Source: a virus. Taken from it: a stretch of 58,368 nt of DNA. The stretch spans positions 1 to 58,368 of the IMG/VR virus record IMGVR_UViG_3300033512_000032. The stretch is one strand, 5' to 3'. A program made the translations under genes and the position numbers. The notes under the pieces are model-generated. The model was not told the DNA's origin and did not search any database. It worked only from the letters and a program-made list of their open reading frames with translations. Shown here piece after piece: positions 1-58,368 of this stretch (positions are counted from its first letter, which is position 1; every line of letters begins with the position of its first letter).

Positions 1-141
1 GCAGTTCTTTACTGCGTTTCTCAGACTTCGCAATTCGTCCTTCCCATGATCTGTTACGCTGTTGTTCTTTTTCCAATAATACTTTATAATCGATCTGCCC
101 AACATTTTGCTCTACAAGAGGTTTCTCTGTTTCTACAGAAA
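1..141. repeat. Terminal overlap copy 1: identical to 58228-58368 (circular or terminally redundant assembly)
   Basis: Base-by-base comparison of the first 141 nt with the last 141 nt shows identity. A minus-strand reading frame continues in phase across the junction. Confidence 0.95.
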
Positions 142-325
142 CTATACCATCATCTGCCTTTTCAGTAACTGTAACAGTAGAAGTCTCAATAGGCACTTTC
201 TCATCTTTAGTCGGAGTTTCTACAGGTGCTACTACACTAGTCACCTGATCAAATACTTCCGCAAAAGTTGTATCAGTTGCCTCAACCGTAGTTTCCGTAA
301 TATTTTGCTCTTTTTCAGTATTCAT
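1..325 (-). CDS. Scaffolding-like protein, 5' portion (gene spans the assembly junction and continues at 58368->57647)
   Basis: ATG at 325..323 is preceded by GGAGAGAG. The frame stays open to base 1 and is in phase with ORF 57647..58303 once the 141-nt overlap is collapsed (906 nt, 301 aa). The N-terminus reads MNTEKEQNITETTVEATD.... Confidence 0.6.
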   Translation of the reverse strand, partial: MNTEKEQNITETTVEATDTTFAEVFDQVTSVVAPVETPTKDEKVPIETSTVTVTEKADDGIVSVETEKPLVEQNVGQIDYKVLLEKEQQRNRSWEGRIAKSEKRSKEL

Positions 326-390
326 TACTCTCTCCTGTGGGTGCCTAAGCATGTCCACTATTTATTTTAACCATACCCTAGATGGGGTGG

Positions 391-633
391 CTAATTTCCC
401 TCACCATTATAAGCGCCATTTTTATACTGTTTACCATTGATGTCGCGCTTCAAATCATTAATGATGCCGCGAACTTTTATAATCGCACCTCGTGTTTTTT
501 CGTCAGTGGTAATAATCAAATCTTCTTTCCATTCTTCTACATAGAGATTCAACAACTGTAATAAATCACCAGTACCTGGTTGGTGAATCAGAGGTTTAAT
601 CCTGGCTGTTAGTTCCTTAATCTCTTTACTCAT
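391..633 (-). CDS. Hypothetical head-module protein (80 aa)
   Basis: ORF track gives 391..705. I prefer the internal ATG at 633 (MSKEIKEL...) because it overlaps the stop of the upstream gene (gATGAGTAA coupling). Confidence 0.55.
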   Translation of the reverse strand: MSKEIKELTARIKPLIHQPGTGDLLQLLNLYVEEWKEDLIITTDEKTRGAIIKVRGIINDLKRDINGKQYKNGAYNGEGN

Positions 634-970
634 CAACGGCCTCTTTAAAAGCACCTTCAAAGTCTTCAGAACTCTCAATAGAAAGATCAGTAATCTGAAG
701 TTCAACTCGATTCCTGGTACCTTCCTTGTTTTCTATATTCTGATCACTCGACAAACTAGTGATTAATGCTTTTGCACTAATATTGATGGCTGTATCGATT
801 TCAAGATCTTTTATCTTAAGACCTAGTTTCTTCAACTCTTCATTATTAAGAGTTAATCGTAAACCCCAAGGGTATTTTTCATAGTAGGAGTTACCAGGGA
901 TAGGCATAGCATCTACCATTTCTTTTTTACTATCTTCAGGTTTAGGTCTTTCCATACTGATTAAGTTCAT
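626..970 (-). CDS. Hypothetical head-assembly protein (114 aa) with a scaffold-like C-terminal peptide
   Basis: ORF lies between portal and scaffold, and its start overlaps the portal stop (TAATG). The C-terminus DFEGAFKEAVDE resembles the scaffold C-terminus DDFNGAFAEAVEATK. Confidence 0.6.
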   Translation of the reverse strand: MNLISMERPKPEDSKKEMVDAMPIPGNSYYEKYPWGLRLTLNNEELKKLGLKIKDLEIDTAINISAKALITSLSSDQNIENKEGTRNRVELQITDLSIESSEDFEGAFKEAVDE

Positions 971-3003
971 TATTGATTCCCCATTCTTTCGGCCATTGGT
1001 CTTCCAACACCTGCTGCTTGTTGAGTTGCCTGAGTAATAAAATCTTCTATACCACTAACTTTTTCAGCGATCATCTGCATACCGCCTTCAAGTTGTTTTA
1101 TAACTGACTCGAGTTGATTAAACCCCGCACCTTGCTGAGCTTCCTGGGCTTGGGCCATTGCTGCTTGTCGCTGTTCCATTAGTGCACTATGCTCATCTTC
1201 AGTATATACAGCTTCATCACCACCAATATCCGTTGACTCGGACCAACGTCTAAGTAGGTTGCCACGTTTAATCCATGTTACGTCTTCCGGATTAAGGGTC
1301 ATCTGTAAGAATGTCTGTATCTGTTGAGCTCGAATCTCTTTAGCCATAAGAGCAGTTGAACCACGAGCAATAATCTTCATATCTCCTTTAACATCTTGGT
1401 TCTCGTTAAATTCCATATTCCAGTTATACATTGCTGTGATAAATGGTTTAGTTATACCATCATCAAACATCTTTACTAGATCAGATAGACCGACATTCGC
1501 CTGTCCCATTAGCATCGATAAACCAGAAGCAGTTCGCCCCGCGCCACTGACCCTTGCATCACCCTGCAGGTAACGAGGAACTATTGTAACTTCATCACCT
1601 AGTCTGCTAAATAATCCGTACATGTTAAGGAATTCAGGGGTGTAGGAAGCTATTGTTTTTACACGAACAACTTCTTTTCCTGCTACATCAGCATCACGCC
1701 CTGTACGTAGCCATACTTTGAAAGCACCAATATCTGAAGGATCTTCACCATCAGCAAGAAGATCAACATTGACTTCGTACTGAGGTCCTGCACAATGGGC
1801 AGCATTATCAATCATTGCTCTAATAGAAGCATTAACTAATCGCTGCGGGTCTCTCATTATGGAAGCAATGCCCTCACCATATATAGAGGTTTCGTCCTTA
1901 TCGAAGTAATAAACATAGTAAGGAATCACTAAACCAGTAATAGGTTGGATCTCAACTTTAATTACTGTATTTCCTATAGTCCAAATATTGCAAGGAACAT
2001 CATCATCTACACCTAACGTAGCAGCCATTTCAGCAAAGCGCACCGGATCTAATTCTAATAGATCACTAAATGAAGCATACCCCCAATACTCTACAATTTC
2101 ATAGGCGCCTTTAATTGCTGGGCGAGGAGAGGTATTAGATTCTTTCAGATTATAGAGTTCATTCTCAAAGTTAGAATATTCTGCTTTACCATCTGGATTT
2201 GCTGTTATAAATTCTTTAATGAAAGTCCCATCAAAATCTTCTCTTGCTGCAAGCTGTAATAACTTATGCCGCGGCATGATGTGACGTTCACAAAAGAATC
2301 TACATAAATCTTTTTCCGTTACTGATAAATCAGGATAGATATCCCAAATCGGTTTAAATTCTGCATAAGGTCGGTTTATTTTCTTCTGAACTAGGACCCA
2401 GGACCAGGAAGCACTTTCCTGACCATTAGCGTTAATAACTCGCTTCTGCTGCATCTCCCAGTGAGGTTCTATGACCTGGTCGACCAACGGACCTTTTAAC
2501 CAACCAGTTCCATAAAGATGCCCTGAATGCATTACATCTCTGATAATGCTTCTGTACTTTATTTCAGACAACTGGTCATTTATTTCAGTTGACATACGGT
2601 TAGCAGTTTCAGTAGCAAATGTCTGAATAGCAATTGCCAGTTCACTTTTTGTAGGAGGTCTATCTTCTCCTGCTGCTTTAACTACCGCAGTAACCTGCGC
2701 AAGAAGATTTTGCTCAATAGGAGCAGGGACTGATGGAATAGGTGTTACTTGAATGTCCCAGTTCTTCTCACCATTGGCTGGGAAAAGTAGATCAAGTATA
2801 CGGGCATCAATGGTACGGACCTTTGTTCTTGTTTCACGGATAAAAGATTTGGAACGCTTAGCATCCATCTTTGCAAGAACTTCAGGGTCATAGATACCTT
2901 TATACTGACGCAAATCCTGCAGCCATATAGTTTCATATACACTGCGCTTTGCCTTTACATCAGTAAAGTTTCTATATACCATCATGCCAAGTTTACTATC
3001 CAT
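970..3003 (-). CDS. Portal protein (putative)
   Basis: 677-aa ORF directly downstream of the terminase large subunit and upstream of scaffold and capsid genes. Size and position are typical of a portal. The family was not verified. Confidence 0.7.
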   Translation of the reverse strand: MDSKLGMMVYRNFTDVKAKRSVYETIWLQDLRQYKGIYDPEVLAKMDAKRSKSFIRETRTKVRTIDARILDLLFPANGEKNWDIQVTPIPSVPAPIEQNLLAQVTAVVKAAGEDRPPTKSELAIAIQTFATETANRMSTEINDQLSEIKYRSIIRDVMHSGHLYGTGWLKGPLVDQVIEPHWEMQQKRVINANGQESASWSWVLVQKKINRPYAEFKPIWDIYPDLSVTEKDLCRFFCERHIMPRHKLLQLAAREDFDGTFIKEFITANPDGKAEYSNFENELYNLKESNTSPRPAIKGAYEIVEYWGYASFSDLLELDPVRFAEMAATLGVDDDVPCNIWTIGNTVIKVEIQPITGLVIPYYVYYFDKDETSIYGEGIASIMRDPQRLVNASIRAMIDNAAHCAGPQYEVNVDLLADGEDPSDIGAFKVWLRTGRDADVAGKEVVRVKTIASYTPEFLNMYGLFSRLGDEVTIVPRYLQGDARVSGAGRTASGLSMLMGQANVGLSDLVKMFDDGITKPFITAMYNWNMEFNENQDVKGDMKIIARGSTALMAKEIRAQQIQTFLQMTLNPEDVTWIKRGNLLRRWSESTDIGGDEAVYTEDEHSALMEQRQAAMAQAQEAQQGAGFNQLESVIKQLEGGMQMIAEKVSGIEDFITQATQQAAGVGRPMAERMGNQ

Positions 3004-3004
3004 C

Positions 3005-4330
3005 TTAATATCCCGCTATCGAATCGCCAACTTTTAACTGGCGTCTGTACCCTTGTAAGCGTACTATATTGTTTGTATTGTAACCTTTAAAGTTATGGCC
3101 GCAAGCCATAGTCATAAAGGCATCTGCTCCATGAGCTGCCCAATCGCGTACAGGGGTTGACATGAATACTTTTTTCTTGTCATCATATTCTTTTTTATAG
3201 TTTTCAAGAGCATCAATACCGCGGGCACATCTTACAGAATCAAACCAGCACTGACTGAAAACATTTCTTGCAGCATTAATAGCATCTTCTTTATAAGCAA
3301 CCTTCTTTATGATCTGAAAATCAATACCCATATTCCTTGCTGCTTCTCTACGAGATTTACCAGAACCGAGTTCCCGTACCTTTATATCATGCGGGGCAAA
3401 ATGCTGCCCATATAAGTAACCTTTATTTCTCAACTCTTTAGCATAATACGGAAGACCTTCACCTGCTCCCTCAAGATAATCAATCAAGTGGATCTCGCGG
3501 CCGATATTTTGGGCAAACCAGATAGTCATCGAGTCATCCATGCCAAGGTCCCAATAAGTATCAACAGGAACATCTGTATGAATAGGTACGCGACCAAAAC
3601 GTCCTTCGCGTTTAGCGGCGACAACCTGTAAGGAGAAATATGCTCCAGGGATACCAGCTTCGAAACTGCAATAAAACTCCTGTTGAATAAGCTCTTCAGA
3701 CATCCCAGAATTTCTTTCATCATTGATCTGCTCCTGAGAAATAACGCCTGTATCATTTATAGATAGCATCTCTGAGAACCACAACTTAGGATTTGCTTTC
3801 GCCATTTGCATCAGCTTGTAACCGTGGTTCTTCCCGCGTGGGGTATACACAAAAAGTGCCCACCCGCCATTTTCCAATAAGATCGGACGTATAAGGTCCC
3901 AGGCCCGAGGATCTTGCAACGAATACTCTGAAAAGATACACCCAATAGGGTTTGCCCCAACGAGTCGATCTACCCAGTCTGTCCCAACAACCTGGTACAT
4001 GGACCCATTCACTGTTTCCAACTTCATGTCTGTATTGTTAGGGTTTCCCTTAATAAGTTCTTGGGGGAATGCGTCCAGAAATGGCCGCCCCGTTTTGTCC
4101 ATACCGTCCCATACGATCTTGCGCCCCTGATTATAAGTAGGCAGTAGATGCCAATACAGACCGGGGCGTTCTATCATTGAAGTAACACAGTAATGTAAAG
4201 CTGTCAGATCTTTACCCGCGCGGCGATGCCATATTGCAACGGCCCTTTTGCCACCATTTTCGAGATACGACCAAAGAGGCATTTGGTAATCTCTTGGAGT
4301 GAAATTGTGAGGTAAACTGACTTCAGCCAT
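3005..4330 (-). CDS. Terminase large subunit
   Basis: 441 aa. N-terminal Walker A-like WHRRAGKD. C-terminal nuclease-like acidic motifs YWDLGMDDS and AAHGADAF. Lies adjacent to the portal gene. Confidence 0.85.
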   Translation of the reverse strand: MAEVSLPHNFTPRDYQMPLWSYLENGGKRAVAIWHRRAGKDLTALHYCVTSMIERPGLYWHLLPTYNQGRKIVWDGMDKTGRPFLDAFPQELIKGNPNNTDMKLETVNGSMYQVVGTDWVDRLVGANPIGCIFSEYSLQDPRAWDLIRPILLENGGWALFVYTPRGKNHGYKLMQMAKANPKLWFSEMLSINDTGVISQEQINDERNSGMSEELIQQEFYCSFEAGIPGAYFSLQVVAAKREGRFGRVPIHTDVPVDTYWDLGMDDSMTIWFAQNIGREIHLIDYLEGAGEGLPYYAKELRNKGYLYGQHFAPHDIKVRELGSGKSRREAARNMGIDFQIIKKVAYKEDAINAARNVFSQCWFDSVRCARGIDALENYKKEYDDKKKVFMSTPVRDWAAHGADAFMTMACGHNFKGYNTNNIVRLQGYRRQLKVGDSIAGY

Positions 4331-4333
4331 CTC

Positions 4334-4744
4334 TTACCCCGTCACTTCTGACTGTTGTGTAATCTCTAACTCTTCTTCAGGCAGTGTCTGCACAGGTACT
4401 GCTTCTTTAATAGGCACACTATTATCAAGCTCCCGTTTAAGAACTTCAGGGTCCATCATCTTTCGCACCTGGCCAACTGGATCTTTGGAGTATTTAACTA
4501 TCTTCACAGTCACTCCCTCATCGCTAGAAGTAGAGATGTCTACTGCTCTGCGCTTCGGGGCTGTATATTGTGCGAGGTCTTTCATAATAGAGATTCGGTC
4601 AGACAGGGGTGTGTTGGGGTCCATGGCCAGAGCGGCAAGCTCAGCTATAGGGTCGCAGCCAGCATCATTTAATTTATTGAAGAGTTCAGCGATTGCTTCT
4701 TGTGTATTTACGGAAATTTTTGCTTTTTGCTTTTTAAGTGCCAT
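4334..4744 (-). CDS. Terminase small subunit-like protein
   Basis: 136 aa, first gene of the late block and immediately upstream of TerL. Helical N-terminus, a YTAPKRRA motif and an acidic tail. GAGGT RBS. Confidence 0.5.
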   Translation of the reverse strand: MALKKQKAKISVNTQEAIAELFNKLNDAGCDPIAELAALAMDPNTPLSDRISIMKDLAQYTAPKRRAVDISTSSDEGVTVKIVKYSKDPVGQVRKMMDPEVLKRELDNSVPIKEAVPVQTLPEEELEITQQSEVTG

Positions 4745-4796
4745 ACAGCTCTGACCTCGGATAAAGAATGCCCAAACTAAACCACTCGTAGGTTAT

Positions 4797-4825
4797 ACTA
4801 TAAACTATTTTTTTCGATAAGTAAA
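4797..4825 (-). promoter_or_regulatory. Candidate late-operon promoter (TTTACT-17-TATAGT on the minus strand)
   Basis: Read on the minus strand upstream of the TerS-like gene. The spacer contains TCGAAAAAAATAGTTTAT, which matches the box upstream of the polymerase promoter (GCGAAAAATAGTTTAT at 17913). Confidence 0.35.
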
Positions 4826-4860
4826 CATAATTATAATCGTTAGGCTATTATGTTGGAACA

Positions 4861-5170
4861 GGGTTTCCGCGTATATCGTTGATGTTTTTGAATCTGGGTG
4901 GCCCCTCCGCAATTTTTGGATTGAGTTTTGTTTTTGGGGTTGCTCTAGGAGCATGAGCTTTTATAGGGTGACATTGGTGCTGGGACCTTGGATCTATACT
5001 ATGGTGCCTTGGATCTTGGGCCCATCTTACTGGTATTTGTTACGGTTTAAATACTAGTATAAAAAGGGTTCTCGGGCCTCTGCGCAATCGTGTAGGGCTC
5101 GGGAGGCAAAAGGCCCGGGGCTGGTGGTCCACGTACCGGGCCCCAAGGCGCGGGCGCTGAGCTCCTGTAC
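4861..5170. other. Non-coding G+C-rich island in the divergent control region (candidate genome terminus, pac site or origin)
   Basis: No credible ORF. My hand count of 5071-5170 gives about 70% G+C in an otherwise AT-rich genome. Direct repeats TGGTGC..CCTTGGATCT occur at 4974-4995 and 5002-5016. Confidence 0.5.
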
Positions 5171-5187
5171 CAACTTTTATTTTGTAT

Positions 5188-5215
5188 TGTACAAAGATTC
5201 ATAATTATATATAAT
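5188..5215 (+). promoter_or_regulatory. Candidate early promoter P0 (TGTACA-16-TATAAT)
   Basis: -35-like TGTACAAAG at 5188 matches the hexamer used by P1-P4. TATAAT lies at 5210..5215. This is the first plus-strand promoter after the divergent region. Confidence 0.5.
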
Positions 5216-5285
5216 GTAATCACGATTGAGACACACAATCGATAAAAATAAAGTGTACCAGTTATAGATCTTTGACAACTAAATA

Positions 5286-5315
5286 ATGTATGATTCTCAT
5301 TAAACTCTCTCGTTC
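5286..5315. repeat. Left arm of the 30-bp inverted repeat flanking gene 5343..5693
   Basis: ATGTATGATTCTCATTAAACTCTCTCGTTC matches the reverse complement of 5705..5734 at 28 of 30 positions. Confidence 0.9.
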
Positions 5316-5342
5316 TACAGTTCTCTTAGAAAGGAGAAAGTT

Positions 5343-5693
5343 ATGGACGAGAAAAGATTCGAGAAGATGGTAGAAGATTTTAAGAGTTTGACTGACGAGC
5401 AGAAAAAGGCATTGCGAGATGCTCTCGGAATTCTGACCCCGACTGCAAAAGTAAGTAGCGGGATCCGGGTAACTGGCAAAGTTCAGCGAACTGATAAGGT
5501 GTTGGAAGATAAGATTGCGAAGCAGATGCAGATTCTGATCGATGTTTTGCCGAAGGATAAGGCGATTGATATCGCGGAATGGGGAACTCTGGCCAAGGCT
5601 GGAGGACTTCAGACCCAGCAACCGGCGGATAGGATCGCAGCGTATTATAAGAAAGCCATTATTGAAGGTGGTTTTGCCGTGGTAATTAACTAA
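5343..5693 (+). CDS. Hypothetical early protein (116 aa), first plus-strand gene
   Basis: ORF with the TAGAAAGGAGAAAG RBS 5 nt upstream. Bracketed by the 30-bp inverted repeat. Confidence 0.75.
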   Translation: MDEKRFEKMVEDFKSLTDEQKKALRDALGILTPTAKVSSGIRVTGKVQRTDKVLEDKIAKQMQILIDVLPKDKAIDIAEWGTLAKAGGLQTQQPADRIAAYYKKAIIEGGFAVVIN

Positions 5694-5704
5694 AATACAA
5701 ATTC

Positions 5705-5734
5705 GAACGAGAGAGTTTAGTAAGAATCATACAT
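5705..5734. repeat. Right arm of the 30-bp inverted repeat flanking gene 5343..5693
   Basis: GAACGAGAGAGTTTAGTAAGAATCATACAT is the reverse complement of 5286..5315, with two mismatches. Confidence 0.9.
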
Positions 5735-5809
5735 AAAATAAATGAGTTACAACCTTATAAATCTGTAGCACGAGCGGGTCAACTTACTAGACTAGAAAGG
5801 AAAACAACT

Positions 5810-6181
5810 ATGGACTATAAAAAGAGGCCTGGAATAGGCGAAAGTTTATGCAAAACACCAATAGAAACTCGCATAAAATTGCTAAATACTCCAGTTACGC
5901 ATGAAGAATGCCGATATTTTCTACAATTATTGGCAGAACAGGGAGCTATCCCTCAAGTAAGATTGTTTTTTGGTAAAGAAAATGACCAATTATGGGGAAC
6001 TGCTTGGTATGGCGGGAAAGAAATCATCTTAAATCGTAGATCTGTTGAAGTATTCTTACATGAAGCAGCTCATTTTGTGTGTAAGTTTTACTTTAAAGAT
6101 AACACAAGTCATGGCCAGAACTTTTGCCGTAGCTTAGATCGTTTGATTTATATGTGGCTTAACCATGAAACTAGACTTTAG
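5810..6181 (+). CDS. Small putative zinc metallopeptidase-like protein (HExxH)
   Basis: 123 aa with VFLHEAAHFV (HEAAH at 6059..6073) on a predicted helix. The RBS is TAGAAAGGAAAA. The gene ends in the TAG of the next RBS cassette. Confidence 0.6.
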   Translation: MDYKKRPGIGESLCKTPIETRIKLLNTPVTHEECRYFLQLLAEQGAIPQVRLFFGKENDQLWGTAWYGGKEIILNRRSVEVFLHEAAHFVCKFYFKDNTSHGQNFCRSLDRLIYMWLNHETRL

Positions 6182-6195
6182 AAAGGAGAAAACAA

Positions 6196-6372
6196 ATGGA
6201 TAATACTGTAGTTATAGTTCTCAAAAACTTTGGTCTAACTGACACAAGTAAGGCAACTGTATTAGAAACATTAAGAAAAGATTTACTTTCACTTGATGAT
6301 CTTAAAATCTATATTGAAAGTAGCTTAGTTGAAGTGTATGTTTCACCAAATAACTTTAGAAAGGAGAATTAA
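6196..6372 (+). CDS. Hypothetical small protein (58 aa)
   Basis: Below the ORF-track size cutoff; translated by hand as MDNTVVIVLKNFGLTDTSK...NNFRKEN. Preceded by GAAAGGAGAAAACAA. Its stop abuts the next ATG. Confidence 0.6.
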   Translation: MDNTVVIVLKNFGLTDTSKATVLETLRKDLLSLDDLKIYIESSLVEVYVSPNNFRKEN

Positions 6373-6552
6373 ATGCAGTTTTCAGATGGAATGAATTTCA
6401 ACACAGGAGGGCCAATACATATGGAAGATCGACCTGATGGACTATATGTAGTTGGCGGAGGAATGCTCATACCTGTAGATACAAAGGATGAAGCAGAGAT
6501 GATCATTAAAAGCTACACAACGAGACAGGGAGTTAATAATGAAGAAGCCTAA
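6373..6552 (+). CDS. Hypothetical small protein (59 aa)
   Basis: Hand translation MQFSDGMNFNTGGPIHMEDRPDGLYVVGGGMLIPVD.... Preceded by TAGAAAGGAGAATTAA. Confidence 0.6.
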   Translation: MQFSDGMNFNTGGPIHMEDRPDGLYVVGGGMLIPVDTKDEAEMIIKSYTTRQGVNNEEA

Positions 6553-6691
6553 AATAGCTATCGTTACTGTTGTTAAACAATGCAGAGCCACTACACAGAG
6601 GGTCAAGCTACAATCTAAACCTGCACAGTTCATACCGATCCTACTTTTAAGAAAAGCAACAGGGGATATGATACGTAAACAGTTGTGTTAA
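6539..6691 (+). CDS. Hypothetical small basic protein (50 aa)
   Basis: Hand translation MKKPKIAIVTVVKQCRATTQRVKLQ.... GGGAG lies 7 nt upstream. Overlaps the previous gene by 14 nt. Confidence 0.4.
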   Translation: MKKPKIAIVTVVKQCRATTQRVKLQSKPAQFIPILLLRKATGDMIRKQLC

Positions 6692-7199
6692 CGAACTACA
6701 ACACCAATCAACCATCATGGGAGGAGTCTCACGAACAGGAACTCTTCCCGATTTATTCTAGTCCTTTCTCTCTACCTATATAGGGATGGATTTATGTTAA
6801 GAAATTTAAAACCCTTAATTTCGGCGGTTATCTCCAAGGTCCGAGACCCCTGTACCACACTAATTGAAATGTTATTATCAGTAATACATACTCAATATCA
6901 ACTCCAATATATAAAATTAGTTAATAAAATTATATACTTATTTAGTCTGTATATTAGAGATATTAGTATATTGAGACTTTTTTTCGAAAAAAATAAAATT
7001 TGAAAAATGTCCCTATATAGGGGTTGAATTTTTTGGTCAATTTTTTAAATTTTATTCAAGTGAATACTAGCCAATATACACAACACGTCTATTATGTAAT
7101 TATATAATTTTATTAACTATTTATACTATAAAATGTTTATTATTAACCTAATATCGACTCAATACTCCAATAATAATTAATACTAGAAAAATAAAGTAA
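6692..7199. other. AT-rich non-coding spacer with palindromes
   Basis: About 500 bp without a convincing ORF. Contents: a hairpin at 6719..6749, the palindrome CCTATATAGG at 6775..6784, the perfect 12-bp palindrome CCCTATATAGGG at 7011..7022, and repeated CTCAATA..CTCCAATA strings at about 6891 and about 7157. Confidence 0.6.
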
Positions 7200-7256
7200 C
7201 TTCGATGTAAATAGTTGTACTTCGGAGTGTACAAGTTAAAAAATCCATGATATAAT
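7200..7256 (+). promoter_or_regulatory. Promoter P1 (box A CTTCGATGTAAATAG, box B CTTCGGAGTGTACA, 17-nt spacer, TGaTATAAT)
   Basis: -35-like TGTACA at 7228..7233, 17-nt spacer, TATAAT at 7251..7256 with an extended -10 TG. The architecture is shared with P2-P4. Confidence 0.7.
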
Positions 7257-7294
7257 GATTTTAACAGAATAAAAATAGAAAGAAGAATAAAGCT

Positions 7295-7567
7295 ATGGTA
7301 ATAAATATTTACGTTAAGTTTCCATGTTGTGGTAAATATTCTTACAGGTATGTTAAAGTCGAATCCCCCTGCTCAAAACATTTTACTGTCCATCATTTGC
7401 AAACAGCAGCAACTTGCCCAATATCACATAATATTAAAGTAGATATTAACTGGAATAAGTCAAAAACAAAACTTAAAGCAACAGTTAAATGGCTACAGAA
7501 TGATAGTGAAAGAGCTTGGCCAGCAAATTACCCATTATTATCAAACAGTTATAAACCAACCATTTAG
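7295..7567 (+). CDS. Hypothetical Cys-rich protein (90 aa)
   Basis: First ORF after P1, with the RBS-like TAGAAAGAAGAATAAAGCT upstream. It ends in the TAG of the next RBS cassette. Confidence 0.65.
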   Translation: MVINIYVKFPCCGKYSYRYVKVESPCSKHFTVHHLQTAATCPISHNIKVDINWNKSKTKLKATVKWLQNDSERAWPANYPLLSNSYKPTI

Positions 7568-7581
7568 AAAGGAGAATTAAA

Positions 7582-7815
7582 ATGGAAACAGCACGGAGAT
7601 CAGAGATCCGAGACCCAAAATCTTACCGCAGGAATCAACTCAAATCGCGCCAATTAAGCCCGAAACAAGAGGTATCGCTACGTGAGTACAAAGCATTTGC
7701 TCAACTCATCTATGACCTACCAGCCACAGCAGTAACAAGTTATCATATCTGCACTGCGAAATTTATCAAAGTGATAATGGACATGCAGACTGCTTCAATG
7801 TCGGTGAGTCACTAA
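7582..7815 (+). CDS. Hypothetical protein (77 aa)
   Basis: ORF preceded by TAGAAAGGAGAATTAAA. Confidence 0.7.
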   Translation: METARRSEIRDPKSYRRNQLKSRQLSPKQEVSLREYKAFAQLIYDLPATAVTSYHICTAKFIKVIMDMQTASMSVSH

Positions 7816-8054
7816 TGGAAAAGTCAACCCCTGTACCACTTAAAGAGATGTCCAGTGCTGTACGACCACAGAAAGAAAAGTATTCAGTTACAGTTAACTG
7901 GAACGGCGAAGTAATGACCCACTATACTCGGGCCTTTAATGAAGCCCAAGCAATCCGTAATGTGACTGCGAAAGTAGCAGATATTGTTGGTTACACAAGG
8001 TACTGCGTGCGACAAAAGTTAAAGCAGTTTGAAGTGAAGAAAATAATAGACTAG
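7815..8054 (+). CDS. Hypothetical protein (79 aa)
   Basis: ORF whose start overlaps the upstream stop (TAATG). Confidence 0.65.
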   Translation: MEKSTPVPLKEMSSAVRPQKEKYSVTVNWNGEVMTHYTRAFNEAQAIRNVTAKVADIVGYTRYCVRQKLKQFEVKKIID

Positions 8055-8118
8055 TGGTATTAACTACCGGTTGCGTTACTCCGGACATCAAAGGTAACGG
8101 CATAATGTGAGGTTATGC

Positions 8119-8155
8119 GGAGTCTCACTAGATCGTGGTAGTCTAGTGGGACTCC
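8119..8155 (+). promoter_or_regulatory. Strong intergenic hairpin (14-bp stem) containing GGAGTCTCAC
   Basis: GGAGTCTCACTAGA / TCTAGTGGGACTCC pair with one G-T wobble and a 9-nt loop. No U-tract follows, so this is not a classical intrinsic terminator. Confidence 0.7.
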
Positions 8156-8173
8156 AACTAAAAAGGATTAATT

Positions 8174-8599
8174 ATGCAAGAAGACCTTAAATTAAAAATA
8201 GATTGCTATCAAAGACTTTTAGGCGCAGCCAAAGAATTAGCATTAAGTGATATAGTTCAGGGGTTGAGCAAAGAGGTCCTCGAATATGGTAGATCTTTAG
8301 GAGATCAGAGGGAGCTCCTGGACTTGTCACATTGGGACCCGCTTCATTTTCATAGAGGCATCACAGCGGAATTCCAGGTGTATAGTAAGTACATTAACAG
8401 AATGTCTGTTGGTGCCCAGTGCCAGATAGTAAAGATAAATAACGCAAACTACCCATTCCCAGAGATCATATCAATGATGCTGGAACAGGGTGACTATTGG
8501 GAGGAAGATATTCCTGTTATTGTTGCTTTTGCACTGGCATACCTTAACGATGAAATGAAACCAACTGATGGTAGATATGATCGGCAGTCGTGGTATTAG
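8174..8599 (+). CDS. Hypothetical protein (141 aa)
   Basis: ORF with AAAAGGA upstream. Confidence 0.7.
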   Translation: MQEDLKLKIDCYQRLLGAAKELALSDIVQGLSKEVLEYGRSLGDQRELLDLSHWDPLHFHRGITAEFQVYSKYINRMSVGAQCQIVKINNANYPFPEIISMMLEQGDYWEEDIPVIVAFALAYLNDEMKPTDGRYDRQSWY

Positions 8600-8613
8600 A
8601 GGTCCATTAACAG

Positions 8614-8862
8614 ATGCCAAATAACATTAGCATTCATAAATATAAACGGAAGTACAACGTAAAAGTATTCTGCACTGCATGTGAGACGTGGAGATATGAG
8701 GTCTGGACTATGAGGCCTGACATGAAAGAACCGAGAGTCCCCTGTATCAACTGTAGGCCTCTATTTAGAATAGACTTTGAAGAAGGTTCAGAGAACATGA
8801 AAAGATTCAACCCAATTCCTAGTACTAAAAGAAAGGGGGGAAGGTATGAACGACACGCCTAA
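8614..8862 (+). CDS. Hypothetical zinc-ribbon-like protein (82 aa)
   Basis: ORF with a GAGGT RBS and the Cys pairs CTAC...CINC. Confidence 0.65.
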   Translation: MPNNISIHKYKRKYNVKVFCTACETWRYEVWTMRPDMKEPRVPCINCRPLFRIDFEEGSENMKRFNPIPSTKRKGGRYERHA

Positions 8863-9028
8863 AAGTAAATTTGTTGCACCACTGTCTGACATCATGGATC
8901 TGCTGGACTATGTAAAGCACGACTCATGGAGATGCGGGTACACAGGGAAATGCCATTGCGGGCTGGATGATTTAATGGACAAATTGGGGCTTGAGCGGAT
9001 ACCGCTGCCGAAGAAAGGGGAATGTTGA
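8846..9028 (+). CDS. Hypothetical protein (60 aa)
   Basis: ORF with the RBS AAAGGGGGGAAGGT. Overlaps its neighbours. Confidence 0.55.
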   Translation: MNDTPKSKFVAPLSDIMDLLDYVKHDSWRCGYTGKCHCGLDDLMDKLGLERIPLPKKGEC

Positions 9029-9198
9029 TGAAGCAAAGCAATCACGTATTTTTAACACTTGAACCGCACGAGCTTGAAGTAGTGGTACACGACTACCTCA
9101 AGCGAAAAGGTATATTGAAAGAAATACCCAAGGATGCAGAATACAGGTTATTTGACAGCGTTGAGGTTTGCATTGAATATATGTGGGGTGACGTATGA
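9028..9198 (+). CDS. Hypothetical small protein (56 aa)
   Basis: Hand translation MKQSNHVFLTLEPHELEVVVHDYLKRKG.... ATGA/TGATG coupling at both ends fills an otherwise empty gap. Confidence 0.55.
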   Translation: MKQSNHVFLTLEPHELEVVVHDYLKRKGILKEIPKDAEYRLFDSVEVCIEYMWGDV

Positions 9199-9548
9199 CC
9201 GACTACACTTTAACAGACGAACAGCGCAAGATGCTGACTGAGTTTATCGGAGAGGAGTGGATTGATGATGAACCCTGGTGGGACGAAGACAATAGAATAA
9301 ACCACTATAATAGTGCATTTGACACCGCCTCCGACATGATGGCCTTGCGTAAGGCGTTGAGGGAGAAGGGGAGATGGGCAGACTTCTTATCATTCGCCTT
9401 TTTTGAAGTTAATCCAGAAGATAAGACAGAACTATGTGAAGACGCAATTAACGGAAGTTTCTACTCAGTTGACTTCATGGCCTACCTCGACGAAGACGTT
9501 GAGAGATTTTGCTGGCTGTGCTGTAGATTCTTGGAGGAAAGACAATGA
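9195..9548 (+). CDS. Hypothetical protein (117 aa)
   Basis: ORF coupled by ATGA overlaps at both ends. Confidence 0.7.
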   Translation: MTDYTLTDEQRKMLTEFIGEEWIDDEPWWDEDNRINHYNSAFDTASDMMALRKALREKGRWADFLSFAFFEVNPEDKTELCEDAINGSFYSVDFMAYLDEDVERFCWLCCRFLEERQ

Positions 9549-9979
9549 AAATAATAAAGTTCAGAGCGTGGAATGGTGGAAATAGCGAATGGTTATCTCC
9601 GTCAGACATAAAAATACTTTGCGACAGCAGTATGGAAGTTTTAGGAAATAAAGCACTGCCCCTTGATTTATTTCATGATTACTATCCACTGATTACAATA
9701 GAGTCCTTCACAAACGTAACTGATACTCACTTCAAAGAAGTGTATGAAGGAGATTTGGTTAGAGTTTATAATTACAATGCTCAAATACAGAAAATTGATA
9801 TAATTTACAAAGTTATATGGAGATGTGTTCAGTTTGAGCTTGTAGTTGTCAAAGTAAATAAATGGGAAAAGTTTAACGTCCCTGCTCCTGAAGTTGGAGA
9901 TGCTGTCTATTTAATAAATATCTTACAATCAAGAATGTTTGAAGTTATTGGAAATATCCATGAAACAAAAACAACCTAA
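9545..9979 (+). CDS. YopX-like protein
   Basis: N-terminal MKIIKFRAWN and C-terminal FEVIGNIHE are the hallmark ends of the YopX family (recalled from memory, not searched). Confidence 0.6.
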   Translation: MKIIKFRAWNGGNSEWLSPSDIKILCDSSMEVLGNKALPLDLFHDYYPLITIESFTNVTDTHFKEVYEGDLVRVYNYNAQIQKIDIIYKVIWRCVQFELVVVKVNKWEKFNVPAPEVGDAVYLINILQSRMFEVIGNIHETKTT

Positions 9980-10130
9980 CCACTGCAAGGGATGCGGAAA
10001 CTGGCACAAAGCAGGGCATCATGAAGGCACTGCACTGCATGGCAGCAAGTACGATAACTGGTGCTGTAAGTACGGCAAACACGCACCGAAGGCAGTTTCG
10101 ATCTGTATTACGCAAGGAGGGAAGAAATGA
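9960..10130 (+). CDS. Hypothetical Cys/His-rich protein (56 aa)
   Basis: ORF track gives 9939..10130. I prefer the ATG at 9960 (MKQKQPNHCKGCGNWHK...). Confidence 0.5.
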   Translation: MKQKQPNHCKGCGNWHKAGHHEGTALHGSKYDNWCCKYGKHAPKAVSICITQGGKK

Positions 10131-10450
10131 ACAAGAAAAACTATTGTACATTGCCAGTCAGCAAGAAGCTAGTTGAGGCTGGTATTGTGATTGAGACGGA
10201 TGCTGTGTGGGTTCGATTTAAAAGTGGCTGGCAATTAATAAAAAGGGATAGCGAATACATATACACCGACAGAGTCCCCGCCCCGACCTTCGCTGAGGTG
10301 TGGAAGGAGTTGCCAGAAGACACTTGGATTAGGAAATGCGACGGAAAAACAAAGATAATGAATGAAGATAATTCTTTCGTAACCGACAGCACCAACCCCA
10401 CAGATACGGCAGCACTGCTTTATATTTGGATTAAGGAGAATGAAAGATGA
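10127..10450 (+). CDS. Hypothetical protein (107 aa)
   Basis: ORF with an AAGGAGGGAAGAA RBS and an ATGA overlap. Confidence 0.7.
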   Translation: MNKKNYCTLPVSKKLVEAGIVIETDAVWVRFKSGWQLIKRDSEYIYTDRVPAPTFAEVWKELPEDTWIRKCDGKTKIMNEDNSFVTDSTNPTDTAALLYIWIKENER

Positions 10451-10611
10451 TACTTAATACGATTGTAGTAGTATTTCATTTGGTGTCTTTAATGGGTACG
10501 GTATCGGCATTAATTGTTAACTGGAAAAATTACGATACTAGAGAATGGATTATGGTATGTTTTTGTTGGTGTTTTTCATCTCTAATCTTGTTCTTAATTT
10601 TAATTATGTAA
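10447..10611 (+). CDS. Hypothetical small membrane protein (54 aa, two hydrophobic helices)
   Basis: Hand translation MILNTIVVVFHLVSLMGTVSALIVNWKNYDTREWIMVCFCWCFSSLILFLILIM. ATGA-coupled to the upstream gene. Confidence 0.55.
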   Translation: MILNTIVVVFHLVSLMGTVSALIVNWKNYDTREWIMVCFCWCFSSLILFLILIM

Positions 10612-10622
10612 TGGAGTAAGCC

Positions 10623-10862
10623 ATGACAGAAGAAGAAGCAAAAAAGAAAGTCTGCAAGATAGTTCCAGTATGTATTGAAACTGAAAGTTCAACTGGTGGA
10701 AAGAATCGACTGTTTTATGATACGATGATTGTTCGTTGTGTTGGTGCAGATTGCATGATGTGGAGATGGATTAAGGAACACGATGGCATGAAATTTGGTA
10801 CTGGTGTGCAGAAATATTTGCCGCTAACAAAGGGATACTGCGGACTAGGAGGACGACCATGA
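10623..10862 (+). CDS. Hypothetical Cys-rich protein (79 aa)
   Basis: ORF with a GGAGTAAGCC RBS. Confidence 0.65.
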   Translation: MTEEEAKKKVCKIVPVCIETESSTGGKNRLFYDTMIVRCVGADCMMWRWIKEHDGMKFGTGVQKYLPLTKGYCGLGGRP

Positions 10863-11500
10863 CATTAGATACAACAAACTATGAAGAAGTACTATCATTT
10901 TCAGCTGCAGGTCACGTGGTCACACTCAAGAATTACCAGTATGCAAGGGCAATTCTTCTTAAAGAATATCATAGTACTATTATCCAAGATGCGAGGGACT
11001 TGTCTATTAAGAAAACCCTGGATGAGCTACGCCATATGGTAACTAAAATATTGAAACTAAGTTTGCACGAACATCCAACGCGCAGCTTATTAGAGATCAA
11101 AGACAAGAGGGAACTCGCTGATAAACTCTGGCCTATGCTACTAGTTGTTGGTAGAGCAACAAATAATAAAGTTCTCAATAGAACTAATAGAAATGCAAAA
11201 CTACCTACACATACAACTTACTTCTGTGACTATATTCCAGGTGAAGACCCAATGTTAGATCTTAACTATATTAAACTACCACCACAAGCGAGAGTTCTAG
11301 TTGATATGTTAGTCGATAAAGTACAACCAACAGGGAACTCCGGTATTCCTGAATTCCTGTTGCGCAAATATCTTGCTGAGTTATATGCTGATGGAATACT
11401 AAAAACTAAACAACCACTTTGGGATATATGGTCTTATTATGTAAACATATTAACAGCGAAAGGTTTCGTTGATGTGAAAAAACCTAGTAAAATAACTTAA
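10859..11500 (+). CDS. Hypothetical protein (213 aa)
   Basis: ORF that is ATGA-coupled. Confidence 0.75.
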   Translation: MTLDTTNYEEVLSFSAAGHVVTLKNYQYARAILLKEYHSTIIQDARDLSIKKTLDELRHMVTKILKLSLHEHPTRSLLEIKDKRELADKLWPMLLVVGRATNNKVLNRTNRNAKLPTHTTYFCDYIPGEDPMLDLNYIKLPPQARVLVDMLVDKVQPTGNSGIPEFLLRKYLAELYADGILKTKQPLWDIWSYYVNILTAKGFVDVKKPSKIT

Positions 11501-11514
11501 AAAAGGAGAACTAA

Positions 11515-11853
11515 ATGGAAGAAGAAAAAGAAGTAGTAGAAACAGGGAAAGAAGAGAAAAGAAATTTGGGGCAAATATATATCAGACTTGAAGGTATATA
11601 TGAAGCTGACGTACAAGTAGAAGAAGGTGTGCACGTACAGGCCTTCTTGTTGAGATTCACAGATATAAGTGGTAATGAGTTCATGTGTCCGTTAACGTGT
11701 CAAGAAAACTATAAAGATACCTTACGTAAGTACCTTGGTAAGTTGACGCCTCTTCATCTGTCGTTTGGTTCAAAGGACACAGAAAAGAAAAGTGAAGGTT
11801 CAGATCAGATTATCGACATGGAAGATACTTCGGTAAACCGGGAGGTACACTAG
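11515..11853 (+). CDS. Hypothetical acidic protein (112 aa)
   Basis: ORF preceded by AAAAGGAGAACTAA. Confidence 0.7.
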   Translation: MEEEKEVVETGKEEKRNLGQIYIRLEGIYEADVQVEEGVHVQAFLLRFTDISGNEFMCPLTCQENYKDTLRKYLGKLTPLHLSFGSKDTEKKSEGSDQIIDMEDTSVNREVH

Positions 11854-12050
11854 TGGAATCAATCACAGGTTTAACCGTGAAATTAGTCGGTGAAGATGGT
11901 AACGCCTTTGTTATTCTTGGCAAATGTAATACAGCCATGCGAAAAGCTAAAATAGACCAAGTTACTATTGAGAACTTTACTAAAGAAGCAACATCTGGTG
12001 ACTATGATCATTTACTGCAAACTTGCATAAAGTACTTTGATATTGAGTAA
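11853..12050 (+). CDS. Hypothetical protein (65 aa)
   Basis: GTG start with a GGGAGGT RBS 6 nt upstream. Overlaps the upstream TAG by 1 nt. Confidence 0.6.
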   Translation: MESITGLTVKLVGEDGNAFVILGKCNTAMRKAKIDQVTIENFTKEATSGDYDHLLQTCIKYFDIE

Positions 12051-12052
12051 AA

Positions 12053-12130
12053 CTTCGGTGTAAATAGTGCAACTTTCGTGATAAATAGATTATCTTCGAG
12101 GTGTACAAAGTTAAATTAACAGTATATAAT
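12053..12130 (+). promoter_or_regulatory. Promoter P2 (two box A copies, box B CTTCGAGGTGTACA, 17-nt spacer, TATAAT)
   Basis: CTTCG-type boxes at 12053, 12073 and 12094, about 20-21 bp apart. TGTACA at 12102..12107 and TATAAT at 12125..12130. Confidence 0.7.
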
Positions 12131-12163
12131 GTACCTAACAAAATAAAAAGAAAGGAGATTATC

Positions 12164-13156
12164 ATGGCAGATTATGTAGAATCAATGGCTTACAGGGGTG
12201 ATAAACCCTGGCACGGCATTGGTTTCCCGATCCACGAAGCAACGACACCGGCAGAAATGCTGAGATTAGCGGATTTAGATTGGTCGGTAAGTAAAAGACC
12301 TTTATACACCCCTGTTTCAAGTGAACGTGTAACTAAACCCGCGTTAATGGCGTTCAATGATCTTTCAGCATTGGTCCGAGATTCGGATAACAAGATCCTC
12401 GGTGTGTGTGGACCGCGTTATCAGCCGTTTCAGAATTCAGAGACATTTGAGTTCTTTACTAAGTTTACAGAAGCAGGGCACATGAAGATGGAAGTCGCTG
12501 GGTCATTGAAAGGAGGTTTATGGGTATGGGCACTTGCACGACTTGAAGGTCCTGCATTTCAATTAATGGAAAGTGACCCGAACTATTCTTATCTTCTTCT
12601 TGTGTCACCACATGTATGGAGTGAAGCAATGACTATTATGTTTACTTCAGTGCGTGTAGTTTGTTGGAACACTTTAACGCAAGCGTTGAATAAGAAACTT
12701 TCAGAGAAATTCAGGTTTGTGCATTCTAAGGCCTTTGTTGATGTCAAAGCATTAGCTGAACTTTCAGTCGAACAAGCGATGATTCATAAAGCAGTTTACG
12801 AACAGAAAGCAAAGATACTTTCTGAAGTAAAGATTGTTGATGTAACAAAACTTTATAAGTATGTAGCTGCTATTATGCAGCCAGATCTACTGATAGATGG
12901 TGAGGTAAAACCTACTGACTTTGGTAAACCAGCCACGCAGGTTCTATCAAATGTATATGGAGGTCCGGGGTCCAAGTTACCTTCTGCGTTGATGACGTGG
13001 TGGGGCGCATTTAACGCAGTGACTTATTTCTTTGATCATCAAATTGGTCGTAGTGGTCCTGATAAACGGCTATATGAGGCCTGGGTAAATCACAGTACAT
13101 CAGTTAAGAAGCGGAATGCTTTTGAATTAGCAGTACAATATGCACAAGCAGCGTAG
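12164..13156 (+). CDS. DUF932-like (phage/plasmid-like) protein
   Basis: ORF track starts at a GTG at 12101 inside promoter P2. I prefer the ATG at 12164 after AAAGGAGATTATC. Motifs KPWHGIG, GPRYQPFQN and RVVCWNTL resemble the DUF932 / TIGR03299 family (from memory). Confidence 0.6.
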   Translation: MADYVESMAYRGDKPWHGIGFPIHEATTPAEMLRLADLDWSVSKRPLYTPVSSERVTKPALMAFNDLSALVRDSDNKILGVCGPRYQPFQNSETFEFFTKFTEAGHMKMEVAGSLKGGLWVWALARLEGPAFQLMESDPNYSYLLLVSPHVWSEAMTIMFTSVRVVCWNTLTQALNKKLSEKFRFVHSKAFVDVKALAELSVEQAMIHKAVYEQKAKILSEVKIVDVTKLYKYVAAIMQPDLLIDGEVKPTDFGKPATQVLSNVYGGPGSKLPSALMTWWGAFNAVTYFFDHQIGRSGPDKRLYEAWVNHSTSVKKRNAFELAVQYAQAA

Positions 13157-13181
13157 TCTCTTGATGGAAAAGTCTTGAGAC

Positions 13182-13219
13182 TGGTGTGGTGAGTAAGTGG
13201 AAAGCTGAAAACCACACCA
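13182..13219 (+). terminator. Candidate weak terminator or hairpin after the DUF932-like gene
   Basis: TGGTGTGGT / ACCACACCA form a 9-bp stem with a 20-nt loop, followed by TTAATTA. A second small hairpin AGTCTC/GAGACT lies just upstream (13155..13182). Confidence 0.35.
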
Positions 13220-13258
13220 TTAATTATGATAAGACTGGTGCAAAAAAAAATAAAGTAC

Positions 13259-13316
13259 CTTCGATGCAAAATAGATTAACTTCGGGGTGTACAAAGTTTA
13301 AAAAATAGTGTATAGT
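13259..13316 (+). promoter_or_regulatory. Promoter P3 (box A CTTCGATGCAAAATAG, box B CTTCGGGGTGTACA, 17-nt spacer, TATAGT)
   Basis: TGTACA at 13288..13293 and TATAGT at 13311..13316. CTTCG boxes lie 21 bp apart. Confidence 0.7.
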
Positions 13317-13407
13317 GAATTTAACAGAGCGTGAGAAAGAAGAGTCAAATTAAAAAATAAATGAGAAAGAGAGGTGAATATATAATAATATTGTTAATGA
13401 GTTATTC

Positions 13408-13430
13408 CACAGGACTCCATTAGTCTCACG
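13408..13430 (+). repeat. 23-bp conserved element CCACAGGACTCCATTAGTCTCAC, copy 1
   Basis: Identical to 26175..26197. Both copies are preceded by ATGAG and followed, after 2 nt, by TATAAA. This copy lies in the long leader of gene 13483. Confidence 0.9.
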
Positions 13431-13482
13431 GTATAAATAAGTGTGTTAATTATTATAAACCAAAATAAAAAGGAGAACTACC

Positions 13483-13923
13483 ATGTCAGAAAACACAGTA
13501 AAAGAAAACGCGAAAGTAAACGGAGAGAAGAAAGCAGCACCCGAAGTAAAACCTAACCCGATGGCACCTAAAACAGTTGTTGTTCCCGGCAAACCCGGTG
13601 ATGAAAAGAAAGCACCTCGTGCACCGAAAGTCGCTAAAGCCGGCAGCAAATTTATTTTATTGAAAGAACTCGAAGAAGCCACCAAGATGCCGTTGCAGTG
13701 CAAACAGATCATCGGCATTCTGTCTGCTGCGCCTGGTAAAGCTCTGGGTCGCGAGGACCTTCTTGCGAAGATGGTTGCCTTTCCGATCGTAACTCGTCAG
13801 CCGATGGAACGGATCCTTGGTTTCTATCAGTCTCGCCTGGTAAGTGGTAACTGGGTCAAAATTGAAGCAGTTATTAAACCGGTTGTAGCCGCTCCGGCAG
13901 TAGAAGCAGAAGCAAAAAAGTAA
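13483..13923 (+). CDS. Putative DNA-binding protein with a histone H1-like Lys/Pro/Ala-rich N-terminus
   Basis: 146 aa with a strong RBS (AAAAGGAGAACTACC). The N-terminal 55 aa are rich in K, P and A; the C-terminal half is globular. The DNA-binding role is inferred only. Confidence 0.55.
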   Translation: MSENTVKENAKVNGEKKAAPEVKPNPMAPKTVVVPGKPGDEKKAPRAPKVAKAGSKFILLKELEEATKMPLQCKQIIGILSAAPGKALGREDLLAKMVAFPIVTRQPMERILGFYQSRLVSGNWVKIEAVIKPVVAAPAVEAEAKK

Positions 13924-13946
13924 TCATGGCCACTATTGTAGTGGTT

Positions 13947-13995
13947 AACCGGAAAGAGCGAGCAGCATATCGCGTAAGTCTTAATCTTTCCGGTT
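13947..13995 (+). terminator. Hairpin or attenuating terminator after gene 13483..13923
   Basis: AACCGGAAAG / CTTTCCGGTT form a perfect 10-bp stem with a 29-nt loop, followed by ATTCTT. Confidence 0.45.
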
Positions 13996-14017
13996 ATTCT
14001 TAAATAGAAAGGAGAAG

Positions 14018-14761
14018 GTGATGTGCCCAAATGATTTTGGAAAGATTGTAGATAAAACATATCTATCAGTTGACTTAGCAGAACGTAGAGGTTTTCTGCA
14101 TCGGGACTATATCGCGCATTGTTTCCGCTGGTCGCATGTTATAAAGTTTCTTAGTGAAAAGAAACGATACGAATCCGCACATATCCTTGATATAGCATGC
14201 GGAAAAGAAACACCGCTTCTTAAAACCCTGTATTCATCACGTCTTATACCACAGTCTTATTGTGGCATCGACTTCGGTCCTATTAATCCGCCAGATCCCG
14301 CACTTATGAAGAAGTTCCCCGTAACTCTTTATCCTAACTATAATATCCTCGACATTGAACCAACTAAAGGTTGGACGCAGATTGCCATGTTTGAATGTTT
14401 GGAGCACATGGAAGCTGACATGGGTCGTGAGGTCCTCAAGCATATACAAGGGTTCATGACCTCTGGACAGACAACGTTCTTTATGTCTACTCCCTGTTTT
14501 GATGGACACAAGGCTGCCAACCATGTCTACGAGAGAACGTACGAAGAACTACGCGAATTGCTACTTACGTTAGACTATAAAATAGTAAATGTCTGGGGGA
14601 CTTTCGCCTCGATTAAAGATTACGTAGATCATTTTACATCAGAGCAAAGAGAAATCTTTGATGAACTGCGAGAGTACTATGACTCGAATGTTTTGTCTGT
14701 GATCTTTGCGCCTATGTTTCCTGAATATTCACGTAATGCTTTATGGCAGTTAACAATTTAA
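14018..14761 (+). CDS. Class I SAM-dependent methyltransferase-like protein
   Basis: Motif I-like ILDIACGKE, an acidic beta-2 end YCGIDF, and IAMFECLEHM typical of small-molecule type methyltransferases. No DPPY or PC DNA-methyltransferase motifs. An ATG at 14021 is an alternative start. First gene of the nucleotide operon. Confidence 0.65.
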   Translation: MMCPNDFGKIVDKTYLSVDLAERRGFLHRDYIAHCFRWSHVIKFLSEKKRYESAHILDIACGKETPLLKTLYSSRLIPQSYCGIDFGPINPPDPALMKKFPVTLYPNYNILDIEPTKGWTQIAMFECLEHMEADMGREVLKHIQGFMTSGQTTFFMSTPCFDGHKAANHVYERTYEELRELLLTLDYKIVNVWGTFASIKDYVDHFTSEQREIFDELREYYDSNVLSVIFAPMFPEYSRNALWQLTI

Positions 14762-14762
14762 T

Positions 14763-15176
14763 ATGCTGAACTATAAACCTTTGGAGGATTTTATGATTCA
14801 CGAAGTAATAGAGTTCAATGCTAAAGTACTAGGTATTGAACAGAGGCCAATTCACCTTTTATCCGAAGATGAAAAAGATTTCTTGGAGAGAGCACTCTAT
14901 GAAGAAACGTTTGAGTTTCAAGATGCTCATACTACAAGTGATATTGTTGGTGTGGTTGATGGGTTGCTTGATCTTTGTTACTTTGCAATTGGTGGACTGT
15001 ACAGGTCTGGTCTTACCGAGTTGCAGATAGAAAAGTGCTTCACTGTAATACACCAAGCTAATATGCAAAAGCAAATTGGTATACAAAAAAAGCGTGGTGG
15101 TAAAGCAATTGATGCAGTGAAACCTGAAGGTTGGAAACCTCCGGAAGAAAAGATAAAGGAGATACTTAATCTATGA
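14763..15176 (+). CDS. MazG/HisE-like all-alpha NTP pyrophosphohydrolase
   Basis: ExxE-type motif LYEETFEFQDA and DGLLDLCYF (DxxDxxY) in a 137-aa helical protein. Confidence 0.65.
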   Translation: MLNYKPLEDFMIHEVIEFNAKVLGIEQRPIHLLSEDEKDFLERALYEETFEFQDAHTTSDIVGVVDGLLDLCYFAIGGLYRSGLTELQIEKCFTVIHQANMQKQIGIQKKRGGKAIDAVKPEGWKPPEEKIKEILNL

Positions 15177-15742
15177 ACGGTATCATAATCACCGACGGCC
15201 CTGACGCCTGCGGCAAATCAACGCTGCAGCAAGCAATTGTAGAAAAATATGGTGCAGTATCAGTCCACTTAACTTACCCTGCGCCTGAACAATATCAAAA
15301 TATGTTTGACTATCAGTTAGATGAGTTGTTAAAAGCAATTGATTTATCTGCAGAGAACTTAGTCGTTATTGACCGACACTGGATCAGTGAAATGATCTAT
15401 GCCAAGGTGTTCAGGGGTGGTAGCCCCTGGCCTCGCATGCCTTATGTCATGGATGCTTTATGTAGATTCAATGGTGTATTATATATTCTATGTATGCCTG
15501 GAACGATTGAAGCAACAGTCAAACGGCACCGTGAAAATATTGATTCTAACCACCCATACTCTGATGAGAAGTTCACTGAATTACTGCAAGAGTATAATAA
15601 TTTTTACTTGAAGACAGGGGCTGCACGGCTTGATATGTTGAGGTATACCATTGAAAGAAATGGTGATAATCTTGACCGATTTATAACGGATGCTGTAAGA
15701 CAATTGTTAAGCATCAGAAGGATGTTAGCTGCATGGAAATAA
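15173..15742 (+). CDS. Thymidylate-kinase-like dNMP kinase
   Basis: P-loop DGPDACGKST plus VIDRHWISEMIYA (the DRxxxS..Y of the TMK fold). ATGA-coupled to the MazG-like gene. Confidence 0.65.
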   Translation: MNGIIITDGPDACGKSTLQQAIVEKYGAVSVHLTYPAPEQYQNMFDYQLDELLKAIDLSAENLVVIDRHWISEMIYAKVFRGGSPWPRMPYVMDALCRFNGVLYILCMPGTIEATVKRHRENIDSNHPYSDEKFTELLQEYNNFYLKTGAARLDMLRYTIERNGDNLDRFITDAVRQLLSIRRMLAAWK

Positions 15743-16560
15743 CTGGCTATACAGCAACTGAAACATGGCTCAGTTTAATTGAGCAGATAAAGTGGTCCGG
15801 GAAGATAGTTTCTCCGCGTGGTATCCATTGTCTTGAAACTATTAATATGCATACAGTAACATGTATGCATAACCCAATTGTTACTTCAGTCGAAAGAGAT
15901 TTAGGTTACCGCTTTTTATTTGCTGAAGCGGCATGGATATTAAGTGGTGACTTTCGTGTAAAAACTATAACAGCTTATTCTAAAACAATTGCTAATTTCT
16001 CTGATGATAATGTAACGTTCTTTGGAGCGTATGGTCCAAAGATCAAAGAACAACTTGACTATGTCTGTAGTAAACTCATTGCAGATGAGGATACACGGCA
16101 AGCAGTATTAACTATATGGCGAGAGAACCCACCACAAACGAAAGATACGCCATGCACGGTAGCTGTACAGTTTATTATTCGTGATAGTAAACTACATTGT
16201 ATAGTTACAATGCGTAGTTCAGATGCATGGCTTGGTTGGCCGTATGATACGTTTAATTTCAGTATGCTTAGTTCTTTAGTAGCAATAAAGCTTAACTATA
16301 TGGCAGGTTTGAAACTAGATCTTGGCTGTATCTATATGAACCTCGGGTCGTCACATATCTACTCATCTAACTTATTAGGAGTAGAGAAATGCTTAAATAG
16401 TAAAGGTAAAACTTTAAAGGCATATCCAATGTTATATCCAATTGGTGAGTGGCAATCGCCAAATGAATTAATCCATGATCTATGGGCAATTGCTGAAAGA
16501 CGTCCTGCTGATCTTTATAGTAAATGGGGTGAGATGTTCGCCAACGAAACTTATAAGTAA
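15733..16560 (+). CDS. Thymidylate synthase superfamily enzyme, predicted deoxycytidylate C5-hydroxymethylase or methylase
   Basis: Aligns without gaps to the E. coli ThyA core: PCTVAVQF...MRSSDAWLGWPYD versus PCHAFFQF...[13 protein letters not shown]. The catalytic Cys (16153..16155) is kept. The residue 31 positions later is Asp (16246..16248) instead of Asn177. Confidence 0.75.
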   Translation: MEITGYTATETWLSLIEQIKWSGKIVSPRGIHCLETINMHTVTCMHNPIVTSVERDLGYRFLFAEAAWILSGDFRVKTITAYSKTIANFSDDNVTFFGAYGPKIKEQLDYVCSKLIADEDTRQAVLTIWRENPPQTKDTPCTVAVQFIIRDSKLHCIVTMRSSDAWLGWPYDTFNFSMLSSLVAIKLNYMAGLKLDLGCIYMNLGSSHIYSSNLLGVEKCLNSKGKTLKAYPMLYPIGEWQSPNELIHDLWAIAERRPADLYSKWGEMFANETYK

Positions 16561-16571
16561 AGGAGAGTACA

Positions 16572-17258
16572 TTGAAAGAGCAAACTGTTAAAGCAATTAA
16601 TGATATTAAACAGATGGTAGAGAATATAAGTCGTGGTGGCATTGAAGATTTAATTACATTTATTGATACTGGTTCTGACTTCTTTACTGCACCGGCTTCT
16701 ACTAGATTTCATCTTGCTTATGAAGGTGGATTAGCAGAGCATTCATGGAATGTAACTGATCTTCTTTTTAAAAAGAATGAGCAGTATGGAACTAACTATG
16801 ACTATGACACATTAGCAATTGTAGGTTTATTCCATGACCTCTGCAAAACGAATATGTATAAGTTAGTTGCTGAAGATCCTACTGATGCGCAGTTAAAGTA
16901 TCTAAGTTCTCTTTGTAAAGGCAAGGTGCCAAAAGCCCCTGGCAAATTACATAAAGCTTATGTTAGTGATCTCATCAACTTCTACGTTAAAGGTGGCAAG
17001 GAACCAGAGTACACACCTGGTAGTTATCAGATTGAGAATACTTTTCCAGTTGGCCACGGTGAGAAGTCAGTGATGCTTCTTCAAAAGTTTATTGAATTAA
17101 CTAATGAAGAAATTTATGCTATTCGTTGGCACATGTGTGCATGGGATATTAGCCCGTATGCTACTTATGACTATAATGAAGCGGTGAAGAAGTCGCGCCT
17201 TGTGACTTTAATTACAACAGCTGATATGGAAGCATCAAATATTCTGGAGGTGCTATGA
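16572..17258 (+). CDS. HD-domain phosphohydrolase
   Basis: TTG start after AAGGAGAG. Motifs RFHLAYEGGLAEHSWNV, GLFHDLCK and HGEKS. Confidence 0.7.
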   Translation: MKEQTVKAINDIKQMVENISRGGIEDLITFIDTGSDFFTAPASTRFHLAYEGGLAEHSWNVTDLLFKKNEQYGTNYDYDTLAIVGLFHDLCKTNMYKLVAEDPTDAQLKYLSSLCKGKVPKAPGKLHKAYVSDLINFYVKGGKEPEYTPGSYQIENTFPVGHGEKSVMLLQKFIELTNEEIYAIRWHMCAWDISPYATYDYNEAVKKSRLVTLITTADMEASNILEVL

Positions 17259-17512
17259 CAGACATGAAAGATGTTGAACGTAATTTGTACATAACAGGAG
17301 GGGTTCTTATTTTTCTGGCTACTATGCTTTTGATCTATGCGTTAGTAACTATTTTCCTTGGTCAGATACCAGTAGAGACTAAGTATGAACCGACTAAATA
17401 TCAACAAGAAGAAATAAAAAGGTTACATAAGAAGCATGGTGTTAGTTTATCCATTGACAACGCAGGTTACCGTTACTTTATCCGTAATGGAAAGGTTTGT
17501 GAGTTGAAATGA
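17255..17512 (+). CDS. Hypothetical single-pass membrane protein (85 aa)
   Basis: ORF that is ATGA-coupled on both sides, with the hydrophobic helix ITGGVLIFLATMLLIYALVTIFLG. Confidence 0.65.
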   Translation: MTDMKDVERNLYITGGVLIFLATMLLIYALVTIFLGQIPVETKYEPTKYQQEEIKRLHKKHGVSLSIDNAGYRYFIRNGKVCELK

Positions 17513-17952
17513 GAGTAGATGAGCACGACTATTTTATGGGTATTGCAAAGCAAGTTGCTACTAGAAGTGCTTGTGTTAGTCGGCAGGTTGGTTGTGTACT
17601 TGTAGATAAGCACAAACATATTTTAGCAACAGGGTATAATGGACCTCCAAGGGGAATTGAACATTGTCGTCAGTGCCATAGACACGAGTCTGGTCGAGAT
17701 CTTTATGAATGTAGTGCTGTCCATGCTGAAATGAATTCTTTATTGCAATGCCCAGATGTAAATAAAATAGTATCTGCTTACGTTACAATAAACCCCTGTA
17801 TGATCTGCGCAAGACTACTTGCTAACACTTCTTGCCAGACTATAGTCTTTGATGAAGTATATACCAACCAATCTTATGCTGACTTCACCAGGTTCTGGGG
17901 TCAGAGATTAGAGCGAAAAATAGTTTATCTTCGAGGTGTACTTAAGAAATAA
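17509..17952 (+). CDS. dCMP deaminase (ComEB/cytidine deaminase-like zinc enzyme)
   Basis: VHAEMN (H-A-E) and PCMICA (PCxxC) zinc-binding motifs in a 147-aa protein. Confidence 0.85.
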   Translation: MRVDEHDYFMGIAKQVATRSACVSRQVGCVLVDKHKHILATGYNGPPRGIEHCRQCHRHESGRDLYECSAVHAEMNSLLQCPDVNKIVSAYVTINPCMICARLLANTSCQTIVFDEVYTNQSYADFTRFWGQRLERKIVYLRGVLKK

Positions 17953-17965
17953 CTTGTGATATAAT
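17913..17965 (+). promoter_or_regulatory. Promoter P4 (embedded in the 3' end of the deaminase gene; drives the DNA polymerase)
   Basis: GCGAAAAATAG box, then CTTCGAGGTGTACT (-35-like at 17937..17942), a 17-nt spacer, and TGaTATAAT (17960..17965). Confidence 0.65.
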
Positions 17966-17995
17966 AACCATAGTTAAATAAACCTAGAAAGAAGA

Positions 17996-19840
17996 ATGAA
18001 TATGCTTTATCCTGATCTGAGTTCAGCTAAACTTATTTGTATCGACCTTGAAACTTATGATCCTAATTTAAAGGAAAAAGGTCCTGGGACCTTTCGCAAT
18101 GATGGTTGGATAGCTGGTATATCTATTAAACCGAATGATGGCCCATCTATATACTATTCTATTGGTCACACTGAAGGAAACCTTCCATTAAAAGTAGTTA
18201 AACAATATTGTAAAGATCAATTGAGCTCTGATATACCTAAACTCGGTGCCCGCATTTTATATGATCTTGAATGGCTGCATTGGTTAGGTGTAAAGGTCGG
18301 AGGCAAGAAGTACGATATACAAGTTGCTGAACCTTTACTCGATGAGAATCGCTTTCAGTATAACCTTGAAGATATTGCTCAGCGTCGTTTAGGTGTTGGC
18401 AAATATAAAGATACACTACTTCATGAAGCCCAAAAGATAAACCCAAAGATAAAGAAAACAAGTGACATCTTTAAGACATTATGTAAGATGCCTCCAGATA
18501 AAGTCGCAGTATATGCTTGTCAAGACACAGATCTATTAGTACCAATCTTTGAGCAACAACAAAAGGAAATGTCTGAGCAAGATCTTAATAAAGTTTTTGG
18601 AGTTGAGACAGAGTTAATTGATTTGTTACTTCAAATGCGTATTAATGGAGTAAGAGTTGATGTTGACCAAGCAGAGCAAATAAGAGAAAGGTTAATAGCA
18701 AATGAAAAAGAACTTCAAATCAACGTTGATAAGATCGCAGGACAACATGTTGACATATGGGCCGCAGAAAATATTGCAATTGCCTTTGATCGAGCAAGTA
18801 TTCCCTATCCAAAAACAGCAAAAACTAAAAAACCTTCGTTTACAGCACCGTGGCTTGAAGCACACCCTTCAGAAATAGCACAATCAATTGTGCAATTGCG
18901 TAAGATAACTAAACTGCGGAATGATTTTGTAGAGAATATGGTTCTTGGTTCTGCAATCAATGGTCGTATTCATCCGTCGTTTAATCCAGTTAAGCATGAT
19001 GAAGGTGGTACAGTATCTGGTAGGTTCTCATCTAGTAACCCTAACCTACAGCAAGTACCGTCACGAGACCCTGTCAACGGACCTCTGATCAGGGGTTTGT
19101 TCATACCTGAAGATGGTTGTCTATGGTGTAAGGGTGACTATAAACAGCAGGAGCCACGAGTAACAGTTCACTATGCTTATCTTAAAAAGTTCCTTGGTGC
19201 GGATATAGCACGGCAGAAATATATTGATAATCCAGATACTGACTACCATCAAATGGTTGCTGATATGTGTGAAATTGAAAGGCGTCCTGCGAAAGATATT
19301 AATCTTGGTCTTGCTTACGGAATGGGTGTTACTAAAATGGCCGAGAAACTAGGCAAGACAATAGAAGAAACTAAAGAGTTATATAAGAGGTACCATGCTG
19401 GTGTGCCATTTGTAAAGTTACTTGCGGATAACTGTATGCAACTTGCGACTACTCGTGGTTATATTAAAACAATTCTCGGTAGACGTAGAAGATTTGACTT
19501 ATATGGTCCACCGAAATTTAATAAAGATAAACCAATAACACCATTACCATATGATGAAGCAGTAAAAGAATTTGGTTTACCGTTGCGTAGAGCATTCACG
19601 CATAAAGCATTAAACGCTTTAATTCAAGGCACATCAGCAGATATGGTTAAGATTGCAATGGTAGATCTATATCATGCTGGCTACGTGCCACATCTTACAG
19701 TGCATGATGAAACAGACACATCAGTTGAAACTGAGAAACAGCATAATGAGATACGAGATATAATGGCCAATGCTGTTAAACTTGAAGTACCATTAGTTGT
19801 TGATATGTTTTTAGAAAAGAATTGGGGTTTATGTAAATGA
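17996..19840 (+). CDS. Family A DNA polymerase with 3'-5' exonuclease domain
   Basis: Exo I ICIDLETY and Exo III YACQDTDL. Polymerase motif A GDYKQQEPRV, motif B RRPAKDINLGLAYGMG, motif C LTVHDET. Confidence 0.92.
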   Translation: MNMLYPDLSSAKLICIDLETYDPNLKEKGPGTFRNDGWIAGISIKPNDGPSIYYSIGHTEGNLPLKVVKQYCKDQLSSDIPKLGARILYDLEWLHWLGVKVGGKKYDIQVAEPLLDENRFQYNLEDIAQRRLGVGKYKDTLLHEAQKINPKIKKTSDIFKTLCKMPPDKVAVYACQDTDLLVPIFEQQQKEMSEQDLNKVFGVETELIDLLLQMRINGVRVDVDQAEQIRERLIANEKELQINVDKIAGQHVDIWAAENIAIAFDRASIPYPKTAKTKKPSFTAPWLEAHPSEIAQSIVQLRKITKLRNDFVENMVLGSAINGRIHPSFNPVKHDEGGTVSGRFSSSNPNLQQVPSRDPVNGPLIRGLFIPEDGCLWCKGDYKQQEPRVTVHYAYLKKFLGADIARQKYIDNPDTDYHQMVADMCEIERRPAKDINLGLAYGMGVTKMAEKLGKTIEETKELYKRYHAGVPFVKLLADNCMQLATTRGYIKTILGRRRRFDLYGPPKFNKDKPITPLPYDEAVKEFGLPLRRAFTHKALNALIQGTSADMVKIAMVDLYHAGYVPHLTVHDETDTSVETEKQHNEIRDIMANAVKLEVPLVVDMFLEKNWGLCK

Positions 19841-20034
19841 TATTAGATAAAGATGGCAAATCAATTAATGACTTATCTAGCGCGCTTTTACAACGAGTAA
19901 CCGATAGTGTGCTTAAAACTTTTTCAAAAGAATCTAAATGTCCAGTAATTTTATACGACCAATTCGGTAAGCAAATAAATAAGGGTGAACCTATTAAGTT
20001 TAAAAGATATGAAAAGATTGAGGTAAATAAATGA
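19837..20034 (+). CDS. Hypothetical protein (65 aa)
   Basis: ORF with ATGA coupling on both sides. Confidence 0.6.
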   Translation: MILDKDGKSINDLSSALLQRVTDSVLKTFSKESKCPVILYDQFGKQINKGEPIKFKRYEKIEVNK

Positions 20035-20477
20035 CAGAATCAGACCTTTGGAAAATGGTTAGGCGCGCATGGGATTATGCACACCTAGTAAGAATTGAAA
20101 GTTCATCATCATTTGGTTTACCTGATATTAATGTTTGTTGTAATGGTAAAGAATTTTGGGTTGAACTTAAAGTTGCACATGGTAATTACTTTACACTGCA
20201 GCCTTCACAATTAGCATGGACTGCTAATAGATTAAAAGCAGGGGCAAAGAATTTATTCATACTGATCGGTAATGAAAAGACTAAAGGTACGTACTTATGT
20301 AAGTCAAGTGAACTATTTAGGCCTGGTGTAGTGTTGAACCATGGCTCAGTATTAAAAGCAGTTATATCTGAAATTGAATGCGTTTCATTAGATGCGATGA
20401 GCCCAAGTGGCTTTAAAAATCTTTTAAATAAAATTATGTTTACATTTGAAAATAAAGATGATATAATAAATATTTAG
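20031..20477 (+). CDS. VRR-NUC / PD-(D/E)xK nuclease-like protein
   Basis: RIESSSSFGLPDINV...EFWVELK fits the E...PD...ExK restriction-endonuclease-fold signature. Confidence 0.6.
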   Translation: MTESDLWKMVRRAWDYAHLVRIESSSSFGLPDINVCCNGKEFWVELKVAHGNYFTLQPSQLAWTANRLKAGAKNLFILIGNEKTKGTYLCKSSELFRPGVVLNHGSVLKAVISEIECVSLDAMSPSGFKNLLNKIMFTFENKDDIINI

Positions 20478-20490
20478 AAAGGAGAATGTT

Positions 20491-20814
20491 ATGGCAAAAG
20501 TATATGTAGTCCAGGAAACACTTGGCAAGAATCTATTGTCTGCTTCAGAGTATGGTGAACTTGAAGTTCTATTACCTCAAGGTCAGATTACTTTGTCACC
20601 AGGTCCTAGTATCTTTCGCCTGCGTAAGAAACTAAATGACTTCAACGATGATGACTACTTGCTTTTGATTGGTGACCCAATAGCTATTGCGTTAGCAGCA
20701 ATGGTTGCTTCGTCAATTAATCAAGGCAAAGTTAACTTTTTAAAGTGGGACAAACAGGAAAGAAAGTATTTCCCTGTTAAGTCAGACTTACACCGCAAAC
20801 TATCAGACGAATAG
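20491..20814 (+). CDS. Hypothetical protein (107 aa)
   Basis: ORF preceded by TAGAAAGGAGAATGTT. Confidence 0.7.
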   Translation: MAKVYVVQETLGKNLLSASEYGELEVLLPQGQITLSPGPSIFRLRKKLNDFNDDDYLLLIGDPIAIALAAMVASSINQGKVNFLKWDKQERKYFPVKSDLHRKLSDE

Positions 20815-20827
20815 AAAGGAGAATAAG

Positions 20828-20971
20828 ATGGCAGGGCATGTTGTAAAATTTTATGAAGAGAACAAGAGTAAGTTTCAGACTAAACGACAAGCATCAAAGT
20901 ACTTAAACCATTATGGTAAAGTCTGGAAAGAAGAGCATAACATTCCTATGTTGGACCCTAAACGAAAATAG
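20828..20971 (+). CDS. Hypothetical small basic protein (47 aa)
   Basis: Hand translation MAGHVVKFYEENKSKFQTKRQASKYLNHYGKVWKEEHNIPMLDPKRK. Flanked by two identical TAGAAAGGAGAATAAG cassettes. Confidence 0.6.
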   Translation: MAGHVVKFYEENKSKFQTKRQASKYLNHYGKVWKEEHNIPMLDPKRK

Positions 20972-20984
20972 AAAGGAGAATAAG

Positions 20985-21566
20985 ATGGCGTTAGATCAAT
21001 TAATGTTCGAAGAAGACTCAATGAGAACCCCCAACCTCAGTGGTTTAGATCGGCTAGGTCAGTTGGTTAATCGGCAACTTCAACTTGAAGCAGATATCAT
21101 GGAACTTGAAACGTATCTGTCTGAGAAAAATATTCAGTTGAAGAAAGTCGCTGAAGATGAGATACCTAATCTGTTTCAGGAACTTGGCATACAGGAGTTC
21201 AAACTGCAGGATGGTTCAAAGGTCACAGTCAAACCGTACTATGCTGCCAGTATAAGTGCAGATAAACAGGATGCTGCATTTACATGGCTACGTGAGAATG
21301 GCCTTGATGATGTGATTAAGCATAACATTACTGTTGCATATGGAAGGGGGGAAGGTAAAGAATGTGATAGGTTGAAAGCAGCATTAGCAGAACTCAATGT
21401 GAACTATGTTGAGAAAGCTGGCGTTCATCCGCAAACTTTAAAAGCACTCGTAAAAGAACAGATCGAAGTAATGAGTACTCGTCTTGAAGAAGGTGTTAAG
21501 TTTCCAATGGAACTTTTCAATGTCTTTATTGGGAATAAAACAACAGTCAAAAAACCTAAAAAATAG
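20985..21566 (+). CDS. Hypothetical coiled-coil protein (193 aa), recombination/replication module
   Basis: ORF track starts at 20913. I prefer the ATG at 20985, directly after TAGAAAGGAGAATAAG. Confidence 0.7.
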   Translation: MALDQLMFEEDSMRTPNLSGLDRLGQLVNRQLQLEADIMELETYLSEKNIQLKKVAEDEIPNLFQELGIQEFKLQDGSKVTVKPYYAASISADKQDAAFTWLRENGLDDVIKHNITVAYGRGEGKECDRLKAALAELNVNYVEKAGVHPQTLKALVKEQIEVMSTRLEEGVKFPMELFNVFIGNKTTVKKPKK

Positions 21567-21584
21567 AAAGGTGGAACATTATAT

Positions 21585-22388
21585 ATGAAGAAAGATGATA
21601 AGAAAGTAGAAGAAAAAGCAGTAGTTACAGTTGCACCGACGCAGGTACCTGCATTATCCAATGTTGATTTTGAAGGTGACGCCGGTGTCGGCTTTGAGAA
21701 TATGACAGCCAATGATATGGCAATTCCGTTCCTTGTAATTCTCCAGTCAGGTAGTCCTCAGTTGAAACGTGGTGAGTCAAAGATCGAAGGTGCAAGTGAA
21801 GGTGATATCTTCAACACAGTGACAGGGGATTTCTACAGTGGCCTCGAAGGTATCTTCGTTATCCCCTGTACCTATAAAAAATCCTATGTTGAATGGACAC
21901 CGCGTGATGCCGGCGGCGGTTTTGTTAGACAGCATGATGATGCTTCTATTATGAATGAAGCAAGTAAGGATGCAACAGGAAAAGACATTTTGCCGAATGG
22001 CCATGTTATTGTACCGACTGCATACCACTATGTTCTGATTACTGATCCGATTACCGGCGGTTACAATGAAGGTGTTATCAGTATGACGAGCACTCAGTTG
22101 AAGAAGTCTCGCAAATGGAACAGCATCATGAATGGTCTGAAGATGACTAAGAAAGATGGCACGAAGTTTACCCCGCCTATGTTCAGCCACATGTATAAGT
22201 TGACCACTGATCCTGAGTCAAATGAACTCGGAGCTTGGTCAGGTTGGCATGTTGATATTTACAGTCAGGTTCCTACACTTGAACTGTATAATGCCGCAAA
22301 GAAATTTGCCAAAGATGTACTCGCCGGTATTGTCAAAGAGTCATCTCCGCAAGTAACTGCAGTTGAGGATGATGGAGTTCCTTACTAG
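21585..22388 (+). CDS. Putative ssDNA-binding or annealing protein (267 aa)
   Basis: The acidic C-terminal tail ending in an aromatic residue (AVEDDGVPY) is typical of SSB-type partner-binding tails. The position in the replication module fits. The family was not recognised with certainty. Confidence 0.35.
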   Translation: MKKDDKKVEEKAVVTVAPTQVPALSNVDFEGDAGVGFENMTANDMAIPFLVILQSGSPQLKRGESKIEGASEGDIFNTVTGDFYSGLEGIFVIPCTYKKSYVEWTPRDAGGGFVRQHDDASIMNEASKDATGKDILPNGHVIVPTAYHYVLITDPITGGYNEGVISMTSTQLKKSRKWNSIMNGLKMTKKDGTKFTPPMFSHMYKLTTDPESNELGAWSGWHVDIYSQVPTLELYNAAKKFAKDVLAGIVKESSPQVTAVEDDGVPY

Positions 22389-22404
22389 TTAAGAAGTTGT
22401 AGTG

Positions 22405-22436
22405 AAAGGTCCGAGGTGAAATAGACTCGGACCTTT
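22405..22436 (+). terminator. Rho-independent terminator
   Basis: AAAGGTCCGAG / CTCGGACCTTT form an 11-bp stem with a 10-nt loop, followed by a T-rich run. Confidence 0.75.
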
Positions 22437-22465
22437 ATTATAAATACTTGTAAGGGGTACTCACT

Positions 22466-22933
22466 ATGCTAATGCCTGTAGAGGAACGTTTTTGGGGTAA
22501 AGTTGATAAGTCTAAAGAGTGCTGGCTATGGTTAGGCGCAACTACTGAAGGGTATGGTCAGTTTGGTATTGGTAGAAAAAATGTACATGCTCATAGGTTT
22601 GCATATGAAGTAACATATGGTAAGATACCTGAAGGTTTATTCATACTACATAAATGTGATAATCCATCTTGTGTAAGACCAGACCATTTATTTTGTGGCA
22701 CTAACCAGGAAAATATGCAAGACGCTTATGATAAAGGTCGTGGTCCTAATCATATAGCAGTTTTGCATCGTGAAAAATATTATCCTTCACAAAAAGAATT
22801 GTGGAGACAAGAGGCCCACCCATCAGTGTCATATAAAACATTTATAAAAAGACTAAAATATCAAGGGTGGTCTTTTGAAGAAGCACTATACACTCTTTCT
22901 TATTGTGGTAATAAGTTAAGGAGGACTGTATGA
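22466..22933 (+). CDS. HNH homing endonuclease
   Basis: GYGQF...HAHRFAYE...HKCDNPSCVRPDHLFCGTNQEN matches the HNH_3-type signature. It is a free-standing gene between a terminator and the primase gene. Confidence 0.85.
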   Translation: MLMPVEERFWGKVDKSKECWLWLGATTEGYGQFGIGRKNVHAHRFAYEVTYGKIPEGLFILHKCDNPSCVRPDHLFCGTNQENMQDAYDKGRGPNHIAVLHREKYYPSQKELWRQEAHPSVSYKTFIKRLKYQGWSFEEALYTLSYCGNKLRRTV

Positions 22934-24441
22934 AAGGTTTAGCAAATGAGTTTCATAAAGTCTTTGCAGGTTTAGATAGGGCTTATGGCACATATAATGT
23001 CACAACGGAAAAGGGGTCTGGGAAGAAAATTGGCGCCGCTGCAATTATAAAGAAAATTGTGGATTCTAACCTTTGGTACAATCATTTAGTTGGTAAACAA
23101 GGTATTGGCATTATACCTATTAATGATGACTCATGCTGTAATTTTGGAGCAATAGATATAGATGTCTACACTGGCCTTAATATCCCAAATATTTTAAAGC
23201 AAGTGCGACAATTAAAGTTTCCATTGATACCATGCCGATCTAAATCAGGTGGCTGCCATTTATTTATATTCACTAGTGAAGAAGTACAAGCGGAATTATT
23301 AGTAACTAAGTTAAAAGAAATGGCCGCAGTCCTAGGTTATGGGAACTGTGAGATCTATCCAAGACAAATAAAAATTCTAGTAGAACGCGGCGATATTGGC
23401 CAATTCATTAATATGCCTTACTTCAATGGTGTCAAAGGTCTGAGGTATGCCATTGATGAAAATGGTGCACCTATTTCGCCTGAAGATTTTCTCAAATTAG
23501 TTACTCAGTTCCGTCAAACAAAAGATCAATTGTCAGCAGTCAAAGTAGATATGAGACCGGACCTCGAAGACGGCCCGCCATGTTTACAATATCTTATAAC
23601 GCAAGGTTTTCCTGAAGGTACACGAAACGATGGTCTCTTTAATCTTGGCGTTTATTTATTAAAAGCTTTTCCAGATACTTGGAAAGATAAAATCGAAGAT
23701 TATAACCGTGAGTATATGGATCCTCCATTACGGGCGGTTGAGATACAGGGAGTCATAAAGAGTTTAGAGAAGAAAGATTATTTCTACACATGTGATAAAG
23801 CGCCAGTAGTTTCTTACTGCAATAAAGCATTATGTATGACAAGGAAGTTTGGCATTGGCGTAACAGGGATGCCTGTCCTTAGTAGTCTCACAAAGTACGA
23901 CTGTAACCCACCCATCTGGTTTGTCAACGTAGATAATGGTGGAAGAATAGAGTTACTAACTGAAGACCTACAGAATCAATTACGCTTTCAGAAACGCTGC
24001 ATTGAGTCTCTAAACATCATGCCCCCTGTCATAGCAAAAAATCAATGGCAGCAATTAATACAGAAACTTCTTGACAAAGTAATTATAATAGAAGCCCCAG
24101 CAGACGCTTCTCCAGGTGGCCAACTGTTAGAGTACCTAGAAAAATTCTGCTCATCACGAGCTCAAGCTCAAAGTAAAGATGAAATCTTATTAGGCAAACC
24201 TCTTACAGAAAACAAACACCACTTCTTTCGCATGAGTGACTTCATGGCGTATCTCGAACGTAATCATTTCCGTGAGTTTAAAGTAAACAAAATAACTTCA
24301 ATTATTAAAGATCAATTAAAAGCAGAGCATCATTTCTTTTTACTTAAAGGTAAAGGTGTAAACTGCTGGTCTATACCTGAATTTAAAAGACAGACTGAAT
24401 CTCATGATGTGCCTGATTTCGATGATTCGCAGCCATATTAG
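22930..24441 (+). CDS. Archaeo-eukaryotic-type primase-polymerase (prim-pol) with PriCT-like domain
   Basis: AEP motif I GAIDIDVY and motif II SKSGGCHLFIF. PriCT-like FPEGTRNDGLFNLGVYLL. No Walker A motif was seen. Confidence 0.7.
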   Translation: MKGLANEFHKVFAGLDRAYGTYNVTTEKGSGKKIGAAAIIKKIVDSNLWYNHLVGKQGIGIIPINDDSCCNFGAIDIDVYTGLNIPNILKQVRQLKFPLIPCRSKSGGCHLFIFTSEEVQAELLVTKLKEMAAVLGYGNCEIYPRQIKILVERGDIGQFINMPYFNGVKGLRYAIDENGAPISPEDFLKLVTQFRQTKDQLSAVKVDMRPDLEDGPPCLQYLITQGFPEGTRNDGLFNLGVYLLKAFPDTWKDKIEDYNREYMDPPLRAVEIQGVIKSLEKKDYFYTCDKAPVVSYCNKALCMTRKFGIGVTGMPVLSSLTKYDCNPPIWFVNVDNGGRIELLTEDLQNQLRFQKRCIESLNIMPPVIAKNQWQQLIQKLLDKVIIIEAPADASPGGQLLEYLEKFCSSRAQAQSKDEILLGKPLTENKHHFFRMSDFMAYLERNHFREFKVNKITSIIKDQLKAEHHFFLLKGKGVNCWSIPEFKRQTESHDVPDFDDSQPY

Positions 24442-24453
24442 AAAGGAGACTGT

Positions 24454-24666
24454 ATGAGTTTAACACGACCAATTAAACCTAGTGAATTAGAACTTGTAGA
24501 ATATTTAGAGAAAAGATTTGATAGTTATCAGGGCATTTTAACAATGTGGGAAAAGCATTTTATGACTGATGTTATTGGCAAATATCGACAATATAAGTCT
24601 AATATGCTATTGTCAAATAGCCAAGTAAATCAATTACTTAAAATATCTGAGAAGGTGCCGATATGA
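24454..24666 (+). CDS. Hypothetical protein (70 aa)
   Basis: ORF preceded by TAGAAAGGAGACTGT. Confidence 0.7.
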   Translation: MSLTRPIKPSELELVEYLEKRFDSYQGILTMWEKHFMTDVIGKYRQYKSNMLLSNSQVNQLLKISEKVPI

Positions 24667-26156
24667 GTAAAATAAAAATTATACTAGGACCTCCGGGCAC
24701 TGGCAAGACGGAACGGTTACTGAAATTAGTGGAACAGTATATCTCGCAAGGTGTTCAACCACACCAAATAGGGTTTCTTGCTTTTACAAAGAAAGCTGCC
24801 AATGAAGCAAAGCAACGTGCTATAAAGAAGTTTGGCTTAAATGAAAGAGACCTAGTATATTTCAGAACAATACACTCATTGGCGTTTAGACAACTTGGTT
24901 TATCTAAGGTTCAGGTCATGCAGCGGGAACATTATATAGAACTAGGTGAGAGATTAAATATTGAAATAACTGGTAGTGTTGATATGGACGAAGGGTCCCA
25001 GGCCTATGGTATGAGGTCAGGGGATCGTCTAATCTTTATTGATGGTCTTGCTCGTGCGAAGATGATTACTTTAAGACAGCAGTGGGAAAGTGGAATCAAT
25101 GAAGATACCGACTGGTTCGAACTTGAGCGAGTTTCTAAAGGATTAAAGAAGTATAAAGAAGCTAATGGTCTTGTAGACTTTACAGATATGGTAGAACTAT
25201 TCTATAAGCAAGGGCACGTACCACCACTCAAAGTTCTCTTAATCGATGAAGCTCAAGATTTGTCAAAGTTGCAATGGCTAGCTATTAACCATATAATAGA
25301 TAAGACTGAAAATGTTATTGTGGCTGGTGATGATGATCAAGCAATCTTTGGGTGGTCAGGGGCAGACACTGAATACTTCATTAATCTTCCTGGTAAAGTT
25401 GAAGTACTTAATATCAGTTACAGAGTTCCGAGGTCTGTGCAGAAAACGGCCCTGTCATTGGTAACACAAATAAGAAATCGTCGTAAGAAAGAGTGGCAGT
25501 CACGTGCAGCAGAGGGGTTAATCTCCTGGCACAACGAATTAGACACAGTTCCATTAGAAAAAGGTGAGTGGCTACTACTTGCGCGTAACGGGTATATGTT
25601 AAAACAGTTTGAAGACCACTGCATATTGTCAGGATTTTCATTTGATGGTAGATATAGTCCATTGAAATCTCCATCATTAACTGCTATAAGATATTGGGAA
25701 CAGCTGCGACGTGGTGAAAGTGTAACACCAGATCAAGTAAAAAAGATTAACAGCTATATGCTGCCACATGTAAGATTTAAAAACTTACAGAAATTATCTA
25801 TGTATGAACATCTTACAATGGCAATATTAAAACGTGAATTTGGTTTAACAACAGAGGCGATATGGCACGAGGCCCTAGGCAAGATTTCACCTTATGAGCG
25901 TGAGTACTTCATTAGTGCAAGACGTAAAGGAGAAACATTAATAGGAAAACCACGCATAAAGATAAGTACTATACATGGAAGTAAAGGTGGAGAAGCAGAA
26001 AATGTATTAGTAATGTCAGACATCGCGCCTCGTACCTATGATGAAATGGGAAAGGATTTAGATAGTGAATTGCGAACATTTTATGTAGGTGTAACTCGTG
26101 CGAAGGAAAGTTTACATATGCTTAATCCTCAAACAAATATGTACTTTTCTATGTAA
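24663..26156 (+). CDS. UvrD/Rep-like SF1 DNA helicase
   Basis: Walker A GPPGTGKT, Walker B LLIDEAQDLS, VAGDDDQAIFGWSGA, SYRVP and TIHGSKGGEAENVLV. Confidence 0.88.
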   Translation: MSKIKIILGPPGTGKTERLLKLVEQYISQGVQPHQIGFLAFTKKAANEAKQRAIKKFGLNERDLVYFRTIHSLAFRQLGLSKVQVMQREHYIELGERLNIEITGSVDMDEGSQAYGMRSGDRLIFIDGLARAKMITLRQQWESGINEDTDWFELERVSKGLKKYKEANGLVDFTDMVELFYKQGHVPPLKVLLIDEAQDLSKLQWLAINHIIDKTENVIVAGDDDQAIFGWSGADTEYFINLPGKVEVLNISYRVPRSVQKTALSLVTQIRNRRKKEWQSRAAEGLISWHNELDTVPLEKGEWLLLARNGYMLKQFEDHCILSGFSFDGRYSPLKSPSLTAIRYWEQLRRGESVTPDQVKKINSYMLPHVRFKNLQKLSMYEHLTMAILKREFGLTTEAIWHEALGKISPYEREYFISARRKGETLIGKPRIKISTIHGSKGGEAENVLVMSDIAPRTYDEMGKDLDSELRTFYVGVTRAKESLHMLNPQTNMYFSM

Positions 26157-26174
26157 AGTGATTAAAACATGAGA

Positions 26175-26197
26175 CCACAGGACTCCATTAGTCTCAC
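26175..26197 (+). repeat. 23-bp conserved element CCACAGGACTCCATTAGTCTCAC, copy 2
   Basis: Identical to 13408..13430. Followed by TCTATAAAATG. The flanking TGAGAC/GTCTCA can close a hairpin (26170..26196). Confidence 0.9.
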
Positions 26198-26274
26198 TCT
26201 ATAAAATGACCTATATAATATTAGGTTTAAATATTACGAGAAAAATTAATGAAACGATTAGAAAGGAGAATTAG

Positions 26275-27741
26275 ATGACGGACTATCATTTTAAAACTAC
26301 CCCATACAAGCATCAGTTAGAAGTATGGGAATCAAGTAAAGAAAGAGTTGATTTTGCTTTGTTCATGGAAATGAGGACCGGGAAAACGAAGGTAGTTATA
26401 GATACTGCCGCATGGCTATATGATCAGGGTAAGATAGATGGTCTACTTATTATAGCGCCTAAAGGTAATTATCGTGATTGGTTAGATATAACTGATGACG
26501 GTGTACGTGAAGGTCAGATAGTTGATCATATGCCTGAGCATGTAAAGTTCTATGCAACTTACTGGTCGTCATATCAGAATCAATTCTTACGTCAGACATA
26601 TCAACGGTTAATGAGACCATCAGATGAGTTACATATTCTTGTGTTAAACGTTGAAGCCCTGTCACACAAAACAGGGGTTGACTTTGCCAAGAAGTTTCTG
26701 AATACTCATACATGTTTAATGGCAATTGATGAGTCAACAACTATTAAAAATAAAAGTAAACGTACTCAGAATGCAATTAACTTAGGCGGTTATGCGAAGT
26801 ACCGGCGTATATTAACTGGCAGACCTATTACAAAGAATCCTATGGATTTGTACTGGCAGTGCTGCTTTCTTGACCATAGGCTCCTTGGGTTCAGTTCGAT
26901 CTTTGCATTTAGGAATCGATACGCAGTTGTACAGAAGATGCATTTTGGTAATAGGTCCTTTGATAAAATTGTCGGTTTCCAGAGACTAGAAGAATTGACC
27001 GGGAAACTCGAACCTTTTAGTTACCGCATTCGCCAAGACCAATGTTCAGATATACCTGAGAAAACGTATAAGTATCACTATGTTGATATGACGCCTGAGC
27101 AAGAGCAGTACTACGCACAGATGAAACACATGGCTATAGTACAGTTAAGTGCGACTGATATTATAACTGCGCCTATGGTTATGACGAAGATGCAGAAGTT
27201 ACACGAAATAGTTTGCGGTTTTATTCGTGACCCAGACTCTGGTGTGCTAACTGAAATACCTAATAATCGTTTACAGGCAGTATTAGATATACTTGAAGAA
27301 ACAGACCGCAAAGTAATTATATGGAGTACCAATACCTATGACATCAACAAATTATATGAAGTTCTCTGTAAAGAATACGGTGAAGAATCATCAGCCAAGT
27401 ATCACGGTGGAACTAGTGATAACGACAGACAAGACATTAAGCGACGATTTCAAAACCCTAATGACCCGTTACGTTTCTTCATTGGCAACCCTTCTACAGG
27501 AAAATTCGGTCTCACTTTAACAGAAGCAAAGGTTATGATCTACTACGCAAATGACTATAATCTAGAGAATAGACTTCAAAGTGAAGAACGGTCACAGTTC
27601 CTTGCACAAAAAGAAAGTTTACTTGTAATTGATCTGATGACAAAGAATACAGTTGATGAGCGGTATGTTAAGGTATTACGCGAAAAGAAGAACTTATCTG
27701 ATGTAGTTATTGGTGATGACTACAAACAGTGGTTAACTTAA
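26275..27741 (+). CDS. SNF2-family helicase/translocase
   Basis: Motif I MEMRTGKT, motif II AIDESTTIKN, and a C-terminal helicase domain with FFIGNPSTGKFGLTL. Confidence 0.85.
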   Translation: MTDYHFKTTPYKHQLEVWESSKERVDFALFMEMRTGKTKVVIDTAAWLYDQGKIDGLLIIAPKGNYRDWLDITDDGVREGQIVDHMPEHVKFYATYWSSYQNQFLRQTYQRLMRPSDELHILVLNVEALSHKTGVDFAKKFLNTHTCLMAIDESTTIKNKSKRTQNAINLGGYAKYRRILTGRPITKNPMDLYWQCCFLDHRLLGFSSIFAFRNRYAVVQKMHFGNRSFDKIVGFQRLEELTGKLEPFSYRIRQDQCSDIPEKTYKYHYVDMTPEQEQYYAQMKHMAIVQLSATDIITAPMVMTKMQKLHEIVCGFIRDPDSGVLTEIPNNRLQAVLDILEETDRKVIIWSTNTYDINKLYEVLCKEYGEESSAKYHGGTSDNDRQDIKRRFQNPNDPLRFFIGNPSTGKFGLTLTEAKVMIYYANDYNLENRLQSEERSQFLAQKESLLVIDLMTKNTVDERYVKVLREKKNLSDVVIGDDYKQWLT

Positions 27742-27745
27742 AAAC

Positions 27746-27780
27746 GACAGGGGTTCCTGGGAGAAGCAAGAACCCCTGTC
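27746..27780. terminator. Bidirectional terminator at the convergence of the plus and minus blocks
   Basis: GACAGGGGTTC / GAACCCCTGTC form a perfect 11-bp GC-rich stem with a 13-nt loop, flanked by an A-run upstream on the plus strand only. It lies between the two converging genes. Confidence 0.8.
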
Positions 27781-27813
27781 AACTACCCAACTAACACAGT
27801 ACAACGCGGGTTT

Positions 27814-30800
27814 TTATTCGTTAAACATTCCCATATACATGGACTTGCTTGGTTTATATAATGCTTTTGCTTGAGTCTTTAAAGTCTGATTCGTTATAAA
27901 CGGAATCTGACCAGCTTTTTTAGACTTCATAATGGCATTATTATAGTTACTTATATCATCCATGATAGACTTCATATCTTTACTCGAACCTTTATCAATT
28001 ACATAGTCACGCCACCGCTCGAGAATCTTATCATGCTTCACTTTATAAGAAGCAATTTCACGTTTAGTTTCCCAAGTACGTTCACCCATGGTTGCTTGTT
28101 CAGCAGATCTAAAACCAACTAACCGAGCAGCAGTTTCCATAGTAGATGGTATGTAGGGTTTTCCACTATCATCCCAGACCCTCTGACCTTTTGTAGTAGT
28201 AACGCCGTTAAGTTCTCTAATTGCTCTAAAAACATTTGCAAAACCAGTAGGCAATACTTTTTCTGCTGCTCTGCCGGGTTGCCCAATCTGTAGGAAATGC
28301 ATAGCATCTTCTACATCTTTATATAGGCCGCCGCCAATACCGAATAACTCATAGAAATTCCGTGGTGTTCCTACACCAATTGACATTGACCCAGATACAT
28401 CTAAATTTGCGGCACCGAGTAAACCATGTCTCCCAATACGCTCTGGAGTTTTACCTAGTTTCTTTCTTATCCAATCCCAGAAACCTTTTTCAGGATCGTC
28501 ATCAGAACCCATGGCTTTAAACATTACTCCCACAATTCCAAATAAAAGATTCTTCATAGGAATAACTGTTGCACCACCAAGGATGACAGGGGATATTAGG
28601 CCATATAAGAAAGCTTTAATGTTTCCTTTACGTACCCCCGTATCATAGAGCATTTGTAAGTAGTTGTGAGGGAACTTTCCAAATGTGTATAGTACCTGAG
28701 ATAACCGGGCAGCAGGCCCAGTTCCCTGGCCAACGGCGAGTTGTGTAGATTTACCATATATGCCATGGGCTTTATCAGACACATCGTGAGCTTTTCTAGT
28801 AACTTCACGACTATCCATATCTGGATTATTTTCTTTTATTAACCGATATGCAGCAAGCATCGTTGTTCCACGTATCCATTGCTCTGATTTACCAAATAGA
28901 TACATTGCTGTAGCCATTGTTTTTGCCCATACTTTGCCGTGTGCTCTTTGAATAGTTCCAAGAGCATCTCTAGTATATTGAGGTGAATCATAACCACGTT
29001 GTTTTATTTCATCAATGAAGGCTTGTTCACCCTTATCATCAAGTTTCTGGCCAAGCATAACTTTACGGTAGTCATTGGAAGCAATTGAAAGAGCGCCCAT
29101 GATCTTGGTCAGAGATCCTTTGCCATCTAAACCATACTGGTGGATTGCTGTAGGAACTGTGGTCGCAAGAGATAAAATGTTCACCACAGGTGACCTTAAG
29201 TTAAACCCAAGATATTTAAATGATGCAAGACTCTTGATTAAACCAACAAGTCTATCTGCTGCATCTGAATTACGCAGTTGTTCTTCAATATATTTAGTAG
29301 CGGTGTCATAGGCCCGAGGTTCTTTTGCTGGGTCTATACCACCAATAAGCTTTTTATCTTTACCAGTACCTTCATAGTGACCAGCTAAAGTTTCAAACAT
29401 ATCTTTTGCTGCTTCACCTTTAGCAACACCTGCCGCTATATTATTAATGTACCGTACGAATCTTTCATTAGGATCTGTAATATAACCACGAATAGCATCA
29501 CCAGGTTTACGAGTAACCATTGAAGCACGGAAACCGCGAACACGGATAAGGTCTGCGACTTCTTTTAAAAGTTCTTCATTAAACTTTATTTCGAGTTCTG
29601 GATCTATACCTTCAACACGTTGCATTGCAGTTTTAATTGCTTGCTGTGTATTGATAATCCGTAATGAAGCATAAACGTCTTCAGGAAGTCTTTCACGTTC
29701 AAAGATTTCTTCGACCTTGTAACCTTTACGCTCGAGTTCTCGTTTCAATAACTCTGCTGCGAAACGATTTGATTTATGATACCGCACCACTTTATCGAAG
29801 CGCTTACCTTTAACTACATATTCTCCAGTCTCACGTAAACGAGGAGCATATGTTCCTTTCAATGAACCCATACGAGCGAGAACTGCTTTAAGATTAATAG
29901 TCTCTGGTTTTCCATCTTCATTAAGAGTTACAAACTCAGGGTATTTCGGTTTTGTATTATCTTTTTCTGCTTGCTTCTCTATGCTAGCAACTAGTTTCTT
30001 CATTGGTTCCATTAGAATATCTAGTGCTACATCATATGATCTTCTGTGCGCTTTATATAGGTTAATTACATCTTGACCAACACCTTCATTCTGGAAGTGC
30101 TGCTCCCATGTAGGTATGTTGTCTCCATAACCTTTTTTCCATTCACCAGTGTCAATCTGGTCTTTCATCTTTTCAAGTTGCTTGTATTCCTTGGACGTCT
30201 CGCCTTTGACTATTTGTGTAGTAGTTAAACCTCTATGCATTAACTTCATATTTGCTTCAATGATGTCAGAAGAATTTTCCCAGGTTCTCTGCTTCATTGT
30301 TTCAGGATTAACTTCCATTTCATTAAGCAAATTGAATAGTTCAAAGTACCGATCGTGCCTGTCAATTGCTGCACGAACAATCTTCTGCATAGTAGGATGC
30401 TTGTACCACTCAGGAGACATCAGATAACGTTCTGCCCAATGCATTGCTGGTTGGTTCTTTGGTAACTGCATTACCATTGTCTTCAGCATTGCATAAGCCT
30501 GGTCATCGAATAAATTCTTCAACTCCTGTTTCGGCGTGTCAGGGGTTATGTCCTGATAGTCTACAATGCGGAATCGGCCACGAGGTTCTTCTTTTTTAGG
30601 TACTAGTTTAAGACTAGGTTTATAATCAGAATCTATATTAAGTGAAATTCCATTCTCATTAACTGATAACTCAGGTCTAGGTCCATTTCTTAATTCATTC
30701 CATGGTACTGCACCTTCAGTCTCTAATTCATTTTCCGTTTTATACTTAGCATCTTCGACCTGATACTTAGCAATATTTTTACTTGTATCTATATCCAGTA

Positions 30801-33800
30801 AGAAAGATTTGTTTTTATTAACACTTTTAAAGTTGTCTATAGCAGTAAAAATACTATTTATTGTTTTATCAGATAAAAACATTCCCAGTTCTTCTTTAAT
30901 TGCAGAAGGTTTAAATGTGCTAAATGGTAAGGCCATTATACTAGCATTTGACTTTTGCTCTATTACACCAGTACCATCAGGTCTAAGTAAAAAGATTAAG
31001 TTATTTAGTTTTGAATCACTAAAGTCAATTTCACCGTCTTCGTCTTCGTCTTCAGGAACATAATTTAATTTGCGAATATCTTCATCATTAAGTTTGATAT
31101 AGTTATTGATAGGCGACAATGCGTAGTCGACAATACTGAATCTACCGCGAGGTTCTCTAAATTTATTTAGTGGAGAATTATATACTATCTTAGGGTTAGT
31201 TACTTTTTTAAGTTGACCAATAGAGGTAACTACTCCTGATTTTACTACTTTTGTAGTTGTATAATCAGTTACGTCATAAATAATTTCTCCACTATCTGCC
31301 TCATCAAAAGCAAATGAAATAGAATCTAATTGTTCTTGCGTTAATTTATGGTGATTGGGAATTTCTACATAGGCATTTCCATCATCAAGGTTTGTTCTAA
31401 TAAGTCCTACTTCTGTAAATAATTTTCCAAGTAAATCCCCAGTAAAACTATCAAACCCACTTACTAATTGTTTATATATGTCTGGATATTTGCTTTGAAG
31501 AACCTCAATGATCCGACTATGTGGTCCACCTAAAACAACTGCTGTTCCATCAGGTAATATTAGACCAGAATCATATGGAAAGCCATATTGTTCAGTGGGA
31601 AATGATTCTTTAATCGCGTCAATTATTTTCTGAGCATAATTGGTTTGTGTAGCAGTAAGAGTTTTTTCAGTTTTACTAAACCACGGTTGACCTTTCTCAA
31701 CTACTGACTTTGCCATTTCAGGTGTGACTGTGAAGCCGGGTTGCTTAGAAAGTTCTTTACGTTCAATAGGTTGCTTAGCGTTAAAATCTCTTAAGATTTG
31801 CTCACTATTATCTTCAATCCAATCATCAAGGTCTTCTTCGCTATTAAACTGTTTACTATATTCTATACTGCCATTTGGGTTAAGCACATTTATTGTTAAA
31901 TTATCATAGTTTGATACAATATGTGTACCTTCTTCTAAATTCCAGGCTGCTGTGCCTTCACCTAAAATAGCCTTTGGCAATGGTTTATCGAGATGCATAC
32001 TTATTGTCTCGAGTCTTGCGCCCCACTGCTTGATATATTTTTCAGTCCAGTTCTTTAACTTCTCATCATAGAATGATTCCATACCTTCACCACCAATCTC
32101 GATATCGAGATTGGTATAGTGAGCAGTATGTTGTGCAGTATTAGAATTGTCATATATTGGTTCATTACTTAACATGCTACTGGGAAATAAAAGCGATGGC
32201 AATTTTTTAATTGCTCTAACAGCAAGTTCTTTACCTACATAATCAACTAACTTTTCATATGTGTCTGCTGCTTTTTGCAGTACTTGGGTGCCATCTTTTT
32301 TAGCAGTTACACCATAAGCACCAGGTAACTTTCTAATAATCACTTCATCAACTCGTTCTGCAATAATTCCTGGGTAGCGCTCTTGCTGCTGCTTACCCGT
32401 GGTCCAAGCGACGGAGTCAAAGTTATTATCAACAGCGTAGCGAATCATCCTCTTCATGAGGACCACATGCCAGTTCTCTAGGAACGGGGCAGTAGGTATT
32501 TGCTGTGAAAGTTCTCCACCTTCTACTATACTAAAATCTTGTTGTCCTAGTAACTTCTGCCAGGAGTTAAGAGCAGTTTGTGCTGCTTCTCTAGTGTTGT
32601 AGTGGCCAACTCGTGCCTCACCATTCATTACATGGTAAACTTGCTTTGTGTTAAAACCATATTTCTTTGCGTCTTGCAACCAGTCACTCTGAATTTCTTC
32701 AATGAACAAGACTCTCCGACCTTGGTCGTCGATTCGTTCATTAAACCGTATGTGCCCTAAAACATTGGCCTCGTGCCAGTGAGAGGATTGGTATAATGTT
32801 TTAGCACGTTTAGAACTGTCATTAGTTAATACGGTGACAGCATGTTCTGCTTTGGACGGATTGTTCCAACTAGATATAACTCTATCTGTATTATCATAAA
32901 CGTACCAGTTGCCATCTTCAGCACTATACTCAACTCTATATGTAACCTTAGACTTTGGCGCTTCAGTTGGGCTCCAGATCAGAAGTAATTCCCTCTGATC
33001 TTTGCCGCCGGACAGTACCCACTGATCATGTCTTAGATTACCGGAACGGCCAGTACCATCAATATAACTATCTGGATCATCATATAGTATTTCACGATCA
33101 GATTCATAGTCATCGATAATGGCATAAACCTTGTCTAACTCACCTTCAGTTAATTTGATACCAAATGGGTCAAGTACATCTATAAATGAAGGAACAGAGA
33201 ACTTGTTTACATTATCAAAACAACTGTCATATATACTTTGAAGAAACTCATCCTCAAAAGTATCATTATTTAATGCTGCCTGTAAACCATTTTGCCCTGC
33301 ATTTTCTATAGCAATAGTAAACAACCTGCCAGTAAGTTCTATTTGTATGTCACCCAAATTATCAAGTGCAGTCTCTGTAAAATAATTGATGTTAGTGTTA
33401 CTACCAACTGTAACTGTTTGCTCACTAATCCAGTTATGCAGTTCAGTTATCATGTCATCTGTAGCATTATCACCGTCTGCTTCCCATTCATTTGAAAACT
33501 CTTGTAGGTAGGTTGTTTGTTCCGGTGTTAAAATATAATTACCAAGAAGTATTTCACTGGCTGATAATTGTGGCATAGGGATTGTGGTACCAGGAGCTTT
33601 ATCACTATGCATTACTTCTTCAACTTTAATCTGATTTGCACTTAAGAAGTTAATGAAGTCTTGCTTATTAATTTTCTCTTTCCCTTTAAGATACTGCTCA
33701 ACTCCCATCCATTTTAACTCTGCCGGTTTAACAAACTTATTCAGCCAATTGACGAGTGACTGAGGTTTAGTAGGCATATCAGTTCGAGTAGTAACAGTTT

Positions 33801-36800
33801 GAAGAAGTGTAGAATAGAATGTAGGAGCATTGGTTACTTTGTCAAGACGAGGAATCTTTTCATTACTGAAGTAATCTTCAATGTTTGTACTTGCACCTAT
33901 TTCGCCTTTAAGAAACTTCTGCGAGTCAGACAGGAGTGCTTTAAGGTCACCTGTGGTAAGATTAACACCAAAACCGATACTACGCAAAATGTTATTAATC
34001 GACATTCTAACTTTTTCCCAGAATGTAGTAGTTCCCTGATTCTCTTCAGCCATGAAAGCTAGATATTCGGCGCCTGCATCTATGCGATCTTTTTCTTTGC
34101 CTACATCAAATTTATAGTCGAAGATAATCTTTTCCATTTTCTTTGTATCTTTAAATGAATCATATATACTCAAAGCAGTACTATCAAACTTTGTCCCAAG
34201 AGTCTTATATATTCCGTAATGTCCAATAGACTCGTGTAACATTGTGCGCATAACGCCAAACTTATTATGCAGTTCACTTCTGATTAAGAATACTGTATCA
34301 CCTAACTGAGCGCCGCCAATGTCATACCTATCTGAATCAGCAGCAATTTTCTCTTTCAATTCAGGAGGCAATTGATCCCTGTTATCAAGAACAATAACAA
34401 ACGGGGAATTTGGCCAGAGTTCCGAGATTCGATCAGACACGTCAGTTACTTCTTTAACTGAGAGCCCCGGACCTTTGCCTTCGGTTCTTTTAAAACCCCC
34501 TGACTTCTTAGTACGACCTACTCCAATCTCAATTGTCTTACTCAAGAAGTCTTTTACAACGGCAACATCTTGAGTGAATGATTGTTTTTCATCATAGGTC
34601 CCTGCTTCAGTTCTCTCAGTTGGTGCAAAGAAGTTATCAAGTTTTCCTGCTTTAACGCCCTTTTCCAACTGAGTAATAAACTTACTGATCATACTCAGAT
34701 CAACAGTTCCATCACTAAAGTGGCCAGCATAATTGATCATTGCTGCAAAGGCCCGAGGCATGGTGACAGGGGACATCTTCTTTAGCATCCGCATGCCTGT
34801 GTCTGGTTCAATTTCAGTATAATGATCAAGTTGTTCCTGTGCCATTACTGGAGACATATATGAAATATGCTTCGCTAATGGGTGCTCTTGCTTATTAGTT
34901 TCTTCTCCATTATCTTTTTCACCAAACCATTGAACTTTAGGTGAAGATTTCTTTGCCATTAATCGATTAGCAAGAATCTTTATATCTTGACGAGTTGAAT
35001 CAATTGCAAACTCAATATCTTCTCGTTCCTGTTCAGTAGTTGCTTTTGCTAATTCTGCCTTTAACTTTTTAAGTTCAGACTGAGATTTCTTTATCAGATC
35101 ACGTATAGTCTTCTTAACTACTTTCTTTGGTTTAGTTCCTGCTTTTGCAATAGCGCGCTGATCGGCTCTCGCTTCTCGTTCTTCTTCAGTTAATGATGCT
35201 TTATTTTGTTCTGTCTTATAGGCAGGTTCATGCTCTTCCCATTTATTTGTTTCTGGATTACGGGTCCACCTTAAAGCAAGAGTCTTAAACTTCGCTACAC
35301 CTTCGTCAGTAACGTCTTCTCCTGCCTTAAGGCGTTTTTCAACAACATTAGCCCGTAGTTTTTCAACTTTCTGTTTAGGTGTCACTTGGGTTTCGGTTTG
35401 CACTTGGCCATTAGTTTCACCTCCTTCTTTTACAATAGCTTCTTTAGGTATTACACCCATATAAACTACTGACAATTCTCCTTGTTCACCAGATTTAAAC
35501 ATACGTAACGCGGTGGATTTAGTTTTCAATAAGTCATATGGAGTTTTACTGAAATCTCTACCGTCATTTGTAACTTCAACATCATAGTTCATATCTGGAA
35601 AAAGTTTTTCAATATCTAGTTTAGAAGTATCAACTTTAATTATATTACTTGTAGTATCTTCCATAAGTGTAGCTTCATTTAAATCAGTAAAGAAGAAAGT
35701 TCCACCATTAACACCAAGACTTGGGTTAAAGCCATTTTCTTCAATATCTTTAACTGTTTCTAAATTAGTGGCGTGGTAAAGAAAAGGTTTACTTTTTATA
35801 TTTTTCTGAAACTTATTTTTAGCTGCAATAACTTCAGGATCATTTACTACTTCTCGCTCTTCTTCAGTAAGGGTAGGTCTATTTGCTTCACCTCCTTTAA
35901 CTAATTTAAGTTGTAACTTGTCAATTTGACTTTTGGTTAAGCTTTCTTTAGCCTGTGTGATTAAAGTGTCAAAGTCGCCCTCATGCTCTTCAAGGTGATC
36001 TGCTATGGTATCAAAATATACTGCTACTGGCTGTCTATTAAATTCTTCCATCCAAATATCATATTGCTTTTTAATATTTTCTTCACCAGTAGTGTAAAGT
36101 TTTTCAATTTCTTCTTGGGTGATGCCTTTAGTATCATGTAACCAGTCTTCTAGAACGTCCATTGGATATTCACCAAGGTCACTAGAGTCTAACTGTTTAG
36201 TAATTTCATCAATTATAGTTGTACTTTTAGGAACAAATTTAATTACGTTATCTTTAGCTTTTACTAATTCTTTATTTAATTCAGAATACTCTTTCTTTTT
36301 TAATGGTGGATTGTCTTCATCAAAATCTTCATTACCAGAAAAACTTATAATACTATTAACTGGTACGTTACCAAGATATATGCATTCAGTTAATTTTTGA
36401 CTATTTGCTAAGTCAAATAATTTTAACTCTAATTCAGGGTTACTTTTTATCTCAGCAGGTGAAATATAGCCTTCTTCACCTTTTAAAGTAGATTCTAAAG
36501 TAAAAGGATCTGGCAGCACTTTATTCATATCTAATAATTTTGCAATAAATTTAACAATATGTGCACCATATCCCATAGCATCAAATGGGGTAAAAAATAC
36601 TTCACCCTTGTCGTTTTTAAGTATTCCATTTTTTAATATGTCAGTTACAGGTACATTAGTGGCATGGTAAAAAATTCCTTTATCACTGAGTATGTAGTCA
36701 ATAAACTTTTTCTTTGCTATATTAAGTCTAGTAGCTACTTCTTGCGCTTTAGACTTAGTTTTAGTTTCTTCAGGTTTTGCCTGAGTAGTTTCTGTTGTCT

Positions 36801-39129
36801 TTTTAACTGGAGTTTCAGTAACTGGTTTAGTTTCATTTTGCTCCTTTATCTTTTGTTCTTTACGCTTCTCGCGTTCAATAGTTTTTGCCACTGCACTACG
36901 GCGTGAAACAGTTCGCTGATAAATTTTAGTTTTCTCATGACCTTGTTCTTCAAGGTCAGAGATAATACTATCAAGTACTGATAAACCTTCAGTTGGAGTC
37001 TTTGCTGCAAGGTATTCAGTATTACGGCGATTTACATATTCTTGAGCAGACTCTACTTTAGGTTGTGCAGGAACTAGTTCTTTACGACGAGCTACCCATT
37101 GCTTTTCACCAAGTTGAACTGGTACATATTTTTCTTCAGTGCCTTCATGCTTCATTTCTTTATAATTCTTTTGGATTGCACGCATGGCACTTACTTTATT
37201 TGTAAAAGGTTTCCCTTTATTTGTTAAATCATCAGTGTTAGAGTTCTCGTATGTAGGTGCCACTGGAACTGCTTGCTGTACAGGGGTTTGTGTAGGTCTC
37301 TGCTCCTGTTTGCCTTGTCCAGTGATAATGAGTGGTTGGCGTCTGTTACCTGCGACTACCTGCCCGAGGTTCTGGGACATTTGAGTCATTGCAATGGGTG
37401 CGCCAACCCATTCATTTTGGGCAAGTTCCATAGGTGCATGTGTCTCAGATAAACCTTGCTTCTTTAAGATTGCTTTAACTGAACCTTTATTAGAGAACAA
37501 CTCTCCCTTACTTGTGAAGACTAGTTGATTCTTTAAATTTTCGGGAATATTTTGTATTATACTTTTACCAGGCGTTAATTTAATAGTGTCACTAGTGGAG
37601 TCCTGTGGAGCCTCTTTTTCAATAGGATTACCGCTTTTGTCTAAAATTACACTCGGTTGAATATTAGGTGTCTGTGCACCTGGGTCCTTGGCACCCATAA
37701 TAAATGATGCCATGTCATTTGCTTTTTCTTCACTGAAACCTTTTTCAATAAACTTATCAAATAACTGTTGACGTAGTTCAAGGCCCATGGTCTGTCTAAC
37801 AACTTTATCATCAGCTGGTTTCTGCTCACCTTCAGGAATAACTTCAGGCTGATCAACTTTCGGTTGACCTCGCTCCATGAACTTATTAGTGTCAATATCA
37901 TTTTGCTTCGCGACTTCTTGATCTGCGAGTACGCCTTCTAAAGGTTTCATATCAGTGAACTTTTTATCAAGTTCTATTGGTTCACCTTCAAGAAGTTTAT
38001 ACTGTGCTATCTCACCCCATTTTTGAGCAACATTTGTATTATTAACTTTGTCAGTTTTTTGTAGTTCAGTGTAAATAGTTCTCATTGCATCGAAACGAGT
38101 ATCAAAATCCGTTTCCGGATTTTCTAACGCTTTAATAATGTTTGCTCGTTTCTTTACATCAACACCATGGAACAGACCACCAGTTATTGCTACTGATGTT
38201 ATTGTAGGGATAATTGAATCTACCGCTGCTTGCCAAGGTGTCTGACTCTGTGGCAAACCCATATCTATATTACTTTGGGTTTGTAAATAATTCTGGGTCA
38301 TTTCAGTAGCTACTTCAGCCGGTTGTGCTTTTGCTTGCGCTACTAAATAGTTTTTAGCACCACCTTTCCAACCCTGCTTTAGAATACTTCTAATAGATTC
38401 TTTGACTGGTTGTGTAGCAAGTTTACCCAAACCAAATGTGACACCTTCAATAACGTTAGATGCTGCTTCAAAACCACCTTCAATTAAGGCCTGTTTAAAA
38501 GCTTCATTCTTATATACATCTGCAGGTATAGGATTTTCTGGGTTCTCAGCATTATGTTTAAGCACATCACGGACTACTTGATCATATTGTGCGAGGCCAA
38601 AGATTGTGCCACCGCCACCAGCGAAACCAATAATAGCACCAGCAACTGGCATACCTACAGCAGAACCAACTGCTGCACCAGCGATAGCACCTGGAAGACC
38701 AGACCCAAGGGAAGGCACAATCATTTCTGCGCCTTCACGAACTTGACCACGAAGGTACGATTCGTCTTTTGCTGGTCCATAGACGTAAGGATATTTTTTC
38801 TCTAGTTTTTCTTTATTGACTACTAGCCAATTTGCAAATTGACCGACATAGTCTTCAGTATCACCAAAGTGCTTCTCATCTAGGTTCTCTCCGCCAGCAT
38901 GACCACCATAAGCTAATCTTGCTGCAGCTAACGTTCCTACTAAATTAGTAGCACCTACAACTGGAACTAATAAGGCATCCATAAATGGAGACCGTGCAAT
39001 ACCAGTAGACTGTTGTAGCTGTTGAGGTTGCTCAACTGCAGTTGATAGACCATAAAGGTCAGTTTGGTCGGTGGAAGTTAAATCAGTAGAAACGTTAAGA
39101 TCGGTTAAACCGTAAAGATCATCAGACAT
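27814..39129 (-). CDS. Giant virion-associated polyvalent protein (about 3,771 aa)
   Basis: Uninterrupted 11.3-kb ORF. The track starts at a TTG at 39168, but the ATG at 39129 follows GAAAGGAAAAAT. It is the last gene of the late operon. Contents: a Gly-rich hydrophobic N-terminus, two ART-like modules, a duplicated EPRGRF peptide and multiple C-terminal hydrophobic helices. Confidence 0.85.
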   Translation of the reverse strand: MSDDLYGLTDLNVSTDLTSTDQTDLYGLSTAVEQPQQLQQSTGIARSPFMDALLVPVVGATNLVGTLAAARLAYGGHAGGENLDEKHFGDTEDYVGQFANWLVVNKEKLEKKYPYVYGPAKDESYLRGQVREGAEMIVPSLGSGLPGAIAGAAVGSAVGMPVAGAIIGFAGGGGTIFGLAQYDQVVRDVLKHNAENPENPIPADVYKNEAFKQALIEGGFEAASNVIEGVTFGLGKLATQPVKESIRSILKQGWKGGAKNYLVAQAKAQPAEVATEMTQNYLQTQSNIDMGLPQSQTPWQAAVDSIIPTITSVAITGGLFHGVDVKKRANIIKALENPETDFDTRFDAMRTIYTELQKTDKVNNTNVAQKWGEIAQYKLLEGEPIELDKKFTDMKPLEGVLADQEVAKQNDIDTNKFMERGQPKVDQPEVIPEGEQKPADDKVVRQTMGLELRQQLFDKFIEKGFSEEKANDMASFIMGAKDPGAQTPNIQPSVILDKSGNPIEKEAPQDSTSDTIKLTPGKSIIQNIPENLKNQLVFTSKGELFSNKGSVKAILKKQGLSETHAPMELAQNEWVGAPIAMTQMSQNLGQVVAGNRRQPLIITGQGKQEQRPTQTPVQQAVPVAPTYENSNTDDLTNKGKPFTNKVSAMRAIQKNYKEMKHEGTEEKYVPVQLGEKQWVARRKELVPAQPKVESAQEYVNRRNTEYLAAKTPTEGLSVLDSIISDLEEQGHEKTKIYQRTVSRRSAVAKTIEREKRKEQKIKEQNETKPVTETPVKKTTETTQAKPEETKTKSKAQEVATRLNIAKKKFIDYILSDKGIFYHATNVPVTDILKNGILKNDKGEVFFTPFDAMGYGAHIVKFIAKLLDMNKVLPDPFTLESTLKGEEGYISPAEIKSNPELELKLFDLANSQKLTECIYLGNVPVNSIISFSGNEDFDEDNPPLKKKEYSELNKELVKAKDNVIKFVPKSTTIIDEITKQLDSSDLGEYPMDVLEDWLHDTKGITQEEIEKLYTTGEENIKKQYDIWMEEFNRQPVAVYFDTIADHLEEHEGDFDTLITQAKESLTKSQIDKLQLKLVKGGEANRPTLTEEEREVVNDPEVIAAKNKFQKNIKSKPFLYHATNLETVKDIEENGFNPSLGVNGGTFFFTDLNEATLMEDTTSNIIKVDTSKLDIEKLFPDMNYDVEVTNDGRDFSKTPYDLLKTKSTALRMFKSGEQGELSVVYMGVIPKEAIVKEGGETNGQVQTETQVTPKQKVEKLRANVVEKRLKAGEDVTDEGVAKFKTLALRWTRNPETNKWEEHEPAYKTEQNKASLTEEEREARADQRAIAKAGTKPKKVVKKTIRDLIKKSQSELKKLKAELAKATTEQEREDIEFAIDSTRQDIKILANRLMAKKSSPKVQWFGEKDNGEETNKQEHPLAKHISYMSPVMAQEQLDHYTEIEPDTGMRMLKKMSPVTMPRAFAAMINYAGHFSDGTVDLSMISKFITQLEKGVKAGKLDNFFAPTERTEAGTYDEKQSFTQDVAVVKDFLSKTIEIGVGRTKKSGGFKRTEGKGPGLSVKEVTDVSDRISELWPNSPFVIVLDNRDQLPPELKEKIAADSDRYDIGGAQLGDTVFLIRSELHNKFGVMRTMLHESIGHYGIYKTLGTKFDSTALSIYDSFKDTKKMEKIIFDYKFDVGKEKDRIDAGAEYLAFMAEENQGTTTFWEKVRMSINNILRSIGFGVNLTTGDLKALLSDSQKFLKGEIGASTNIEDYFSNEKIPRLDKVTNAPTFYSTLLQTVTTRTDMPTKPQSLVNWLNKFVKPAELKWMGVEQYLKGKEKINKQDFINFLSANQIKVEEVMHSDKAPGTTIPMPQLSASEILLGNYILTPEQTTYLQEFSNEWEADGDNATDDMITELHNWISEQTVTVGSNTNINYFTETALDNLGDIQIELTGRLFTIAIENAGQNGLQAALNNDTFEDEFLQSIYDSCFDNVNKFSVPSFIDVLDPFGIKLTEGELDKVYAIIDDYESDREILYDDPDSYIDGTGRSGNLRHDQWVLSGGKDQRELLLIWSPTEAPKSKVTYRVEYSAEDGNWYVYDNTDRVISSWNNPSKAEHAVTVLTNDSSKRAKTLYQSSHWHEANVLGHIRFNERIDDQGRRVLFIEEIQSDWLQDAKKYGFNTKQVYHVMNGEARVGHYNTREAAQTALNSWQKLLGQQDFSIVEGGELSQQIPTAPFLENWHVVLMKRMIRYAVDNNFDSVAWTTGKQQQERYPGIIAERVDEVIIRKLPGAYGVTAKKDGTQVLQKAADTYEKLVDYVGKELAVRAIKKLPSLLFPSSMLSNEPIYDNSNTAQHTAHYTNLDIEIGGEGMESFYDEKLKNWTEKYIKQWGARLETISMHLDKPLPKAILGEGTAAWNLEEGTHIVSNYDNLTINVLNPNGSIEYSKQFNSEEDLDDWIEDNSEQILRDFNAKQPIERKELSKQPGFTVTPEMAKSVVEKGQPWFSKTEKTLTATQTNYAQKIIDAIKESFPTEQYGFPYDSGLILPDGTAVVLGGPHSRIIEVLQSKYPDIYKQLVSGFDSFTGDLLGKLFTEVGLIRTNLDDGNAYVEIPNHHKLTQEQLDSISFAFDEADSGEIIYDVTDYTTTKVVKSGVVTSIGQLKKVTNPKIVYNSPLNKFREPRGRFSIVDYALSPINNYIKLNDEDIRKLNYVPEDEDEDGEIDFSDSKLNNLIFLLRPDGTGVIEQKSNASIMALPFSTFKPSAIKEELGMFLSDKTINSIFTAIDNFKSVNKNKSFLLDIDTSKNIAKYQVEDAKYKTENELETEGAVPWNELRNGPRPELSVNENGISLNIDSDYKPSLKLVPKKEEPRGRFRIVDYQDITPDTPKQELKNLFDDQAYAMLKTMVMQLPKNQPAMHWAERYLMSPEWYKHPTMQKIVRAAIDRHDRYFELFNLLNEMEVNPETMKQRTWENSSDIIEANMKLMHRGLTTTQIVKGETSKEYKQLEKMKDQIDTGEWKKGYGDNIPTWEQHFQNEGVGQDVINLYKAHRRSYDVALDILMEPMKKLVASIEKQAEKDNTKPKYPEFVTLNEDGKPETINLKAVLARMGSLKGTYAPRLRETGEYVVKGKRFDKVVRYHKSNRFAAELLKRELERKGYKVEEIFERERLPEDVYASLRIINTQQAIKTAMQRVEGIDPELEIKFNEELLKEVADLIRVRGFRASMVTRKPGDAIRGYITDPNERFVRYINNIAAGVAKGEAAKDMFETLAGHYEGTGKDKKLIGGIDPAKEPRAYDTATKYIEEQLRNSDAADRLVGLIKSLASFKYLGFNLRSPVVNILSLATTVPTAIHQYGLDGKGSLTKIMGALSIASNDYRKVMLGQKLDDKGEQAFIDEIKQRGYDSPQYTRDALGTIQRAHGKVWAKTMATAMYLFGKSEQWIRGTTMLAAYRLIKENNPDMDSREVTRKAHDVSDKAHGIYGKSTQLAVGQGTGPAARLSQVLYTFGKFPHNYLQMLYDTGVRKGNIKAFLYGLISPVILGGATVIPMKNLLFGIVGVMFKAMGSDDDPEKGFWDWIRKKLGKTPERIGRHGLLGAANLDVSGSMSIGVGTPRNFYELFGIGGGLYKDVEDAMHFLQIGQPGRAAEKVLPTGFANVFRAIRELNGVTTTKGQRVWDDSGKPYIPSTMETAARLVGFRSAEQATMGERTWETKREIASYKVKHDKILERWRDYVIDKGSSKDMKSIMDDISNYNNAIMKSKKAGQIPFITNQTLKTQAKALYKPSKSMYMGMFNE

Positions 39130-39183
39130 ATTTTTCCTTTCAAGAGGTTCCTCATTGCGAGACCCCAATAAATAAAGTTGCCA

Positions 39184-40728
39184 CTAATTCGGTGAATCGT
39201 AACCCCAAGCATTTAAACCAACACTATTATCTTTAACAACTTGCTTAATATTTTTTGGTATACTTCTTTTGTTAGCTTCCACTTGTTTAGTAAGTAACGT
39301 CTTAGTCTGTAACAAAAGATTGCGGCCCTCTTCCCATGCTTTCGGATCTTCATTCTTTAGTGACTGTGCTGCCTGCTGCCGCATACTATTGATATTTGAA
39401 ATGAACCCCGGATCTTTTATATTTTTCAAGATCCCCTGTACTTCATTATCAAGCATACCAAATTCTTTACGTGTTTGGACAGGGGCTTTAAAGGTGTCAG
39501 GGAATGTCTTACCTAAGCGTTTAGCAGTTCCGTCATACTGATAAGCCTGCTGCTTTTGCCTTATTATTTCTTGCACTTTTGCATTTTTAACTTTTTCATA
39601 GTCATCTTGTGAAAGAGTTATATTTTCATTAGTATTGGGGTCAATTGTGTGACGTAAACCATCGGGTCCAACTGGCCATGCTTTATCATACGCTGCACCG
39701 ATTACTGTTGGGTCAAGTTTAGTGCTAACATCAGTGTGCTCAGAACTTAAGGTAGCCTGTTTGTTTGTACTATTTGCAACGTCACGTTGTGCGGCGACTT
39801 GCATACTAATACCTTGCAAATACCTTGCGTCAGTCGCTGCTTGTGACTCAGAAGTCTGAACGGCTTTACCAACATCAACATACTCTTTACTCGGTAAGAA
39901 CTCACCTTCTTTAATTCCAGTGACTTGTGACTGGCGACCCGTGACCTGGCGAGCTTTAGTAAGATAATCGTAAGTAGCACCTTGCTCTTTTAAAGCATTA
40001 TCGATTGCTGTAGTGTCACCATCTAACGATTTAAGAATGCCTTGTGCCCATTGTAAATATTTTTTATTTTCAAGATACAGGGGCCTAGGGTCTTTCTGAT
40101 AGCGGGCGTAATCATTAACATCTTTTTGATAAGTGTCAAAAAGAGTTTTTTTATTCGGGTCACTCTGAGAGTCAATTTTAAGTTGATCTAACTCCGCTTG
40201 AGAAGCAAATGCACCAGCACTCTGTAAACCAAGGGCTTGCTTTGATTGTAGCACTTTATCAGTTAATTGCGCCATTGGATCTTTTGTTGATGTAAGTGCT
40301 ACAGTAATAGGTTGCGCTACATAACCTACTTCACGCATTGACATAGGCTTCTTATCTTTATTAAAGACTAACTGTTGATTAGGGTCTGGATTATTTTCAT
40401 CAGTAACACCTATATTAGCCATCTTCATAATGCCGTGTATTTTTTCTAATGCAGAAGCATCAATAGGTTTACCACCAGTCACCATATTTCCTATTAATGA
40501 TAGCGTTGCAGGTCGGTTCAAGAAGTCTTCTTTCGCTTTAATCTTATTAAGCTTTAGTTTATCTTCTTGTAGTTTGACATCTTTAAGTTCGAGGTCCTTA
40601 GAGCGAGTTTGTTCCTCACCCATAAACTTTGCAAGGCCCAATGTAGCATTATAGTTATCCTGACCTACACCACGAATAGTGCTAGTTAAGCCATTCCAAC
40701 TTGCTGATAAATCCTCGTTTGCTGCCAT
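39184..40728 (-). CDS. Putative internal virion (ejection) protein (514 aa)
   Basis: Long helical, Q/K/D-rich ORF between the GNAT-like gene and the giant gene. GAGGT RBS. Function is inferred from position only. Confidence 0.5.
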   Translation of the reverse strand: MAANEDLSASWNGLTSTIRGVGQDNYNATLGLAKFMGEEQTRSKDLELKDVKLQEDKLKLNKIKAKEDFLNRPATLSLIGNMVTGGKPIDASALEKIHGIMKMANIGVTDENNPDPNQQLVFNKDKKPMSMREVGYVAQPITVALTSTKDPMAQLTDKVLQSKQALGLQSAGAFASQAELDQLKIDSQSDPNKKTLFDTYQKDVNDYARYQKDPRPLYLENKKYLQWAQGILKSLDGDTTAIDNALKEQGATYDYLTKARQVTGRQSQVTGIKEGEFLPSKEYVDVGKAVQTSESQAATDARYLQGISMQVAAQRDVANSTNKQATLSSEHTDVSTKLDPTVIGAAYDKAWPVGPDGLRHTIDPNTNENITLSQDDYEKVKNAKVQEIIRQKQQAYQYDGTAKRLGKTFPDTFKAPVQTRKEFGMLDNEVQGILKNIKDPGFISNINSMRQQAAQSLKNEDPKAWEEGRNLLLQTKTLLTKQVEANKRSIPKNIKQVVKDNSVGLNAWGYDSPN

Positions 40729-40744
40729 AGTTAATATACCTCAT

Positions 40745-41170
40745 TTAATCCTTAATAAAGCCAGTGTCAGAATCTTGCAATGCCAGTATATATGTTGTTG
40801 CATTAGTCTCGGCTACTTGCATCCCGTATTTCGTCAGTTTATCACCCCATGATTTTGTTTTCGTCATTGAGTAAATAAATGCACAGCCGTTAGACTTAGC
40901 TACATCTACCAGAGCATCAAATAATGTTTGTAAAGCCTTGTCACTTTCTTCCTGTGGCCGCGATCTATCTTTTAATGCCCAGTCGATAAAACCCATTCTT
41001 CTAGGTTCAGAATACATTGCCAAAAATGCAATAAAATCACCACTGGTGGTTTCAGCTACTAGCGCTGTATGAGGAATGGCATTTAATGGGCAAGGCAACC
41101 AGCCATAACTATGCCATAACTGAGACATTATCTTATAATGTTTGGCCGGGTTAAATGCGACAATATTCAT
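40745..41170 (-). CDS. GNAT-like acetyltransferase (putative)
   Basis: 141 aa with alternating beta/alpha segments. LVAETTSGDFIAFLAMY...GFIDWAL...LFDALVDVAKSNGCAFIY...KYGM fits the GNAT core pattern. No profile search was done. Confidence 0.4.
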   Translation of the reverse strand: MNIVAFNPAKHYKIMSQLWHSYGWLPCPLNAIPHTALVAETTSGDFIAFLAMYSEPRRMGFIDWALKDRSRPQEESDKALQTLFDALVDVAKSNGCAFIYSMTKTKSWGDKLTKYGMQVAETNATTYILALQDSDTGFIKD

Positions 41171-42728
41171 TTAAGTAATCCAATCTCTGTTGTGCAGTCA
41201 TATTTTCACTATCAGTGACTTCACCATAATCAGCGAACCGAATGCCATTAACCATGAGAGTATGCTTTTCGTTATTAATGATGTAAACTTTAACTAACAA
41301 ATCAGAATCAACAATAGCTGCATATTTACTGTTCTTTACTCGCTTCCACTCGCCATCTTCATAAACAGCATGAGAACCGGTTACGCCAATTCCTTCATAG
41401 TTGAATATGTCTTTTGCTAGTACAATACCAATCCCTGTGACCATACCACCTTCAGCACAGTCTTCCATGAGGCCAACATCTTCCACCGGTTTCGTTGTAC
41501 CATCAGACATTGTAATAGGTGTTCCGGCAAGAAAACAGAATAGATTACCAATTGCACCTAATGGATTAAGTACTGCATTGGCTACTTGCCCAGCAGTACT
41601 TGGTTCATCTGCATCAGAAAATGGATTAAGAATTGCATTTGTTGCCGTATTCAAGGTTTCTTTATTAAAAGCGTCATCATCTCCAAAGGCATAATCTATT
41701 GGTGCCATTACCGTTCTTTCAAGAGCTGCCATATTTTTAGCTGCTCTTCCTGCGACAGTACCATCTGGTGCTAGTAATGTTCCGGGCGCTAATGAAGCCA
41801 TGACTCCTGCTGTGCCAGGACTATCAACAGTTCTTTGTTGCTTTGTCTTTTCTTCATACGGGATACCAGCCCCGCCCCACTGTCCTCTTGCCATTTCTGC
41901 AGCTGCTATATATGCTATGGCATTTCCGGCAACTTTTGCGGTACTTGATAGTGCTCCTGTTTTCCCTGCACCATAAGCAGCACCTTCACCAACATAAGTT
42001 CCAGTCCCAGCAGTACCTGATATACCAGGGGTTACCGCATTGGCCCCATAAGCAGCACCTTCACTAGCTAGTGCGTTTGTTCCATAAGCAGCACCTTCAC
42101 CAATATAAGTTCCAGTGGCTGCAGTGCCTGACAGACCTGCATTTGAAGCTGTACTAGCTGCAAGACCTCCTACTTCAGGTGCCACTACAGATGCTGCATC
42201 AGCAACTAATGCTGGTGTAGATGGTTTTGTCGCAAGAGTAGCTTCGCCAAGTGAAGTTGTTACAGGGTTTGTGGAAGTAGAAGAATTTAGACCAAGAGCA
42301 TCTTTAATTCCAGTTAAACCCTTAGAGATTAAACCTGGTTCTTGAGTAACACCCGAAGCACTAGCCAATTTCTCTGCAAGTAAACTATTTTTATAGGCGC
42401 CATAGGCACTAACACCAGTTCCAAGCATTCCAAGCATGTTGCCAGTAGTAGCATTTGACTTTGCTGCATCTGCTTCTTGAGCAGATAGAGCTGTCATATC
42501 ATTATAGTATTTAAGCTGATTTTCTTTCTCTTGTTTATCTACATTTAATGCTTCTTGCTGAATAGCCACACCAGCGTTTGCATTTTTTAAAACGTCTTGA
42601 TTATATTCTGCATCTTCAGTTGCAGCATAGGCAGCAGGTAAAGAAGCAGCTTTTGCTTTTACTATAGCGCCATAATCTAAACCATAATAAGGTTTTTTAG
42701 TTAGAGCTGATAGTTGAGTTGTACCCAT
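41151..42728 (-). CDS. Internal virion protein with C-terminal Hint (bacterial intein-like) domain
   Basis: Gly/Ala/Thr-rich N-terminal part with internal repeats GT(A/G)TGTY(I/V)GEGAAYG. The C-terminal module starts CFLAGTPITMSDGTTKPVEDV and contains VTGSHAVY, as Hint domains do. Confidence 0.65.
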   Translation of the reverse strand: MGTTQLSALTKKPYYGLDYGAIVKAKAASLPAAYAATEDAEYNQDVLKNANAGVAIQQEALNVDKQEKENQLKYYNDMTALSAQEADAAKSNATTGNMLGMLGTGVSAYGAYKNSLLAEKLASASGVTQEPGLISKGLTGIKDALGLNSSTSTNPVTTSLGEATLATKPSTPALVADAASVVAPEVGGLAASTASNAGLSGTAATGTYIGEGAAYGTNALASEGAAYGANAVTPGISGTAGTGTYVGEGAAYGAGKTGALSSTAKVAGNAIAYIAAAEMARGQWGGAGIPYEEKTKQQRTVDSPGTAGVMASLAPGTLLAPDGTVAGRAAKNMAALERTVMAPIDYAFGDDDAFNKETLNTATNAILNPFSDADEPSTAGQVANAVLNPLGAIGNLFCFLAGTPITMSDGTTKPVEDVGLMEDCAEGGMVTGIGIVLAKDIFNYEGIGVTGSHAVYEDGEWKRVKNSKYAAIVDSDLLVKVYIINNEKHTLMVNGIRFADYGEVTDSENMTAQQRLDYLNEYCRI

Positions 42729-43202
42729 TTATTTACTCCCAAGACGTTTTAAGTAAAGTTGTAAAAGAGACTCTGTCATTTGATTCTGATTATAAGCCCC
42801 ATATAAACCAATACCTGCGTTTACAGCACCTAGTACATTGGACCAAGATGATTTATCTTTTGCTAAGTCTAAAGTATCACGAGCATTTTGAGTGCGAAGA
42901 TTATAATAAGCATTGGATGTGCCAATACCTAGTGTTTTATCTATGTCAACTTTTTGCTGGTCAAGGTTTAACTTTGCCTTTGCTAAAGCAACTGAATCAT
43001 TATGTTCTTTGGCAGTAGTTGCTAAATTAGAAACAGCCAGATTATGGGCAGATAATTGCTTCATTGCTGCTTGATCTACGTCAGAAAAATTTGCTAAGGC
43101 CCGTAGAGCAGGAGGCATATTGAGAACCCTTTGCATCATTTGCTGGTACTCTGGGTTCTCTGTCATCGCACCTATATCTGCTGCCATTGTCGGAATAGCC
43201 AT
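42729..43202 (-). CDS. Hypothetical virion protein (157 aa)
   Basis: ORF with the RBS GTAGGAGAATATC. Its stop abuts the next start. Confidence 0.6.
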   Translation of the reverse strand: MAIPTMAADIGAMTENPEYQQMMQRVLNMPPALRALANFSDVDQAAMKQLSAHNLAVSNLATTAKEHNDSVALAKAKLNLDQQKVDIDKTLGIGTSNAYYNLRTQNARDTLDLAKDKSSWSNVLGAVNAGIGLYGAYNQNQMTESLLQLYLKRLGSK

Positions 43203-43276
43203 GATATTCTCCTACATGTAGATAAATTATATTAACACACTTCGACCACAAAGTAAACCGAATTATAAAATAAAGT

Positions 43277-43753
43277 TTACTTTTTATCAACAGGGGCTGA
43301 GTTAAATATCATATCTGTTTTATCCTTTGAAGATTTTGTAGTTCCAAAGAAATATCCAGTAATTGTTTTATACTCACCTATAATGATTCCTACAAAGCCA
43401 CCAATTAAAGCAGCCACGCCAGGTTCTACGGTTGGAAGGCCTTTGTAAAGTAGATAACTAATAATGCCTATTGGAGCAATAACACACCAAGTAGCTAGAA
43501 TATATAGGAAATAATCTGCATGGCCTGTTGCTTGTTCTCTCTTACTTTGGTTATCCCTTGCATTAGCTCGATCTTTAAATTCCTCAATCTTAAGTTGAAA
43601 CTCATTATTTAAGTCCTGAAGTTCACCTTTCTGTTGCAACTCGAACAATGCAAACTTAGCCTTATCCGCATCTGCTTTATCTGGGAATATCTTATCAAGT
43701 ATCTTCCCACCAAAGTCTGCAATACTTCCAATTCCTAAAGCATCAAGTCCCAT
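43277..43753 (-). CDS. Holin-like membrane protein (resembles the 3-TM GTA-type holin family)
   Basis: N-terminal ILDKIFPDKADADKAKFALFELQ followed by hydrophobic helices FLYILATWCVIAPIGIISYLLY and AALIGGFVGIIIG. Adjacent to a putative wall hydrolase. Confidence 0.45.
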   Translation of the reverse strand: MGLDALGIGSIADFGGKILDKIFPDKADADKAKFALFELQQKGELQDLNNEFQLKIEEFKDRANARDNQSKREQATGHADYFLYILATWCVIAPIGIISYLLYKGLPTVEPGVAALIGGFVGIIIGEYKTITGYFFGTTKSSKDKTDMIFNSAPVDKK

Positions 43754-43754
43754 A

Positions 43755-44144
43755 CTATTCTCCCTTCACTATCTCAATCGTTAGTTCCTGCCCTTTAATC
43801 TTATTCATCAGCGTAGCAAAAGCTGTCCTAGATCGACCTATGTAATCATATCCCTTTGTGCATCCAACAAGTAAGCATCCTTCTGTGTCTTGTGCTGTGT
43901 TCCCAGAATGAATGCGAACACCTTCAAAGCCTGGGACATCCTTAATCAAAGGCATATACTTTTGGAAACGTGGACTGAAAGTAATTTCAACGTCATACGT
44001 TCCATAAGGGATCGCAGTCTTACCGTATATCTTCTCAGGTCGGGCAGCATCCTCCAGAGTAAAACAGAAATGCTCACCATCAATAAGTAGTTCACCAATG
44101 GTAGATATTTCAGTAAACTCTCTCCTAATTACAATCAGCTTCAT
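43755..44144 (-). CDS. Putative cell-wall hydrolase (DUF5675-like, His/Cys motif)
   Basis: 129 aa. VRIHSGNTAQDTEGCLLVG resembles the H...GC catalytic signature of YkuD-fold enzymes. Sits in the lysis cassette. Family recalled from memory. Confidence 0.4.
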   Translation of the reverse strand: MKLIVIRREFTEISTIGELLIDGEHFCFTLEDAARPEKIYGKTAIPYGTYDVEITFSPRFQKYMPLIKDVPGFEGVRIHSGNTAQDTEGCLLVGCTKGYDYIGRSRTAFATLMNKIKGQELTIEIVKGE

Positions 44145-44287
44145 AGCTTCCCATCCTCTCTCAACGCCCTCTCGACAAGCTCCAATCGCTTCAAGTCATT
44201 GTTTCTGCACTCTCTCAAAGCAGTTATCTCAAAGGCCAATTCCATCCATGTCTTCATTATTTGATGCCATATTTCGTAATAGTTCAT
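44141..44287 (-). CDS. Hypothetical small protein (48 aa)
   Basis: Hand translation MNYYEIWHQIMKTWMELAFEITALRECRNNDLKRLELVERALREDGKL. ATGA-coupled at both ends, and it fills the gap between two track ORFs. Confidence 0.5.
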   Translation of the reverse strand: MNYYEIWHQIMKTWMELAFEITALRECRNNDLKRLELVERALREDGKL

Positions 44288-44604
44288 TTTAGTATCTTCT
44301 CCAAACACTGACTGCCGAAGTGGTAAACAACATAAATGACACCCCCAGCAAATGCAACTTTTATCAAAGTCCCTATAACATTATCTTTAAGCTCATTCAT
44401 CGGTTTCCGAAACCAGTTAAACTTCTCAAGATCATCAAGTCTCTTGCTGTACCCTTCGCATACTGATTCCAATTTTGTTTTGATCTCAATAATGTTATGG
44501 CTCATTCCGTTTTTAACCAGTGTCTCCAACACGGTTATCCTGTTTGAGTATTCCAGTTGCCGTTCTAAAATCAGGTCCAATTTGTCATCAGCAGTCATTG
44601 TCAT
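44284..44604 (-). CDS. Coiled-coil protein with C-terminal transmembrane helix (lysis-cassette associated)
   Basis: 106 aa with the RBS AAAAGGAGACGTT and the C-terminal helix IGTLIKVAFAGGVIYVVYHF. Confidence 0.55.
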   Translation of the reverse strand: MTMTADDKLDLILERQLEYSNRITVLETLVKNGMSHNIIEIKTKLESVCEGYSKRLDDLEKFNWFRKPMNELKDNVIGTLIKVAFAGGVIYVVYHFGSQCLEKILK

Positions 44605-44619
44605 AACGTCTCCTTTTTA

Positions 44620-44922
44620 TTATTTCACAGCTTCCACTTGAGTATATTGTATTTGCTCGTCAATCCATTCTCTCAGTGTCAAATATCTGTAAGGCTCAAT
44701 CTCAGGATAGTGACTTCGATACAGCGTCACTTCCATATGATCATCTGCCCATATCTCAGTAAGAGGAATCCAATCACCATTGATAAGTGCCTGTGCCTGT
44801 GCGTGATCAGTGCTCTCGTCGATCTTTGATATGGAAATCCTCACCTGAGTTTTATTAATCGCTCCCCAAGTCCAAGCGCAGAGGATTGAGTTGGGGACAC
44901 AGTATGTTTTTGCGTTAAGCAT
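44620..44922 (-). CDS. Hypothetical protein (100 aa)
   Basis: ORF with the RBS TTAAGGAGACAATC. Confidence 0.65.
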   Translation of the reverse strand: MLNAKTYCVPNSILCAWTWGAINKTQVRISISKIDESTDHAQAQALINGDWIPLTEIWADDHMEVTLYRSHYPEIEPYRYLTLREWIDEQIQYTQVEAVK

Positions 44923-44932
44923 GATTGTCTCC

Positions 44933-45739
44933 TTAATTGTGGAATGTTGACACGCCCATGAATTTTCTGGGATTACCTACTTTCATATGACTCGATATTC
45001 TGTAAGTTAACGCTGCATTGGGATTAAAGGATGCGTGTTTATACTGCCAGCCTCTTGAACCGCCTTGAGTGGAAAGGAGAAGTGCTCCGGTGGCTGCTGG
45101 TGTGAGGACATTCTTAACTGACGTATCACTTATCCACGCATCACAAGTATATCCTGCTAATCTTAATAGATAAAAACTAGGGTCTGTGACCAGATTAACG
45201 GTATAGTATTTTGTGTAAGTTCCTGCTGCTGCAATATTTGGAAACGGGAAATTGCTCACGTCACTCGTAGCACAACCAGCTCTCATACGACCAGTAATAC
45301 TATCTACCACTATAGACCCTAATTGTAGTGTCCCAGTTGGTGTAACTCTACTTGTTTGATATACGCCCATAACAAGACCATCAGAAACTATCCGCAAACG
45401 ATCACCAGCATCGTCTGCTTCTAAATAACTAGTCCCAGTTTGAGTTCCATTTAACGACCACGATTGTGGTACATTAGACGCCCATGTTCCAGTAAATGAT
45501 GGATTGAGTAGTTTTTCAAGATAGGTTTCCTCACTCGGAGCCGTAGCACTTATCCACGCTTGAGCCCAGAGCACAGGAGTTGCCTCAGTTGACCAAAACT
45601 CTATCAGCCTATTTCTATACGGAGAAAGATCAACCCCAACTGGAGCGCAGAAAGCATTGGCTGTCGTAGAATCTATCAAAGCATTTCCTGCTGTAATTGA
45701 TCCAGCTACTATCGTTGGAAAGTTTCTATATAAGCTCAT
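44933..45739 (-). CDS. Putative tail fibre or receptor-binding accessory protein (268 aa)
   Basis: ORF with an AGGAGG RBS. Beta-rich and Thr/Ser/Gly-rich sequence, next to the fibre gene. Confidence 0.45.
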   Translation of the reverse strand: MSLYRNFPTIVAGSITAGNALIDSTTANAFCAPVGVDLSPYRNRLIEFWSTEATPVLWAQAWISATAPSEETYLEKLLNPSFTGTWASNVPQSWSLNGTQTGTSYLEADDAGDRLRIVSDGLVMGVYQTSRVTPTGTLQLGSIVVDSITGRMRAGCATSDVSNFPFPNIAAAGTYTKYYTVNLVTDPSFYLLRLAGYTCDAWISDTSVKNVLTPAATGALLLSTQGGSRGWQYKHASFNPNAALTYRISSHMKVGNPRKFMGVSTFHN

Positions 45740-45748
45740 GCCAGCCTC

Positions 45749-47128
45749 CTAAGCCAAAGTCCACGTTCCATCTGTGCTAGTCACATACAGAAGCGCAGTA
45801 GAAATAAGCTTAAAGTGCGCAGTCTGATACTTGCTTGCCTCACTCGTTGCCGTTCCACCAGCACTCGACGCATCAGCAGCCCTGACAATCGTGATCGAAG
45901 CATCAACGTCAAGGATGATCTTACCTGCTCCTGTGCCGTCTTTAATCAAGCGGAACTCTTTTCCAATATCAGCAGCAGAAGCCGCACCAAGGGTGAAGGT
46001 CTGATCGCTTGAATGATCGCCCTGCCATGTCTTAGGAACAGAACTCAACTCTGCCCATGTAATCGCGGTGGGTGTGGCAGTACCTACGTCAACAACATCC
46101 AGGCCGATTTCAGTGAGGAGCGGACTGGGATTCCATTCAATTAAAGTTCCTGCCGATCCTCTGGCAACTCCAAGAATTTGTATCTGATCGCCATCACCGG
46201 AAGGAGCGGTCTGCGTCAATGCACCAGAAGTTGAAGCGTAAAGCAGCCCACCGCAAGTCCAAGTCCAAGTTGACTTATATCCCCAGCCTCTTATGCCAAC
46301 TAAACAAGTCGCATCGGCAGCAGCAGTTGCAAGGGAAATCCTCATTGCTGGCATAGTAGCTGCTTGATCTGCATCGCAAATCCACCACTTGCCGTCTGAT
46401 TTTAGGTATAGTGGCGTCCAGATAGCCGAGATTGTTTCACCGACTGTTACTGTTTCAGTATCGCCTGAGAATGTGTCTGTCGTTGCTGGTACTGTATCCC
46501 ATTGTGCTTTTGCTTGATCTGACATTGTTAAAAGCGTAGCAACTGTAAGATTGGTAACGGAAGGACTATTTGACCAAATAGGATCAGCATCTGTCTGTCC
46601 AATTAATACTTCACCTGTTGCACCGACTGCTGTAGGAGTAACTGCACCAGTGCCAGACCCAAGCATAACTCCGTGATCTGTGACGGTGGATAAACCCGTT
46701 CCACCTTGCGTAACCGGTACAGGGATAGCTGTTATCCCTAAGTCAGTCGGCCCCCAAGCTGAAACATCCCAGATGAAGCACTGCCCCTCGCCGGGCGTTA
46801 GGGTAAACGTAACGCCGTTAGCAACCACTGATAGGTTGTGGGTTGAGGTGTCATTATTAATTACCATGAACTTACGAATAGTCGCTGTGGTAGTCGGGGC
46901 TTGTAACGTCTGTGTATTCCCTGCTGCGGTTAAAGTAACCACAACACCGTTATAAGCATCTACTATTGCCGTGGCCGTAGCCACTGAAGATGCCGGGTTT
47001 GTCGATGCGGTAAAGTTCTCTGTAACAGTAGAACCACTTATTGTAACACCACTTATCGTTCCACCAGTTATACTGACATTAGATGGGTTAAAAGGAGGTC
47101 CATCAATTCCTTCATTTCCAATAGTCAT
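45749..47128 (-). CDS. Tail fibre or spike protein (459 aa)
   Basis: N-terminal ITGGTISGVTISGSTV repeat typical of fibre shafts. Gly/Thr/Ala-rich throughout. Strong RBS AAGGAGGTG. Confidence 0.6.
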   Translation of the reverse strand: MTIGNEGIDGPPFNPSNVSITGGTISGVTISGSTVTENFTASTNPASSVATATAIVDAYNGVVVTLTAAGNTQTLQAPTTTATIRKFMVINNDTSTHNLSVVANGVTFTLTPGEGQCFIWDVSAWGPTDLGITAIPVPVTQGGTGLSTVTDHGVMLGSGTGAVTPTAVGATGEVLIGQTDADPIWSNSPSVTNLTVATLLTMSDQAKAQWDTVPATTDTFSGDTETVTVGETISAIWTPLYLKSDGKWWICDADQAATMPAMRISLATAAADATCLVGIRGWGYKSTWTWTCGGLLYASTSGALTQTAPSGDGDQIQILGVARGSAGTLIEWNPSPLLTEIGLDVVDVGTATPTAITWAELSSVPKTWQGDHSSDQTFTLGAASAADIGKEFRLIKDGTGAGKIILDVDASITIVRAADASSAGGTATSEASKYQTAHFKLISTALLYVTSTDGTWTLA

Positions 47129-47130
47129 GA

Positions 47131-47727
47131 CTACACCTCCTTATAAAATAATGTATATTTGATGACTGAACCAGAAGCATTTACCGCATTAATAGCCTTA
47201 AAGTTTTTAATATTGTGTGCACCTCTAATAACGTATGACTGCCCAGTTACCATTAGATGCCCCATTGCAGATAAAGCAGTCGTTCCTGCAAGTACACCAC
47301 TTAATGTAAACCTTACATCTGCTGTTTCAACAGTTATTAAGCATGCTTTAGGTGAAGCATAACTTACAATTGGTAGTACATCTTGATAAATAACTACTGT
47401 ACCTGTAGATGTTTGGCCAGTCAGGGTTTCAGCCACAAACGTACCGACTATATCCTTTACCCATAGCCATCCAGCATCTGCACTTCCAGCAGCTACACCA
47501 TTTTCTATTGCCCTTGCGACTAACACACAAGTAGCAGAAGAAGTGCCACCTTTTAATGTCTCACCAACTGTTAAACCACTAACTGCACCACCAGTATAAC
47601 GAATTCTGTGCGTTGCAGTACTTGGTGCAGAAATAAATTGCTCAGCAAAACTTCTAGCAGAAGTAATTGCAGACCAACTACCTGAATAACCTGCATCTCC
47701 ATCATGTGCAAAAACTACGCCATTCAT
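47131..47727 (-). CDS. Hypothetical structural protein (198 aa)
   Basis: ORF with an AAGGAGGT RBS, within the tail module. Confidence 0.6.
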   Translation of the reverse strand: MNGVVFAHDGDAGYSGSWSAITSARSFAEQFISAPSTATHRIRYTGGAVSGLTVGETLKGGTSSATCVLVARAIENGVAAGSADAGWLWVKDIVGTFVAETLTGQTSTGTVVIYQDVLPIVSYASPKACLITVETADVRFTLSGVLAGTTALSAMGHLMVTGQSYVIRGAHNIKNFKAINAVNASGSVIKYTLFYKEV

Positions 47728-47764
47728 ATTTACTACCTCCTTTTTGGCCTATCACCACTAAAAC

Positions 47765-48421
47765 TTAATCAATAGAACTAAAATCCATACTAATTTCATA
47801 TGTTACTGTTAATTGTGCACTATTTGCGACTGGGACTACTGGAGCAAGCACTGAGCGTTCAGTAAGGAAAGTATTACAACCATAGTCTGAGTACAGACCA
47901 ACTTCCTTAATAGTAATACTTCCACCACTATTATTATTTATAATTCTCTTACTTGTCATTGTCCAAATTTTAGAAGCATAGGACTTACTATCATAGCCAC
48001 TTGCTTGATAAGTTAATTTGCCTGAACCAGTTCCATTTGCTATAGGAGCAACTAATGCATACTGTTCCATGCTCCAAGCGGTATCACCAGTTCCTACAAC
48101 AATACCTCTTAAAGCACCTACTACACCAGCAGTAATTTCTGTTATATATAATAAATTGCTATTATTATTACCAGAGATATTTTTACCAATTAAAGAACCA
48201 ACACCAAAAGAACCTGATAACGTACCATTAGTCCCAATGCCTGCTCTAAAATTATAGAAGTTTCTCGTCCAACTATGGCCTCTCTGCTTATCGTCAAAGA
48301 TCAACTTGCCATCCTTATGAACTTGAAACCCTATATGTACATCAGGGGGTGGAGGAACTTTTAAGTCCTTACACTTATCCCTAAGTTCTGCAAACTTCTT
48401 TTCTTCTTCAGGATTCAACAT
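47765..48421 (-). CDS. Tail-module paralog B (218 aa)
   Basis: Clearly paralogous to 48421..49113: MLNPEEEKKFAELRDKCKDLKV...QRGHSWTRNFYNF versus MLDPQEEAKFVELKATCRELRV...QRGHSWTRNYWNY. Confidence 0.7.
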   Translation of the reverse strand: MLNPEEEKKFAELRDKCKDLKVPPPPDVHIGFQVHKDGKLIFDDKQRGHSWTRNFYNFRAGIGTNGTLSGSFGVGSLIGKNISGNNNSNLLYITEITAGVVGALRGIVVGTGDTAWSMEQYALVAPIANGTGSGKLTYQASGYDSKSYASKIWTMTSKRIINNNSGGSITIKEVGLYSDYGCNTFLTERSVLAPVVPVANSAQLTVTYEISMDFSSID

Positions 48422-49113
48422 TAATTCACCCCCGAAAAATCTTCTACTATTGTATAGGTTACTGTAAGTTGTGCGCCATCTGGGACTGTTACGGTAGCCA
48501 CTAGTTTAGATCTTTCTAATAGCCAACTTTCACCAGCTCCCTCACCAAAAATTCCAGAAACAAGTAATCCTGTCTCAGCCACTACAATATCTCCGCCACT
48601 ATTATTATTAAAAATTCTATTACCTGTAATAGTCCAAGTCTTTGCAATTGGTGCGTAAGTAGTACTTGCCACTGCACTTGCATTATAATAAAGTTTTGCA
48701 GCACTACTTCCTGATTCTATTAAAGTAGCAAGTGCATACTGATCAATGTTAAAAGCAGTTGTTCCTGTACCTACCACAATCCCTGCAGCATACTTATTAG
48801 CAATTGCCGTTAATAAACTGTTCCAACTAGTACTTATAGAAGCTTGGAATGTAAGATCACCTACTAATCTCTTAACTGACACATAACCAGCTCCAAAAGT
48901 GCTATCAATAAATGTGCAGCCACTACATAGACAATGTAGATAGTTCCAATAGTTCCTAGTCCAACTATGTCCACGCTGAATATCTTCATGAATCAACTTG
49001 CCAGCATCATGTACTTGAGTACCTATGAATAAGTCTGTAGGTGCTTGCACTCTAAGTTCTCTACATGTTGCTTTAAGTTCTACAAATTTTGCCTCTTCTT
49101 GTGGGTCTAACAT
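48421..49113 (-). CDS. Tail-module paralog A (230 aa)
   Basis: See paralog B. The two form a tandem duplication with a TAATG junction. Confidence 0.7.
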   Translation of the reverse strand: MLDPQEEAKFVELKATCRELRVQAPTDLFIGTQVHDAGKLIHEDIQRGHSWTRNYWNYLHCLCSGCTFIDSTFGAGYVSVKRLVGDLTFQASISTSWNSLLTAIANKYAAGIVVGTGTTAFNIDQYALATLIESGSSAAKLYYNASAVASTTYAPIAKTWTITGNRIFNNNSGGDIVVAETGLLVSGIFGEGAGESWLLERSKLVATVTVPDGAQLTVTYTIVEDFSGVN

Positions 49114-49121
49114 ATTTTCTC

Positions 49122-50048
49122 CTATGGCCCAGTAACTAATGTAGCTATTGCCACTGTTGGTGGTGCTGGTACATTTAATGCGGTGTTACCAATTGATTGA
49201 GGCGCAACATTATAAGGATGCGTACCAATATATCTTATAATCATTATTCTATTCACATTAATTGGGCGTGTCTCATTACCACCAGTACTCCCAGTAGTAT
49301 AGCTTGAAGCACCGCCGGCACCATCACCAGCACTACCGTCTCCGAACATTTCATCATGTGTTGCAGTCCTTGGCGGTGCAGCGTGCACATGCGCTTTAAA
49401 TATATCTTCCTGTTCAGTTCCTACGTGGTCTCCTGCAGTTATAGTAGCACCAGTCGCAGTTGGAGCAGTCCGCGTTGCGGCATCTGGATCTATACCAGCA
49501 CCATGGTCCCATACACGTGGGAATTTACCACGCATATCAGGGAGATTAAAGTGAGCCGCATCTGCTGCGCCATACATCACGCCAATTACTGCAAATAGCT
49601 CTGGATAACTTGCTCGTAATAATGATGACCCATCTTCTTCTAACCAACCATATGGTATCTCTTCAGAAGGCCAAAATATTTCCATACCAACTGGTAATAA
49701 TAGACCTAATGTTATTGGTACTTGAAAATATGTACCGTCGTATATAACTTTTACAATCTGGTTTATTACAATATCATAGGCACTTAGATTAAGTAGACTT
49801 CCTTGCTTTCTAAGTGTCACTGCTCCTAATCCATTAACATTTAACGTAGCAGAACCTGTATTAATATGGTTTGCTTTAAACTTTAACTCCATACCTTCTA
49901 TTAAAGCTGTAATAGACGGTGGATAAGTAACAAGGTAATTGTTACTGGACCCTGTGGCTACTGCATAACTGATACTATTATCTATAATATCTTTTATTGT
50001 AGCCGCTTGCTCACCACCTATTGTTGTATCAGCAACTAAATCAGCCAT
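49122..50048 (-). CDS. Tail fibre protein with phage tail-collar domain
   Basis: ORF track starts at 50090. I prefer the ATG at 50048 after GGAGG. The tail-collar signature is IFWPSEEIPYGWLEEDGSSLLRASYPELFAVIGVMYG...FNLPDMRGKFPR. Confidence 0.75.
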   Translation of the reverse strand: MADLVADTTIGGEQAATIKDIIDNSISYAVATGSSNNYLVTYPPSITALIEGMELKFKANHINTGSATLNVNGLGAVTLRKQGSLLNLSAYDIVINQIVKVIYDGTYFQVPITLGLLLPVGMEIFWPSEEIPYGWLEEDGSSLLRASYPELFAVIGVMYGAADAAHFNLPDMRGKFPRVWDHGAGIDPDAATRTAPTATGATITAGDHVGTEQEDIFKAHVHAAPPRTATHDEMFGDGSAGDGAGGASSYTTGSTGGNETRPINVNRIMIIRYIGTHPYNVAPQSIGNTALNVPAPPTVAIATLVTGP

Positions 50049-50055
50049 AATTATA

Positions 50056-53000
50056 CTATGCCTCCGGTCTCTCAACCATAAACTGCACACCCCACGCTAA
50101 TGGTTTAATGTTATTAGTTAATGCAGTTGAATAAAACTCAAACTTAAATTTATGGCATAAACCAATATAAGAATTATCACACATAAATTTTGTGAAGTCA
50201 TCTGTCAATTGAACTTTGTTAAATGGGACAATAACAGGGGTTGCCTCACCATCTTGGTAGTATGAAACCTTAACGAATGCGGCACTTAATGTAATAGATG
50301 TTCCTGCTGCGAAATCTACACCACGACCAGAGGCAAAAACCATCTTAGTAGCAGTTACTGATGAACATACAAATGGGCCAGGATTATCTACATTTGAAGT
50401 AACAACCATAAGTCCAGGTATGAAACCAGCTGCCACAAAATCACCAGCAACTGTTTCTATTTCCATTTCATAGTGAGAAATAGCTGTTCCAGTTATACTA
50501 ACCACACCGGCAACATCTTGCCACTTTGCACCGCCACCTAACGTTTGACTTTCAAGCAACTGTTTACAGACAAAATCTTCACCACTCCAATAAGAAGACG
50601 TGCACGCAGGATCTTCTATAAGTGTTCCATATATTCTTAAATCACCACTCTCTATTCCAGCACCATTAATTGAAATGTCAGATCTTGTGTAAATAATATC
50701 ATAGGTACCATCACCTTCAACTAGTAATTTTATATTGCGCAACAGCGTTGTATCAAATATACTCCCAGTTGGCGCCATATTATTTGTTACTATGTAACCT
50801 TCAATTGAATCTACACCATTCCATAAATTACCATTTTCTAAACGAACCATATAGCCTGTGTCAAGCAAGCCATAAAAGTAAATATTACCATAGTTATCGA
50901 CAACTCTAACTGTTGCTTGTGGCGTGGCTTGCGCTTTAGTACTTCTTTTTGACCATTTCTTATTTATAAGATCATATACAACCCATACATTACATGTTGT
51001 CTGAGTAGCACCACTTGGCAAACATACGTTCCATTCATAATAGTTAGGATCAAACCAAGCATGTGCCTTATCAAGAGCGTTAAAATTTACACAAGTATCA
51101 GTTTTAGTTTTATCAAAGTATAGACCTATGCCACTTAAAGGAACTAAAACTGCTGCATCAAATATTACTGGACCAACTGAACTAATCCACATAGCAATAT
51201 TACGTATAGCATCTTTACTTACTTCAAAAGCAACTTCAGCTGTACACAACGTTCTTGCCGCAGCTATGCCTAAGTTTTCTGAAATTTGGCTTACTTTAAA
51301 GTTATCTGGCGCGTCACCATCAAGTAGAAAAACTTCTGATTGCTTTAATAAAAGTTCTGAGTTATATAGACTTGCACCAAATCTATTAAAAACATTAACG
51401 GCTGCTACTAAGTCTGAACTACTCTTACCTGCATAGAGTCTTTTATTCTTATTACTGGAGTCTGCACCATTGAATGAGTCTGATGTATTAGTTACTCCAT
51501 AATCAATTGCGTGACCCTCTTTACTAATAATATCACCAGCTAAAAAGAGTCTATTTCTATACGTAAATGGGAATTTATAAGAACCCATAGTACTAACTGC
51601 TGGTATACCATAAATTGTATCTGGATGACAGCCATCAAGTATATCTGCTGAAATAATAGCAAGTGTGCCAGGGTCAGTAGCGGCATTATAGTCTGCCGCA
51701 TACCCAGAAGTATCCACTGCAATAGTAAATGTATCTGAATCTAGTACAGTTACTGTATATGAAACTCCGTTTAAAGCAGTCCAACCTGCTTGCGTTATGC
51801 CAGTACATTGAATTATATCACCAGTGCTCAAACCATGACTGGCCCATGAAACTACACAAACTGCTGCTTTTGATAAACCTTGGATTGGCCGTTTAGTGTG
51901 TGATGTCAAACCTGCACTCCATACTAACTTATAAGCAAATCCATAAGTACTGAATAAGTTAACCTTATGCTCTAATGCAACTACTGGTGGATCCCAATAC
52001 ATAGTACCATTTTGATTCATCGATACAGTAGCACCACTATTTAATGTACCATCATAGACAGTTCCAACAGTTGTCCAAGTAGTCCCGTTCCAATAATATA
52101 TTGTTATTGTGCTAGCAGTAGTATTTACTAAACCAGCGAGAAAAGCAAATTTAACTGCTGTCATACGATCTTCAAACATTAATATGGCATGGTCTGATGA
52201 AGACAATCCAGCAAAGCGCGCTACAATAGGAGACTGTACCGAACTTCCTTCATATACTTCTCCTGTATAATCTTCATAGATTCCAGCCCTATTAACTTCA
52301 CACTGTATACAAACTCTATTAACGCCATCCCATAAATTAACTAACCCCTGCATAGGAGCATTAACCGTCAAATGATACAATGTGCAAGTTCCAGCAGATA
52401 ATGTGACTTTATACCAATAGAGAAGTTGATCATTAATAGAGGCAGGTTTAGAAGTAGTTACTGTGGAGGTAAATAATATCATTCCCGTTGCTTTATGTGT
52501 TATAGTAGCATCAGAAGTACCATCAGAAGTAACAGTGCATCCACTCCAAGCTGTACCTTTCCATTCTTCAATTGTTAAAGTAGAAGCAGTAGCATTGACA
52601 ACTGAAATATAAGGTTTAAAACCACATAGTGGTCTAGTAGAACCAACTAAATAAACATTTGTTGCTGCTACAAAAGCAACTACATTTCCGGTTGAAGATA
52701 AAGTATTTCGTAACTTATCTGTATAATCTATTGGGTTTGCAGGGGTTAAACCCGTTACTGATGTCGCTAATATAAAGGAACCTACAGCTGATTCTTCACC
52801 ACCATAAATAAGAGTCTCAACTGTATTACAATACACCATATCATTATTTGGTGCTTCTGTAAAGAAACCATATGATGATCCTGCTGCGTCAGCCCGTGTG
52901 GTAGTTTCAAAATCACCAACTGCAGGAGGCACACCTTTATGAGTGTAGAGTACACTAGCAGTTAATCCTGCATTCCATTGCTGTGTAAAGATATAAGATT

Positions 53001-53265
53001 TCTGAGTATTAGGTGTACGCAACTGAAACCCGTTTCTACCACATGGGTAACTAGTTAGTGCAGTAGTTGCATTAATTTTTGTGTAACCATTACAACCAAT
53101 TATACCTGTACGTGTGTAGCGAATATTTTGCACATCAGAATAGTTCCCATTGCCGATCTTTAATGGGTGCAAATCAGGAAGCCACTCACCAGTAAAGTCA
53201 AACTGGAGTCGCTTAAATTGTTCATCCTGAGCAAATTCTTGAGGTGCCTGCAATTGCTGCATCAT
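50056..53265 (-). CDS. Large tail structural protein (1,069 aa)
   Basis: Long beta-rich ORF between the small adaptor-like genes and the fibre genes. The exact role (nozzle or tubular-B-like) is only a positional guess. Confidence 0.55.
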   Translation of the reverse strand: MMQQLQAPQEFAQDEQFKRLQFDFTGEWLPDLHPLKIGNGNYSDVQNIRYTRTGIIGCNGYTKINATTALTSYPCGRNGFQLRTPNTQKSYIFTQQWNAGLTASVLYTHKGVPPAVGDFETTTRADAAGSSYGFFTEAPNNDMVYCNTVETLIYGGEESAVGSFILATSVTGLTPANPIDYTDKLRNTLSSTGNVVAFVAATNVYLVGSTRPLCGFKPYISVVNATASTLTIEEWKGTAWSGCTVTSDGTSDATITHKATGMILFTSTVTTSKPASINDQLLYWYKVTLSAGTCTLYHLTVNAPMQGLVNLWDGVNRVCIQCEVNRAGIYEDYTGEVYEGSSVQSPIVARFAGLSSSDHAILMFEDRMTAVKFAFLAGLVNTTASTITIYYWNGTTWTTVGTVYDGTLNSGATVSMNQNGTMYWDPPVVALEHKVNLFSTYGFAYKLVWSAGLTSHTKRPIQGLSKAAVCVVSWASHGLSTGDIIQCTGITQAGWTALNGVSYTVTVLDSDTFTIAVDTSGYAADYNAATDPGTLAIISADILDGCHPDTIYGIPAVSTMGSYKFPFTYRNRLFLAGDIISKEGHAIDYGVTNTSDSFNGADSSNKNKRLYAGKSSSDLVAAVNVFNRFGASLYNSELLLKQSEVFLLDGDAPDNFKVSQISENLGIAAARTLCTAEVAFEVSKDAIRNIAMWISSVGPVIFDAAVLVPLSGIGLYFDKTKTDTCVNFNALDKAHAWFDPNYYEWNVCLPSGATQTTCNVWVVYDLINKKWSKRSTKAQATPQATVRVVDNYGNIYFYGLLDTGYMVRLENGNLWNGVDSIEGYIVTNNMAPTGSIFDTTLLRNIKLLVEGDGTYDIIYTRSDISINGAGIESGDLRIYGTLIEDPACTSSYWSGEDFVCKQLLESQTLGGGAKWQDVAGVVSITGTAISHYEMEIETVAGDFVAAGFIPGLMVVTSNVDNPGPFVCSSVTATKMVFASGRGVDFAAGTSITLSAAFVKVSYYQDGEATPVIVPFNKVQLTDDFTKFMCDNSYIGLCHKFKFEFYSTALTNNIKPLAWGVQFMVERPEA

Positions 53266-53882
53266 CTTTGTGGGCCCACTAGTTTCAGTATATATTGATT
53301 TTGTGGAGGAGGTTGCACTATATTTTCTTGTGTAACCTCACCTTTATCTAAATTTAAAGCTTGCAAGTATAATTGATATAATTGCCCTGCTCTTGCATAT
53401 TGTTTTTCTTTCAATAACCCCATAAATGTAACGAATAATACTGCAGGGGTTTTAAACTTAGTTGGTATATTTGTGATGTCTTCAGTTACCTTTGAATAAT
53501 AAACTGTAGCGATTGTTGCATTTTCAGTTACTGTGGGTACTGGGAAAAATCCGATCTTATCTGTTATATCAAAAAAATATTCAGGCGGACCAGTTGCAAC
53601 TGCAGTCTGTAATCCTTCCATTTGAGGCGTAGCTTGCTTTAAACCTTTACTACCATATATTACACCAATAAGTTTTAAATAATCAGTGGCTACTGTATAC
53701 ATCTGAGTAGTAGCAGTAAGTGTTAAAGGTGTAGAAACTTCATAACAATAAGTCTTTGTCGATATATCAACTGCCGCATCATCAACCCAACTTTCTAACT
53801 GAGTGTTCAACCAGAACCCCTCAACTATTTCATTAAGCAAAATGCGCGCCCTATCTCTTATCATTGACTTTGTCAGTCCCAT
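53262..53882 (-). CDS. Putative head-tail adaptor or tail tube protein (206 aa)
   Basis: ORF that is ATGA-coupled to the 1,069-aa gene. The call is positional. Confidence 0.45.
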   Translation of the reverse strand: MGLTKSMIRDRARILLNEIVEGFWLNTQLESWVDDAAVDISTKTYCYEVSTPLTLTATTQMYTVATDYLKLIGVIYGSKGLKQATPQMEGLQTAVATGPPEYFFDITDKIGFFPVPTVTENATIATVYYSKVTEDITNIPTKFKTPAVLFVTFMGLLKEKQYARAGQLYQLYLQALNLDKGEVTQENIVQPPPQNQYILKLVGPQR

Positions 53883-53886
53883 GTTA

Positions 53887-54534
53887 TTATCCTATAACTG
53901 AAAATGGCGCAGACTGCGTACGAATAGATACTTTAGCTTTGCCAGTAAACTTTTTACCTTTAGCCTCACTTAACGTGCCATCATATAATGTATTGTAGTA
54001 TTCAGAACCCTCAATACTTGACCAAGACTTACCGGGGATTCTTAGTAAATATGATACTGCACCATTAACAATTGTTTCATACCAATCATCAACAATGAAA
54101 TCTGGTATGGTACTAGTGCTTGCAGTAGGTTTTAAAGTAACCCAAACCACTAATCCACCAGTATAAGATGTGTCTGGTATTTCTTTAAAGCGTAAAACTT
54201 TTTCAGCGTCAACCATATAATTAATTGGTTGGTTTGAAGTATCAGTTTGCCAATTTTCTGGAGATCTATTTAATAAATCTAAAGAAGTTGGGCTAACAAA
54301 CTCACCATTAACTTCAACACGCTCAACTCCTACAATAGAGCAATTTGTAGGAGCCACTAGTGTATATGTACCAACTGCACTAACAATGTCAATAGCAGTT
54401 AATTGTCGAATGTAAAGTAAAGTCCTTGAGCAAAAATCACGTATTACTGATCGTACAGCAGAATCGATTTCAGTCTTACTCGCTCCAGGGACTCTTGTAG
54501 ACGTATCAGCTAAGAAACTAGATATGTTACCCAT
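53887..54534 (-). CDS. Putative head-tail connector protein (215 aa)
   Basis: ORF with a TGGAG RBS. The call is positional. Confidence 0.45.
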   Translation of the reverse strand: MGNISSFLADTSTRVPGASKTEIDSAVRSVIRDFCSRTLLYIRQLTAIDIVSAVGTYTLVAPTNCSIVGVERVEVNGEFVSPTSLDLLNRSPENWQTDTSNQPINYMVDAEKVLRFKEIPDTSYTGGLVVWVTLKPTASTSTIPDFIVDDWYETIVNGAVSYLLRIPGKSWSSIEGSEYYNTLYDGTLSEAKGKKFTGKAKVSIRTQSAPFSVIG

Positions 54535-54544
54535 GTTAACTCCA

Positions 54545-54576
54545 ATATAGGGGCATCATATTGACTGCCCCTATAT
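54545..54576 (-). promoter_or_regulatory. Intercistronic stem-loop (11-bp perfect stem) inside the late operon
   Basis: ATATAGGGGCA / TGCCCCTATAT with a 10-nt loop, between the head-proximal genes and the connector/tail genes. No U-tract lies downstream in the direction of transcription. Confidence 0.6.
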
Positions 54577-54590
54577 CAAAAAAGTTTTAA

Positions 54591-55580
54591 CTAAATTGCC
54601 AATAACACTGACCGCATACCTTCAGTGTCAGTAGTTGTTACAAACTGCCGTGGCAACCAAATGTATTGATCTTCATCTGCCGCACTCAGTGCTGTGACAT
54701 TGACAAACTGGCAATTATTATCAAAAATCATCGCACAAGATGATCCGCCAGTAAAGTCGAATGCTTTAGTCATGGCTGTGGCATAGTTTTCACTGAATGC
54801 CATAAAGCGGCAATTTTCAAATGTTGCCCAAGTGTACCCGCTCGTATTTTCAACTGAAAAGAAAAGAGGGTCTCCATCAGTTAAATTTACAAGGAAAGTA
54901 CAGTCTTTAAACGTCGTAAGTGTGCCAGCAGCAAGACTTACATTCGGTGAAGCCTCATCACGACCAATAGTGTCAGTACCAATAAAGCAACCTTCAAATG
55001 AACATTCAGAGCCGTTTATATCAAGGCCACAATAAGAAGCATGGCCGCCCTGTGCTGCAACCATTGGGCCACCAAAATGCATTCCTTTAAAAGCATTCCT
55101 GGCGCCATCAATTTTCCAACCGACGTAGTCAGCTGCCGCTGTTCCATGCATTGTGTAAAGATCCTGAAACAAATTGCCATAGCCAGAAACTGTCAGGAAT
55201 GGTGAAAAAGTTGTAGACATCCCAATACGGCATCTTTTGCTCATTGCCGGCCAGTCCTGAGTACCCTTAAAAATGCTCATATTATGAGCAATTACTGGGT
55301 CAGCCGCAAGTGAATGGTTCCCTGGTAAAATAATCAAAGAATCACCACGACCAGTCGTCATAGCGGTTTCTGCTGTTGCAAAAGAATCATACACTTTAGA
55401 AGAATCGGCGCCATTCGCAAGTAATGAAGAATAAAAAGCATCAGTTGTTTTATTAGCAACTAAGTACCTTTCTTCTCCAACCTCAGGGCCAACCATAGTG
55501 TTTATGACTTCTTGCATTTTCCAAAAAGCCCGTCTAGAATTGGCGTCAGCAACCTGGTTAAAATAAGAATTAAGTTTCAT
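54591..55580 (-). CDS. Parallel beta-helix-like protein (329 aa) in the head module
   Basis: Periodic motifs NLFQDLYT, NAFKGMHF, CSFEGCFI, TTFKDCTF, ATFENCRF and MIFDNNCQF, spaced about 25-35 aa apart, are typical of right-handed beta-helix coils. Confidence 0.45.
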   Translation of the reverse strand: MKLNSYFNQVADANSRRAFWKMQEVINTMVGPEVGEERYLVANKTTDAFYSSLLANGADSSKVYDSFATAETAMTTGRGDSLIILPGNHSLAADPVIAHNMSIFKGTQDWPAMSKRCRIGMSTTFSPFLTVSGYGNLFQDLYTMHGTAAADYVGWKIDGARNAFKGMHFGGPMVAAQGGHASYCGLDINGSECSFEGCFIGTDTIGRDEASPNVSLAAGTLTTFKDCTFLVNLTDGDPLFFSVENTSGYTWATFENCRFMAFSENYATAMTKAFDFTGGSSCAMIFDNNCQFVNVTALSAADEDQYIWLPRQFVTTTDTEGMRSVLLAI

Positions 55581-55623
55581 TTTGTCTCCTTCCTTGCCAT
55601 ATTATGGCCGTTTACTTTCGTTG

Positions 55624-56169
55624 TTAAACTTCATCTGCTGTATCAAGATACACAGCACCTTCGCCATAACCATACGGAATGTCAACCAGATCAATGAACG
55701 TCATTGATACGCCAGTGGCACTGTCTTTTGTCGTACCAACAATAAACGGGTTGGTAGTATTCGCAACAGTCCAGATTGCCACCGGGCAAGTGTCGGCAGC
55801 AGGAGCCGGCAGGGACTTTAGAGCAAGTGCTGCAGTTGTAGCATCATCACCCTTAAGGCAATCCCATGTGGTCGTAGCATCAATGGTAATCAAGTAACAG
55901 CAGTAAGTTGCCGCAGCTTGAATAGCACCAGCAGTTCCAGCAGTTGCCGCCAAACCAGCAGTCGTGGCTGAAATATCAATTCTTTCAGATGCCTGAGAGT
56001 AAATGATATTGTTGATCGTGTATGTCGTAGTATTAGCCGGAGTTAAATCCTCATCATCAGTAGCTGCCGTACCAGTCATACCTGCTGCCGTAAGGCAGTG
56101 CGGACGGGCATGGATTTCACGAAGTGCCGCAGCAATGTCTTCATTCGGAATAGTGTCAAAAAGTCTCAT
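55624..56169 (-). CDS. Hypothetical Ala/Thr-rich head-associated protein (181 aa)
   Basis: ORF with an AGGAGGAAA RBS, two genes downstream of the major capsid gene. Confidence 0.6.
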   Translation of the reverse strand: MRLFDTIPNEDIAAALREIHARPHCLTAAGMTGTAATDDEDLTPANTTTYTINNIIYSQASERIDISATTAGLAATAGTAGAIQAAATYCCYLITIDATTTWDCLKGDDATTAALALKSLPAPAADTCPVAIWTVANTTNPFIVGTTKDSATGVSMTFIDLVDIPYGYGEGAVYLDTADEV

Positions 56170-56178
56170 TGTTTCCTC

Positions 56179-56595
56179 CTAAGATAAAATAGAAAAAGGA
56201 AACCGTCGAACTTGTCTCTCGAGCATCGGGCCAACAAATACTCCATTGGATTCTTCTCGATAGTATTTAGTTTCAACAGCATCCTCAAGTGCTTTTAATA
56301 TCGGCACGGGGATTACAACGGGTACATCCCGCGGAATCGAATACCCCATACCATTCGCCGACACAAACACTGGCTGATTACCAAGTGCACCTTCTTGATT
56401 ATGCATAATGATTCGCACCTTTTTTGCATTACGGATTTCTTCAGCAGAACCAAGCAACTGATTCAAAATGATAGCATCAATTTTATCCTCAGCGCCAAGT
56501 TCTTCAGATTCTTGCTCATACAAGATTTCAGGATTATCAGCCAATGGGTTAATGATCTCTCGATCTTGTTCCACTCTATTGTTAACTTTTGTCAT
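56179..56595 (-). CDS. Hypothetical head-associated protein (138 aa)
   Basis: ORF with a GGAGG RBS, directly downstream of the major capsid gene. Confidence 0.65.
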   Translation of the reverse strand: MTKVNNRVEQDREIINPLADNPEILYEQESEELGAEDKIDAIILNQLLGSAEEIRNAKKVRIIMHNQEGALGNQPVFVSANGMGYSIPRDVPVVIPVPILKALEDAVETKYYREESNGVFVGPMLERQVRRFPFSILS

Positions 56596-56621
56596 TATCT
56601 AGTCCTCCACAACTATGTTAT

Positions 56622-57632
56622 TTATTCGGGGTTAGCCGTTACTGCAACTTCAACACGAACCATCCAGGCATCATTCAGGATAACTGCTTTCTGCATGGAC
56701 TTCCAGGCGACATGCCCGCGCTGTGCCAGGGGATCACTATCACTCGGTTTCGGATTGACAACCATCGGGGTAATAGCATTGGCGCCTTTAAGCGGAACAA
56801 TAGCATAAGCGTTTTTAGCCAGGAATATGATCGGATATACATCAGACAACGTCCCAGTCGTTGACAGCATAGCCGTTCCGGAACCTGCATAAGCACCACC
56901 ACCGTCAGCCCACGGCTCAAAGATCGTTGAATAGATGTAGCGAACATCTTCAACTTTTCCGATTTCCGTTTCATACGGAGTCATACCAGAGCCGTAATTT
57001 TCAACGGGTACGAAACCAGGCATATTGCGAATATCAGACTCGCCATCAGAGTGACACAGTGCTACGTAAGACGGGGCAACAGACTGCGTGCCATAAGCCG
57101 GAGTCGATTTAACAACAGAGGTAATCTTCTTGCCCATCTGACGTTTCAGGTACCGCGTAACTTTGCGCTGCAACCCAAGAGTGATCGGAGTATTAATATC
57201 GGTACGCGCCGTGCCATTAGCACGATAAACATTAGTACCGGCTTTGATAACGCCGAACCGAGCGATTTCAACCATCTGACCAGCCTGTTCACCAAGAACC
57301 TCCTGTGCTTCACGGAAGACCGGATCTTCATGTGTGTCCATAATAACATCAGTAATAACAATACGATCACCAAGTTGCTCCAAAGTAACCGTAACATCAG
57401 TAGATGTTATCTGTTTGCCAGTAGGCGTAACACCTTCAACCAGCACATTCGGTGTTGCTGAAATAGCGTTGTAGCGGCGGAAAACCATAGTCTTTGAACT
57501 GTTAGCCGGCAGAGGTTTTGCTTGACCGAACTTTTCAATTACCAGAAAAGGTATTGCTCTCTCAAGAAATTCTTTTGCGGCGTATGCTGCCGTTCTCGGT
57601 GAAATATCACCATATGTCGTAATGATTGCCAT
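56622..57632 (-). CDS. Major capsid protein (HK97-fold; resembles the N4 gp56-type family)
   Basis: 336 aa with a very strong RBS (AGGAGGAAGTT), directly after the scaffold gene. The N-terminal pattern ...PRTAAYAAKEFLERAIPFLVIEKFGQAKPLPANSSKTMVFRRY... matches my memory of N4-gp56-type capsid proteins. Confidence 0.8.
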   Translation of the reverse strand: MAIITTYGDISPRTAAYAAKEFLERAIPFLVIEKFGQAKPLPANSSKTMVFRRYNAISATPNVLVEGVTPTGKQITSTDVTVTLEQLGDRIVITDVIMDTHEDPVFREAQEVLGEQAGQMVEIARFGVIKAGTNVYRANGTARTDINTPITLGLQRKVTRYLKRQMGKKITSVVKSTPAYGTQSVAPSYVALCHSDGESDIRNMPGFVPVENYGSGMTPYETEIGKVEDVRYIYSTIFEPWADGGGAYAGSGTAMLSTTGTLSDVYPIIFLAKNAYAIVPLKGANAITPMVVNPKPSDSDPLAQRGHVAWKSMQKAVILNDAWMVRVEVAVTANPE

Positions 57633-57646
57633 AACTTCCTCCTATT

Positions 57647-58368
57647 TTATTTTGTTGCTTCTACTGCTTCAGCAAATGCCCCATTAAAATCATCAGCATT
57701 TGGTTTGCCCTTAGGTATGGTGTATGACCCACCTTTGACTGCCGTCGCTGCGGTAATTTTTTCTTTAGAAGGCTTTGTGATAACAGTTTCAGTTTCAACT
57801 TTTGCCGGCTTGACTTTGCCGGTCTTTTCTTTAAATTCGTCTAGTAACTCAATTACCTGTTGAGTAGAACCACCAGCAATTATCTTTTTCTTTTCAACAG
57901 CTTTACTATATGGGAGACTATCAACGTACTCTTCAAGTTCTCCTTTTTCAAGGATTTCAGCCACGTCACTGTGTTTCGCAAGAATAGTACTATAATGATC
58001 TTTTGCTTTTGTTTCAGCGAATGATGAAACTTGCTGCTCAATCACTGGAACTTTTTCTGAGAACGGTTTGATTGCTTCATTAATAGCTTTTTTAATATAA
58101 GCATTAAGAGGTTTAATGAAGTCATCACCCATTTCTTTAATAAAACCCTGTATCAATGGGTCTTCAACATCAACTAAACTTTCCGTAGTTGCTGGTGCTT
58201 TAACCTCAATTGCATCGAGTTTCTCTTGCAGTTCTTTACTGCGTTTCTCAGACTTCGCAATTCGTCCTTCCCATGATCTGTTACGCTGTTGTTCTTTTTC
58301 CAATAATACTTTATAATCGATCTGCCCAACATTTTGCTCTACAAGAGGTTTCTCTGTTTCTACAGAAA
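57647..58368 (-). CDS. Scaffolding-like protein, 3' portion (wraps to 1..325 region)
   Basis: Charged, helical, coiled-coil-like sequence between the portal region and the capsid gene. No stop lies upstream before the window edge. It is in phase with the ATG at 325 after collapsing the overlap. Confidence 0.6.
   Translation of the reverse strand, partial: SVETEKPLVEQNVGQIDYKVLLEKEQQRNRSWEGRIAKSEKRSKELQEKLDAIEVKAPATTESLVDVEDPLIQGFIKEMGDDFIKPLNAYIKKAINEAIKPFSEKVPVIEQQVSSFAETKAKDHYSTILAKHSDVAEILEKGELEEYVDSLPYSKAVEKKKIIAGGSTQQVIELLDEFKEKTGKVKPAKVETETVITKPSKEKITAATAVKGGSYTIPKGKPNADDFNGAFAEAVEATK
58228..58368. repeat. Terminal overlap copy 2: identical to 1-141
   Basis: Same comparison as for copy 1. 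Unique genome length is therefore 58,227 bp. Confidence 0.95.

What the first reader, a model, noticed from the sequence alone, without database searches (positions are those of the whole stretch)
35430..36700. Two tandem ADP-ribosyltransferase-like modules inside the giant protein
Two modules of about 120 aa lie roughly 300 aa apart and share the same ordered landmarks.
- Module 1 (nt about 36340-36700): KGIFYHATNVPVTDILKNGI...GEVFFTP...TECIYLGNVPVNSI.
- Module 2 (nt about 35430-35800): KPFLYHATNLETVKDIEENGF...GGTFFFT...GELSVVYMGVIPKEAI.

The common pattern is a [FL]YHATN strand-turn with a conserved His, an FFT strand, and a late Glu followed by a hydrophobic strand and G-x-[VI]-P. That is the pattern expected for H-Y-E type ART folds (PARP, Tpt1/KptA-like, and the ART domains described in polyvalent phage proteins). 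A duplicated NAD-utilising effector delivered with the DNA would be a host-takeover or anti-defence device.
Basis: inference. Interest (0 to 1): 0.7.

Follow-up and report, generated by a model that had tools for sequence, protein, structure and literature searches.

The report
Two ART-fold modules in giant phage protein
A 3,784-residue phage protein carries two diverged copies of a small NAD-binding, ADP-ribosyltransferase-type domain from a family with no curated model, a new variation on the known theme of phages packing host-modifying enzymes into giant multi-domain proteins.

Summary
Residues 816-950 and 1113-1255 of the 3,784-aa ORF (27814-39168, minus strand) are homologous: BLASTP E 6e-11, 30% identity, z=15 against shuffles.

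Both fold as ADP-ribosyltransferases (ARTs):
- AlphaFold2 gives pLDDT 88 and 77.
- For module 2 every one of the 50 listed PDB matches, and for module 1 all but one weak match, is an ART (Tpt1/KptA, pertussis-like toxins, PARP10/14, DarT).
- A profile of 83 homologues matches Tpt1 (5e-5) and DarT1 (4.5e-4) sequences.

The strand-1 His and Thr are invariant (83/83). The "late Glu" is not conserved: only module 1 has it, module 2 has Ser, and the family has Asn or Thr. The strand-2 Tyr is Phe in both modules.

No Pfam model detects them, including ART-PolyVal. Only about 80 mostly standalone relatives turned up.

The modules lie in a low-GC, 479-aa cassette that is absent from the only known orthologue. 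The host protein ends in a PLxRFG tail shared with classical polyvalent phage proteins.

Most likely these are accessory NAD-using effector domains of a polyvalent protein. Activity, target and virion delivery are untested. Known kind, new family; moderate interest.

The parts
27814..39168 (-). Giant ORF (3,784 aa) that carries the two modules; a polyvalent-type late protein
   Evidence: It is a single open frame. It lies at the distal end of the minus-strand late operon, which holds the major head protein at 56622-57632 and a tail-like gene at 50056-53265. No Pfam or PHROG family matches it.
36319..36723 (-). ART-fold module 1 (aa 816-950); configuration His835 / Phe858 / Glu928
   Evidence: The AlphaFold2 model has pLDDT 88.3 and pTM 0.81, with six strands. 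Foldseek against the PDB finds EcPltA (4e-4), pertussis S1, Tpt1, TreX, cholera toxin, scabin and DarT. Glu928 sits immediately before strand 114-116 of the model.
35404..35832 (-). ART-fold module 2 (aa 1113-1255); configuration His1132 / Phe1159 / Ser1233, with Glu1231 two residues upstream
   Evidence: The AlphaFold2 model has pLDDT 76.8 and pTM 0.72. Foldseek against the PDB finds Tpt1/KptA (1.7e-3, probability 1.0), PltA, PARP14/10 and DarT1. Against BFVD it finds the phage PaBG 'putative RNA 2'-phosphotransferase' at 3.5e-6, plus phage G, PBS1 and phage DarT.
35833..36318 (-). 162-aa acidic, probably helical linker between the modules (aa 951-1112); no recognised domain
   Evidence: It has no family hit. 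It is part of the low-GC cassette.
35437..36873 (-). Lineage-specific cassette (aa 766-1244): Lys/Glu/Thr-rich spacer, module 1, linker, module 2
   Evidence: The cassette is absent from the only orthologue. The L002 giant protein (2,868 aa) aligns at q47-765/s67-786 and q1245-1852/s875-1483, with only 88 aa in between and no hit to the module profiles. GC is 31.4% and GC3 18.6%, against 38.6-40.4% and 25-30% in the flanks.
36664..36666 (-). Codon of His835 (module 1), the invariant strand-1 His
   Evidence: His is present in 83/83 aligned homologues. It aligns with the HGT His of Tpt1/KptA.
35773..35775 (-). Codon of His1132 (module 2), the invariant strand-1 His
27925..29853 (-). C-terminal 'tail-700' PLxRFG domain (aa 3106-3748), which places the giant protein in the polyvalent class
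   Evidence: NCBIfam NF032893 matches at E 1.7e-32 and 112.8 bits, above the cut-off of 100. The same region finds the giant proteins of Pseudomonas phage 8P and Microcystis phage Mwe-JY07. Those proteins carry methylase, SNF2, InPase and LPD3/23/39 domains.

Best explanation
The two segments are diverged paralogous copies of a compact (about 125-135 aa) ADP-ribosyltransferase-fold, NAD+-binding domain. The domain consists of a leading helix and a six-stranded split sheet.

They belong to a small family with no curated model. The family sits in the His-first-strand (PARP / Tpt1-KptA / DarT) division of the ART superfamily. It is separate from ART-PolyVal, the family usually seen in polyvalent proteins.

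The modules lie in a low-GC, about 480-aa accessory cassette. The cassette was inserted into the conserved scaffold of a giant PLxRFG-tail polyvalent protein encoded at the end of the late (virion) operon.

Proposed mechanism:
- The giant protein is made late and goes with the virion into the next cell.
- There, one or both modules bind NAD+ through the Y-H-A-T strand and the F-F-T strand.
- They transfer ADP-ribose to a host macromolecule, either a protein or a phosphorylated or exposed nucleic-acid group.
- Module 1, which has a Glu at the canonical strand-5 position, is the better candidate for the active copy.

Shown here: the duplication, the ART fold, the family relationship, the cassette nature and the polyvalent scaffold.
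Inferred: NAD+ use, catalysis, the target and virion delivery.
For: **Homology of the two modules.**

**ART fold for both.**. All 50 listed PDB matches of module 2 are ARTs, and 49 of the 50 for module 1. Viral structure matches include a phage Tpt1-like protein and phage DarT.

**Sequence-profile links.**
- The 83-sequence profile matches Tpt1/KptA at 5e-5, DarT1 at 4.5e-4 and PARP10 at 0.25.
- hhalign against E. coli KptA gives probability 92.9% and E 3.6e-7.
- 30/83 members hit Pfam PARP and 27/83 hit PTS_2-RNA below threshold.

**Conservation.**
- His and Thr of Y-H-x-T are 83/83.
- YHATN is identical in both modules although they share only 30% identity overall. The motif is 20/23 identical even at DNA level, which argues for continued constraint on the NAD site.

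**Cassette.** It is absent from the orthologue and is compositionally distinct.

**Scaffold.**
- The protein carries the PLxRFG tail.
- That tail is shared with giant phage proteins full of polyvalent-protein domains.
- A phage with a related capsid (42% identity) has, at the same genomic slot, a giant protein with ddrB-ParB and two matched stretches of ART-PolyVal.

**Literature.** ARTs are the commonest modifying domain of polyvalent proteins, in 1-12 copies, and are predicted to be injected (PMC5512222, PMC9503650).
Against: - Both modules have lost residues that are nearly invariant in the family: Gly after His (80/83, here Ala), strand-2 Tyr (79/83, here Phe), the D-E-D motif (here DMN and DPF), Ser (80/83) and Gly (80/83) before strand 5.
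- The strand-5 catalytic-type Glu is present only in module 1.
- TM-scores to solved ARTs are modest (0.42-0.48).
- No curated ART model reaches its threshold.
- No ADP-ribose hydrolase or other NAD-linked partner was seen among the 30 window proteins scanned, though this was not exhaustive.
- Virion packaging is inferred only from gene position, analogy and a depositor's 'structural protein' label for phage 8P.
- The closest relative does without the cassette, so it is not essential.
Confidence: 0.55

Rival explanations
1. The modules are degenerate ART-fold pseudo-enzymes. They keep the fold, and perhaps bind NAD+, ADP-ribose or a related nucleotide, but they do not catalyse transfer. They would act as ligand-binding, sponge, docking or spacer domains in the giant protein.
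For: - Several near-invariant family positions are replaced in both copies: G to A, Y to F, D-E-D lost, Ser and Gly before strand 5 lost.
- Module 2 has no Glu, Asp or Gln at strand 5.
- The cassette is dispensable in the orthologue.
- The modules are the most divergent members of the family. The exhaustive search with their own profile found only two true relatives, at 1e-5 and 2e-4.
Against: - The His-x-Thr strand is perfectly kept in both copies despite 30% overall identity.
- From general knowledge, active ARTs tolerate variation at the second and third triad positions. Tpt1 has His at the strand-2 position (alignment), and PARP10 and PARP14 lack the Glu.
- The short-form relatives P0002 and P0009 share Phe at strand 2 and lack D-E-D. 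These changes therefore look like a subfamily signature rather than decay.
Confidence: 0.25
2. The modules act on nucleic acids in the manner of Tpt1/KptA or DarT, rather than on host proteins. They would ADP-ribosylate, or remove through ADP-ribosylation, phosphate groups or bases of RNA or DNA. Possible uses are tRNA repair after host anticodon nucleases, capping of nucleic-acid ends, or marking of host DNA.
For: - The best sequence-level relatives with solved structures are Tpt1/KptA and DarT1.
- The best viral structural match is annotated as a phage RNA 2'-phosphotransferase.
- Phage KptA-based RNA repair is described in PMC9503650.
Against: - The modules lack the N-terminal RNA-binding lobe of Tpt1. 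Only a single helix precedes the ART core, and hhalign's confident alignment to KptA is confined to residues 97-122, within its C-terminal half.
- Module 1's best structural matches are protein-targeting toxins.
- No RNA ligase or 2H phosphoesterase was noted in the window proteins scanned.
Confidence: 0.17
3. The resemblance to ARTs is spurious. The two segments are an internal repeat of unrelated fold and function.
For: - No curated family model reaches threshold.
- TM-scores to PDB ARTs are below 0.5.
Against: - Two independent models, both with pTM of at least 0.72, retrieve ARTs almost exclusively.
- Independent sequence profiles reach Tpt1, DarT and PARP at the same motif.
Confidence: 0.03

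Closest known systems
ART-PolyVal (Pfam PF18760; Tox-ART-HYD2 clade) domains of phage and conjugative-element polyvalent proteins (Iyer et al. 2017, PMC5512222)
   Same: - ART-fold domain with His in strand 1.
- Embedded in a giant multi-domain phage protein encoded with virion genes.
- Often present in more than one copy per protein.
- Predicted to be injected and to modify host macromolecules.
- A capsid-related phage (vB_Pun_Y3) carries two matched stretches of ART-PolyVal at the same genomic slot.
   Different: - PF18760 does not detect the window modules even at E<=10. It detects the Y3 protein at 1.3e-14.
- The configuration here is H-F-E and H-F-S, against H-Y-D.
- By sequence the family is nearer to Tpt1, DarT and PARP.
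Tpt1/KptA RNA 2'-phosphotransferase (PF01885), NAD+-binding C-terminal lobe
   Same: - Best sequence-profile and (for module 2) best structural match.
- Shared motifs: LYH[GA]T, then a helix with G-[LI]-x-P, then the hhh[LF][ST] strand, then a strand ending in I-D.
   Different: - There is no N-terminal winged-helix lobe with the catalytic Arg-His-Arg-Arg tetrad (general knowledge of Tpt1 structures).
- A roughly 45-residue helical insert lies between strands 4 and 5.
- Scores are far below the Pfam and NCBIfam cut-offs.
Phage T4 Alt (R-S-E ART packaged in the head and injected)
   Same: It is the functional model: a late-made, virion-carried ART that modifies host proteins on entry (PMC5512222).
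   Different: - It belongs to a different ART division, with Arg-Ser-Glu rather than His in strand 1.
- It is a standalone protein, not a domain of a giant protein.
- There is no detectable sequence relationship.
Small standalone phage and bacterial proteins of the same uncharacterised family (P0002-P0088; for example hypothetical proteins of Rhizobium sp. BK176 and Brucella)
   Same: - Homologous over the whole module.
- Shared motifs: LYHGT, VYLT, L-x-I-D-T-x-x-L, P-D, and C-x-Y-x-G-x-I-P-P-E-A-I.
- Some are encoded in phage-like strings of small genes.
   Different: - They are standalone proteins of 125-250 aa.
- Most have Tyr in strand 2, a D-E-D motif and a C-terminal extension that the window modules lack.
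- None was found inside a giant protein.

Membership tests
ADP-ribosyltransferase (ART) superfamily | Split beta-sheet core of two three-stranded units, with structural similarity to known ARTs | tested here: met
   Both models have six strands. All 50 listed PDB matches of module 2 and 49 of 50 for module 1 are ARTs, with probabilities up to 1.0 and TMq 0.42-0.48. The best BFVD match has E 3.5e-6, and TMq reaches 0.59.
His-first-strand division (H-Y-[EDQ]: PARP, Tpt1/KptA, DarT) | His in strand 1 within an H-G-[ST]-like turn | tested here: met
   Both modules read Y-H-A-T. His and Thr are invariant in 83/83 homologues. The motif aligns with the HGT of Tpt1/KptA.
His-first-strand division (H-Y-[EDQ]) | Tyr in strand 2 | tested here: not met
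   Both modules have Phe (F858, F1159). The family has Tyr in 79/83. Tpt1 has His at the aligned position, so the position varies within the division.
His-first-strand division (H-Y-[EDQ]) | Glu, Asp or Gln at the start of strand 5 | tested here: inconclusive
   Module 1 has Glu928 directly before the strand. Module 2 has Ser1233. The family has N38/T30/S8/Q3/E1. No coordinates were available for superposition.
Tpt1/KptA (PF01885) | Score above the curated cut-off, plus an N-terminal RNA-binding lobe | tested here: not met
   The modules have no Pfam hit at E<=10. Relatives reach only 17-19 bits against a cut-off of 26. hhalign's confident alignment to KptA covers only residues 97-122, within its C-terminal half. 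Only one helix precedes the ART core.
PARP catalytic domain (PF00644) | Score above the Pfam gathering threshold | tested here: not met
   The modules have no hit. 30/83 relatives hit the model, with a best E of 1.6e-5.
ART-PolyVal (PF18760) | Match to the Pfam model; H-Y-D configuration | tested here: not met
   There is no hit for the giant protein at E<=1 or for the modules at E<=10. One of 83 relatives hits at 0.062. As a positive control, the vB_Pun_Y3 giant protein hits at 1.3e-14.
Alt/ModA/ModB (R-S-E ARTs) | Arg in strand 1, S-x-S motif, E-x-E motif | tested here: not met
   Strand 1 carries His, not Arg. There is no E-x-E before strand 5. The assignment of motifs to this family rests on general knowledge and PMC5512222.
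Polyvalent proteins of phages (the host protein) | Giant multi-domain protein encoded with virion genes that shares domains with other polyvalent proteins | tested here: met
   The protein is 3,784 aa and lies at the end of the late operon. Its PLxRFG tail scores above the NCBIfam cut-off. That tail is shared with giant proteins carrying LPD3/23/39, InPase, SNF2 and methylase domains.
Polyvalent proteins of phages | Packaged in the virion and delivered into the host | not testable with these tools
   The only support is gene position and a depositor's 'structural protein' label for the phage 8P homologue.
ART enzymes in general | NAD+ binding and ADP-ribosyl transfer | not testable with these tools
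   This needs biochemistry. The sequence evidence is mixed.

The most novel reading that the evidence does not exclude
The modules would represent an undescribed minimal ART family with an H-F-x active site, carried as an enzyme/pseudo-enzyme pair.
- Module 1 (with Glu) would be catalytic.
- Module 2 (without Glu) would be regulatory or substrate-binding.
- The target would not be a classical protein substrate. It could be a nucleic-acid end, or an NAD-derived immune signal or NAD-dependent defence system.

That would be a new biochemical activity delivered by a polyvalent phage protein.
Probability: 0.12. Interest if true: 0.65.

Novelty: new variant of a known kind. Interest (0 to 1): 0.4.

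Why it matters
ARTs in polyvalent phage proteins were predicted in 2017, but I found no experimental study of one in the papers I consulted.

- This case adds a second, unrelated ART family to that setting. Curated models cannot see it, so surveys of phage NAD/ADP-ribose systems based on existing models probably miss it and its roughly 80 standalone relatives.
- The cassette is small and cleanly delimited, and it is absent from a sister phage. That makes it a convenient test object: express it, mutate the invariant His, and look for the target.
- If active, it gives a new entry point to the question of what injected ARTs do at the start of infection.
- If inactive, it would be an example of an ART fold reused as a binding module.

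Tried and rejected
- **Pfam, PHROGs and NCBIfam on the modules and giant protein.** Nothing for the modules. The only significant hit on the giant protein is the C-terminal PLxRFG tail.
- **Word-indexed protein search with the 461-aa region.** No hit.
- **Exhaustive profile search of 1.84 billion representatives.** Three hits, one of them (P0001, a repeat-rich 2,763-aa adhesin-like protein) rejected as spurious.
- **PDB sequence search with the two-module profile.** Nothing. It worked only after the family alignment was enlarged.
- **blastn and tblastn of the region against GenBank phages.** No DNA match. One weak tblastn hit (E 0.01) in an unannotated 484-kb phage, not followed up.
- **Scans of metagenome and viral contigs for the cassette.** None found. 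Scans for more orthologues of the giant protein returned only one contig, twice. Conservation of the modules among orthologues and dN/dS could therefore not be assessed.
- **Direct homology between the window giant protein and the vB_Pun_Y3 polyvalent proteins.** Only marginal hits, E 0.004-0.01.
- **AcrIF11-type ART.** Considered after a literature hit. No AcrIF11 entry appears among the listed fold matches, so it was not pursued.
- **N4-type virion RNA polymerase identity for the giant protein.** Considered because the capsid is of the N4 gp56 type. No PHROG or Pfam support.
- **Extended hhalign to KptA (low mact).** The C-terminal part of the alignment was unreliable, so the strand-5 equivalence rests on the predicted secondary structure only.
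- **Search for flanking direct repeats that would explain cassette insertion.** Only short, imperfect repeats coding T-E-[EQ]-E-R-E and the YHATN motif.
Full report
**1. What is in the sequence**

The interval lies inside one uninterrupted minus-strand ORF, 27814..39168, of 3,784 aa.

The two segments are truly homologous:
- BLASTP gives E 6e-11 with 41/137 identities.
- The Smith-Waterman score is 113, against 30.4 +/- 5.4 for 2,000 shuffles (z = 15). No other stretch of the protein scores above 41.
- A profile of the two finds no third copy in any frame of the window.

With the N-terminal helix that belongs to the fold, the modules span aa 816-950 (nt 36319-36723) and aa 1113-1255 (nt 35404-35832).

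**2. Relatives**

Curated libraries see nothing. There is no Pfam or PHROG hit for the giant protein or for the isolated modules, even at E<=10. A word-indexed search with the 461-aa region found nothing.

An exhaustive HMMER search of 1.84 billion representative proteins with the two-module profile gave three hits. One is a spurious repeat protein. The other two are small proteins, P0002 (141 aa) and P0003 (206 aa).

Two rounds of profile searching enlarged this to 79 proteins:
- Nearly all are standalone 'hypothetical' proteins of 125-250 aa.
- They share the motifs LYHGT, VYLT, L-x-I-D-T-x-x-L, P-D-E-D and C-x-Y-x-G-x-I-P-P-E-A-I.
- Some sit in phage-like runs of small genes.
- Some are in Rhizobium and Brucella replicons.

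The two window modules are each other's best match (43.5 bits), only slightly ahead of P0002 (40 bits). That fits an old internal duplication but does not prove it.

**3. Fold**

AlphaFold2 with the 83-sequence alignment gave pLDDT 88.3 and pTM 0.81 for module 1, and pLDDT 76.8 and pTM 0.72 for module 2. Each model has a leading helix and six strands.

Foldseek against the PDB returned ADP-ribosyltransferases almost exclusively: all 50 listed matches for module 2 and 49 of 50 for module 1.
- Module 2: Tpt1/KptA (best E 1.7e-3, probability 1.0, TMq 0.42-0.44), EcPltA, PARP14, PARP10, PARP15, DarT1 and a diphtheria-toxin homologue.
- Module 1: EcPltA (4e-4), pertussis S1, Tpt1, TreX, cholera toxin, scabin and DarT.
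- Module 2 against predicted viral structures: a phage PaBG 'putative RNA 2'-phosphotransferase' (3.5e-6), several phage G proteins, PBS1 and a phage DarT.

Sequence profiles agree independently:
- The family profile matches Tpt1/KptA chains (5e-5), DarT1 (4.5e-4) and PARP10 (0.25) at the same motif.
- 30/83 members hit Pfam PARP and 27/83 hit PTS_2-RNA below threshold.
- hhalign against E. coli KptA gives probability 92.9% and E 3.6e-7.

The fold assignment is therefore well supported, although TM-scores are modest.

**4. Active-site positions**

| Position | Family (83 sequences) | Window modules |
|---|---|---|
| His of Y-H-x-T | 83/83 | His in both |
| Thr of Y-H-x-T | 83/83 | Thr in both |
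| Gly after His | 80/83 | Ala in both |
| Strand-2 Tyr | 79/83 | Phe in both |
| Start of strand 5 (canonical Glu site) | N38 / T30 / S8 / Q3 / E1 | Glu928 in module 1 (the single E); Ser1233 in module 2 |

- The family's D-E-D motif, and a Ser and a Gly before strand 5 (each 80/83), are also replaced in both modules.
- The short-form relatives P0002 and P0009 share the Phe and lack D-E-D. This may be a subfamily signature rather than decay.
- YHATN is identical in the two modules, and 20/23 identical at DNA level, despite 30% overall identity. That argues the NAD-site strand is still under constraint.

The configurations are thus H-F-E and H-F-S, not a canonical H-Y-E triad.

**5. Setting**

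The window is a phage genome:
- Portal, large terminase and major head protein are present. The closest capsid-protein relatives in GenBank include the N4 gp56-family capsid protein of vB_Pun_Y3.
- A DNA polymerase and helicases are also present.
- Searches give the details.

The giant gene closes the minus-strand late operon.

Its C-terminal aa 3106-3748 match NCBIfam NF032893, the 'tail-700' PLxRFG domain, above the cut-off (E 1.7e-32, 112.8 bits against 100). The same tail detects giant proteins of Pseudomonas phage 8P (5,145 aa, deposited as 'structural protein') and Microcystis phage Mwe-JY07. Those proteins carry Eco57I and C5 methylase, SNF2, InPase, LPD3, LPD23 and LPD39 domains, which is the repertoire that defines polyvalent proteins (PMC5512222).

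Pseudoalteromonas phage vB_Pun_Y3 has a capsid protein 42% identical to the window's. At the same slot it has a 3,421-aa protein with ddrB-ParB, two matched stretches of ART-PolyVal, a methyltransferase, LPD5 and LPD1, followed by a second protein with a weaker ART-PolyVal match, just below the Pfam cut-off.

The host protein is therefore a polyvalent-type protein. ARTs, often in several copies, are the commonest modifying domains of that class (PMC5512222, PMC9503650).

**6. The modules are an accessory cassette**

The only orthologue found is on IMGVR_UViG_3300014204_000439, which was recovered twice. It is 2,868 aa long.

It aligns with the window protein at aa 47-765, 1245-1852, 2046-2530 and 2829-3782. 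Only 88 aa stand where the window has aa 766-1244, and there is no hit to the module profiles.

The cassette has GC 31.4% and GC3 18.6%, against 38.6-40.4% and 25-30% in the flanking conserved blocks. That favours acquisition in the window's lineage.

However, the orthologue keeps 'KVIKEEGETHGQ', which resembles the end of module 2, 'AIVKEGGETNGQ'. Loss in the other lineage is therefore not excluded.

No other copy of the cassette was found in GenBank phages, IMG/VR or JGI metagenome contigs.

**7. Interpretation**

Best reading (about 0.55): these are accessory NAD+-using ART effector domains of a polyvalent protein that is made late, probably carried in the virion, and acts early in the next infection. 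Module 1 is the likelier active copy.

Rivals:
- Pseudo-enzyme or ligand-binding modules (0.25).
- A Tpt1/DarT-like action on nucleic acids rather than on proteins (0.17).
- A spurious resemblance (0.03).

Catalysis, target and delivery are inference.

**8. Comparison and novelty**

It works like the ART domains of polyvalent proteins and like T4 Alt. It is not a member of ART-PolyVal, PARP, Tpt1/KptA or Alt by their defining models or motifs. The concept is known. The domain family has no curated model, and I did not find it described in the papers read here. It is rare, with about 80 sequences recovered. I rate it a new variant of a known kind, of moderate interest.

Noticed in passing
window 30685-31578 (aa 2531-2828) and 33034-33612 (aa 1853-2045), minus strand: There are two further segments of the giant protein with no counterpart in the orthologue L002. 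The first is also low in GC (31.7%, GC3 17.8%). Neither has a family hit, and they may be additional accessory effector cassettes.
   Followed up: partly
window 34219-34236 (aa 1645-1650), minus strand: The motif MLHESIGHYG is conserved as MLHEVVGHHG in the orthologue, within a 53%-identical block. It is an HExxxH-like motif that could mark a metallopeptidase of the kind common in polyvalent proteins. No model matched it.
   Followed up: partly
window 27925-29853 (aa 3106-3748), minus strand: This is the C-terminal PLxRFG 'tail-700' domain with a hydrophobic segment (aa 3517-3554). It is shared by giant polyvalent proteins of phages infecting Pseudomonas and Microcystis, and NCBI's name 'PLxRFG protein' is also attached to a 495-kDa protein of Klebsiella Lastavirus phages (PMC9505181). 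Its function is unknown.
   Followed up: partly
window 33613-33750 approx. (aa 1808-1854), minus strand: This stretch has weak similarity (E 0.01) to the LPD5 region of the vB_Pun_Y3 polyvalent protein, and a sub-threshold Pfam MSV199 hit at the same place.
   Followed up: no
window 35019-35037, 35172-35211, 35850-35889: Three imperfect DNA repeats encode T-E-[EQ]-E-R-E. One lies just upstream of module 2 and two lie downstream in the conserved backbone. They could be a trace of the recombination that built the cassette.
   Followed up: no
window 22930-24441 (+), 12101-13156 (+), 15733-16560 (+), 20913-22388 (+): The early and replication region encodes an AEP-TOTE-type primase domain protein, a DUF932 protein, a thymidylate-synthase-like protein (possibly for base modification) and Pam3 gp33/gp34-like proteins.
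   Followed up: no
window 43277-44144, minus strand: A DUF5675 protein (E 1.8e-32) and a protein with a near-threshold GTA_holin_3TM match sit between the tail genes and the giant gene.
   Followed up: no
L004 5980-7729 (Rhizobium sp. BK176 contig): A standalone member of the ART family (P0063) lies in an island of hypothetical genes. A ProQ/FinO-like gene lies about 0.5 kb upstream, separated from it by one small ORF. This could be a mobile-element leading-region context.
   Followed up: no
P0013 and P0014 (metagenomic proteins): Two small relatives also appear to carry two copies of the domain in tandem. Duplication of this module may therefore recur outside the giant protein.
   Followed up: no
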